This document shows, piece by piece, positions 1-37,300 of a stretch of DNA of 37,300 bases. Made by a program: the position numbers and the translations under genes. The notes under the pieces are model-generated. The model did no database searches. It was not told the origin of the DNA and saw only the letters and a list, made by a program, of their open reading frames with translations. Every line of letters begins with the position of its first letter. Position 1 is the stretch's first letter. Source of the DNA: Patescibacteria group bacterium (lineage in GTDB: Bacteria > Patescibacteriota > Minisyncoccia > Phycocordibacterales > WO2-35-19); the NCBI GenBank assembly GCA_038058285.1, contig JBBUBJ010000006.1, forward strand, positions 8,683 to 45,982. Reading direction: 5' to 3'.

Positions 1-56
1 ATATTTATATTATACACCTTTACTTTGCATTTTGTGCAACAAAATTGGGGAAAAAA

Positions 57-101
57 CCTCACCCGCACTTTGTGTCGGCCTCTCCTTGATTAAGGAGAGG
101 C
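57..101 (-). repeat. Family D hairpin element (tail CCTCACCC... plus 10-bp stem)
   Basis: Perfect stem GCCTCTCCTT (78-87) / AAGGAGAGGC (92-101) with a GATT loop. It is preceded by CCTCACCCGCAC, which resembles the CTCACCCCCAACCC tail of other family D copies. Confidence 0.5.
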
Positions 102-165
102 AAAAATAAAATTTGACTTTTTTATATTCAATATGGTAATGTGTTTTTGGAAAAGGAGTAAGGCG

Positions 166-375
166 ATGAAAGCGATAAGATTCTTTTTGGCTTTGATGGC
201 AGGTTTTGGGCTACTTCTTGCGTTATTGCGGCTCTGTTATTACATACCCGAGCATCGGGGAACGCCAGAAAGCTTCGTGGCCATTCTTGTTGTTTTTATG
301 GCAACAGTGATTGCCATGATTGGTTGTTTCGTGCTTGCTTTGTGGTGGCACAGGGTTGATTGGCCACCGCATTGA
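166..375 (+). CDS. Small predicted membrane protein (two hydrophobic helices), orphan
   Basis: ORF track 133..375. I prefer the ATG at 166 because AAGGAG (153-158) lies 7 nt upstream. There are two long hydrophobic stretches and a terminator follows directly. Looks G+C-richer than its neighbours by eye. Confidence 0.45.
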   Translation: MKAIRFFLALMAGFGLLLALLRLCYYIPEHRGTPESFVAILVVFMATVIAMIGCFVLALWWHRVDWPPH

Positions 376-384
376 TCTTTGTAG

Positions 385-420
385 AAGGCCGCGCTCACAG
401 GAGCTCGGCCTTTCTCTTTT
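385..420 (+). terminator. Rho-independent terminator after 166..375
   Basis: Stem AAGGCCG (385-391) / CGGCCTT (406-412), followed by TCTCTTTT. Confidence 0.6.
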
Positions 421-424
421 ATAT

Positions 425-1162
425 TTATATTTCCTCATCCAAATCATTTGGTTCAAACCCGACATCCAATGTAGGGCTGAAATCTGGGTTAAAAGATAGC
501 CACTCAAAAACTTCTTTTTTAAATATTTTAGGATTATCAAAATATTCTGGGAAATCTTTTTTTGAAAGAATTTTATTTTGTTCTCTTCCTTTTCCGCAAT
601 AATCTTGATAACTACTCCATTCGTAATTTTCCAAAAACTTTTTTGCTTTTTCAACATCTTTTATTCCGTTTTCTTTCCACTTTGAATCAATAAGTTTAAC
701 TGGATTTAGATGAATATAAGAAAAAATATATTTTGAGTATGGATCGGTGTCTATATAAGAGCTCTTGAAATTTGTTTCAAAAAGTCCGCCAGTACGTTTA
801 TATTTTGTATTAAAATATTTTGAGTATGATATGCAGAGTTTTTTCATAAAAAGACTAACCTGATCTAACCCGACATTGGATGTAGGGCTGGGTGTTAGAG
901 TTGTTAAAATGTGAAAATGATTTGGCATAAGTGCCCAAGCACCGATTGAAACGATTGGCTTTCCTTTATCAAACTCCCAAGCATCTATTTTTCTTTTAAC
1001 AATATCATCTCTAAAATTTATTCGTTTTTTAGAATTGGAAAGATACAACATTTTTACAAAACGACTTCTATCTTGATCATCTAGGAAAATATTTTGTTTG
1101 CTATTTCCCCTGTTATAAAGATGATAGAACTCACCTTCCACAAAATTTTCTTTTCTTTGCAT
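425..1162 (-). CDS. IS200/IS605-family Y1 (HUH) transposase-like protein, RAYT-like (copy 1)
   Basis: Motifs: N-terminal GEFYHLYNRGN, HUH motif MPNHFHIL, C-terminal YIHLNP with Tyr. Paralogous to 36377..37027. Two copies of the family F palindrome sit in-frame inside the ORF. Confidence 0.8.
   Translation of the reverse strand: MQRKENFVEGEFYHLYNRGNSKQNIFLDDQDRSRFVKMLYLSNSKKRINFRDDIVKRKIDAWEFDKGKPIVSIGAWALMPNHFHILTTLTPSPTSNVGLDQVSLFMKKLCISYSKYFNTKYKRTGGLFETNFKSSYIDTDPYSKYIFSYIHLNPVKLIDSKWKENGIKDVEKAKKFLENYEWSSYQDYCGKGREQNKILSKKDFPEYFDNPKIFKKEVFEWLSFNPDFSPTLDVGFEPNDLDEEI
457..478. repeat. Family F palindrome, copy 1 (CCCGACAT-CCA-ATGTAGGG)
   Basis: Imperfect 8-bp arms around a 3-nt loop. It is the exact reverse complement of 1205-1222. 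Read in-frame as ...SPTLDVGFEP... at the transposase C-terminus. Confidence 0.75.
867..890. repeat. Family F palindrome, copy 2 (CCCGACAT-TGG-ATGTAGGG)
   Basis: Same arms as copy 1 but the loop is complemented (TGG versus CCA). Read in-frame as ...SPTSNVGLD..., 6 residues after the HUH motif. Confidence 0.75.
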
Positions 1163-1168
1163 AAATAC

Positions 1169-1177
1169 ATTCTATCA
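1169..1177 (-). promoter_or_regulatory. Extended -10 box TGATAGAAT, 6 nt before ATG 1162 (leaderless start suggested)
   Basis: The minus strand reads TGATAGAAT-GTATTT-ATG. No SD is possible. This is the same geometry as at 36362-36377. Confidence 0.45.
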
Positions 1178-1226
1178 AACATCGGATGTAGGGCAAAGAC
1201 CAATCCTACATTGGATGTCGGGTTTT
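1177..1226. repeat. Family F palindromes, copy 3 (partial copy plus full inverted copy)
   Basis: ACATCGGATGTAGGG (1179-1193), then an 11-nt spacer, then CCTACATTGGATGTCGGG (1205-1222). The two can pair with each other. Located just upstream of the transposase -10 box. Confidence 0.7.
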
Positions 1227-1235
1227 GTTCATTTT

Positions 1236-3026
1236 TTATTCCAAAACTGCTTTAATGCGACGGATGCCGAGGGAGGAGGCTTCTTCTTTTGTTATTTTGA
1301 AATGACCGAGTTCAGAAGTGTTTGAAGCGTGTGGGCCTCCACAAAACTCGGTGCTGAAGCTTCCTATTTTATAAACTTTGACAACATCTCCATATTTAGA
1401 CAAATCAAAAGACAAAGTACCAACCATTTTAATAGCTTCTTCTTTTGGCAGTTCCATCATCTCAACTGGAATATTTTGTTTAATTTTTTCATTTACTAAA
1501 TCTTCTACCGTCTTCAGTTGTTCGGGGGAAAGTTTTTGGCTCCAATTAAAATCAAATCTTAATCTTTCAGTGGTTATATTGCTTCCCTTCTGCATAATCC
1601 CTGCCTCGCTGGCAGGCAGGTCTCCTCCCAATATTTTCCTCAAAGCTGCTAAAAGCAAATGAGTGGCAGTGTGCAATTTTTTATTTTCTTCACCAGCATC
1701 CGAAAGCCCACCTTTGAACATTCCAGCCGAAGCCGTGCGTGAAAGTTCTTGGTGCTTTTTAAATTCCTCATCAAATTCTTCAATTAATCTTTTGCCGAGA
1801 GGCGTGTTTCGCACATCAAATGACGCTCTATTTTTTAAATAATTCTTATTTATTTCAGCGCTCAATTCCTCAAGACACATTTCAAAAGGAAAACCATAAG
1901 TTGTTGATATTACAAACAAATCTTTTCCACTGATTGAAACAATATCAAAAGAATTAATATCAACAGAATATTCTTTTTCATCAGACATAAGAATCATTTC
2001 ACCAAATTTTCCTGATATAAGTTTTTTAAATTCTTTTAATCCAACATCTAAAGTTTTTTCAAATTTTTCTTTTTCTTTTTTTAATTCATCTAAAATTTTT
2101 TCTTTATTTTTTTTCAATTCCGGATAAATATCTTTATAAATGTCAATAACTTTTTCTGCTATCTTAAAATCAGCCCCGTATCTTACCGCTCGGCGAATGA
2201 GGCGTCTCAAAACATAGCCACTGCCAGTATTGGATGGCGTGATTCCTTCGGATAAAATAAAAACAGCTGTTTTTATGTGATCAGCCACAATTCTTATTTT
2301 TTTGTTATCTTCTTTTATTAAATCTTTAAACACATCTGTTTCAAAAACACTTTTTTGTCCGTTCAAAATCATCAGTGTTCTTTCCAAACCCATGCCCGTA
2401 TCAACATTTTTTTGTTTTAACGGCTCGTATTTCCCATCAGCCGTTTTATTGTATTCCATAAAAACATTGTTCCAAATTTCAACACCATCAACAAAAATTT
2501 CCGTATCCGGACCGCAAGGGCCCGTTTCTCCTCCTTGTTCCCACCAATTATCTTCTCTGCCTAAAAATTTTATTTTATTTTTTGGAATACCCAAGGACTC
2601 CCAAATTTGCGCCGACTCGTTATCTTTTGAAATGTTATTTTTGCTATCACCCTCAAAACAAGTTATAGAAATTCTTTCAACCGGAATCCCAAGTTCCTTT
2701 ATCAGAAATTCGAAACTCCAACTAATAGATTCTTTTTTCCAGTAATCACCTAAAGACCAGTTGCCGAGCATTTCAAAAAAAGTTAAATGAGTATTATCCC
2801 CCACTTCGTCTATGTCTTTCGTTCTTATGCACTTCTGCACATTTACCAGTCTATTCCCCGAAGGATGTTTTTGGCCAAGTAAATAAGGGACAAGCGGATG
2901 CATGCCGGCCGTAGTAAAAAGCACTGAAGGGTCGTTTTCGGGAATAAGAGAAGCGCTGGGAATTATGGCATGCACTTTGCTCTTAAAAAAATCCAAATAT
3001 TTTTTTCTTAATTCCTGTGAGGTCAT
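1236..3026 (-). CDS. alaS: Alanine--tRNA ligase, short form without the C-Ala domain
   Basis: N-terminus LRKKYLDFFKSKVHAIIPSASLIP...FTTAGM. Editing-domain motifs HTATHLL and CGGPH. The protein ends right after the editing domain. I prefer the ATG at 3026 over the TTG at 3047 in the ORF track. Confidence 0.9.
   Translation of the reverse strand: MTSQELRKKYLDFFKSKVHAIIPSASLIPENDPSVLFTTAGMHPLVPYLLGQKHPSGNRLVNVQKCIRTKDIDEVGDNTHLTFFEMLGNWSLGDYWKKESISWSFEFLIKELGIPVERISITCFEGDSKNNISKDNESAQIWESLGIPKNKIKFLGREDNWWEQGGETGPCGPDTEIFVDGVEIWNNVFMEYNKTADGKYEPLKQKNVDTGMGLERTLMILNGQKSVFETDVFKDLIKEDNKKIRIVADHIKTAVFILSEGITPSNTGSGYVLRRLIRRAVRYGADFKIAEKVIDIYKDIYPELKKNKEKILDELKKEKEKFEKTLDVGLKEFKKLISGKFGEMILMSDEKEYSVDINSFDIVSISGKDLFVISTTYGFPFEMCLEELSAEINKNYLKNRASFDVRNTPLGKRLIEEFDEEFKKHQELSRTASAGMFKGGLSDAGEENKKLHTATHLLLAALRKILGGDLPASEAGIMQKGSNITTERLRFDFNWSQKLSPEQLKTVEDLVNEKIKQNIPVEMMELPKEEAIKMVGTLSFDLSKYGDVVKVYKIGSFSTEFCGGPHASNTSELGHFKITKEEASSLGIRRIKAVLE
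1599..1620. repeat. Short GC-rich hairpin embedded in alaS
   Basis: CCTGCC (1600-1605) / GGCAGG (1611-1616) around TCGCT. Encodes LPASEAG between the conserved LG and QKGS of the editing domain. The CCTCGCT string is shared with the family D copy in leuS. Confidence 0.35.
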
Positions 3027-3088
3027 ATTACATATAATAATACTCAAATTTTGACTTATTTCAAATAATCAATTATTCTTTACCCCAT

Positions 3089-4357
3089 ATGAACTACAAA
3101 AAAAAGGTCTTAAAAAATGGGTTGAGGATTATAGCTGTGCCTATTAAAAATGCACCGTCGGTGACAGTGATGTCTTTGATTGAGGCGGGATCAAAATACG
3201 AAAATAAGCAAAACAACGGCATCTCGCATTTTTTGGAGCACATGTGTTTTAAGGGCACAAAGAAGAGGCCTAAAGCCATTGATATTTCAAGAGAATTTGA
3301 TTCCATGGGCGCTCAGCATAATGCCTTTACTGGTCAGGAAGTAACTGGTTATTGGGCCAAAGCGCACAAAAAACATACAGATAAAATGCTAGATATTATT
3401 GCCGATATGTATTTGAACCCCACTTTTCCAGCTGGAGATTTGGAAACAGAAAAAGGGGTAATAGTAGAAGAAATAAATATGTATGAAGATTTGCCTCAGA
3501 GACTAGTGCAAGAAGTTTTTAATGAACTCTTGTATGGTAATCAACCAGCTGGTTGGAGTATCGCCGGCACTAAAGAAAATGTGCGGGGATTTAAACGGGA
3601 TGATTTTGTAAATTATAGAAAACAGCATTATGTTTCTTTTGCTACTACTATTGTTATTGCCGGAGATGTTGATCCTAAGAGTATTTTTAAAAAAGTAGAA
3701 AGATTTTTTGCTGGTATGCCGGTTAGCAAAAAAAATGGAAAGAAAAAAGTTATAGAAAAACAAAACGTGCCGGCAGTTAAGTTGCGATTTAAAGAAACAG
3801 ATCAAACACATCTGGTAATAGGTGTCAGAGCTTTTAATCTTTATGACAAAAAAGCACCAGCTTTAAGATTGCTTTCAACCGTGCTTGGCAATGGTATGAG
3901 CTCTCGTCTTTTCCAGAAGATGAGAGAAGAATTGGGCATCTGCTACTATGTCAGGTCTACCGTTGATGATTTGACTGACCATGGTATTCTGTCAATTTCA
4001 GCTGGAGTTGATTCAAATAGGGTTGAACAGGGTATAAATGGAATTTTGGATGAAATGAAAAAAATCAGAGATGAAAAAATTCCAGAATCCGAATTGCGCA
4101 AAGCCAAAGATTATGTTATAGGTTGTATGTATCTGGGTTTAGAATCCTCCGACTCTCTGGCAAATTTTTATGGTTCTCAAGAAATTTTTAAAGAAAAAAT
4201 AAAGACGCCTAAAGATATTGAAAAAGAAATTGAAAAAATCACCGCCTCCGATATCGGCAAAGTTGCCAAAGAAATAATCACCAACAAAAAACTCAATATG
4301 GCCATTGTCGGCAAATATAAAGACGAGGAGCGATTCAAAAAGATTCTAAAACTTTAA
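3089..4357 (+). CDS. M16 family zinc peptidase (insulinase/pitrilysin-like)
   Basis: HxxEH zinc motif (HFLEH) near the N-terminus. The roughly 420 aa two-lobe length is typical. Confidence 0.85.
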   Translation: MNYKKKVLKNGLRIIAVPIKNAPSVTVMSLIEAGSKYENKQNNGISHFLEHMCFKGTKKRPKAIDISREFDSMGAQHNAFTGQEVTGYWAKAHKKHTDKMLDIIADMYLNPTFPAGDLETEKGVIVEEINMYEDLPQRLVQEVFNELLYGNQPAGWSIAGTKENVRGFKRDDFVNYRKQHYVSFATTIVIAGDVDPKSIFKKVERFFAGMPVSKKNGKKKVIEKQNVPAVKLRFKETDQTHLVIGVRAFNLYDKKAPALRLLSTVLGNGMSSRLFQKMREELGICYYVRSTVDDLTDHGILSISAGVDSNRVEQGINGILDEMKKIRDEKIPESELRKAKDYVIGCMYLGLESSDSLANFYGSQEIFKEKIKTPKDIEKEIEKITASDIGKVAKEIITNKKLNMAIVGKYKDEERFKKILKL

Positions 4358-4928
4358 AATCTTTTTTGAGAATATCCAAAGTGTGGGAGTTGTAGACGGC
4401 GACGCAGGGGTGATAAAGAGGAACGACTTTAATGTCACCGTAGCTTGTGGTGGTGTCAAAAGTTCTGCCGTGATTTTTGCTTATGGGTTCAAGTTCAAAT
4501 TCTAAACCAAACTTGGGCATTATGTAATACATAGAATATCTACCAAGAGTAGCAATTATTTTTGGTTGTATAATTTCAATCTGTCTGTCCAAAAAAGGCC
4601 CATAAATTTCTATTTCTTCCGGTAATGGATCGCGATTTGCCGGTGGTCTGTCTTTAACTATATTAGTCACATAAACTTCTTCTCTTTTTATGCCAACAGA
4701 ATTCAAAAGTTCATTTAAAATATCTCCGGCTCGGCCACAGAAAGGCCTTCCTGTTCTTGCCTCGTTTCTACCCGGCGCCTCGCCTATAAACATTATTTTG
4801 GCACTATGACTTCCCTCGCCTATTACCGGCAAATTTTTATTTTGTATCCTAAATTCATAAAGTGGCGATTTTTTTAACATCACCACTTCATCTTTTATTT
4901 TCCTCATCAATTCTTTTCGTTCTTCCAT
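4335..4928 (-). CDS. Uracil-DNA glycosylase, family 4
   Basis: Motif A is GEAPGRNE with RPFCGRAG. Motif B is the HP in PLYHPC. Length is about 197 aa. Confidence 0.85.
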   Translation of the reverse strand: MEERKELMRKIKDEVVMLKKSPLYEFRIQNKNLPVIGEGSHSAKIMFIGEAPGRNEARTGRPFCGRAGDILNELLNSVGIKREEVYVTNIVKDRPPANRDPLPEEIEIYGPFLDRQIEIIQPKIIATLGRYSMYYIMPKFGLEFELEPISKNHGRTFDTTTSYGDIKVVPLYHPCVAVYNSHTLDILKKDFKVLESF

Positions 4929-4950
4929 TTTTAAATAATATCATACTCGA

Positions 4951-5004
4951 CCCCACCCCGTCCCGCTAAAGCGGGACCGCCCCTCACCTTGCGAAGGTGA
5001 GGGG
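4951..5004 (-). repeat. Family D composite: CCCCACCCC tail, GTCCCGC-TAAA-GCGGGAC hairpin, CCCCTCACCTT-GCG-AAGGTGAGGGG hairpin
   Basis: Two perfect hairpins at 4960-4977 and 4980-5004. The first shares the GCTAAAGC/GCTTTAGC core with family C. Confidence 0.6.
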
Positions 5005-5034
5005 AAAAACCAAAATTTCAAAATTAACCAAAAA

Positions 5035-5048
5035 TTCACGATCGTGAA
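5035..5048. promoter_or_regulatory. Perfect 14-nt palindrome TTCACGATCGTGAA (candidate operator) upstream of the 5111 unit
   Basis: Perfect dyad located 14 nt upstream of the TTGCTT -35 box. Confidence 0.3.
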
Positions 5049-5061
5049 AATCTGGTCAGTA

Positions 5062-5089
5062 TTGCTTTTATTTTGAATATGGTTATACT
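5062..5089 (+). promoter_or_regulatory. Sigma70-like promoter TTGCTT-N16-TATACT
   Basis: -35 at 5062-5067 and -10 at 5084-5089. GGAGGTG (5097-5103) and ATG 5111 follow. Confidence 0.45.
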
Positions 5090-5110
5090 GAAAAATGGAG
5101 GTGTTCCAGT

Positions 5111-5482
5111 ATGCTTACTCGAGCTGCTATGAATCGCAGTTTAGGATTACCGCGTGCCCCTGGATCTTGTTTCGGAGTTTCCGATCCAAGATATTTACGG
5201 CCCAACTTCAACAGAAGTCCGCTTCCGTTGCCACAAGCGACCAACAAAAACAAGGCCACGATTACCACCAGATTTTATATTCTGGAATGGTGGAAGAAAA
5301 ACTTCGAGCCAGAACACAGGTCTTTTAGGGCCAAAAACAATGGCCTGGCTGTCATCAAAGCGATGCGCATTCTCGGCATCAAAGGGAAATTGACTGGTCA
5401 CAAGCTCCGCAAAGCCGGAGCGAGCAGAGTTTCTCTCCTCAGCTTTAGCGATGGGGAGATTTTCCCGGGACCCAAGCAGTGA
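5111..5482 (+). CDS. Hypothetical basic protein (orphan); coding status uncertain
   Basis: GGAGGTG lies 7 nt before the ATG, a promoter lies upstream and a terminator downstream. However, the G+C-rich stretch is open in several frames on both strands and the N-terminal half is low-complexity (R/P/S/L-rich). Confidence 0.35.
   Translation: MLTRAAMNRSLGLPRAPGSCFGVSDPRYLRPNFNRSPLPLPQATNKNKATITTRFYILEWWKKNFEPEHRSFRAKNNGLAVIKAMRILGIKGKLTGHKLRKAGASRVSLLSFSDGEIFPGPKQ
5434..5459 (+). repeat. Family C hairpin (stem TCTCC/GGAGA around AGCTTTAGCGA)
   Basis: TCTCCTC-AGCTTTAGCGA-TGGGGAGA. Same loop as 7349-7374 and 12463-12490 but with a different stem. Confidence 0.5.
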
Positions 5483-5501
5483 TCATTTGGTTGGAATAAT
5501 G

Positions 5502-5536
5502 GCGGGCAGGATTCATTCTTGTCCGCTTTGTTTTTT
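5502..5536 (+). terminator. Rho-independent terminator after 5111..5482
   Basis: Stem GCGGGCAGG / CTTGTCCGC (two G-U pairs), followed by TTTGTTTTTT. Confidence 0.6.
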
Positions 5537-6314
5537 ATTTTTCTCCCTTCCCCTTCGCAAGGGGAAGGGTTGGGGGTGAGGTCGTTTTGTTATTTACCGA
5601 ATTTATATACGCGCAATACTCGCAATTAGGGCTTGCTTTTGGAATTTCGTCGTTGTCCAAACATTTTTTCATATCTATCAAAGTTTTTTCTATCCAGTCG
5701 TCTTTGCCTGTGTAAGGAATAATTTTTATATCAAATTCAAGTTTGCCGTCAAAAGCTTCGCGGTCGCGCTTGCCATTTGCATAAACAAAATAACCGGTAT
5801 CAGAAACATTCAAATCATTATGTCGCAAAAGCCACTGATAAACTTCCATCTGTCTTTTGTAACCGTCTTGCCACTCGGCGTCCAAATTTACTTCTTCGTC
5901 TTTGCTTGTGGCTTTATAATCAACCACCATAAGCTGACCGTCTGGACTTTGCCAAATATCATCAACCGCTCCAAAAACTACAAAATTAGTTGGCTCATGA
6001 AATGTCTCAACACCAACAAAATTTTCTCGCCACTTTTCCATACGCGGATCTTGAAAAGGCACGGCGTCTATCCCGTAAGATTCCATAAGCGGGTGCGGGG
6101 TTTTTTGTTTTCGATGAATATCAAATTCTTTTTTGAGAAGCGTATCAACCGCGCTATTTAAGTTAAAAGGAAATCCCTGTGGTCGTGAGACACCAATTCG
6201 CCTGTCCAAATAAAAACATCGCGGACACTCCACAAACAGGTCAATTTTACTTCGGCTCACTTTGAAAAATTCCTTTGCCTTTGGGTCGTATAATTTTTTT
6301 CTATAAAATGCCAT
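5535..6314 (-). CDS. PD-(D/E)XK nuclease, Cas4/RecB-like with terminal Cys pairs
   Basis: N-terminal CPRC, core VVDYK (D-x-K), C-terminal CEYC. The last 15 codons and the stop lie inside a family D repeat. Confidence 0.7.
   Translation of the reverse strand: MAFYRKKLYDPKAKEFFKVSRSKIDLFVECPRCFYLDRRIGVSRPQGFPFNLNSAVDTLLKKEFDIHRKQKTPHPLMESYGIDAVPFQDPRMEKWRENFVGVETFHEPTNFVVFGAVDDIWQSPDGQLMVVDYKATSKDEEVNLDAEWQDGYKRQMEVYQWLLRHNDLNVSDTGYFVYANGKRDREAFDGKLEFDIKIIPYTGKDDWIEKTLIDMKKCLDNDEIPKASPNCEYCAYINSVNNKTTSPPTLPLAKGKGEK
5545..5581 (+). repeat. Family D hairpin + tail (CCCTTCCCCTT-CGC-AAGGGGAAGGG + TTGGGGGTGAGG)
   Basis: Perfect 11-bp stem at 5545-5555 / 5559-5569. The tail matches 12783-12792 and 29854-29865. 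Confidence 0.75.
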
Positions 6315-6327
6315 TAGAATAATTAGG

Positions 6328-7155
6328 TTAATTAGAAATTAGTTTTATCTCTGCAATCATTTTATCAATCTTATCTTTACTTAAACCTGCCTGAACTAAT
6401 ATATCAGGATTATCAAGTGCTTGTTTGCAGAGGACAATACCAGCCTGCATCAAAAGTTTTTCATCGCTTGGGGTGCTTGAGTTGAGACAAGTGATAGGAT
6501 GCAAATGAGCCTCTTCAATCAAATCTTGCAAATTACCATGTTCCGGATAATTCCAGCCGACCAATTTCATATTTTGGCATTTAGCATATTTAATAGCTGA
6601 TTCAGAAAATTTAGTGTTTGTAATGAGCCATCCTTCGTCAAGCTTGTGCTGGTGGTTGCCAAAATCAAATGCAGTGTTAGCCAAATCATCCCATCTGGCT
6701 TTTATATAAAGAGCAATTTTAAGGTCTGATTTGATGCCGAGCTCGTTATGAAATTTAGCTTCAACAAAAATTAATTTTTGTTCGTTCCATGCGACAATGT
6801 CTATTTCATGTTCGGCGCATTCACCTTTGGCAATAAAATCAGTTGTGGTCTCAAAACCTTTGGCTCTAAAAATTTCAGCCACAAATTGTTCAAAAGGAAA
6901 ACCTGTTGGTCCCATTTCCATTACCGCTCGGCGAAGCGAATATCTAGCTGTCGCCGGGCTTTCCTCTTTTTTCAAAAGTTCAAAAGCATGATTATAAATA
7001 TCTTTAGTACTAGCATTATCTTTAAGTTCTCTTTCTATTTGATCTACTATGTTATCAACCGCTTCTGTGCTAGCTCCTGCCCGTGTTAAAGAATCCCGCA
7101 ACTTCTGCGCATTAAATTCTTCTCTTTCTCCCGTTGCTTTAATTATGTATTTCAT
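6328..7155 (-). CDS. ATP-cone domain fused to an Mrr-like restriction endonuclease domain
   Basis: N-terminus KATGEREEFNAQKLRDSL...IERELKD (ATP-cone pattern). Then FEQFVAEIFRAKGFE...HEIDIVAW...FVEAKFH (D...E-x-K REase core). Its ATG at 7155 overlaps the mnmA TGA stop (ATGA). Confidence 0.65.
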   Translation of the reverse strand: MKYIIKATGEREEFNAQKLRDSLTRAGASTEAVDNIVDQIERELKDNASTKDIYNHAFELLKKEESPATARYSLRRAVMEMGPTGFPFEQFVAEIFRAKGFETTTDFIAKGECAEHEIDIVAWNEQKLIFVEAKFHNELGIKSDLKIALYIKARWDDLANTAFDFGNHQHKLDEGWLITNTKFSESAIKYAKCQNMKLVGWNYPEHGNLQDLIEEAHLHPITCLNSSTPSDEKLLMQAGIVLCKQALDNPDILVQAGLSKDKIDKMIAEIKLISN

Positions 7156-8276
7156 TTTTCTATTATACCACCACCAAGACAAATTTCATTGTCATACAAA
7201 ACCAAAGATTGTCCCGCCGAAACTCCCATTTGTGGTTTGTCAAACTCAACCAACAAGGATGACCCTTGTTGGTTAGGTTTTTGTGGTGTAATTTTGCATG
7301 GAATTTTTTCTTGGCGGTATCTTGTACGACAAAATAATTTTTCTTTAGTCCCGCGAAGCTTTAGCGAAGTGGGATTTATCCAATTTATTTCTGAAATTTC
7401 AAGTGTCAAGGGTCCCCCTTGGCTTTTTGAGTATGGTGTAATTTTGGGAGCGACAGTTATAGTGTTTTTTGAAATGTCTTTAGAAACAACATACAAAGGC
7501 ATTTCATTTTCTGATTTTTTGGTGACAGTGAATCCATGACGTTCGCCTATTGTAAAAAATAAAGCTCCGTTGTGGTGACCTATTTTTTTTCCTTCTAAAT
7601 CCAAAACATCTCCTCTTTTTGTTGGCATATATTGAGCTAAAAATTCTTTCATATCTATTTTACCCAAAAAACAAAGTCCTTGGCTGTCTTTTCTTGTCGC
7701 CTGTGGCAAGCCAAATTTTTCCGCCAACTTTCGTACTTTTGGTTTTTGCAAATGACCTATGGGAAATAAAATATGTTCGAGTTGTTTCTGTGTTAATGTC
7801 CACAAAAAATATGATTGGTCTTTGTTTTTGTCGGCTCCTTCCATTAACCCCACCCTGCCCTCCCCTTGATCAGAGGAGGCAACCGTACGAGCATAATGGC
7901 CAGTAGCAACATATTGAGCGCCATTTTTAAGAGCAAATTTGAGAAAGTGGCCGAATTTTATTTCTTTATTGCACATTACATCAGGATTAGGTGTTCTCCC
8001 TTTTTTATATTCGGCAATCATATAGTCAACCACTTCTTTTTTATATTCTTTTTCCAAGTCAAGAGTAATAAAAGGAATATCCAAAACTGCCGCCACTCTC
8101 ATAGCGCTTCTTCTATCTTCTTTCCAAGTGCAAGGATAACTCGGCGGAGTCCACGCTTTTATAAAAACTCCTGTCACATCATAACTTTCCTTCTTCAGCA
8201 ATGCCGCCGACACAGCGCTATCTACGCCTCCAGAAAGCCCCACATAAACTTTCTTTTTTACTGATTGACTTTTCAT
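7152..8276 (-). CDS. mnmA: tRNA 2-thiouridine(34) synthase MnmA
   Basis: PP-loop SGGVDS, KDQSYFL, TRYRQ and the C-terminal GQS.VLY pattern. Contains family A, B, C and D repeats in-frame. Confidence 0.9.
   Translation of the reverse strand: MKSQSVKKKVYVGLSGGVDSAVSAALLKKESYDVTGVFIKAWTPPSYPCTWKEDRRSAMRVAAVLDIPFITLDLEKEYKKEVVDYMIAEYKKGRTPNPDVMCNKEIKFGHFLKFALKNGAQYVATGHYARTVASSDQGEGRVGLMEGADKNKDQSYFLWTLTQKQLEHILFPIGHLQKPKVRKLAEKFGLPQATRKDSQGLCFLGKIDMKEFLAQYMPTKRGDVLDLEGKKIGHHNGALFFTIGERHGFTVTKKSENEMPLYVVSKDISKNTITVAPKITPYSKSQGGPLTLEISEINWINPTSLKLRGTKEKLFCRTRYRQEKIPCKITPQKPNQQGSSLLVEFDKPQMGVSAGQSLVLYDNEICLGGGIIEK
7248..7295 (+). repeat. Family A hairpin + tail, solo copy inside mnmA
   Basis: AACCAACAAGG-ATGAC-CCTTGTTGGTT + AGGTTTTTGTGGTGTAATTTT. 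Near-identical to 37031-37078. It is 48 nt long and is read on the minus strand as KITPQKPNQQGSSLLV. Confidence 0.85.
7349..7374 (+). repeat. Family C hairpin inside mnmA
   Basis: TCCCGC-GA-AGCTTTAGCGA-A-GTGGGA. Read on the minus strand as PTSLKLRG. Confidence 0.7.
7401..7445 (+). repeat. Family B hairpin + tail inside mnmA
   Basis: AAGTGTCAAGGGTCCCCCTTGGCTTTTTGAGTATGGTGTAATTTT. It is 45 nt long and is read as KITPYSKSQGGPLTL. Near-identical to 12561-12605. Confidence 0.85.
7848..7880 (-). repeat. Family D (short, degenerate) inside mnmA
   Basis: CCCCACCCTGCCCTCCCCTTGATCAGAGGAGGC compared with 14729-14773 (CCCCACCCC...GCCCTCCCCTTGTTCAGGGGAGGG). Read as SDQGEGRVG. Confidence 0.55.
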
Positions 8277-8313
8277 AATGGCTTATGTTATTATATTTTT
8301 GGAGGTGTAGCAA

Positions 8314-8673
8314 ATGCGAATTGTAGTTGTTTTACAGACGGATTTTCAAAAAGATGACGTTGGCGAAAAGATGGGGGCTCTTTTGAGTCTTCTTAACACC
8401 CTCGAGGTTGAATCAAAAAAACTTGCCATTCAAATGCCGTCGGGGGATGACTCGGTACTAAAGATAGATGTTCTGGATTCCCGTGAAGTTGATGGCGGGT
8501 CTGTGGAAAGTTTCAAATCACTTGTCCGTTTTGGCGGCGCGGTTCATGAAAGATGTGTTGAGTTCACTGCTCCAGACGGCTATAGGGATCCCTATTTCTC
8601 CGTTGATGGGAGAAAAGTAACATCTGGAGAGGTCTTTAGCGAGGTCTTCGGGACAGTGTTAGAAAAATTCTGA
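8314..8673 (+). CDS. Hypothetical acidic protein (orphan)
   Basis: GGAGGTG (8301-8307) lies 6 nt before the ATG and a strong terminator follows. Looks G+C-richer than its neighbours by eye. I recognise no motif. Confidence 0.5.
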   Translation: MRIVVVLQTDFQKDDVGEKMGALLSLLNTLEVESKKLAIQMPSGDDSVLKIDVLDSREVDGGSVESFKSLVRFGGAVHERCVEFTAPDGYRDPYFSVDGRKVTSGEVFSEVFGTVLEKF

Positions 8674-8686
8674 GCCGGCTGAACCA

Positions 8687-8723
8687 GCCCCCTCCGTGTG
8701 TATACCGGAGGGGCGCTTTTTTT
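8687..8723 (+). terminator. Rho-independent terminator after 8314..8673
   Basis: Stem CCCCTCCG (8689-8696) / CGGAGGGG (8706-8713), followed by CGCTTTTTTT. Confidence 0.65.
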
Positions 8724-9750
8724 ACCTCAAATACAATTCCCTATTTATTTTGTGCTCCTCAAAATTTTTAGCATAATACATATTTCCTTTTTTGTCAGAG
8801 AGAAAATATAAGTAATCTGTTTTTGTTGGTGTTATGGCAGCACGAATGGAATCAATGCCAGGATTGGTTATGGCTGTCGGTGGCAAGCCCTTATTTGTGT
8901 AAGTATTGTATTCATGATCTTCTTTTAAATCTTCTTTAGTTAAAGTGTAAGAATTTTTGCCATTGTAATATTGGAATGGCGCATCCACTTGCAAAGGCAT
9001 TTCCAGACGAAGCCGCTTCCACAAGATACCTGAAACAATTCTTTTTGATTCAAGAGTGCCGTTAGCTTCGTCTTCTATTATTGAGGCCATTATAATAACT
9101 TCGTTCAAAGGTTTTTTAAATTTTAAAATATCAGGCTGATATTTTTCTATTTGTCTGGCGAAATTTTCTCGCATCATTAATATAACATCGCTGGCTCTGG
9201 TATTGGGCATAAAAAAATAAGTGTCGGGAAATAAATAACCCTCATAATTATTATCCAAAATCTCATCCTCAAAATCATCCGCCTTAAAAGCTGGCAGTTC
9301 TTTTGTCAAAATCTCAGCCATTTCAAAAGAAGAAGTGCCCTCGGGAACGGTTATTTTTTTGGCTATCAAACCAAATTCGCCTTTGTGAATCATGCTAGCT
9401 ACTTTGAAAACACTGACAGCCGAAGGAAAATAATAATCACCAGCAATTACTCTCTTTTCACCGCCTAAAATAAAAATAAATGTTTTAAGCCAAAAACTGG
9501 AACGCACCACATTTTTTTGTTCAAAAGAATTGGCTATTTGAGAAAGAGACTCGCCTCTCTCAATGGTAACGAGAGCTTGTTCCGGAAAAGGTCTTGGTGA
9601 TCTCCAAAAAATAAAATAAGAAATAGAAAATAAAATTAGAAATAAAAAAACAGCCGATATTGTCCTAAGAAAATGATTATCTAAAAATATTAAAAACCTA
9701 GTAAATCGTTCTCGCCATATTTTTTTATCCAAATTTAATCTGAAATTCAT
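8722..9750 (-). CDS. mltG: Endolytic murein transglycosylase MltG (YceG-like)
   Basis: N-terminal TM helix, GDYYF, ASIIEDEA (catalytic Glu context) and YNTY..GLPP..I.NPG. Confidence 0.8.
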   Translation of the reverse strand: MNFRLNLDKKIWRERFTRFLIFLDNHFLRTISAVFLFLILFSISYFIFWRSPRPFPEQALVTIERGESLSQIANSFEQKNVVRSSFWLKTFIFILGGEKRVIAGDYYFPSAVSVFKVASMIHKGEFGLIAKKITVPEGTSSFEMAEILTKELPAFKADDFEDEILDNNYEGYLFPDTYFFMPNTRASDVILMMRENFARQIEKYQPDILKFKKPLNEVIIMASIIEDEANGTLESKRIVSGILWKRLRLEMPLQVDAPFQYYNGKNSYTLTKEDLKEDHEYNTYTNKGLPPTAITNPGIDSIRAAITPTKTDYLYFLSDKKGNMYYAKNFEEHKINRELYLR

Positions 9751-9752
9751 TT

Positions 9753-11021
9753 TTATATAGGCAGATTAAAGGGAGCTTCGGATTTTTTGGACGGAATTCT
9801 TTCAAATGTTGGAGTGGTTGAAACCAAACCCGGGAAATGATAAATGGTTGCCAACTCCTCGGCGTTCAAAACAAAAGGTTTGGTAACATGATATTTTTTA
9901 CCTTTCCATGGCGAATAAAAATATCGGCGGAGTTTGTATTCTTCCAACAATTTTGGTTTTATTTTTTCTTCCCTGTTCCACCATTTGTCCCATGGATAAT
10001 CAAAATCATCAAACCATCCTTTTGGTCTAAAACCATTTAAATTAAGTGAGCCATATTGCTTCAATGTTCCTATTGTTCCCCCAATGTTTGCTGGGTTAAA
10101 TTTGTCTTTATCGGCAATATAAACTGCTCTTATGCCACAATCAAAAGGAAATTTAGAAACACTACGTTCCAAAGCGGCAATTCTATCAGCTTCTCCTTTG
10201 CTTGGTATTCTTGGGAATCCACCCTCATCTTTAGCAACTTTTAATTCTTCTAAAATTTTATTTTTTGCTATCTTGGCATCTTCTTTCCAAGTGTCAACTT
10301 TTTCATACCAAGCAAATTTTTCCCATTTTTTCTTCCATTCAAGGGGTTTTCTTATTTTGTCTTTATGAGCGCGAATTAAAATTTGAATCCAAACATTGTG
10401 TCCGGCCGTCATAGAACCCAAAAATTCTATCATAGCTGTCATAGGGTCAATTTTAAATTCTTCTTTGGGGTCTCTATCAAGACCATAATCAACATAAGTT
10501 TTTATTGGAAAAGGGTCTGGTTCGGTAAGAGCAAATTCGACCCCCCAGACATTGTTTTTTTCAGGATTGTAATAAAAAGACTTGGTATAATCCTCTGCCT
10601 CGTAAATTTCTATGCCGGGATACTGAGAATATATTTGAGCCTCGATAGCGTTTCTATGTTTTGGTTTAGTCCATATAAAAAATCTGACTTGACCTCCAAG
10701 AGAAACAACTTCCAATGAAAACCAAGATCTTGTTTTGCCTTCCCATGTCTTGTTTATCCAAGTGGTTTCTCCTCCGGTCTGATGAAAAGCGCCCAAAACA
10801 ATTTCCATAGCCAAAGGCGACTTGTTTATTTCCCTAGGCAATTTTATTTCAAGTAAAACAGAACCCTCTTTTTGCCAAAATTTTAATCGTTTATATTTAA
10901 GCCAAGCATTAAATAAAAGCGTCAAAAAAATCACTGGCAACCAAACAGCCGAAGTTGCATAAACATATTTAAACGCCATCATCAAACTACCCCAAATTTC
11001 AGGTGATATAAAACTGAACAT
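9753..11021 (-). CDS. Conserved hypothetical membrane-anchored protein
   Basis: Long ORF with an N-terminal TM helix pair. The C-terminal ELATIYHFPG motif is reminiscent of CPR and Gram-positive secretion-associated proteins. There is no P-loop. Confidence 0.6.
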   Translation of the reverse strand: MFSFISPEIWGSLMMAFKYVYATSAVWLPVIFLTLLFNAWLKYKRLKFWQKEGSVLLEIKLPREINKSPLAMEIVLGAFHQTGGETTWINKTWEGKTRSWFSLEVVSLGGQVRFFIWTKPKHRNAIEAQIYSQYPGIEIYEAEDYTKSFYYNPEKNNVWGVEFALTEPDPFPIKTYVDYGLDRDPKEEFKIDPMTAMIEFLGSMTAGHNVWIQILIRAHKDKIRKPLEWKKKWEKFAWYEKVDTWKEDAKIAKNKILEELKVAKDEGGFPRIPSKGEADRIAALERSVSKFPFDCGIRAVYIADKDKFNPANIGGTIGTLKQYGSLNLNGFRPKGWFDDFDYPWDKWWNREEKIKPKLLEEYKLRRYFYSPWKGKKYHVTKPFVLNAEELATIYHFPGLVSTTPTFERIPSKKSEAPFNLPI

Positions 11022-11056
11022 ATAGTAATTATACTATATGATTTGAAAATTAAAAA

Positions 11057-12124
11057 TTAAGCAACCGTGTATAAACCCTGTTTATTTTTTTTGAAGTATT
11101 TTGGATTTTGGAGGTTGACCATAACGGTGTTGGCTTTGACATAGCGCTCTTTCATAACTTTTTCCAAAATTTGTTCTTTTGAAAGATGTCCATTTTTTTC
11201 CAAAATTTCACGAATGACATCTCTGACCACACCTGTTGAATAACCCCATTCTTTGAGAGCGTAAAGTCCGCGGCCAACCAAAACGAAGCGAGGGTCTTTT
11301 ATGAGCTCGTTGTGGGTAGTGGCGACATGAGCTTTCTTTTTAAACACTTCGCTTATCAATTTGGCCACTTCTCTAAAATGAATGGGTGAACCGTGTCGGC
11401 GCAAAATCAAATAGGCATAATCGCGCACCCCCTTGGTTTTAATATTTGAAGATTTGGACTTGCCCCACTCACCCAGAGGATTTTTGGCTATGTTTTTTGA
11501 AATTGAAAGCCATCTGGTCAGAATCTCATCTTGTTTATATTCATTAGAAACTTCTTTGAGGTGTTCCAAGAAAGAGGAAACAATTTCTGATTCGGGAATT
11601 ATTTCATCGTCGCCAAGCTGAGCATAAAGTTTTTGTAGAGCCTCGTGAATTTTATCAGACAAATTTTTATCCACATGCCAGCGGTGTTTAAATTCAACAT
11701 CTTCTTTTATTTTATTAAAATCATCGCCGACTACCAGAAGAAAATGGATATATTTTTTAGTAACGGTATCTTTACCCAAGCTATTTAACAAATCGTCTTC
11801 AGAAATAACGCCCCCCATTTTATTTATAGTATTTTTAAGTTCATCAAAAACCACACTTTCTTTTTCATAAGTATTCGCTTTTCGGACATGATTAATGGCA
11901 TAATTTTCTATCTGTCTGACTCTCTCTCTTGTAATTCCGTATTTTTTACCTATCGATTCAAGAGTCATTTCGTCTCCGCTTTGATTAAGCCCAAACCTGC
12001 CCACGATAACATCTTGGGCCCTGGCTGGCAGAGAACTCAAAAGTCTTTTAACCACCTGTTTTGGATTGAACGAAAGCATGAACAATTTTGGGGTTTCTTT
12101 TTTCATCCCGTTAGAAGTTTTCAT
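11057..12124 (-). CDS. Sigma-70 region-4-like HTH plus HARE-HTH domain protein
   Basis: MTLESIGKKYGITRERVRQIE (region 4 pattern). C-terminal AYLILRRHGSPIHFREVAKLI...DPRFVLVGRGLYALKEW (HARE-HTH pattern). Confidence 0.65.
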   Translation of the reverse strand: MKTSNGMKKETPKLFMLSFNPKQVVKRLLSSLPARAQDVIVGRFGLNQSGDEMTLESIGKKYGITRERVRQIENYAINHVRKANTYEKESVVFDELKNTINKMGGVISEDDLLNSLGKDTVTKKYIHFLLVVGDDFNKIKEDVEFKHRWHVDKNLSDKIHEALQKLYAQLGDDEIIPESEIVSSFLEHLKEVSNEYKQDEILTRWLSISKNIAKNPLGEWGKSKSSNIKTKGVRDYAYLILRRHGSPIHFREVAKLISEVFKKKAHVATTHNELIKDPRFVLVGRGLYALKEWGYSTGVVRDVIREILEKNGHLSKEQILEKVMKERYVKANTVMVNLQNPKYFKKNKQGLYTVA

Positions 12125-12212
12125 ATTTTTAATAATTAATTATACTACAATATTATAACACATTTAATAATGTTCACAATATCATACTCAAAAACTTTGT
12201 CAACCTTTAATA

Positions 12213-14642
12213 TTATACCACAAAATTAACTATTTTATTGAGTACAAAAATAGTCTTTTTTATTTCCTTATCATCAAGCCATTTTTGGACATCTGGCATG
12301 ATTAGCGCTTTTTCTTGGGCTTCTTTTTCGGATATGCCCGTTTCCGCTTCAAACTGAGCCCTCACTTTTCCATTTATTTGAACGACAATAATCACATTTT
12401 CCTCTTTAATTTTTGACTCGTCATATTTTGGCCATTCTTCCAAATGAATTGAAGATTCATTTGCCCCGCATAGCTTTAGCGAAGTGGGGCTGTTCCAAAT
12501 CTCATCCGTCATATGTGGTGCAAAAGGCGCCAGCAATTTCAAAAAAGTTTCAAACATGTCTAGTGTCAAGGGTTCCCCTTGGCTTTTTTGGTGTGGTGTA
12601 ATTTTTTCAAGTTCGTTTAATAAAATCATCATAGCTGAAATAGCAGTATTGAATTTATAATTTTCAATATCTTCTGTTACTTTTTTTATGGTTTTGTGCA
12701 AAAGATTCTCGAGTTTTTTATTACCGACTCCTAACTCCCCCGCCTCGCTCCGCTCGGCACCCCCTCTTAAATTAAGAGGGGGTTTGGGGGTGTTATTCAC
12801 TTTTGCCGCTATCTTCCACACCCTCTCCAAAAATCGGCGAATTCCTACCACTCCTCCCAAATCCCACGGATACTGCCCCGTTTCGTTATATGGTCCTATA
12901 AAAGCCAAATACATTTTGACTGTATCTGATCCGACTTTTTCTACCATTTCATCAGGGTCAACTACATTACCTTTGCTCTTGCTCATCTTTTGTCCGTCTG
13001 GTCCCAAAATAAGAGCTCGATTCATTCTTTTAATAAAAGGCTCTGATTCATTTACCAGTCCCAAATCAAAAAGAGCTTTGTGAAAAAATCTTGAATACAA
13101 AAGATGCATGGTGTTATGTTCAGCTCCGCCGGAATAGCGATTAACCGGCATCCATTTTTTTAGCCTGAGCTTATCGAATGGTTCGTTTTTGTTTTTAGAA
13201 TCGCAGTATCTTAAAAAATACCACGAAGAATCTATAAAAGTATCCATAGTGTCATATTCAGGTTTCCAGCCTTCGCCAAATATTTTCTCTACTCTTTCCC
13301 TCAATTCTTTTGAAGTAGCGATTGGAGATTCGCCTTTGGGTGCAAAATCTTTAACATCTTCAGGCAGAAGCCACGGCAAATTTTCTTTCGGCACAGGATG
13401 CGGCTTTCCTTCCGGATCATAAACTATGGGTATGGGACACCCCCAATATCTCTGGCGCGAAAGCAGCCAGTCCCTCAATTTATATTTTGTTACTTTTTGA
13501 CCAAATTTTTGTAAATCCCAGTCAAGTGTGATTTCTTTTACCGGTAAATTATATTTTTTAGCGAAGTCCATATCTCTTTCGTCATGTGACGGAACCGCCA
13601 TAATTGCTCCCGTGCCATAATTACCCAAAACATAATCAGCCACGAAAACCGGTATCTCCTCCCCATTTGCCGGATTAATCACCTTCACTCCTTTTATTTC
13701 AACCCCCGTTTTTTCTTTCTTTTCATTAGTCCTCTCTATTTCTGTTTTTTGTTTTGTCTGATTTATGTATTTTTGAATTTCTTCTTTGTTTCGGATTTCG
13801 GATTTAGAATTTAGAATTTCTTGCGTGAGCCAAGGATGTTCCGGTGCGACAACAACATAAGTTGCTCCCATTAAAGTATCTGCTCTTGTTGTAAAAACTT
13901 TTATTTTCTCTTTTATTTCGGATTTCGAATTTCGGATTTCGAATTTTAAAACTGTTCCTTCCGACTTCCCAATCCAGTTTTTTTGCGCCGTCTTTATTTC
14001 TTCTGGCCATTTCAAATTATCTAAATCGGAAAGTAGGTCCTCAGCATAATCTGTAATTTTGAAAAACCACTGCTCTAAATCTTTTTGAATAACTTCGGCA
14101 TCGCATCTCTCACACTTCCCCGCCACCACCTGCTCGTTGGCCAGCACCGTATTGCACGACGGGCACCAGTTGACGCTAGCCTTTTTCTTATAAGCCAAAC
14201 CTTTTTCGTAAAGTTTCAAAAACAACCACTGCGTCCATTTATAATATTCCGGGTCGGAAGTGATGACTTTGCGCGACCAGTCAAAGGAATTGCCCATACT
14301 CTGCAGTTGCTTTTCCATGTAGGCAATATTTTCGTAAGTCCACTTGCGCGGGTCCACGCCGTGTTTGATGGCGGCGTTTTCTGCCGGCAATCCGAATGCA
14401 TCAAAACCAATCGGAAACATGACATTGTAACCTTGCATTCTTTTGGTCCGCGCGAAAATATCCGGCACGGCAAAAGCATACCAATGACCTATGTGCAAAT
14501 TGCCCGATGGGTATGGGAACTCTACTAGCGTGTAAAAATTTTCTTTTCCCTTTACTTCATCCTCCGTTTTGTAAAGATTATCTTCCTGCCATTTCTTCTG
14601 CCACTTCTTTTCTATTTCTTTATGATCGTATTTTTCTTGCAT
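12213..14642 (-). CDS. leuS: Leucine--tRNA ligase
   Basis: PYPSGNLHIGH (HIGH motif), KMSKSKGN (KMSKS motif), FTTRADT and the editing domain. Contains family B, C, D and two family E repeats in-frame. Confidence 0.95.
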   Translation of the reverse strand: MQEKYDHKEIEKKWQKKWQEDNLYKTEDEVKGKENFYTLVEFPYPSGNLHIGHWYAFAVPDIFARTKRMQGYNVMFPIGFDAFGLPAENAAIKHGVDPRKWTYENIAYMEKQLQSMGNSFDWSRKVITSDPEYYKWTQWLFLKLYEKGLAYKKKASVNWCPSCNTVLANEQVVAGKCERCDAEVIQKDLEQWFFKITDYAEDLLSDLDNLKWPEEIKTAQKNWIGKSEGTVLKFEIRNSKSEIKEKIKVFTTRADTLMGATYVVVAPEHPWLTQEILNSKSEIRNKEEIQKYINQTKQKTEIERTNEKKEKTGVEIKGVKVINPANGEEIPVFVADYVLGNYGTGAIMAVPSHDERDMDFAKKYNLPVKEITLDWDLQKFGQKVTKYKLRDWLLSRQRYWGCPIPIVYDPEGKPHPVPKENLPWLLPEDVKDFAPKGESPIATSKELRERVEKIFGEGWKPEYDTMDTFIDSSWYFLRYCDSKNKNEPFDKLRLKKWMPVNRYSGGAEHNTMHLLYSRFFHKALFDLGLVNESEPFIKRMNRALILGPDGQKMSKSKGNVVDPDEMVEKVGSDTVKMYLAFIGPYNETGQYPWDLGGVVGIRRFLERVWKIAAKVNNTPKPPLNLRGGAERSEAGELGVGNKKLENLLHKTIKKVTEDIENYKFNTAISAMMILLNELEKITPHQKSQGEPLTLDMFETFLKLLAPFAPHMTDEIWNSPTSLKLCGANESSIHLEEWPKYDESKIKEENVIIVVQINGKVRAQFEAETGISEKEAQEKALIMPDVQKWLDDKEIKKTIFVLNKIVNFVV
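12463..12490 (+). repeat. Family C hairpin inside leuS
   Basis: GCCCCGC-AT-AGCTTTAGCGA-A-GTGGGGC. Read as SPTSLKLCG. Confidence 0.7.
12561..12605 (+). repeat. Family B hairpin + tail inside leuS
   Basis: TAGTGTCAAGGGTTCCCCTTGGCTTTTTTGGTGTGGTGTAATTTT. It is 45 nt long and is read as KITPHQKSQGEPLTL. Confidence 0.85.
12733..12792 (+). repeat. Family D hairpin + tail inside leuS
   Basis: CCCCCTCTTAA-A-TTAAGAGGGGG (12760-12782) plus the TTTGGGGGTG tail, preceded by CCCCCGCCTCGCTCCGCTCGGC. Read as TPKPPLNLRGGAERSEAGE. Confidence 0.7.
13789..13820. repeat. Family E tandem units inside leuS
   Basis: TTTCGGATTTCGGATTTAGAATTTAGAATTTC. Read as EILNSKSEIRN. Confidence 0.7.
13915..13947. repeat. Family E tandem units inside leuS
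   Basis: ATTTCGGATTTCGAATTTCGGATTTCGAATTTT. Read as EIRNSKSEIK. Confidence 0.7.
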
Positions 14643-14677
14643 ATTTTAAATATAACCCATTATACGCTTTTTTTCCA

Positions 14678-14718
14678 GAGGATGACCCTTGAAGAATTTG
14701 CCCCAAAGGGTCATCCTC
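14678..14718. repeat. Family G long hairpin (arms GAGGATGACCCTT / AAGGGTCATCCTC, loop ending TGCCCCA)
   Basis: Perfect 13-bp arms. The arm sequence is related to the family A core GGATGACCCTT. The loop end TGCCCCA-AAGGG is shared with 23151-23205. Confidence 0.7.
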
Positions 14719-14728
14719 AAATTTTTAA

Positions 14729-14773
14729 CCCCACCCCTCGCTTCGCGTAGCCCTCCCCTTGTTCAGGGGAGGG
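14729..14773 (-). repeat. Family D tail + hairpin
   Basis: CCCCACCCC tail, then CTCGCTTCGCGTAG, then stem CCCTCCCCT (14751-14759) / AGGGGAGGG (14765-14773). Confidence 0.7.
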
Positions 14774-14811
14774 AAAAAATCTTGCGGCTCAATCCGGACG
14801 AATTTAGCCGC
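14774..14811 (-). terminator. Probable terminator of the hicB-hicA-14887 operon
   Basis: On the minus strand: GCGGCT...AGCCGC stem (14784-14811) followed by AAGATTTTTT. A second 9-bp hairpin (14812-14841) lies directly upstream. Confidence 0.45.
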
Positions 14812-14846
14812 AACGGCTCAGATGGCAGGAAATGAGCCGTTGAAAA

Positions 14847-14888
14847 ACAAGGATGACCCTTGTACTTGAACAAAGTGTGATGTAATTT
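14847..14888 (+). repeat. Family A, degenerate copy
   Basis: ACAAGGATGACCCTTGT + ACTTGAACAAAGTGTGATGTAATTT. The tail overlaps the TAA stop of 14887..15561. Confidence 0.6.
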
Positions 14889-15561
14889 AAACACTCTCTA
14901 TTATTTTTGTTCTTTCCCAATCAGTGGGAACAATGGCGACAATTCTTTTATTTTCAATATCAATCTGAAAAACCATATCCTTTAATTTCCATCCACGAAT
15001 AACTCCTACCTGTTCAAACTGAGTTTTTAATTCGTTCATTTTATGTTCCGCCTCGTTCATAAGAGTTGCAACATCTTCGTCTGAGTACCCTTTTTCTTTA
15101 AGATTTAAGGTATCTCGTTCAGACCAGCGGATACCGGGTATTCGTTCCATAACAATAATATGTGTTCCTCCTTGTTCTGCTTTGGCAACCGGTTTTGCGG
15201 CGGGTAATCCCATTTGAGCAAGCCGTTCAAGAATTTTATACTCATAAAAATGATCTCCTGATTTACCAACATCTCCTTTGGTAAAATTTACTCGTCTAGC
15301 AACAGTTAAAATTTCTTGATTTTCTGGATTTTTCCAAACAGGTAAATCTTTGACAGCAGTTGGGTCTTCTCGAACTTTTCCCGTTTCATCAACTTTCTTT
15401 TCTCCTGTTTTTATGTTCTTTCCTTCTCTCTCAAAATATCCCGTTGGGTCATCAAGAAATTCTTGAGGCACAAAATTAACAAATTCAGTCTCAACTTCTA
15501 CTTTGGGAATGGGAGTGATTTCTTGAATATTATTTTGTGGATTTGGGGAACTTTCCATCAT
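14887..15561 (-). CDS. Hypothetical protein with weak protein-kinase-like (RIO/Kdo-type) pattern
   Basis: The ORF overlaps the hicA stop by 4 nt. EYKILERLAQMGLPAAKP...HIIVMERIPG resembles the kinase alphaC/hinge, but the catalytic-loop position reads GVIRGWKLKD rather than HGDL..N. Confidence 0.5.
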   Translation of the reverse strand: MMESSPNPQNNIQEITPIPKVEVETEFVNFVPQEFLDDPTGYFEREGKNIKTGEKKVDETGKVREDPTAVKDLPVWKNPENQEILTVARRVNFTKGDVGKSGDHFYEYKILERLAQMGLPAAKPVAKAEQGGTHIIVMERIPGIRWSERDTLNLKEKGYSDEDVATLMNEAEHKMNELKTQFEQVGVIRGWKLKDMVFQIDIENKRIVAIVPTDWERTKIIESV

Positions 15562-15797
15562 TTAATTATTTTTCTTAAGAATTCTTCTCTATCTATTTCT
15601 GCCAAGTCCAGTACCCCTTGAAGAGTACCTATCGCCAATTCCTTATGATTAGGAACTATTGTAGTGATTTTTCTGCCAGCGACAATTTTCTGACATTTAA
15701 TGTGACTACCCCTTTGTTTAATTACAGAAAAGCCAAAATATTTAATTAAAATTTTTACTACTTCCTTACTCCCAAGTATTTTTCTTTTTTTAGGCAT
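15558..15797 (-). CDS. hicA: HicA-family toxin (YcfA-like mRNA interferase)
   Basis: GFSVIKQRGSHIKC...TIVPNHKELAIGTLQGVL matches the HicA GSH / VP.H / GTL pattern. 79 aa. Confidence 0.8.
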   Translation of the reverse strand: MPKKRKILGSKEVVKILIKYFGFSVIKQRGSHIKCQKIVAGRKITTIVPNHKELAIGTLQGVLDLAEIDREEFLRKIIK

Positions 15798-16008
15798 AAC
15801 TTACTTCAAAAGATGTAATAATTGAAGCTTCCGGAGAAATATTTTTAGTTGCCTCTTCGTTGTCTTCAAGATAAAGTTCAACCGCTTCTTTCAAATTTTC
15901 TGTTGCTTCTTCTATAGTTTTTCCTTGACTGACAACACCAAGCTCAAGGCATTTTGCAACATACCATTTCCCCTCCTTATTTATTGCTGTAGTAAATGTT
16001 TTAGTCAT
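15790..16008 (-). CDS. hicB: HicB-family antitoxin (UPF0150 fold, no DNA-binding extension)
   Basis: EGKWYVAKCLELGVVSQGKTIEEATENLKEAVELYLE is the typical HicB N-domain pattern. Overlaps hicA by 8 nt. Confidence 0.75.
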   Translation of the reverse strand: MTKTFTTAINKEGKWYVAKCLELGVVSQGKTIEEATENLKEAVELYLEDNEEATKNISPEASIITSFEVSYA

Positions 16009-16047
16009 ATGAGTATTTTATAACTACTACTAAAATAAATCAAGATT

Positions 16048-16986
16048 TTATCCCCTCACCTGTGTCGGGTAAGCGACGGGGTCAATGACTCTTTCAAAAC
16101 ACTGCCGGCCGGCTTTGTGATTCCAGTTTTCGTTTTGAATAATGCCCCCTTTTACCGGATAGTTGACTGGCGCTACTGCCATATTGTTTTGATTTGTCAT
16201 ATTTTCAGAACTAAAATCAGAACAAAGTTCAAAAGTCATTTCTCCGGTTTTTTTATATTCGTAATCTGTTTTTGATTGCGGGTCTGTTGGTAAAATGTAT
16301 TGCTGAGTTTTTTCCAGTTCTTTAAGATTGGTCGGTATGGTGCCGTTCATTTGCCAATAGCTGATTACTTGCCACTGGATATTTTGTAAGTCAGTTATTT
16401 TTTGATTGTCATATCGAATAAGTCGTTGGGTTTGGGGCGATCCAAGAATAGAAAACCCTAAAATAATAGAAATTAAAATAACAATACCCACACCAATCAA
16501 CCACATTTTCCTTACTTTTGAAGAAATTTTTTCTCGGGTGTCCTGCAAATAAAATCCAAAAACACAACCAGCCGTAACAAGAACAGCGAGCGCCTTTAAA
16601 AGAAAAGCGGAAGTTAAATCTTGACCGTCCAAAAATTTATAAAGAACCATAACCAAATCTCCCACCAAGACAATGCCAGTTACAAACAAAGTAATATAAA
16701 CAAGCCATTTTCTAATCCAAGGTTCTTTTTTGTCCAAAGTTTCAGTGTAAGTTTTGTAAGCAAGATAAGACAGAATGGCAAAAATAGGAAAGACAATAAT
16801 AAGTGTCGCAACAGGCAAACTTATTTCAGATCCCCCACCCCAAGCGTAAATATTGCTGGCCACTTCAGGAAAGGCTTTGTTTATAATTCTAAAAAGCAAA
16901 TTCAAAAAACTTATCACTATTGCATACAGAGTGGCAATCACTCCCAGATGCAAAAAGAAATCTTTAGCCGACGCTTTATTTTCCAT
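16048..16986 (-). CDS. Multi-pass membrane protein with a C-terminal soluble domain
   Basis: About five hydrophobic helices in the first 190 aa, then a polar C-terminal domain with two Cys. Confidence 0.7.
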   Translation of the reverse strand: MENKASAKDFFLHLGVIATLYAIVISFLNLLFRIINKAFPEVASNIYAWGGGSEISLPVATLIIVFPIFAILSYLAYKTYTETLDKKEPWIRKWLVYITLFVTGIVLVGDLVMVLYKFLDGQDLTSAFLLKALAVLVTAGCVFGFYLQDTREKISSKVRKMWLIGVGIVILISIILGFSILGSPQTQRLIRYDNQKITDLQNIQWQVISYWQMNGTIPTNLKELEKTQQYILPTDPQSKTDYEYKKTGEMTFELCSDFSSENMTNQNNMAVAPVNYPVKGGIIQNENWNHKAGRQCFERVIDPVAYPTQVRG

Positions 16987-17018
16987 ATTTTTAGATTAAT
17001 TTTAATAAAGATATTATA

Positions 17019-17834
17019 TCAAATTTTAAACTCAATCACATCCCCATCTTTAACAATATAGTCTTTTCCTTCTGTGCGGAGAAGGCCTTTTTCACGAGCA
17101 GAAGCATAAGAGCCGGCTTCTAAAAGTTTGTCCCATTCAATAACTTCGGCGCGTATAAATTTGTCTTTAAAATCATTATGAATAGCTCGGCCCGCTTCGG
17201 GGGCGGTTGAATTTCTTTTAATTGTCCAGCCTCTCGTCTCATCTTCTCCTGTTGTAAAAAAGGTTATGAGGTCAAGCATCTCGTAAGCTTTTTTTATGAG
17301 TTCATTCAAACCTTTGCCAAAAATGGGGTCCACTTCAACATATGGTCCGGGAATTTTTTGCAAAACATCTAGATGATTTTCGCTGGCTTCGGAAGTGTTT
17401 ATGACATACAAAATAGGTTTTTTTAATTCCGCCAATTCCAATTCCAAATTTATTATTTCAATATCAAAAAGAGGATCAATTTTGCCGGCGACATGAATAA
17501 TTTCTTTGTCCTCAAAAACACGGACAACTTCGGCAATGGCATCCACCTCGCGAATGTGAGACAAAAATTTGTTGCCCAATCCTTCGCCTTTTGAGGCACC
17601 TTGCACAAGCCCGGCAATGTCTACAAACTCTACAACCGCCGGGATTTTCTTTTGCGATTTTGAAAATTCATTCAATTTTTCCAATCGTTCATCTGGCACA
17701 GCAATAATCCCCACTGATGGGTCAATGGTGCAAAAAGGATAATTCTCCGCCGGCACACTTTTTTTGGTAAGCGCATTAAAAAGCGTACTTTTGCCGACAT
17801 TGGGAAGTCCTACAATTCCTATTGATAGGTTCAT
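17019..17834 (-). CDS. ychF: Ribosome-binding ATPase YchF, short form
   Basis: GLPNVGKSTLFNALT, DIAGLV.GAS.GEGLGN.FL, and C-terminal TGS-like GKDYIVKDGDVIEF. About 90 aa shorter than the E. coli protein because the helical insert is missing. Confidence 0.85.
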   Translation of the reverse strand: MNLSIGIVGLPNVGKSTLFNALTKKSVPAENYPFCTIDPSVGIIAVPDERLEKLNEFSKSQKKIPAVVEFVDIAGLVQGASKGEGLGNKFLSHIREVDAIAEVVRVFEDKEIIHVAGKIDPLFDIEIINLELELAELKKPILYVINTSEASENHLDVLQKIPGPYVEVDPIFGKGLNELIKKAYEMLDLITFFTTGEDETRGWTIKRNSTAPEAGRAIHNDFKDKFIRAEVIEWDKLLEAGSYASAREKGLLRTEGKDYIVKDGDVIEFKI

Positions 17835-18025
17835 GTTTCTATCTTACTAAATTTTTTGTGCACATACCAATACAATGAGTTGGGAAAAAATTGGCGGAGT
17901 GGGTGGGGATGTCAACCAAACTATGAGTGGCGGTGTAAAAATAACGGATAAGACCATCTCCTGCCCAATTATGAAATCCCAAAAGAGTGGCCAAAACCAT
18001 GAGAAAAAATATCCATATGTTTATT

Positions 18026-18802
18026 TTAATCTTTCAAATATGTTAATGCTCCCCAAAGTCCACCAAAGTCGCCAAGCTCTGCTTTTTTTATGACAGGGAT
18101 TTGGGGAAATATTTTTAGAATATCTTCCAAATATTTTTTTGTTTTATCAAGCGGTATTGCCGGATCGCCTGTAATCATTGAACCGCCGAGAACGACACAG
18201 TTTGGCGACCATTCCATTATTATATTATTAAGACCGATGGCCAAAAGCCAGGCATGATTGTCCCAAACACCTTGGTCTTTTATTTCTTTAGGATGTTTGC
18301 CAAATTTTTCCTGCAATGCTTTACCCGAAATCATGTCTTCAAGAGTTTTTCCGCTATTTACATCCATAATTTGCTTGCCCGGTTCAAAACCGACAGCATG
18401 CTCGTCTATTTTTCCGTTGACAATTTTAGCCCCGCCGACACCTGTAGAAACAGTTATATAAGCCACGATTTCAAATCCGCGACCGGCACCAAATTGAGCC
18501 TCGCCCACTCCTGCCATACTTGCATCATTTTCTATAATAATTTCTGTTTCTTTAAAATTTTCAACCAAATCACTTTTTAATTTTTTATAATCCCCATCCC
18601 AAACACTTCTGCTCATTCCCCCAACTATTTTTTTAATTTCTCTCTCTTTTGCTAAATTTTTAGCTGTTTCTACAAATAATCTAAAACCTTCTTCATAATT
18701 TTGATTTGTCTCAAAAATTTTAGGCTCTTCAAATTTTTCTTCACTTTCCGCAAAAGCCATTCTTGTTTTAGTTGCACCAATGTCGAATAAAATTGAATTC
18801 AT
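18026..18802 (-). CDS. ROK-family sugar kinase (glucokinase-like)
   Basis: N-terminal DIGATKTR, ENDASMAGVGE, and GVGGAKIVNG. Confidence 0.7.
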   Translation of the reverse strand: MNSILFDIGATKTRMAFAESEEKFEEPKIFETNQNYEEGFRLFVETAKNLAKEREIKKIVGGMSRSVWDGDYKKLKSDLVENFKETEIIIENDASMAGVGEAQFGAGRGFEIVAYITVSTGVGGAKIVNGKIDEHAVGFEPGKQIMDVNSGKTLEDMISGKALQEKFGKHPKEIKDQGVWDNHAWLLAIGLNNIIMEWSPNCVVLGGSMITGDPAIPLDKTKKYLEDILKIFPQIPVIKKAELGDFGGLWGALTYLKD

Positions 18803-18807
18803 ATTTT

Positions 18808-19797
18808 TTAATTTATTTCGGATTTCGTGCTTCGGATTTCGGATTTATATTCCTCAACTGCTGGCTGATCATAAGGATCCACCCCAAGCAGTTTTGCCAG
18901 TTCTATTGTTGTTGCCATCATAAAAGCCATAAAACTTCCTAGTTCTTTTTCATTTATTTCTGCCATTTCATATTTTATAAAAGGTAGGCCGGCTTTTTGA
19001 TAAGCGTCGGTAACATTTTCAAAAGCAGTTTGATTTATATTATTTTGATTTTCTTTAAGAGATAGAATAAAAATAGTAAATCGGTTTTTAGGTCCGCCCA
19101 AATAAAGTTCCAGCATAGAATGCAAATCTACCGGACCAATGGAAACAGTCGGAGTAATTAAAGAAATACTTTCGGCTATAAGCTGGCGGCACCACTTGCC
19201 CAAATCCTCCAACTCCGAATTAAAAATAAAAAAATCTAAAATATTAAAATCATTTTTGTAATTATCAAAAATATTTCGAGCCAAATGTTTTGTTTCTTCT
19301 TCTTTTATTTCTTTACTCCCAATAATAAAATTTTCTACATCCAAACCGGCGATGGATAAAACAGTAGTGTGAGCAACAGTAAAAGCGCTAAATCGTCCGC
19401 CAGTATTTCCTTCCCATTCTATTTTTTCAGCCTCTTTTTCTTCAGCTATTTTCCAAAGTGTAGAATTGGGAGTTGATATTATAAGTATTCTTTCATTTAT
19501 AGTGTCAAAGGGCATCTTTGACATTATTTCAAAAATTTTATTAAAAGTTTCCAAAGTTTCTGCTGTTTCGCCAGATTTACTCACAACAATCAAAACAAAA
19601 TCTTCCAACTTTTTTATTTCGTTTTCTACTATATTTTCTATTTCCTCATATTCTCGCTCATCTGGCGATTCTAAAAAATATATTTTCTTGTCTGTTTTTT
19701 TGTGCAGAGTTATAGCATCCCAAACCGCTTTGCTTGCCAAATCGGAACCGCCTATGCCTATTACAAAAATGTATTTTGATTTTTTAAATTTTTCCAT
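18808..19797 (-). CDS. pgi: Glucose-6-phosphate isomerase-like SIS protein (short type)
   Basis: IFVIGIGGSDLASKAV and SKSGETAET motifs. I prefer the ATG at 19797 because the ORF-track extension runs through a terminator. The C-terminal KSEIRSTKSEIN comes from a family E repeat. Confidence 0.65.
   Translation of the reverse strand: MEKFKKSKYIFVIGIGGSDLASKAVWDAITLHKKTDKKIYFLESPDEREYEEIENIVENEIKKLEDFVLIVVSKSGETAETLETFNKIFEIMSKMPFDTINERILIISTPNSTLWKIAEEKEAEKIEWEGNTGGRFSAFTVAHTTVLSIAGLDVENFIIGSKEIKEEETKHLARNIFDNYKNDFNILDFFIFNSELEDLGKWCRQLIAESISLITPTVSIGPVDLHSMLELYLGGPKNRFTIFILSLKENQNNINQTAFENVTDAYQKAGLPFIKYEMAEINEKELGSFMAFMMATTIELAKLLGVDPYDQPAVEEYKSEIRSTKSEIN
18815..18846. repeat. Family E tandem units at the pgi 3' end
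   Basis: ATTTCGGATTTCGTGCTTCGGATTTCGGATTT. It supplies the last codons before the pgi stop (18808-18810). Confidence 0.7.
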
Positions 19798-19803
19798 ATA
19801 GGT

Positions 19804-19809
19804 ATTATA
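19804..19809 (-). promoter_or_regulatory. TATAAT -10 box, 6 nt before the pgi ATG (leaderless start suggested)
   Basis: The minus strand reads GCTATAAT-ACCTAT-ATG. Confidence 0.45.
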
Positions 19810-19819
19810 GCAAAAATAA

Positions 19820-19857
19820 TAAAAAACGCCCTGCTGGAGTTGTCTGGCGACAACTCC
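19820..19857 (-). terminator. Stem-loop plus T-run ending the 20141-19826 transcription unit
   Basis: Stem GGAGTTGTC (19836-19844) / GACAACTCC (19849-19857). On the minus strand it is followed by AGCAGGGCGTTTTTT. The 9-nt gap before the T-run is atypical. Confidence 0.4.
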
Positions 19858-20141
19858 ACGCAAGGACGCTCGCTTTCCTCAAAACCGATTGGCCGATGAG
19901 GAGCGAAAAGGCGGAACTAATGAATCTGGTGTTTCTTTTCTCGGGGAGTCATCGGGAGTCGACATCCCCGACACATCTTGTGTCTCTTAACATTATCCAT
20001 GCTGTTTGGTTGAAGGCAAGAACAGATTACCATCGTTTCCGAACGGTCTTGGATAACGGATAACCTTTTCCCTTGTTGAAGAACAACAACCTGAGGTTGC
20101 ACAATGTGTCTCTTTTCTCGGAGGAATTTGTACTTGAACTG
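19826..20141 (-). ncRNA. Candidate structured RNA or small Cys-containing ORF unit (unclassified)
   Basis: It has its own TTGCTT-N17-TATAAA promoter (20148-20176) and a 3' stem-loop/T-run. The stretch is G+C-rich with many local helices, for example GACACA-AGA-TGTGTC and CGGGGA...TCCCCG. A 16-nt direct repeat occurs at 20106-20121 and 19929-19944. I found no match to known RNA consensus sequences. Confidence 0.3.
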
Positions 20142-20147
20142 ATATAT

Positions 20148-20176
20148 TTTATACACCCAATTAAAAAATAAAGCAA
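20148..20176 (-). promoter_or_regulatory. Sigma70-like promoter TTGCTT-N17-TATAAA
   Basis: On the plus strand: AAGCAA at 20171-20176 and TTTATA at 20148-20153. Confidence 0.45.
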
Positions 20177-20185
20177 TGCTATAAA

Positions 20186-20222
20186 AATTAAAAGGCCGTC
20201 GCGGTATACTCACGCGACGGCC
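20186..20222 (-). terminator. Rho-independent terminator after 20277..20462
   Basis: Perfect 10-bp stem GGCCGTCGCG (20194-20203) / CGCGACGGCC (20213-20222), followed by a T-run on the minus strand. Confidence 0.7.
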
Positions 20223-20276
20223 CCACCTATTTCCCCGAACGACTCGGGCTCACCCCTGACAACTCCCACCTGGAAA

Positions 20277-20462
20277 TTATTGAACCACCTTCTTTCTCGG
20301 GACGGCGCAAAATCGTCTCCAGAATTCCTCGTTGATACGAGCAATTTCTTGCTCGCGGTTCAACACCTCATCATTCCCGTTTTTTCTCCGAGGAATCTTC
20401 GGTGTCGCATGAACCAGCTTGGGGCGGTCTCCTCTCGGAGACACCCTCATGGACTGAATCAT
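20277..20462 (-). CDS. Small basic hypothetical protein (61 aa, orphan)
   Basis: ATG 20462 is preceded by AAAGGA. A TTGCTT-N17-TAATAT promoter lies at 20503-20531 and a strong terminator follows. Looks G+C-rich by eye. The ORF-track N-terminal extension overlaps the upstream gene. Confidence 0.4.
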   Translation of the reverse strand: MIQSMRVSPRGDRPKLVHATPKIPRRKNGNDEVLNREQEIARINEEFWRRFCAVPRKKVVQ

Positions 20463-20502
20463 CAGAAATCCTTTCAAGTGAGATGACTGCTTTCTAAAAA
20501 AT

Positions 20503-20531
20503 ATATTACCTTTACTAAACAAAAAAAGCAA
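20503..20531 (-). promoter_or_regulatory. Sigma70-like promoter TTGCTT-N17-TAATAT
   Basis: On the plus strand: AAGCAA at 20526-20531 and ATATTA at 20503-20508. Confidence 0.45.
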
Positions 20532-20547
20532 ACAAGCAAACTGGGGA

Positions 20548-21201
20548 TTACTTTTTATGCCACTCAACAATACTTGCCCCTTTTATTTCTGTTTTGCCAG
20601 CTTTTCTTATAAATTTTTTATTTTTATCTGGTACGAAATTTATGTGTGGCGATTCATCAAGGACTTCTACCATTTCATCCAAATCTTCTTCTTGTTCTAC
20701 CCAACTTTCGCCTAAAACTCTTCGAGTTCGGCCGATCTTTCTTTCAGAAAGATTTAGGCCAAATTTTTTAAAAATATTAAAAGGCTTGGAAAAAGATTTT
20801 AAAGTTTTCTGCCCGTTATCCAAAAAATATTCATGATAATAACTCATTGCTAGTTCCCTATAATTTTTATAAATGGGATCGCGCCATCTCAAAACAGAGT
20901 GGTTTGTTTTTGAAATAGCTCCCCAAAATTTATTTATTCTAAAAATACACAAAGTATGATCGCTGTCTTTTTTTAAGTTTTTAACTTTTAAATCCATTAA
21001 ATAATTTTCAATCCCCAAATTTTGCAAACACCAACAGGCAAAAACTGCTCCCTCAAAACAATGCATTTTCCTCATCTCAAGAGCTTTTCTCGGCGACCAA
21101 TATGTCTCCCCTTTTTGTTCAAAATTAAAAGGCACTTTGTCCAAAAAATTTTGGATTTTGGCGGGGGTGTTGAGGGTTTTGATTATTTGTAATTTTCTCA
21201 T
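20548..21201 (-). CDS. Hypothetical protein with transglutaminase/papain-like Cys...His pattern
   Basis: HCFEGAVFACWCLQNLGI, then about 20 aa, then DHTLCIFRINKFWGAIS. This matches the Cys-x2-[FG]A...GI...H...W spacing of transglutaminase-like cysteine peptidases. Confidence 0.55.
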   Translation of the reverse strand: MRKLQIIKTLNTPAKIQNFLDKVPFNFEQKGETYWSPRKALEMRKMHCFEGAVFACWCLQNLGIENYLMDLKVKNLKKDSDHTLCIFRINKFWGAISKTNHSVLRWRDPIYKNYRELAMSYYHEYFLDNGQKTLKSFSKPFNIFKKFGLNLSERKIGRTRRVLGESWVEQEEDLDEMVEVLDESPHINFVPDKNKKFIRKAGKTEIKGASIVEWHKK

Positions 21202-21207
21202 TTTTTT

Positions 21208-21215
21208 ATTATACT
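21208..21215. promoter_or_regulatory. Overlapping back-to-back -10 boxes in a 21-nt divergent intergenic region
   Basis: Plus strand: TATACT (21210-21215), 7 nt before ATG 21223. Minus strand: TATAAT (21208-21213), 6 nt before ATG 21201. There is no room for a leader or an SD on either side. Confidence 0.5.
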
Positions 21216-21222
21216 ATGTAAT

Positions 21223-21954
21223 ATGAAAAAAATAATCACAATAACGGGAATTATAGCCTTAATTTTGGTCTTGTTTTTTGTTTTTAGAAATACTTCTTTG
21301 GCGCCAGTGGTCAATAATAATTCAGGGACAAATACTGAAAAAATTAAAATTGACCCGAATATTCCCGGACAAACTTTACCTCTCTCAAACGATCCTAAGG
21401 ATGTGGCTTGGGCGCTTTTTCAAAAATATTTGGCTTTTAATAAAGCTCGCGATTTTGAAGGAGTTAAAAGTGTTGTTTATAAAATAGCTTCTGTTTGCAC
21501 CGACCCCAAAACCAGAATTGACTGTGAGGCCAGAATGAATTCGGCTTATCAATATGGCAGTACTTTAAAAAAAGAAGATTTTGTAAATATTTGGAGTGAT
21601 GAAAATCAAATTATTTTATCGACTGATTTTTGGCTTGAATCGATAGAAAAATTAGACCAATATGGCCGATTCAGAAGCATTATATTTTTTGTAAAAGGGG
21701 CGGATAACGAATGGAAACTTTTAAGTTTTAGTCCAACTATGGGCAATGCGACCAACAAAGGGGCAGCCAACCAAGAAGAAGTTGATACAAGACTGATTAT
21801 TTATACGGAAGACAAAGATAAAGACGGTATAGCAGATTATATAGAAGAATGTATCCCAGCTGATATTAAAGATACTTGTGTTCCCACAAATCCCAAAATC
21901 CGCGACACCGATGGCGATGGCCTTTGGGATGGCGTGGAAGCATTGATGAAATGA
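21223..21954 (+). CDS. Membrane-anchored/secreted protein with C-terminal Asp-rich calcium-binding-type repeats
   Basis: N-terminal hydrophobic helix. C-terminal DKDKDGIADY and DTDGDGLWDG (thrombospondin type-3-like D-x-D-x-D-G motifs). Confidence 0.7.
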   Translation: MKKIITITGIIALILVLFFVFRNTSLAPVVNNNSGTNTEKIKIDPNIPGQTLPLSNDPKDVAWALFQKYLAFNKARDFEGVKSVVYKIASVCTDPKTRIDCEARMNSAYQYGSTLKKEDFVNIWSDENQIILSTDFWLESIEKLDQYGRFRSIIFFVKGADNEWKLLSFSPTMGNATNKGAANQEEVDTRLIIYTEDKDKDGIADYIEECIPADIKDTCVPTNPKIRDTDGDGLWDGVEALMK

Positions 21955-21957
21955 TCT

Positions 21958-23787
21958 TTACTTTTTTCCAGCTTTAACTCTCTCCAATTCGGTCAGAAGT
22001 TTTTTGCGGAGGCGGACAGATTTGGGAGTGATTTCCAAATATTCATCTTCCGCCATAATTTCCAGACCGCTTTCAATAGTGATAGGCGTCGGTGGAGCCA
22101 AATAAATTTTATCGTCCGAACCGGAGGCGCGCATATTTGTAAGTTGTTTGCCCTTGGTTGGATTGACCGTCAACTCGTCGCCCTTGGATGTGTTGCCTAT
22201 AACCATACCCTCGTAAACTTCTGTTGTTGGACCAATATATAAAGTGCCTCGAGTTTGCAAATTATCAAGAGCGAAAGCTAATGCTTTGCCGTTGGCCATT
22301 GAAGTCATTGAGCCAGTCGCTTTTTTTTGTATTTCACCGGCGTAGGAACGAAAACCAACAACTCTGGTACCCAAAATTCCCTCGCCTTTTGTATCAACAA
22401 CAAACTGATTTCTATAACCCAAAAGTCCTCGAGTCGGCCCTTCAAAAATTAAACGCACATGATTGTTGTGGTGTTTTGTGTTTGTCATAATCGCTCCTCT
22501 TTTTCCTAACTTTTCAATAACCACTCCTTGCATTTCTTCCGGCACATCTATAGTTACTTCTTCAAAAGGTTCGCTTTTTATTCCATAAATTTCTTTTATA
22601 ATAACCTGTGGTTGAGAAACTTGCATTTCAAACCCCTCTCTTCTCATGTTTTCAAGTAGGATGGCAATGTGCAGTTCTCCTCGCCCGTAAACTTTCATCT
22701 CATCTTGACCAAAATCAACTTTAAGTCCTACATTCACTTCCAACTCTTTTTCAAGTCGCTCTCTAATTTGACGACTGTTGACATATTTTCCTTCCCGTCC
22801 CCCAAAAGGCGAATTATTAACCAAGAAATTTACAGCTATGGTTGGTTCGTCTACATTTATTGCCGGCAAACTTTCTGTTTCCGGATTGTCTGTTATTGTG
22901 TCGCCTATATAAATGTTAGGTAGGCCGGCAATCATGGCAATGTCCCCAGTTTCCACTTCTTTTGATTCTTTTCTAGCTACGCCTTCAAATGTAAAAATTT
23001 TTGTAATTTTACCTTCCTCTATTTTGCCATCCGTTTTTTTAACAAAAACTTTTTGACCGTTTTTTATTGTGCCCTCATAAATTCTGACTATGGCCATTCT
23101 GCCCAAAAAATTATCATAAGCCAAATTAAAAGGTTGTGCTCGCAGTGGTTCCTGCCAAGGGGAACCCTTAAACTGCTCCTGCCCCAAAGGGTTCCCCTTG
23201 GCAGGATTAGCAGGAATAACTTTTTCCAAAATAGTATCAAGCAAAGGTTTTATACTTTCCTTTTTATCATTCAAATTTTTTATTACAATTCCTTCTCTGG
23301 CGACAGCATGAAGAGTTGTAAAATTTAATTGTTCTTCGGTGGCATCAAGGTCAAAGAACAACTCAAAAATTTCGGCAAGGGTAGTTTTAATCCTGTTAAT
23401 GTCGGCACCGGGACGATCAATTTTATTTAAAACAACGATTGGTTTGTGACCTATTTCCAAAGATTTTTTCAAAACAAAACGAGTCTGAGGCATAGGCCCT
23501 TCTTGAGCATCAACAACCAAAATAACCGAATCAATGGATCTTAAAATTCTTTCAACTTCACTTCCAAAGTCGGCATGTCCCGGTGTATCTACTATATTTA
23601 TTTTGGTGTCTTTATATATGACAGAAGCGTTTTTGGAATAAATAGTAATGCCACGTTCTTTTTCAAGTGCGTTTGTATCCATTGAAAATCCTTCCTCGCT
23701 AAAACCTGTTTGCTTCAAAATAGCATCCGTCAACGCTGTTTTGCCGTGGTCCACATGGGCTATGATTGCTATGTTTCGTATTTCCAT
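21958..23787 (-). CDS. typA: Translational GTPase TypA/BipA
   Basis: IRNIAIIAHVDHGKT, DTPGHADF, NKID, and the C-terminal BipA-specific domain. I prefer the ATG at 23787. Contains a 55-nt hairpin in-frame. Confidence 0.9.
   Translation of the reverse strand: MEIRNIAIIAHVDHGKTALTDAILKQTGFSEEGFSMDTNALEKERGITIYSKNASVIYKDTKINIVDTPGHADFGSEVERILRSIDSVILVVDAQEGPMPQTRFVLKKSLEIGHKPIVVLNKIDRPGADINRIKTTLAEIFELFFDLDATEEQLNFTTLHAVAREGIVIKNLNDKKESIKPLLDTILEKVIPANPAKGNPLGQEQFKGSPWQEPLRAQPFNLAYDNFLGRMAIVRIYEGTIKNGQKVFVKKTDGKIEEGKITKIFTFEGVARKESKEVETGDIAMIAGLPNIYIGDTITDNPETESLPAINVDEPTIAVNFLVNNSPFGGREGKYVNSRQIRERLEKELEVNVGLKVDFGQDEMKVYGRGELHIAILLENMRREGFEMQVSQPQVIIKEIYGIKSEPFEEVTIDVPEEMQGVVIEKLGKRGAIMTNTKHHNNHVRLIFEGPTRGLLGYRNQFVVDTKGEGILGTRVVGFRSYAGEIQKKATGSMTSMANGKALAFALDNLQTRGTLYIGPTTEVYEGMVIGNTSKGDELTVNPTKGKQLTNMRASGSDDKIYLAPPTPITIESGLEIMAEDEYLEITPKSVRLRKKLLTELERVKAGKK
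23151..23205. repeat. Family G long hairpin inside typA
   Basis: Perfect 19-nt arms CCTGCCAAGGGGAACCCTT / AAGGGTTCCCCTTGGCAGG around AAACTGCTCCTGCCCCA. The arm core equals the family B stem. Read as PAKGNPLGQEQFKGSPWQ. Confidence 0.85.
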
Positions 23788-23993
23788 AATTAAAAATCCC
23801 CTGAGGGAAGTTGTCCTCATTATACATTATTTCTTTTAAAAAACAAATTCCCAATTAAACTCTGACCTTTTTGGGTTTTCTTTTTTCTTTTTTATGTCCA
23901 TCGCCTTTGGCCATAAGTTTATTATATCATTTAATATATTTTAAAAAATGTTAACAATATTTTTATAAGCAAGTTTTGATATATTTTTAATTC

Positions 23994-24002
23994 TGCTATG
24001 AT
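23994..24002 (+). promoter_or_regulatory. Extended -10 box TGCTATGAT upstream of 24038
   Basis: TGCTATGAT is followed by a leader of about 30 nt with AAGGAGG 5 nt before the ATG. Confidence 0.4.
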
Positions 24003-24037
24003 GAAAAAGGAACGATCTTTGGCATAAGGAGGCCATT

Positions 24038-25438
24038 ATGGAGTTTCCAAAAATAATTCAAGGTGGTATGGGAGTCATTATTTCCGGTCCACCTCTTGCA
24101 AAAGAGGTTTCAAGGCTGGGACAACTGGGAACCGTTTCCGGAGTAGCGTTTGAAAGAATTTTTGCACGCATACTTCAGAGAGGTGATCCGGGTGGGCAAA
24201 TTAGGCATGCTCTTTCTCACTTTCCTTTTCAGGAATATGTAAAAAGAGTAATGGATGCATTTTTTGTGGAAGGGGGAAAATTCGAAAGCACAGCTTTTAA
24301 AGCGGTGCCGATTTTCAACATCAACCCCTCCCCTCTTCTGATTTCGCTGACTATTTGTGCTAATTTTGCTCTGGTGTGGTTGGCTAAAGAAGGGCACACC
24401 AATCCCGTGAGCATTAACTACTTAGAAAAAGTAGCTATGCCCCACATCTACGCCATCACCGGTGCTATGTTGGCCAGTGTTGACTTTATCACCATGGGCG
24501 CTGGCATACCACTTCAAATTCCTGAAGTGATTAACGCTGTTGCCGAAGGCAGAACGGTGACCTACCGTGTGCCGGTTATCGGGGAAAATATAACAAGCCA
24601 CGAGATGAGTTTTAATCCCGAGCAATTTTTTGGAGGCAAACTGCCCTCAATGAAAAGACCGGGGTTTATTCCCATCATAGCTTCAAATCTTTTGGCTAAA
24701 ATTCTTGTTGAAAGATTACCAGAAGGAAGCATCTATGGTTTTGTAATTGAAGAGCCAACTGCTGGCGGACACAATGCTCCCCCCAGAAGAGGTGGTTTTT
24801 ATGGTCCAAAGGACGAAGTGGACTACCCCAAAATTGCAAGCATTGGTTTGCCTTTTTGGATTGGAGGATCTAAAGCTTCCCCGGAAATGCTCGAATGGGC
24901 ATTTTCAGTTGGTGCCAAGGGTATCCAAGTCGGCTCCATTTTTGCTCTTTGTGAAGAGTCCGGAATGGATCCTAAAATCCGGGCAGAAATTCGTAAGTTA
25001 GGATTTCAAGGAAAACTCAAAATCAGAACCGATATGAGATTTTCTCCGGCTGGTTTTCCGTTTAAGGTGGTTGAATTGCTCGGCACACTTTCTGAACCCG
25101 AAGTTATTAAGTCTCGGGTTCGCAGATGCGACCAGGGTGCGTTAGCTACTCTTTATGAAAAACCAGATGGGCTCATCGGCTATCGTTGTCCAGCTGAGTC
25201 GACGGAATGCTTTATTTCCAAAGGTGGAGATGTGGCAGACACTTTCAGTAGAGGTTGTCTCTGTAATGGTCTGATTTCTGCCGCTGGGTTTGGCAATAAA
25301 GAAGAACCACTAGTGGTTACACTTGGAGACGACACTTCTTTTCTGCCATTCTTGATGTATAGTCCAAATGGTTCATACAGCGCCGAAGATGCTGTGGACT
25401 ATTTACTAAGCCAAATCACCCTCGCTAGTGGAGGGTGA
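24038..25438 (+). CDS. Nitronate monooxygenase / 2-nitropropane dioxygenase-family FMN enzyme (long form)
   Basis: N-terminal IIQGGMGV...S...LA..VS..G.LG..S pattern, then internal GAGIP and EEPTAGGH. SD is AAGGAGG. Looks G+C-richer than its neighbours by eye. Confidence 0.7.
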   Translation: MEFPKIIQGGMGVIISGPPLAKEVSRLGQLGTVSGVAFERIFARILQRGDPGGQIRHALSHFPFQEYVKRVMDAFFVEGGKFESTAFKAVPIFNINPSPLLISLTICANFALVWLAKEGHTNPVSINYLEKVAMPHIYAITGAMLASVDFITMGAGIPLQIPEVINAVAEGRTVTYRVPVIGENITSHEMSFNPEQFFGGKLPSMKRPGFIPIIASNLLAKILVERLPEGSIYGFVIEEPTAGGHNAPPRRGGFYGPKDEVDYPKIASIGLPFWIGGSKASPEMLEWAFSVGAKGIQVGSIFALCEESGMDPKIRAEIRKLGFQGKLKIRTDMRFSPAGFPFKVVELLGTLSEPEVIKSRVRRCDQGALATLYEKPDGLIGYRCPAESTECFISKGGDVADTFSRGCLCNGLISAAGFGNKEEPLVVTLGDDTSFLPFLMYSPNGSYSAEDAVDYLLSQITLASGG

Positions 25439-25466
25439 TTCTTTTTATATTTTATTTTGTCACAAA

Positions 25467-25721
25467 TTACGAAAGATGTTTGGAAACCAGTTTGGTCATT
25501 TCAAACATATTGACCACGGATTTGCCACCAAAAACTTTTTTCAAAGCTTCGTCAGCAACAATGTTTCTCTTGTTGGCAGGATCCTGGAGATTTTTGCCCT
25601 TAATATAAACCCAAAGTTTTTTGACTACTTCCGGTCGGGGCATAGGACCTTTGCCAACGACTGCCGCCAACTCATCGCTGACATTCATCGGCTTCATAAA
25701 AGCCGAATTTGATTTTGCCAT
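25467..25721 (-). CDS. SWIB/MDM2 domain protein
   Basis: VSDELAAVVGKGPMPRPEVVKKLWVYIKGKNLQDPANKRNI..DE.LKKVFG is the typical SWIB pattern. 84 aa. Confidence 0.8.
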   Translation of the reverse strand: MAKSNSAFMKPMNVSDELAAVVGKGPMPRPEVVKKLWVYIKGKNLQDPANKRNIVADEALKKVFGGKSVVNMFEMTKLVSKHLS

Positions 25722-25778
25722 ACTTTTTAATTAATTATAATGAACCTAATAATACAATATTATTATACCATTTTTAAA

Positions 25779-25988
25779 CTAGGCGCGGGCTACATTTGTG
25801 GCCGATGGGCCCTTACCACCCTCTTCGCCCGGCTTGACTTCAAACGAAACTTTGTCACCCTCCTCCAATTCTCCGAGAGTAACTCCAACAAGTTGGCTCT
25901 CATGGAAAAATAAATCTTTTTCTCCATCTTCTCGCGCGATGAATCCAAAAGTTTTTCCTTCCATGGGTTTTTTGATTGTTCCTGTCAT
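25779..25988 (-). CDS. Cold-shock domain protein (CspA family)
   Basis: GTIKK...KTFGFIA (RNP1-like), DLFFHES (RNP2-like), GDKVSFEV. 69 aa. Confidence 0.85.
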   Translation of the reverse strand: MTGTIKKPMEGKTFGFIAREDGEKDLFFHESQLVGVTLGELEEGDKVSFEVKPGEEGGKGPSATNVARA

Positions 25989-26150
25989 GAAATTATTTTT
26001 TGTTATTTATTATGTATAGTCAAAAACTCGACTTTATTTTTGTCTTTTTCTAATACTTTTTCATTATAGCTTATTTACTACCACAAAACAAGAAACAAGG
26101 GGTCTATCTGATTTTTGCTTTTTTTATAAAATTATGATATCATACAGGTA

Positions 26151-26387
26151 ATGAGTATGAAAAATTCACAAAAAATCAAACTGAACGAAATATCACTTTC
26201 TCTTCCCCAGTTTTTGGAGTCATTCAACCAAAATATGCCCCCTAATTTTCCACAGGTATCTGAGGAGCAGTTGCTCAAATTCAAAAAAGAGCATGAATCT
26301 TTATTCAAAAAAAGCAACACCTGGTCTCTTGATCAATATAGAAAAAAAGTTATGGATTGGCTTCCCAGAAACATCACTACCGCATGA
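26151..26387 (+). CDS. Hypothetical small protein
   Basis: 78-aa ORF with normal AT-rich composition. No SD and no recognised motif. Confidence 0.4.
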   Translation: MSMKNSQKIKLNEISLSLPQFLESFNQNMPPNFPQVSEEQLLKFKKEHESLFKKSNTWSLDQYRKKVMDWLPRNITTA

Positions 26388-26422
26388 GTATTTTATTTCT
26401 GCCGGCTCTTGTCCATAATTGC

Positions 26423-26458
26423 ACAACAAAAAGGCCGTCCGCAAACTCACAGACGACC
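26423..26458 (-). terminator. Rho-independent terminator after 26473..27111
   Basis: The minus-strand RNA has stem GGUCGUC / GACGGCC (26452-26458 / 26433-26439), followed by UUUUUGUUGUG. Confidence 0.6.
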
Positions 26459-26472
26459 CCATAACCATGACC

Positions 26473-27111
26473 CTACTGTTCCCTTTTACCCCACCTTTTT
26501 CTCCCAAGCATTGCCTGATGGGGTTTTTTGCCTTCCGCTCGGAGGGCAGCGTATCTCTTTTCTCTTTTTTTGCGGATAGGCTGAATATATTTAATGGCCT
26601 CTTCGGGCAATCCATAATCCCAGCTCCTGAACCTATTCTTTCCGCCGGTATGCAACTCTTTGCGATCACATTTCCAAAACCTTTGCTTGAGAGCTCGGCC
26701 TCGGACAATGTTCATAAAATTTTTGCATTCCGGACAAAGCGGGCGATGCCTCACCTTCCAGCAGGCAATTCTAGCCTGCATCAAAAGATTTTGGATAAAA
26801 TTCTTGGTTCTGTGCATGGGATGGGAAAAATACAAAACCTTATCCCTCTCGGCAATCAAAACCCAGCCGGCATCTTCTTCTCTGGCCATTTGTTGTTCTT
26901 CAAGCCAAGTGGTCCAAACCAGCACAGTGTACTGGTTGGCGTAAAAAAGATATCCAAGCTCTCTGCCAAAACGAGGCCGAGGGGCCTTAAGCCCCAATCT
27001 TCTAAATTGCAAAGAGAATTCCGAGCTTGAAATCTTGCGAAATCCCCTCTTCTTTAATTCCCCTTCGAATTCCAAGAAACTCTTGACATTAGGCAAACAC
27101 TTTTCTGGCAA
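26473..27111 (-). CDS. Hypothetical protein with putative zinc ribbon and basic C-terminal tail (orphan)
   Basis: TTG start at 27111 with GGAGG 5 nt upstream. A TTGCTA-N17-TATAAA promoter and a terminator bracket it. CPEC...KC.....H motif and a K/R-rich C-terminus. Looks G+C-rich by eye. Confidence 0.6.
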   Translation of the reverse strand: MPEKCLPNVKSFLEFEGELKKRGFRKISSSEFSLQFRRLGLKAPRPRFGRELGYLFYANQYTVLVWTTWLEEQQMAREEDAGWVLIAERDKVLYFSHPMHRTKNFIQNLLMQARIACWKVRHRPLCPECKNFMNIVRGRALKQRFWKCDRKELHTGGKNRFRSWDYGLPEEAIKYIQPIRKKREKRYAALRAEGKKPHQAMLGRKRWGKREQ

Positions 27112-27141
27112 GGAAACCTCCTTTTCTACATTCTGTCATCA

Positions 27142-27170
27142 TTTATACTCCCCAAAATTCCTTTTAGCAA
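27142..27170 (-). promoter_or_regulatory. Sigma70-like promoter TTGCTA-N17-TATAAA
   Basis: On the plus strand: TAGCAA at 27165-27170 and TTTATA at 27142-27147. Confidence 0.45.
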
Positions 27171-27278
27171 CTTACATCAAAATCCTTACTTCACTTGCCT
27201 GTTTCTTTAAAATTTCCCTCGTATACCTTACTTAAAAATTTGCCGTAAAAACTTTATCTTTTTATTTAATTTGATAAA

Positions 27279-27692
27279 TTATTTACGATTTATCATATCC
27301 GAATAATGCTCAAGCATAAAATCATGGTAAAACTTATTGCCCGATATGTATTTGTAAACATTAGCATTCTCATTTTTTTCCTCATCATTAAACTCCGCGC
27401 ACAAATCATCTATTTTCTGCTCATTTTCCGGAGACAACCGATATTCCTTGATGGAGCCATTTTTAAGTTTGAATATAAAAATTATTTCACTCTCCCCTAT
27501 TATTTCATTCCAAAATCCAGCCGTCAGCTTACTTTTCACAAGTTCAATATATTCTCCCAACCTCTCCTCCTCTATTCTAATCGATCTGTCCCCATCCTCA
27601 TCTTTCTTTTCAATAACCACTCCCAAAGCCACCAAATCTTCATTGGTAATATCCTTCCCTCCCATCAAATAACTCAAGCAAAACTTTTTCAT
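27279..27692 (-). CDS. Hypothetical acidic cytosolic protein
   Basis: 137 aa from ATG 27692. The start is uncertain; ATG 27665 is also possible. Glu/Asp-rich with no recognised motif. Confidence 0.5.
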   Translation of the reverse strand: MKKFCLSYLMGGKDITNEDLVALGVVIEKKDEDGDRSIRIEEERLGEYIELVKSKLTAGFWNEIIGESEIIFIFKLKNGSIKEYRLSPENEQKIDDLCAEFNDEEKNENANVYKYISGNKFYHDFMLEHYSDMINRK

Positions 27693-27809
27693 AAATTTTA
27701 AAAACCAATACCCAAACTTTACGCTTTTTGGGCAAAAAATCAAGTTTTCATATCATTCCCAATCATTCTCCATTTTTGGCGAATGATTTTTAATTTATTT
27801 ATGAAAACA

Positions 27810-27853
27810 GAATTAAAAAAGAAGAAGAAAAAGAAGGGGCGTTAGAACGCCCC
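27810..27853 (-). terminator. Rho-independent terminator overlapping the stop of 27842..28594
   Basis: GGGGCGTT-AG-AACGCCCC (27836-27853), followed on the minus strand by TTCTTTTTCTTCTTCTTTTTT. Confidence 0.65.
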
Positions 27854-28594
27854 TGTGTTGCTTAAAATCTCGCTTGAATCGCCGACAAGAACGAATTGTC
27901 CCGAAAAACAAACCGGTTCTCTTTTGGAAAGAAGCACGCGGCGCGCTTTCTGATCAACTTCGTATTGAGCATCAAGAATGCCGAAGTAATCAAGAAAGCG
28001 ATTTAACTTGGCGGATGTTCTAATGCAACCCTTGGAACCCACTTTACCGAGTCGCGACTCGCTGTCAGGATCGATTGCATGCAAGAGTAAGCGAATCAAA
28101 TACGGGTGGCCCTTGGTTGTATGAGTCTTTACCCAACCAAAATCCCACACTCGACTACCTTTGACGCCAAGTCCCCGCCAACCCCTTGAGTTTTTTGTGC
28201 CGAGAGCTCGGTAACTCATATTTCCCGGCAAGTTTTCTAAAAAACCAAGGGGGGTAACAAAGTGGCCTCTGCGGGCATAATTGCCAGTGGAGACTTTATC
28301 TGCTCCGATAATGGTCAAGCGATCGTCTAATGGATCAACGAAAATCAAAACAGCAAGCTGGACAGAAGGGTTTCTATCCACAAACAAAACATACTGCGGT
28401 GATTTAATTACCGGATCCAGATTTAGGGCGGCATTCACTCTTAAAAAAACAACCTTCTGATACTCATCTGTCAGAGGAATTTCTCCGACTCGTTGCAAAA
28501 ATTGTTTTTGCATATAACTCACTTCTTCACATTTGTTTTCTGCTAACAATATGCTAGACAAAATAACAAAAAGAACCGCAATAATCTTTACCAT
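27842..28594 (-). CDS. Secreted L,D-transpeptidase-family protein (YkuD domain)
   Basis: N-terminal signal-like helix. Catalytic motif LHAIDPDSESRLGKVGSKGCIRTS (His...Ser-x-Gly-Cys-Ile-Arg). SD is AAAGGAG. Confidence 0.7.
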   Translation of the reverse strand: MVKIIAVLFVILSSILLAENKCEEVSYMQKQFLQRVGEIPLTDEYQKVVFLRVNAALNLDPVIKSPQYVLFVDRNPSVQLAVLIFVDPLDDRLTIIGADKVSTGNYARRGHFVTPLGFLENLPGNMSYRALGTKNSRGWRGLGVKGSRVWDFGWVKTHTTKGHPYLIRLLLHAIDPDSESRLGKVGSKGCIRTSAKLNRFLDYFGILDAQYEVDQKARRVLLSKREPVCFSGQFVLVGDSSEILSNTGAF

Positions 28595-28662
28595 ACTTCT
28601 CCTTTCTTCTGCTCACTACCCTATCATTTTAATTCCTTTTTTTCAAACAAGTTTTATTCGGG

Positions 28663-28733
28663 CTGGGAGGGAAGGAATCGAACCTTCATATACAGCTTCA
28701 AAGGCTGCTGTCCGACCATTAGACGACCTCCCA
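28663..28733 (-). tRNA. tRNA-Gln (anticodon UUG)
   Basis: A 71-nt cloverleaf folded by hand. Acceptor TGGGAGG/CCTCCCA, D arm GTCT/GGAC, anticodon loop CTTTGAA, T arm GAAGG-TTCGATT-CCTTC, discriminator G. CCA is not encoded. Confidence 0.85.
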
Positions 28734-28734
28734 T

Positions 28735-29772
28735 TTATTCCTTATTTATACCACAACTTTCAATAATAGCGAGTTCGATGGGAAGTTCGGGAATGGAAGA
28801 ATAGGTTTGGCGGGAGTAGGATTCCAAAAATGCTAGCAAAGTTTTGGAGTTTATATTTTTGGCTGTTTTGGCTAGGGCTGAAAGTTTTTCAAATTCTTCC
28901 TCACCCGTTTCATCTGTAATTAATTTTTTCATATCAGGAGCGAATCGCAAAAGCAAAACAAATCGTAGAGAACGCAGAATCATTTTCAAAAAAACTTGCA
29001 TATCGGCATTTTCTTCACTGGCTTTTCTTACTGCCCCAATCCCCTTCTCCACATTTTGCTCGGCCACTCCTTCCAAAACTTCCAAAATAAAATCTGATTT
29101 GGGGGCGCCCAAAACTTTTTCAACCTCGGCAACCGACAACTTTTTATCTTTTGAAGAATTTATTATTTTTTGCAAAACAGAGAGAGCGTCGCGAAAGGAA
29201 CCATCGGCAAGTGTGGCTATAAGCGATGCCGACTTTTTTTCTATATCATATTTTTCTTCTTTTGTTACTTTGAGTATTGATTCAACAAGCATTTGGTGGG
29301 TCGGTTTTTTAAAGGCGAAGCACTCACATCTTGAAATAACCGTGTCCGGCAGTTTGTGCATTTCTGTTGTTGCCATTATAAAAATGACATGCTCGGGCGG
29401 TTCTTCCAAAGTTTTTAAAAAAGCATTCCAAGCCTCTTTGGTCAGCATATGAGCTTCGTCAACAATATAAATTTTGTATTTTGAGGAGTAAGGATAAGTA
29501 TGAACACTGTCTCTTATTTCTCTTATTTCATCAATGCCTCTATTTGAGGCAGCGTCCATTTCATAAATATCTTCCGGGCTGACACCGAGCAATTTGGCAA
29601 AAATGCGGGCCACGCTTGTCTTGCCCGTTCCCCTGCTTCCCGAAAAAAGATAGGCATGAGAAACCTTGCCCATCTTGGCCTCATTTTCCAAAACCGAAAC
29701 AATATGGTCCTGCCCTTTTATTTCTTTGAAGCTCTGGGGGCGATATTTTCTATACAATGCGATTTCTGGCAT
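28735..29772 (-). CDS. dnaX: DNA polymerase III subunit gamma/tau (short form)
   Basis: LYRKYRPQSF, P-loop GSRGTGKTS, DEAHML, SRC. I prefer the ATG at 29772; a GTG at 29790 is possible but lies inside a repeat. Confidence 0.85.
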   Translation of the reverse strand: MPEIALYRKYRPQSFKEIKGQDHIVSVLENEAKMGKVSHAYLFSGSRGTGKTSVARIFAKLLGVSPEDIYEMDAASNRGIDEIREIRDSVHTYPYSSKYKIYIVDEAHMLTKEAWNAFLKTLEEPPEHVIFIMATTEMHKLPDTVISRCECFAFKKPTHQMLVESILKVTKEEKYDIEKKSASLIATLADGSFRDALSVLQKIINSSKDKKLSVAEVEKVLGAPKSDFILEVLEGVAEQNVEKGIGAVRKASEENADMQVFLKMILRSLRFVLLLRFAPDMKKLITDETGEEEFEKLSALAKTAKNINSKTLLAFLESYSRQTYSSIPELPIELAIIESCGINKE

Positions 29773-29786
29773 GGAATCATAATAAC

Positions 29787-29865
29787 TCACCCTACCCTCT
29801 CTTACAACAAGAGAGGGTTTCTGAAACCCCCTTCCCTTGTTAAGGGAAGGGGGTTGGGGGATGAG
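29787..29865. repeat. Inverted pair of family D elements between dnaX and ddl
   Basis: Left element: CTCACCCTA + CCCTCTCTT-ACAAC-AAGAGAGGG (29795-29817). Right element: CCCCCTTCCCTT-GTT-AAGGGAAGGGGG (29827-29853) + TTGGGGGATGAG. The tails point outward. Confidence 0.75.
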
Positions 29866-29874
29866 TTATCTTGG

Positions 29875-29883
29875 TGCTATAAT
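29875..29883 (+). promoter_or_regulatory. Extended -10 box TGCTATAAT, 6 nt before the ddl ATG (leaderless start suggested)
   Basis: TGCTATAAT-AATCAC-ATG (ATG at 29890). Confidence 0.5.
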
Positions 29884-29889
29884 AATCAC

Positions 29890-30864
29890 ATGTCATTTGC
29901 CCATAAAATAAGAGTGGGAGTTTTGCGTGGCGGGCCGTCGCCAGAGTATGAAGTGTCGCTCAATACCGGTAAAACTATTTTGGCAAACTTGCCTGAAGAA
30001 TATGAGCCGTTGGATGTTTTTATTTCCAGAGACGGCGCTTGGCACACAGCGGGTCTTGAGAAAAGTCCGTATCAGATTCTTAAAACAATTGATGTGACTG
30101 TGAATGCCTTGCATGGCGCTTATGGCGAAGATGGCGCAGTGCAAAAACTGCTGGAAAATTTTGGCATTCCTTATACTGGTTCAGATTCTATGGCCTCGGC
30201 TCTGGGCATGAGCAAAGTAATGTCCAAAAATATTTTTAATCTTTATGGCCTCAAGACCCCGCAATATATAGTCGTAGATAAAGGTGAAAACCAAAATATT
30301 TTAATAAAAAAAATAAACGAATCACTGCCCTTCCCCATTATCATTAAACCCCTAAATTCCGGCTCTTCTTTGGGAGTTTCTTTTGTGGAAAAAGTTGGCG
30401 ATATAAAAAATGCTTTAAAAAAATCTTTTGAACATTCTCCTGAACTTATAGTGGAAGAATTTATAAATGGCAAAGAAGTTACCTGCGGAGTAATTGAAGG
30501 TTTCCGCGGACAAAATTTTTATACTCTTTTGCCAGTTGAAATCAATCCCCACCACGCATTTTTTGACTATAATTCAAAATATAAAAACTTGGAATCAAGA
30601 TACAAAATCCCGAGCAATTTTAGAGAGGATGAAAAAATGGAAATTCAAAAAGCGGCCGGTTTAATACATCAAGCCTTGGGCCTTAGACATTATTCTCGCT
30701 CTGATTTCATTCTTCATCCGAAACGCGGCCTGTTTGTTCTGGAAGTCAATACTCTGCCAGAACTTTCCCACCGCTCTTCATTTATCAAATCCTTGGAAGC
30801 CGTTGGCGGCAACATAAAAGAATTTCTCTCTCATCTTCTTTCTAAAACTTTAGAAAGAAAATAA
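29890..30864 (+). CDS. ddl: D-alanine--D-alanine ligase
   Basis: KIRVGVLRGGPSPEYEVSL, ALHGAYGEDGAVQ.LLE..GIPYTGS, and ATP-grasp core motifs. The ORF-track extension from 29656 runs through repeats and antisense to dnaX. Confidence 0.9.
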   Translation: MSFAHKIRVGVLRGGPSPEYEVSLNTGKTILANLPEEYEPLDVFISRDGAWHTAGLEKSPYQILKTIDVTVNALHGAYGEDGAVQKLLENFGIPYTGSDSMASALGMSKVMSKNIFNLYGLKTPQYIVVDKGENQNILIKKINESLPFPIIIKPLNSGSSLGVSFVEKVGDIKNALKKSFEHSPELIVEEFINGKEVTCGVIEGFRGQNFYTLLPVEINPHHAFFDYNSKYKNLESRYKIPSNFREDEKMEIQKAAGLIHQALGLRHYSRSDFILHPKRGLFVLEVNTLPELSHRSSFIKSLEAVGGNIKEFLSHLLSKTLERK

Positions 30865-30900
30865 TTTGTGCTTGCACTGCTGGAAGTTTTTTCTGTTCGG

Positions 30901-30971
30901 TGGACCTAGCCAGGATCGGACTGGCGACTTGGCATTGCAAATGCCACGTAATACCACTTTACTATAGGCCC
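30901..30971 (-). tRNA. tRNA-Ala (anticodon UGC)
   Basis: A 71-nt cloverleaf folded by hand. Acceptor GGGCCTA/TAGGTCC with a G3:U70 pair, anticodon loop TTTGCAA, T arm GCCAG-TCCGATC-CTGGC, discriminator A. CCA is not encoded. Confidence 0.8.
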
Positions 30972-31058
30972 GTTACGCAAAAAAGCGTCAGATGGATTGT
31001 AGCAAAATTATAATGATTTAACCATTAGTGTTTTCTAATCCTAGAATGATACTGAGGT

Positions 31059-31646
31059 CTATTGCGCTAACGCAGCCGCCACATTTACCAATCCATATCC
31101 ATATTGGTTGTCGCGACTAGCAGTTCCCAACTCTTGGGCAGTGGAGTTCATTATTGCTCTTACTTCGTCATTAATGCGTCTGTTGAGGTTAGTATCTCTA
31201 ACCCCCGTTGCTATAACAAGTGCCGCAACACCTGCGACATGAGGCGAGGCCATTGAAGTGCCGGAACCGTATTTGTAGCAACCGCCATCCGAGCGATTGC
31301 ATTTCGGTTGTGGAGTAGAGTAACTGGTATTATCGTTCCATGTTGAATATACAGACACCCCTGGTGCTACCAGTTCCACCTTGGGACCGGTGCTTGAGAA
31401 GCTTGCGCGTTTATTGGTAGAATCAATGGCGCCAACGGCAATCACTGAATCAAATTTTGCCGGATAAATAACATTGTCTCCCGTGCCTGCGCCGATGCGC
31501 TTCACACCCCATGAATTATCAAGTTCAGCATCAGTGGCATATACAGTATCATCAAGGTCAATAGAGGCAACATGCGGATTGCGAGACAATCCCTCAATAG
31601 CTTTAGCTGGTATCGTAGCGGCGATAGCGTCCACAATTTTTTTCAT
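31059..31646 (-). pseudogene. Subtilisin-like (S8) protease remnant lacking the Asp/His part of the catalytic core
   Basis: It keeps the end of an I9-type propeptide (AIEGLSRNPHVASIDLDDTVYA), WGVKRIGA, the VIAVGA..D....RASFSS.GP..E..APG block and GTSMASPHVAG. The D-T-G and H-G-T-H regions between them are absent. There is no signal peptide and no SD. Confidence 0.6.
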
Positions 31647-31664
31647 AGAATTAATCTTTATTAT

Positions 31665-32372
31665 TTAATAATTATCTGCCACAAATCTCTTACCTTTAAA
31701 AAGTAGCCACAACGCGCCCACTAAAATTACCAGTTCGGACCAAAAGTCCCATTGGAACCACCATTGGCTAAGCAGTTCTATTCTGGTAAATCTGGAATAA
31801 TATCCCCCGGTCGGGTCTATGTTAAAGAATAAAAACGAGAAATGTCCAAGCATTAAAAACGCCGTAAATATTACTCCGCCGATTAGTATAAGCTTATAGC
31901 TTCTTGATATTTGCGGGGCTGACTTTGTCAGAAACAAGATGCCAAACAACAAAGCTAAAACTGTTGTATCCGTACTGTGAACATTAAGAAAGTCCCATAA
32001 AAGTTGTGGCCAAACATGAATGTTGCCGGTTCCAAGAGGAAGTTCAAAACTCTTCATTCCAAAAACAGAATATCCGTCTTTGTATGGTAGCCAAATCTCC
32101 TGAACAACAATCATTGTTATTATAATCAGAAAAAGAAAAGCTCCCGCTAAAATCCATTTCCAATTCGTGTCTCTTTTCAAATTCAAGCTTGGCCTGAATA
32201 TTTCGTATGCCAAGCCGGCAAGAATAACAAGAAAGCCAATCCACGGAGGACCGTAACTTATTGACGGAACATCTCCCAAATTTATTTTCGTCCATGTAGG
32301 CATCCAAAGTAATAGCAATAAAACTATCACAAAGAAAATAAACGCAAAAATACGATTTGAAGCATTGCTCAT
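31665..32372 (-). CDS. Multi-pass membrane protein (6-7 helices)
   Basis: 235-aa ORF dominated by hydrophobic helices and rich in Trp/Phe. Confidence 0.7.
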   Translation of the reverse strand: MSNASNRIFAFIFFVIVLLLLLWMPTWTKINLGDVPSISYGPPWIGFLVILAGLAYEIFRPSLNLKRDTNWKWILAGAFLFLIIITMIVVQEIWLPYKDGYSVFGMKSFELPLGTGNIHVWPQLLWDFLNVHSTDTTVLALLFGILFLTKSAPQISRSYKLILIGGVIFTAFLMLGHFSFLFFNIDPTGGYYSRFTRIELLSQWWFQWDFWSELVILVGALWLLFKGKRFVADNY

Positions 32373-32504
32373 ATTTTTTAATTATATCAAAATTTGATAT
32401 ACTATGTCCACCAAATTTGATTTATAGACGAAGGTTGATTTTCTTTTTATTTTGCAGTACTGTAATCTTAGATTCAAAAAATCCTTAATCAATGGAGGTG
32501 CGCA

Positions 32505-32861
32505 ATGAGATGTATTAAAGGGCTACGCGACATTAATACCCACGGCACGCTTGCCAGAGAAGGGCGATTGGTGGGTGTCGCAAGAGATTTGCATCGAATC
32601 GAAAGAAGAAGCGGATTTTCGGGAAATGAGTCCTGGAATGGGAGTGTTGATAACATGGTGTTTAAGAAAAGCGCAAAGACGCAAAGACTCCCCCATGATT
32701 TATTCCAAGAACTCGTCTTAAAGAAGAAGATTCAAAACGCGCTAGTTCAACAAATTCAAGAGTCCATTGCCGAAATGGAAATGTTTGCGGGCGAAGGAGT
32801 AGCCGGGGCTCTTGCCGAGCTTCAACGTCTCGGAACGAAACTCTCACGATTAGTAAAGTGA
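32505..32861 (+). CDS. Hypothetical protein with helical/coiled-coil C-terminus (orphan)
   Basis: GGAGGTG (32494-32500) lies before the ATG and a perfect 14-bp terminator stem follows. Looks G+C-rich by eye. Confidence 0.5.
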   Translation: MRCIKGLRDINTHGTLAREGRLVGVARDLHRIERRSGFSGNESWNGSVDNMVFKKSAKTQRLPHDLFQELVLKKKIQNALVQQIQESIAEMEMFAGEGVAGALAELQRLGTKLSRLVK

Positions 32862-32883
32862 GGGTATGCGAGGGTGCGATATC

Positions 32884-32920
32884 ATCCGCATGGACAAGTT
32901 TGTCCATGCGGATTTATTTG
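32884..32920 (+). terminator. Rho-independent terminator after 32505..32861
   Basis: ATCCGCATGGACAA (32884-32897) / TTGTCCATGCGGAT (32900-32913), followed by TTATTTG. Confidence 0.7.
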
Positions 32921-32986
32921 ATATTTTAATGCGTGTATAGTAGTCTATTCAGCGGAGTATTTGACATCACAATGGAGGATAGATGA

Positions 32987-33589
32987 GTGCGGATACTGTA
33001 TTATGTACCGATCATCCATACGTCTGAAGAGTATGGTGTTTTGAGTTCGGCAATAAGACAGGCATTCATATGCCGTCTTGGCGAGAAAGTATTTGAGAAG
33101 TTTCAAGAGGAAATTTGTGCATACTGGCGGCTTGTTGAAGCGCGGATCAAAAAAACAGTGCACGATTTTGATGGGCTCATAATCTATCAGGATAGTTTCC
33201 CGGTTGGTTCGCGAGAGAAGGTTTTGGAGTTTTTTGGCCACCTGTTTCGAGATCATCCTCAAAAAAGCCCCAATTTCAATCTGGTGAAAAAATTGTTGGA
33301 CAAAGGAGCGATTCTCGAAGGCACAGAGGATATGAATCTCGTCTTGGAGCAAATGAAGGTCTATCAACTTGTCTCCGAGGCCTCCTCGCCGTTAGAACAA
33401 AATAGAATTCTAGCAGAAAACGCAACACATGCAAGGGAAGTTATGCGAAAACGCGACGTGTTTATTGCCCAGAGAATATGTGTCACTCTTCCTGGGGATG
33501 GACGAGGAATTCTGTTCATCGGAAGAGATCATGATGTCACAGGTGAGCTCGCGAAACTTCCAGAAAAAATTCGCATCATTTCCCTTTAA
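32987..33589 (+). CDS. Hypothetical protein, possibly Tiki/TraB/PrgY/GumN-superfamily-like (orphan)
   Basis: GTG start with GGAGGA 7 nt upstream, and a terminator follows. The ordered motifs YVPIIHT ... EGTED ... RKRDVFIAQRI ... LFIGRDHDV resemble the GT.H / E / R.R...M / GAGH signature of that superfamily. This is from memory only. Confidence 0.5.
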   Translation: MRILYYVPIIHTSEEYGVLSSAIRQAFICRLGEKVFEKFQEEICAYWRLVEARIKKTVHDFDGLIIYQDSFPVGSREKVLEFFGHLFRDHPQKSPNFNLVKKLLDKGAILEGTEDMNLVLEQMKVYQLVSEASSPLEQNRILAENATHAREVMRKRDVFIAQRICVTLPGDGRGILFIGRDHDVTGELAKLPEKIRIISL

Positions 33590-33596
33590 GATAAAA

Positions 33597-33628
33597 GCCC
33601 TGCAACAAGAAAGCAGGGCCTCTTTTTT
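33597..33628 (+). terminator. Rho-independent terminator after 32987..33589
   Basis: GCCCTGC (33597-33603) / GCAGGGC (33613-33619), followed by CTCTTTTTT. Confidence 0.65.
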
Positions 33629-33659
33629 ATTTCAATATTTTCTATTCTTTATCTCATAG

Positions 33660-33688
33660 TTGACAAATACTTAATCGCGTATTAATTT
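33660..33688 (+). promoter_or_regulatory. Sigma70-like promoter TTGACA-N17-TAATTT
   Basis: Consensus -35 at 33660-33665 and -10 at 33683-33688. GGAGA and TTG 33708 lie downstream. Confidence 0.45.
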
Positions 33689-33707
33689 AATATCGGAGAT
33701 TAAAACA

Positions 33708-34145
33708 TTGGCACAAGATGACAGACCATATGACCCACTAGAAATCTCTTATCGGGAGAACGAAAGCTGGCGCGACCGCATACAGCGTATCACCAACAAC
33801 TTGTTTTTAGATTTCATGGTGAATAAAGATGGCGATACGTACTTTATCGCGCTTATCAAAATGGCTTGGGGAATCGACGCGGTGAACGAACCTTATAGCA
33901 AACATTGCCCGAATTCTACCACCGCCAGTACTAAGAGAATGGGTCAGAGTGAACGCGAGTTCTTTAATGAAGTCAAGCAAATCGCAGAAGAAGTCGGAGG
34001 TTCTCTTGGAGAAGTACAAAATGCGGTTCGTGAATGGCGGACAAAACGCACCGAAGAAGCTGCTAAGATATGTTGCGAGTTACTTGTTCAGATTTACGCT
34101 TGTCTTCGGGAGAAAGGCTATTCAATAGCCGACCTTCGAAGATAA
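33708..34145 (+). CDS. Hypothetical helical protein (orphan)
   Basis: TTG start with GGAGA 8 nt upstream. Its own promoter and terminator bracket it. Looks G+C-rich by eye. Confidence 0.5.
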   Translation: MAQDDRPYDPLEISYRENESWRDRIQRITNNLFLDFMVNKDGDTYFIALIKMAWGIDAVNEPYSKHCPNSTTASTKRMGQSEREFFNEVKQIAEEVGGSLGEVQNAVREWRTKRTEEAAKICCELLVQIYACLREKGYSIADLRR

Positions 34146-34153
34146 GAGCAGTC

Positions 34154-34190
34154 CAGCCCACCTGAAACATGGTGGGCTGAATTATTTTAC
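34154..34190 (+). terminator. Rho-independent terminator after 33708..34145
   Basis: CAGCCCACC (34154-34162) / GGTGGGCTG (34171-34179), followed by AATTATTTT. Confidence 0.6.
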
Positions 34191-34230
34191 AAAAAACAAA
34201 TCCCGTTCCGATGGTCGTTGGAACGGGATT
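34190..34230 (-). terminator. Rho-independent terminator of the 34229..34348 micro-ORF
   Basis: AATCCCGTTCC...GGAACGGGATT stem (34199-34230), followed on the minus strand by TGTTTTTT. The hairpin resembles the one at 37098-37124. Confidence 0.6.
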
Positions 34231-34348
34231 AATTGCAGTAAAAACAATAAAACATTCTTTTTCCACCTATTTCCACTTCCTGGACTTCATCCTTTAGAGT
34301 TCTGATTATCCTGCGAGAATCTGGTCTCATGCGAAAAAGCTGGGGCAT
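34229..34348 (-). CDS. Candidate 39-aa small protein (below the ORF-track size cutoff)
   Basis: ATG 34348 is preceded by GAGGAGG at 8 nt. Translation: MPQLFRMRPDSRRIIRTLKDEVQEVEIGGKRMFYCFYCN. The stop lies inside a terminator hairpin. Divergent from hisS. Confidence 0.45.
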   Translation of the reverse strand: MPQLFRMRPDSRRIIRTLKDEVQEVEIGGKRMFYCFYCN

Positions 34349-34422
34349 AATATCTTCCTCCTCTTTATATAAAATAGCTCTTATTGTAAAAATAAGCAAG
34401 TTTGTTTATAATATAAAACAAG

Positions 34423-35721
34423 ATGTTTGGCATTGGCGACAAAAAAATATCCACCGAAAGCTACAAGGGAGTGCGGGATTTTTATCCAGCCGACCAGGCG
34501 GTACAAGACTATATATTTGGAGTGATGAGCAAAGTAGCGCGCTCTTGGGGTTATGATGAATATAGCGCTTCTGTTTTGGAACCGCTGGAGCTTTATAAAT
34601 CAAAGACCAGCGAGGAAATTGTTAACGAGCAAATTTATTCTTTTGAAGATCGTGGCGGTCGCGAAGTGGCTTTGAGACCGGAGATGACGCCGACGGTAGC
34701 CAGAATGATTGCCGCTAAAATTCAAGAACTCCCTTCCCCTATCCGATGGTATTCAATTCCAAATGTTTTTAGATATGAGAAACCTCAGCGGGGCAGATTG
34801 CGTGAACACTGGCAGTTGAATGTTGATATGTTTGGGGTGGCTAATCCGTTTGCCGATGCCGAAGTTATTTCACTGGCTTCAGACATAATGAAAAAATTTG
34901 GAGCTGATAATAAAGATTTTCAAATTAGAATAAATAGCCGAAGTCTTTTGGATGATGTTTTAGAAAAAATAAATATAGACAAAGACCAAAAACAATTTGT
35001 TTATAGGCTGATAGATAAAAAAGAAAAAATGTCTGATGATAAATTCAGAGATTCTCTGACAGCTTTAATACAAAAAGAAAAAGCCGAAGATCTTATAAGA
35101 ACACTTTATTTGGGCGAGGGTTTGCTTGTTGAAATGAATGAAAGCCTGGCGGCCAAATATCTAAACCAAGTTGTTGAAATATTAAGAAACCGGGGTGTTA
35201 ATAATTTGATTTTTGAACCATCCCTGACTCGTGGTTTTGATTATTATACAGGTGTGGTTTTTGAAGTCTTTGACACCAACAAAGAAAATCCACGCTCTCT
35301 TTTTGGCGGGGGTCGTTATGACGATTTGGTAGGCTCGTTTATCGGCCAATCAATTCCGGCTTTTGGTTTTGGTATGGGAGATGTGACCATTAAAGATTTT
35401 TTGGAGGTTCACAATTTGTTGCCCAAAATAGATTCCACAACCGATATTTATATTTGTGTAGCACCCGAAACAGATTTGGAAGAAATTTACAAAATAGCTG
35501 AAACTTTAAAAAGCAAAAATGTAAATGTGGCGGTTGATATTTCAGGCAAAAAATTATCCGATCAACTAAAATCTTTAGATAAAAGAAAAATTCCTTTTGT
35601 TATGACTATTGGTTCGCAAGAAATAAAAAGTCAAAAATTTGTAATAAGGAATACAAACACGAGAAAAGAAGAAAGCGGCAATTTAGATGAAATAATCTCT
35701 TTTATTCGCAGCAATTCGTAA
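34423..35721 (+). CDS. hisS: Histidine--tRNA ligase
   Basis: GVRDFYP, LRPEMT, FRYEKPQRGRLREHWQ (class II motif 2), GGGRYD (motif 3), and the C-terminal anticodon-binding domain. Confidence 0.9.
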   Translation: MFGIGDKKISTESYKGVRDFYPADQAVQDYIFGVMSKVARSWGYDEYSASVLEPLELYKSKTSEEIVNEQIYSFEDRGGREVALRPEMTPTVARMIAAKIQELPSPIRWYSIPNVFRYEKPQRGRLREHWQLNVDMFGVANPFADAEVISLASDIMKKFGADNKDFQIRINSRSLLDDVLEKINIDKDQKQFVYRLIDKKEKMSDDKFRDSLTALIQKEKAEDLIRTLYLGEGLLVEMNESLAAKYLNQVVEILRNRGVNNLIFEPSLTRGFDYYTGVVFEVFDTNKENPRSLFGGGRYDDLVGSFIGQSIPAFGFGMGDVTIKDFLEVHNLLPKIDSTTDIYICVAPETDLEEIYKIAETLKSKNVNVAVDISGKKLSDQLKSLDKRKIPFVMTIGSQEIKSQKFVIRNTNTRKEESGNLDEIISFIRSNS

Positions 35722-35738
35722 TAAATTCGTTACTTCGT

Positions 35739-36317
35739 ATGAAGAAAGTAGTTTTTGATATAGAAACAAGCAATATTTTTTCAGAAGTTGGAACCAATAA
35801 CCCGGCTGATTTGAGTATTTCAGTTGTTGGCGTTTATGAATATGAAAAAGATTTATATAGCTCGTTTTTAGTTGAAGAATTTAACAAACTTTGGTCTATT
35901 ATTGAAAATGCTGATGCTCTCATCACATTTAACGGCGAACATTTTGATATTCCTCTACTTAATAAATATTATTCAGGCGATCTTTTCAAAATTAAAAGTG
36001 TGGACCTTTTAAAAGAAATGCAAAAATCAGCTGGTCGAAGAATGAAATTAGACCAAATAGCCGAGGGCACTCTCGGTATAAATAAAAGTGGCGACGGTAT
36101 GGATGCGGTCAGGTGGTGGCGGGAGGGCGAAATAGAAAAAGTTAAAAAATATTGTTTGGATGATGTTCGCATTACAAAAGATTTATATGAATATGCTCTC
36201 AAAAACAACAAACTTTTTTTTAAAGAAGGACCAAACTTAAACGAAATAAAACTAGACACTTCTTCCTGGGAAACTTCCCCCACTTCCTCTGCTCTTAATT
36301 ACACTTTGCCTTTTTAA
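35739..36317 (+). CDS. DEDDy-type 3'-5' exonuclease (RNase H-like fold, PolB-exo-like)
   Basis: Exo I is VFDIET, Exo II is FNGEHFDIPLL, Exo III is YCLDDVRITKDLY. Confidence 0.75.
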   Translation: MKKVVFDIETSNIFSEVGTNNPADLSISVVGVYEYEKDLYSSFLVEEFNKLWSIIENADALITFNGEHFDIPLLNKYYSGDLFKIKSVDLLKEMQKSAGRRMKLDQIAEGTLGINKSGDGMDAVRWWREGEIEKVKKYCLDDVRITKDLYEYALKNNKLFFKEGPNLNEIKLDTSSWETSPTSSALNYTLPF

Positions 36318-36321
36318 AATT

Positions 36322-36372
36322 AATCAAACCAACAAAGATGACCTTTGTGGTTTGATTAGTGTGGTATAATTT
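36322..36372 (+). repeat. Family A hairpin + tail, left flank of transposase-like gene
   Basis: AATCAAACCAACAAAG-ATGAC-CTTTGTGGTTTGATT + AGTGTGGTATAATTTT. The stem carries a compensatory A-T pair where other copies have G-C. Confidence 0.8.
36362..36370 (+). promoter_or_regulatory. Extended -10 box TGGTATAAT formed by the repeat tail, 6 nt before ATG 36377
   Basis: TGGTATAAT-TTTGAT-ATG. No SD is possible. Confidence 0.5.
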
Positions 36373-36376
36373 TGAT

Positions 36377-37027
36377 ATGAAAAATAGGGATTATAAAAAT
36401 TTTGCTAAGGGAGAAATTTATCATGTTTATAATAGAGGGGTGAATAAAGCAGATATTTTTAAGACTCAGAAAGATTATGAGGTTTTTCTATCCCGTTTAA
36501 AAGAAAATTTATTTCCTGAATTTGTAGATAAAAAGAAATTATCTTGGTTGGAAAAACGCAGAAAATTACTTCCCCCAAACTCTTTTGATTTAATATGTTA
36601 TTGTCTTATGCCGAATCATTTTCATTTACTTATTCAACAAAAAACAGATTTACCCATAACCAAATTAATATCTAAAATATGTACAAGTTATGCAATATGT
36701 TTTAACAAAAAACATGGGAGAGTTGGGGCGGTTTTTCAGGACCAATTTAAGGCTGTATTAGTTGAAAACAATGAACAACTTTTATGGACATCTTATTATA
36801 TTCATAAAAACCCAACAGAAGCAGATATTGTAATAAATCTCAAAGATTATAAATGGGGCAGCTATTCGGAATATTTTGATAAGGAAAATAGTTTTAAATT
36901 ATGTAAAAAAGATATTATTACTAAACAGTTTAATTCCGAAAAGCAATATTTAAAGTATTTTGATGATAAAGAAAATGATGAAATGACTTCTTTGAGAGAT
37001 TTTTATTTTGATTTTAGCGAGGATTAA
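36377..37027 (+). CDS. IS200/IS605-family Y1 (HUH) transposase-like protein, RAYT-like (copy 2)
   Basis: GEIYHVYNRGVNK, HUH motif MPNHFHLL, YIHKNP with Tyr. I prefer the ATG at 36377 because the GTG at 36359 in the ORF track lies inside the repeat. Confidence 0.8.
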   Translation: MKNRDYKNFAKGEIYHVYNRGVNKADIFKTQKDYEVFLSRLKENLFPEFVDKKKLSWLEKRRKLLPPNSFDLICYCLMPNHFHLLIQQKTDLPITKLISKICTSYAICFNKKHGRVGAVFQDQFKAVLVENNEQLLWTSYYIHKNPTEADIVINLKDYKWGSYSEYFDKENSFKLCKKDIITKQFNSEKQYLKYFDDKENDEMTSLRDFYFDFSED

Positions 37028-37030
37028 CAA

Positions 37031-37078
37031 AACCAACAAGGATGACCCTTGTTGGTTGGCTAAGTGTGGTGTAATTTT
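37031..37078 (+). repeat. Family A hairpin + tail, right flank of transposase-like gene
   Basis: AACCAACAAGG-ATGAC-CCTTGTTGGTT + GGCTAAGTGTGGTGTAATTTT, starting 4 nt after the stop codon. Confidence 0.85.
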
Positions 37079-37087
37079 AATTTAAAC

Positions 37088-37124
37088 TAAAAAAGCAATC
37101 CCCGTTCCAAAACAGAACGGGGAT
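37088..37124 (-). terminator. Rho-independent terminator of the partial minus-strand gene
   Basis: ATCCCCGTTC (37098-37107) / GAACGGGGAT (37115-37124), followed on the minus strand by TGCTTTTTT. Confidence 0.55.
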
Positions 37125-37146
37125 AAAAAACTTCAGATCCTCAGAC

Positions 37147-37300
37147 TTATTTTTTGGGCTTGGGTTTAGGAGTGTCTACTTGCCAACAGTACTCTGAAGC
37201 AACTACTGCCGCTCCCCAAAGCAAATCTTTAACTTGGGGATCAATACTACAACTACTATTAAAAAGGTTTGAACCAAAAACTTTTTGCTCATACACATCT
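37147..37300 (-). CDS. 3' end of an unidentified gene (partial; continues beyond the window)
   Basis: The minus-strand frame is open from the window edge to the TAA at 37147-37149 (...CWQVDTPKPKPKK stop). A terminator lies downstream. Confidence 0.4.
   Translation of the reverse strand, partial: DVYEQKVFGSNLFNSSCSIDPQVKDLLWGAAVVASEYCWQVDTPKPKPKK

What the first reader, a model, noticed from the sequence alone, without database searches (positions are those of the whole stretch)
36322..37078. RAYT/IS200-like gene bracketed by two direct copies of a hairpin-plus-tail module, with solo copies elsewhere
Seen directly: the left module (36322-36372) and right module (37031-37078) share the core AACCAACAARG-ATGAC-CYTTGTKGGTT plus the tail GTGTGGTRTAATTTT. 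The left copy has CAAAG/CTTTG where the others have CAAGG/CCTTG. That is a compensatory change that keeps the stem paired.

A solo copy lies in mnmA (7248-7295) and a degenerate copy lies at 14847-14888.

Established knowledge: IS200/IS605 TnpA (Y1 HUH) enzymes act on subterminal hairpins, and RAYTs are associated with REP hairpins.

Inference: this gene is the mobilising or maintenance enzyme for families A and B. Direct rather than inverted flanking copies fit IS200/IS605 left-end/right-end organisation better than a classical REPtron.
Basis: partly seen in the sequence, partly recalled or inferred. Interest (0 to 1): 0.7.

Follow-up and report, generated by a model that had tools for sequence, protein, structure and literature searches.

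The report
Hairpin-flanked RAYT-like gene in Patescibacteria
A single-copy relative of the REP-associated tyrosine transposases lies between two same-strand copies of a short DNA hairpin; the upstream copy carries a promoter-like motif just before the gene's start codon, extra copies sit in frame inside nearby essential genes, and the same gene-between-hairpins layout recurs across many Patescibacteria, where I found no published description.

Summary
ORF 36377-37027 encodes a 216-aa Y1 HUH protein with invariant NHFH and YIHKNP motifs. It is bracketed by two direct copies of a hairpin-plus-tail module. Further copies lie in mnmA, in leuS and in an intergenic region.

- **Enzyme type:** it is not an IS200/IS605 TnpA. 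Its motifs (Y..NP, FQ, SS) and its predicted fold, which best matches E. coli RAYT 4ER8, place it with class-2 RAYT-like proteins.
- **Copy number:** I found it at one syntenic locus only (all 10 loci examined, of 22 contigs carrying the identical protein).
- **Family pattern:** in 63 of 73 related Patescibacteria loci the gene's two flanks share a species-specific palindrome, usually in direct orientation. The unit is compact, about 737 nt.
- **Tail:** it is an extended -10 promoter-like motif (TGTGGTATAAT) ending 6 nt before the ATG. The right-end copy and the solo copies carry TGTAAT instead, which should disable it.
- **Dispersal:** solo copies are specific to this lineage and overwrite protein loops in frame.
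- **Family B:** its link to this enzyme is not shown.

Best reading: a REPtron-like unit of a new, direct-repeat type. Catalysis and mobilisation are inferred, not shown.

The parts
36321..36358 (+). Left hairpin: 16-bp stem with one bulged A, loop ATGAC. It occupies the position where a -35 element would lie.
   Evidence: DNA fold -13 kcal/mol, z -6.1; compensatory CAAAG/CTTTG pair
36359..36373 (+). Left tail GTGTGGTATAATTTT: an extended -10 promoter-like motif (TGTGg-TATAAT, hexamer 36365-36370). The ATG follows 6 nt later, which suggests a leaderless mRNA.
   Evidence: TGNTATAAT 11 observed vs 1.7 expected in the window, several of them just upstream of ORF starts; same spacing in orthologues; orthologue N-terminal mis-calls 'WYNF'
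36377..37027 (+). Y1 HUH gene, 216 aa, class-2 RAYT-like. HUH motif = N80-H81-F82-H83; catalytic Tyr = Y141 in YIHKNP.
37031..37057 (+). Right hairpin AACCAACAAGG-ATGAC-CCTTGTTGGTT. It starts 3 nt after the stop codon and matches the mnmA solo hairpin at 27 of 27 positions.
37064..37078 (+). Right tail GTGTGGTGTAATTTT. The -10 hexamer reads TGTAAT, with A changed to G at the -11 position.
7248..7295 (+). Solo family-A module inside mnmA (gene on the - strand). It is read antisense and in frame as (KI)TPQKPNQQGSSLL.
14847..14889 (+). Degenerate family-A module in an intergenic region. The outer stem is lost and the tail reads GTGTGATGTAATTTA.
   Evidence: orthologous better-preserved copy in L104
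7403..7445 (+). Family-B module (hairpin CAAGGG-TCC-CCCTTG plus the same tail) inside mnmA. It is read as (KI)TPYSKSQGGPLTL.
12563..12605 (+). Family-B module inside leuS. It is read as (KI)TPHQKSQGEPLTL. Its tail matches the right tail at 15 of 15 positions.
23151..23205 (.). Inverted doublet of family-B hairpins without tails (REPIN-like), in frame in typA/bipA. It adds about 13 aa relative to orthologues.
14678..14718 (.). Inverted doublet built on the family-A core (GAGGATGACCCTT ... AAGGGTCATCCTC), intergenic.

Best explanation
The locus is a REPtron-like unit belonging to a widespread Patescibacteria clade of class-2 (RAYT-type) Y1 HUH proteins. A single-copy, largely vertically inherited gene is packed between two same-strand copies of its own species-specific hairpin, each followed by a short 3' tail.

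Shown:
- The enzyme carries the HUH and Tyr motifs, and its predicted fold is RAYT-like.
- Hairpin-gene-hairpin is the family-wide layout.
- The hairpin is kept by compensatory change.
- The upstream tail is an extended -10 promoter-like motif placed so that the ATG would be the first transcribed base.
- In this lineage the module also occurs as roughly 45-55-nt solo copies, several of them in frame in essential genes.

Inferred:
- The enzyme recognises the hairpin on single-stranded DNA, as E. coli TnpA-REP does.
- It cuts and rejoins near the tail, possibly at the ...GTGT|AATTTT junction.
- This maintains, and occasionally copies, the module.
- Binding at the left module also regulates the gene's own promoter.
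For: Protein:
- PF01797 match at E 8e-10.
- H81, H83, Y141, N145 and P146 are invariant.
- The motifs NHFH, FQ, YIHKNP and WSSY match class 2, subclass 2.1 in Table 1 of PMC6006769.
- The AF2 model has pLDDT 86.5. Its best PDB match is 4ER8_A, RAYT bound to a REP hairpin (E 1.6e-6, TM 0.70, rmsd 2.6 A), ahead of ISDra2 and IS608 TnpA.
- A profile search aligns YIHKNP with YIYINP of 4ER8.

Association with the hairpins:
- 63 of 73 orthologous loci share an exact word of at least 10 nt between the up- and downstream flanks. The median is 16 nt, and the shared word I inspected was typically a palindrome. Controls gave 15 of 365 and 10 of 365.
- Paralogues within one genome are 41-67% identical, and where a flank word was found the two paralogues carried unrelated ones.
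- The unit is compact, median 737 nt. The downstream copy overlaps the ORF end in 13 of 52 loci.
- Orthologues at 59-79% identity keep an ATGMC-loop hairpin and the tail.
- Stem covariation is well above controls.

Single copy and synteny:
- All 10 loci examined (of 22 contigs with the identical protein) show the same hisS - RNaseH-like - Y1 context.
- L092, 72% identical, is syntenic.
- Viral contigs hold only one distant relative.

Promoter:
-.

Solo copies resemble the right-end copy:
- The mnmA solo hairpin equals the right hairpin at 27 of 27 positions.
- All four solo tails in the window (7281, 7431, 12591, 14875) and the nine in the metagenome loci share the right tail's TGTAAT variant.
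Against: - There is no biochemical evidence of any kind.
- In 54 of 61 related loci the flank hairpin is not found elsewhere within +-10 kb. For most of the family the enzyme may therefore act only on its own flanks.
- The flanks are direct, not inverted. There is no 5' GT[AG]G at the hairpin foot.
- The NCBIfam RAYT equivalog model scores 49 bits against a cut-off of 80.
- For subclass 2.1 the literature reports no REPs.
- Family B has a different hairpin, and no cognate Y1 gene lies in the window.
- The tail resembles the genome's generic promoter motif, so part of its conservation may come from transcription rather than from the enzyme.
- The in-gene copies replace native loops rather than simply adding length: net +5 aa at the family-A site and +1 aa at the family-B site in mnmA. 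Simple insertion does not explain this.
Confidence: 0.6

Rival explanations
1. It is an autonomous IS200-type insertion sequence. The two hairpins are its left and right ends, the unit transposes as a whole by peel-and-paste, and the solo modules are remnants or miniature derivatives.
For: - The unit is compact at about 740 nt, with subterminal hairpins on one strand.
- The promoter sits inside the left end.
- The Y1 gene occupies a different nearby slot in L091 and in the P0008 contig, and a different locus altogether in L093.
- In L092 a solo module marks the slot the gene occupies in L091.
Against: - The enzyme has the class-2 Y..NP motif, is 216 aa long and has a RAYT-like fold.
- I found one locus only, the same in all 10 examined.
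- Among the paralogue pairs seen in the fetched loci, none is near-identical.
- Synteny holds at 72% identity.
- It is essentially absent from viral contigs.
- Both modules carry the tail on the same side, so there are no outward-facing cleavage sites at the two ends as in IS608.
Confidence: 0.12
2. The hairpins are purely regulatory. The upstream palindrome acts as an operator or promoter element and the downstream one as a terminator or RNA-stability element. The protein is a domesticated DNA-binding regulator. The solo copies spread by recombination or gene conversion without the enzyme.
For: - The upstream copy overlaps TTGACA or TGnTATAAT promoter-like elements in many of the loci inspected, and the ATG lies 4-9 nt after the -10-like hexamer in 29 of 79 loci.
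- The right hairpin is scored as terminator-like on the - strand.
- Most relatives have no dispersed copies.
- In-gene copies replace loops without much change in length, which looks like conversion.
Against: - The catalytic His, His and Tyr residues are invariant across 63 homologues at 49-79% identity. A pure binding protein would not need them.
- A terminator has no need to match the promoter-side sequence, including a 15-44-nt tail (L017, L033).
- The right tail is followed by a convergent gene's terminator, so it serves no downstream gene.
Confidence: 0.18
3. The modules are generic genome-wide repeats, and the gene sits between two of them by chance.
For: The window is rich in several short repeat families, in coding and non-coding DNA.
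Against: - Flank sharing occurs in 63 of 73 independent loci, each with a different palindrome.
- Both modules are conserved next to orthologues at 59-79% identity.
- Distances to the start and stop codons are tightly constrained.
Confidence: 0.02

Closest known systems
RAYT / TnpA-REP with REPtron (E. coli YafM, PDB 4ER8; Nunvar 2010 PMC2817692; Bertels 2017 PMC5581495)
   Same: - HUH plus one Tyr in a Y..NP motif.
- The best structural match.
- Single copy and mostly vertical inheritance.
- The gene is flanked by its own species-specific hairpins.
- Paralogues have distinct hairpins.
- Solo copies are dispersed in this lineage, and inverted doublets also occur.
   Different: - The flanking copies are direct, not inverted.
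- There is no 5' GT[AG]G at the hairpin foot.
- A conserved 3' tail doubles as a -10 promoter-like motif.
- In most relatives the hairpin is confined to the gene's flanks.
- The protein is longer (216 aa) and scores below the NCBIfam RAYT cut-off.
TnpA-Y1 subclass 2.1 / Bertels group 1 / TIRYT-TIRtron (Quentin 2018 PMC6006769; Di Nocera 2013 PMC3733652)
   Same: - Motif signature NH[YF]H, FQ, Y[IV]HxNP and an SS motif after the core.
- Length above 200 aa with a C-terminal extension.
- Low copy number.
- The gene is bracketed by terminal repeats that are only sometimes amplified in the genome.
   Different: - Published members carry terminal inverted repeats with GGGGWSAS, or no detectable REPs.
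- Here the repeats are short hairpins in direct orientation.
- Membership rests on motifs only; no phylogeny was run.
IS200/IS605 (IS608, ISDra2)
   Same: - Compact unit of about 0.7 kb.
- Subterminal hairpins on one strand.
- A possible fixed target next to the element (AAAATT).
- HUH/Y1 chemistry.
   Different: - The Y motif is Y...Q and the core-only protein is about 150 aa.
- They are multi-copy with near-identical copies.
- The left and right ends have cleavage sites on opposite outer sides.
Intragenic REPs and Rickettsia palindromic elements (RPE)
   Same: Short palindromic repeats sit in frame in essential genes, tRNA synthetases among them, and are tolerated in loops (PMC3733652).
   Different: - These modules are shorter, about 45-55 nt.
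- They carry a tail.
- They partly replace the native loop.
- They are found in Patescibacteria.

Membership tests
Y1 HUH superfamily (PF01797) | HUH motif and a single catalytic Tyr in the RNase-H-unrelated HUH fold | tested here: met
   Pfam match 39.3 bits against a cut-off of 23. H81, H83 and Y141 are invariant. The predicted fold matches 4ER8, 2XO6 and 2VJV.
IS200/IS605 TnpA (subclass 1.1) | Y motif Y[IV]ENQ, HUH motif DH[VI]H, core-only protein of about 150 aa | tested here: not met
   The protein has YIHKNP and NHFH and is 216 aa, compared with Table 1 of PMC6006769.
IS200/IS605 TnpA (subclass 1.1) | Several near-identical copies per genome | tested here: not met
   All 10 loci examined (of 22 contigs) show one and the same locus. 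Paralogues in other genomes are 41-67% identical. A whole-genome count was not possible.
IS200/IS605 TnpA (subclass 1.1) | Subterminal hairpins at both ends on the same strand | tested here: met
IS200/IS605 TnpA (subclass 1.1) | Left end cleaved 5' of its hairpin and right end cleaved 3' of its hairpin (outward cleavage sites) | tested here: inconclusive
   Both modules carry the conserved tail on the 3' side, which argues against mirror-image ends. The cleavage sites themselves are unknown.
RAYT / REPtron (class 2 TnpA-REP) | Y..NP motif and RAYT-like fold | tested here: met
RAYT / REPtron (class 2 TnpA-REP) | Gene flanked by its cognate palindromes | tested here: met
   The window and 63 of 73 orthologous loci.
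RAYT / REPtron (class 2 TnpA-REP) | Flanking REPs in inverted orientation (REPIN arrangement) | tested here: not met
   The copies are direct in the window. 50 of 73 loci share a direct word of at least 12 nt.
RAYT / REPtron (class 2 TnpA-REP) | GT[AG]G tetranucleotide at the 5' foot of the hairpin | tested here: not met
   The sequence 5' of the window's hairpins is A-rich. GTGG occurs only inside the 3' tail.
RAYT / REPtron (class 2 TnpA-REP) | High genome-wide copy number of the cognate REP | not testable with these tools
   Only 37 kb plus about 9 kb of the genome is held. Four family-A and two family-B tailed modules lie in the window. There are no extra copies in 54 of 61 related loci.
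RAYT / REPtron (class 2 TnpA-REP) | Passes the NCBIfam NF047646 equivalog cut-off | tested here: not met
   49.1 bits against a cut-off of 80.
Subclass 2.1 / TIRYT | NH[YF]H, FQ, Y[IV]HxNP and SS motifs; length above 200 aa | tested here: met
   By inspection of A1 and A2 against Table 1 of PMC6006769. No phylogeny or subclass HMM was run.
Subclass 2.1 / TIRYT | Terminal inverted repeats with the GGGGWSAS motif | tested here: not met
   The flanks are direct AT-rich hairpins.
Intragenic REP / RPE-like elements | A repeat copy sits in frame inside a conserved gene, and orthologues lack it | tested here: met
   mnmA, leuS and typA/bipA.

The most novel reading that the evidence does not exclude
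The gene plus one module is a single-strand DNA cassette. The Y1 enzyme cuts at the ...GTGT|AATTTT junction of two direct modules, releases [module + gene], and re-joins it at another solo module or at a bare AAAATT target. That would explain three things: the direct repeats on both flanks, the gene's move into the slot that a solo module marks in a sister genome, and the AAAATT found at empty sites. The same reaction would seed roughly 50-nt modules that overwrite surface loops of essential proteins, giving a built-in source of protein-loop variation in reduced Patescibacteria genomes.
Probability: 0.2. Interest if true: 0.75.

Novelty: new variant of a known kind. Interest (0 to 1): 0.55.

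Why it matters
RAYTs are the textbook case of a domesticated transposase that lives with its own miniature repeats. They have been characterised mostly in Proteobacteria and Cyanobacteria, and the largest subclass (2.1) was reported to have no associated hairpins.

Here a 2.1-like clade is spread through Patescibacteria: at least 593 hits among genomes that each represent one species. It shows a very regular hairpin-gene-hairpin unit in direct orientation, with the promoter-like motif built into the left hairpin module.

That provides a clean, small substrate set for biochemistry: a hairpin and tail of about 50 nt and a 216-aa enzyme. It also gives a natural series for study. Most lineages carry only the two flanking copies, while this one has dispersed copies, so one can ask how a REP population is born.

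The in-frame copies in mnmA, leuS and typA show that such repeats reshape loops of core translation proteins in very small genomes.

Tried and rejected
- **PDB sequence search:** a search with the single protein found nothing. Only the profile search (E 0.47) and the fold search reached 4ER8.
- **Peptide search:** I searched for other host proteins with a concatenated module peptide.
- **Replication-strand bias:** all six tailed modules are on the + strand. GC skew follows gene orientation and changes sign near 31 kb, so no consistent leading or lagging assignment can be made. I dropped this line.
- **UvrD-like helicase link:** the helicase is adjacent in the close relatives, but only 1 of 80 diverse loci has one nearby. 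I rejected it as local synteny.
- **Tail as a promoter for a downstream gene at every copy:** rejected. The right copy faces a convergent gene's terminator, and the in-gene copies are antisense and carry TGTAAT.
- **Known RNA family:** Rfam reports only two tRNAs in the window.
- **Phage carriage:** one 28%-identical relative was found in viral contigs.
- **Population polymorphism of the flanks:** none; the 10 loci examined have identical flanks.
- **Truncated variants:** P0002 and P0021, and the split MnmA on a 288-kb contig, look like assembly frameshifts and were not pursued.

Full report
**What is there**

The region 36321-37078 holds three things.
- A left module: hairpin 36321-36358, then the tail GTGTGGTATAATTTT at 36359-36373.
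- An ORF at 36377-37027.
- A right module: hairpin 37031-37057, a 6-nt spacer, then the tail GTGTGGTGTAATTTT at 37064-37078.

All of this is read directly from the sequence. Both modules lie on the + strand with the same loop (ATGAC) and the tail on the 3' side, so they are direct copies.

The hairpin pattern and the tail both occur far more often than in shuffles: 5 against 0.00 and 8 against 0.17. As single strands both hairpins fold better than shuffles, with z = -6.1 and -4.1. The left copy differs from the others by a compensatory G:C to A:T pair. It also lacks one T, which leaves a bulged A, and it has a longer outer stem.

Ten loci from independently assembled contigs, from Hainich groundwater metagenomes and one NCBI MAG, were examined out of 22 contigs that carry the identical protein. 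They have identical flanks.

**The protein**

- It matches Pfam Y1_Tnp (E 8e-10).
- It matches NCBIfam's RAYT model below its cut-off, 49 bits against 80.
- In 63 homologues at 49-79% identity, H81 and H83 (NHFH), Y141, N145 and P146 (YIHKNP) are invariant.
- Against the published classification of Y1 proteins (PMC6006769, Table 1), the Y..NP motif puts it in class 2, the RAYT side, rather than with IS200 (Y...Q).
- The combination NH[YF]H, FQ, Y[IV]HxNP, an SS motif and a length above 200 aa fits subclass 2.1. This is an assignment by motifs only.
- An AlphaFold model (pLDDT 86.5) matches best the E. coli RAYT bound to its REP hairpin: 4ER8_A, E 1.6e-6, TM 0.70, rmsd 2.6 A. ISDra2 and IS608 transposases follow at TM about 0.6.
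- A profile search aligns YIHKNP with the YIYINP of 4ER8.

**The hairpin-gene-hairpin layout is a family trait**

A scan of one genome per species found at least 593 relatives. Among the 80 loci kept, most are labelled Patescibacteria; a substantial minority carry other labels, which I did not check. In 73 loci with enough flank, the 100 nt upstream and the 100 nt downstream of the gene share an exact word of at least 10 nt in 63 cases, with a median of 16 nt. Mismatched-locus controls gave 15 of 365 and same-locus random windows 10 of 365.

In the loci I read, the shared word was typically a palindrome, and it differs from species to species. Direct words of at least 12 nt occur in 50 of 73 loci.

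The unit is compact.
- Its median length is 737 nt.
- The upstream word ends about 22 nt before the ATG.
- The downstream word starts about 7 nt after the stop codon, and overlaps the ORF end in 13 of 52 loci.

Where one genome holds two paralogues (41-67% identical), the two carry unrelated flank words in the pairs where a flank word was found.

Close relatives at 59-79% identity keep an ATGMC-loop hairpin and the tail next to the gene. One at 46% identity (L017) keeps the identical tail with a different hairpin, inside a 44-nt perfect direct repeat. Across 22 such modules the stem is maintained by compensatory changes at 5 of 11 pairs. The covariation score is 0.264 against 0.10 in shuffles (0 of 500 reach it) and at most 0.09 in slid controls.

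**The tail**

TGTGGTATAAT is an extended -10 promoter-like motif.
- TGNTATAAT occurs 11 times in the window against 1.7 expected, and several of the sites I checked lie just upstream of ORF starts.
- In the left module the hexamer ends 6 nt before the ATG, which implies a leaderless mRNA.
- The same geometry is found in 29 of 79 orthologous loci against 53 of 1580 random positions, with a peak at 6 nt. Shine-Dalgarno-like motifs are rare, 7 of 79.
- In other clades the repeated tail carries TTGACA instead.
- All seven left copies examined have TATAAT. The window's right copy and all 13 solo copies collected have TGTAAT, and that variant occurs only in modules.
- From general knowledge of sigma-70 promoters, the A at position -11 is the base most needed for promoter opening, so these copies are probably disarmed.
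- The right copy faces the terminator of a convergent gene, so it serves no downstream gene.

The tail is therefore more than a promoter. The exact 15-nt string is shared by the right copy and the family-B copy in leuS.

**Mobile element or resident gene**

- All 10 loci examined have the gene between an RNase-H-like gene and dsbA, downstream of hisS.
- A 72%-identical orthologue (L092) is syntenic.
- Two others at 71-74% identity have the gene a few kilobases away, between sigma-70 and uvrD, in the orientation of uvrD.
- A 64%-identical one is elsewhere.
- L092 carries a third, solo module in exactly that sigma-70/uvrD slot and in that orientation.
- Viral contigs hold only one distant relative.

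This is the profile of a RAYT, single-copy and mostly vertical, with occasional local relocation. It is not the profile of an active insertion sequence.

**Dispersal is lineage-specific**

In 54 of 61 related loci the flank hairpin does not recur within +-10 kb. The window holds two further family-A copies, at 7248-7295 and 14847-14889, and two family-B copies with another hairpin and the same tail, at 7403-7445 and 12563-12605. It also holds tail-less inverted doublets at 14678-14718 and 23151-23205.

The mnmA solo hairpin equals the right hairpin at 27 of 27 positions. A metagenome scan found more solo copies in relatives, in and between genes.

**The copies inside genes**

The copies in mnmA, leuS and typA/bipA are read antisense and in frame. 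Among 60 MnmA orthologues, some carry the same peptide modules at the same loop sites, some carry unrelated modules, and many carry none.

A codon alignment with a module-free orthologue (L110) shows two things.
- The modules replace native loop residues: net +5 aa at the family-A site and +1 aa at the family-B site.
- AAA ATT, the last six bases of the tail read on the other strand, is already present at both empty sites.

The mobile part may therefore end at ...GTGTGGTGT, with AATTTT as a preferred target. This rests on one DNA comparison plus the K-I residues seen in many orthologues, so it is a lead and not a result.

Family C in leuS and the family-B doublet in typA are net insertions of 7 aa and about 13 aa. 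In-frame REPs in other phyla are already known (PMC3733652).

**How it most likely works**

By analogy with TnpA-REP and IS608, the enzyme should bind the extruded hairpin on single-stranded DNA and cut and rejoin nearby. Occupancy of the left hairpin, which lies where a -35 element would be, would also throttle the gene's own promoter. Every step of this is inferred.

The direct arrangement would follow if a circle of [module + gene] integrates at a solo module. That is the more novel reading, and I give it a probability of about 0.2. Nothing links family B to this enzyme beyond the shared tail.

**Literature**

Full-text searches found no description of RAYTs or REPs in the Candidate Phyla Radiation or Patescibacteria. 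For subclass 2.1 the published surveys found no REPs.

I rate this a new variant of a known kind and of moderate interest.

Noticed in passing
window 7152-8276 (mnmA), 12213-14642 (leuS), 21958-23820 (typA/bipA): Three core translation genes carry short repeat modules in frame, all antisense to the module's hairpin-then-tail strand. mnmA holds families A, B and C. leuS holds B and C. typA holds a B-B inverted doublet. The ORFs stay intact and keep all their Pfam domains.
   Followed up: partly
proteins P0121-P0180 (MnmA orthologues): At the same loop sites, orthologues at 60-75% identity carry other recurring peptide modules. Examples are HFGR[PS]SKML.KEV, NAFQKVLGSPLQSSTRLSSKHFSTQP, RKKIANGKVWPSDSEETRGLFQEQFFSG, a C-terminal DSTSSL, and LPAQAGD. 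MnmA length ranges from 350 to 447 aa. These loops look like hot spots for several repeat families.
   Followed up: no
window 7341-7383, 12456-12498, 5441-5465: Family C (CCCGCGAAGCTTTAGCGAAGTGGG) is an imperfect hairpin without a tail, read as NPTSLKL[RC]G. In leuS it is a net 7-aa insertion relative to L103.
   Followed up: partly
window 13772-13819, 13899-13946, 18799-18846: A further repeat family made of TTTCGGATTTCGGATTT-type units. It is read in frame as KSEIRNSKSEI twice inside leuS and once at the C-terminal end of ORF 18808-19863.
   Followed up: no
window, 11 sites (e.g. 12212-12220 -, 17013-17021 -, 32381-32389 -): TGNTATAAT extended -10 motifs occur 11 times against 1.7 expected. 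Several lie just upstream of ORF starts. The site at 32381-32389 ends 8 nt before the start of ORF 31665-32372, which suggests leaderless mRNAs may occur beyond the Y1 gene.
   Followed up: partly
L092 6418-6460 (- strand); compare L091 1190-2330: A third hairpin-plus-tail module with TATAAT lies between sigma-70 and uvrD, about 55 nt upstream of the uvrD start. This is the slot and orientation that the Y1 gene occupies in L091 and in the P0008 contig.
   Followed up: partly
window 4980-5008, 5545-5569, 14748-14772, 37098-37124: G+C-rich hairpins of the type CCCCTCACC...GGTGAGGGG or CCCTCCCC...GGGGAGGG sit in intergenic DNA next to A or T runs. They are unrelated to families A-C and are probably terminators.
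   Followed up: no
L093 8395-8436 and 9095-9132; L103 562-600: In one metagenome (3300025323) a Y1 gene is flanked by GGTACAATG-ATGAC-CATTGTACC, and an mnmA solo copy reads GGTACAAGG-ATGAC-CCTTGTACC. The two differ by one compensatory pair. Whether both contigs come from one genome is unknown.
   Followed up: no
L001, L002, L004 downstream of the window end (about L001 10925 onward): Runs of N (200-300 in total) begin about where the window ends. Gene calls for the uvrD-like gene differ between contigs: 761 aa in some, against an 88-aa fragment plus a gap in others. This is probably an effect of masking or assembly.
   Followed up: partly
window 28663-28733 and 30901-30971 (- strand): Two tRNA genes, the only Rfam matches in the window.
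   Followed up: no
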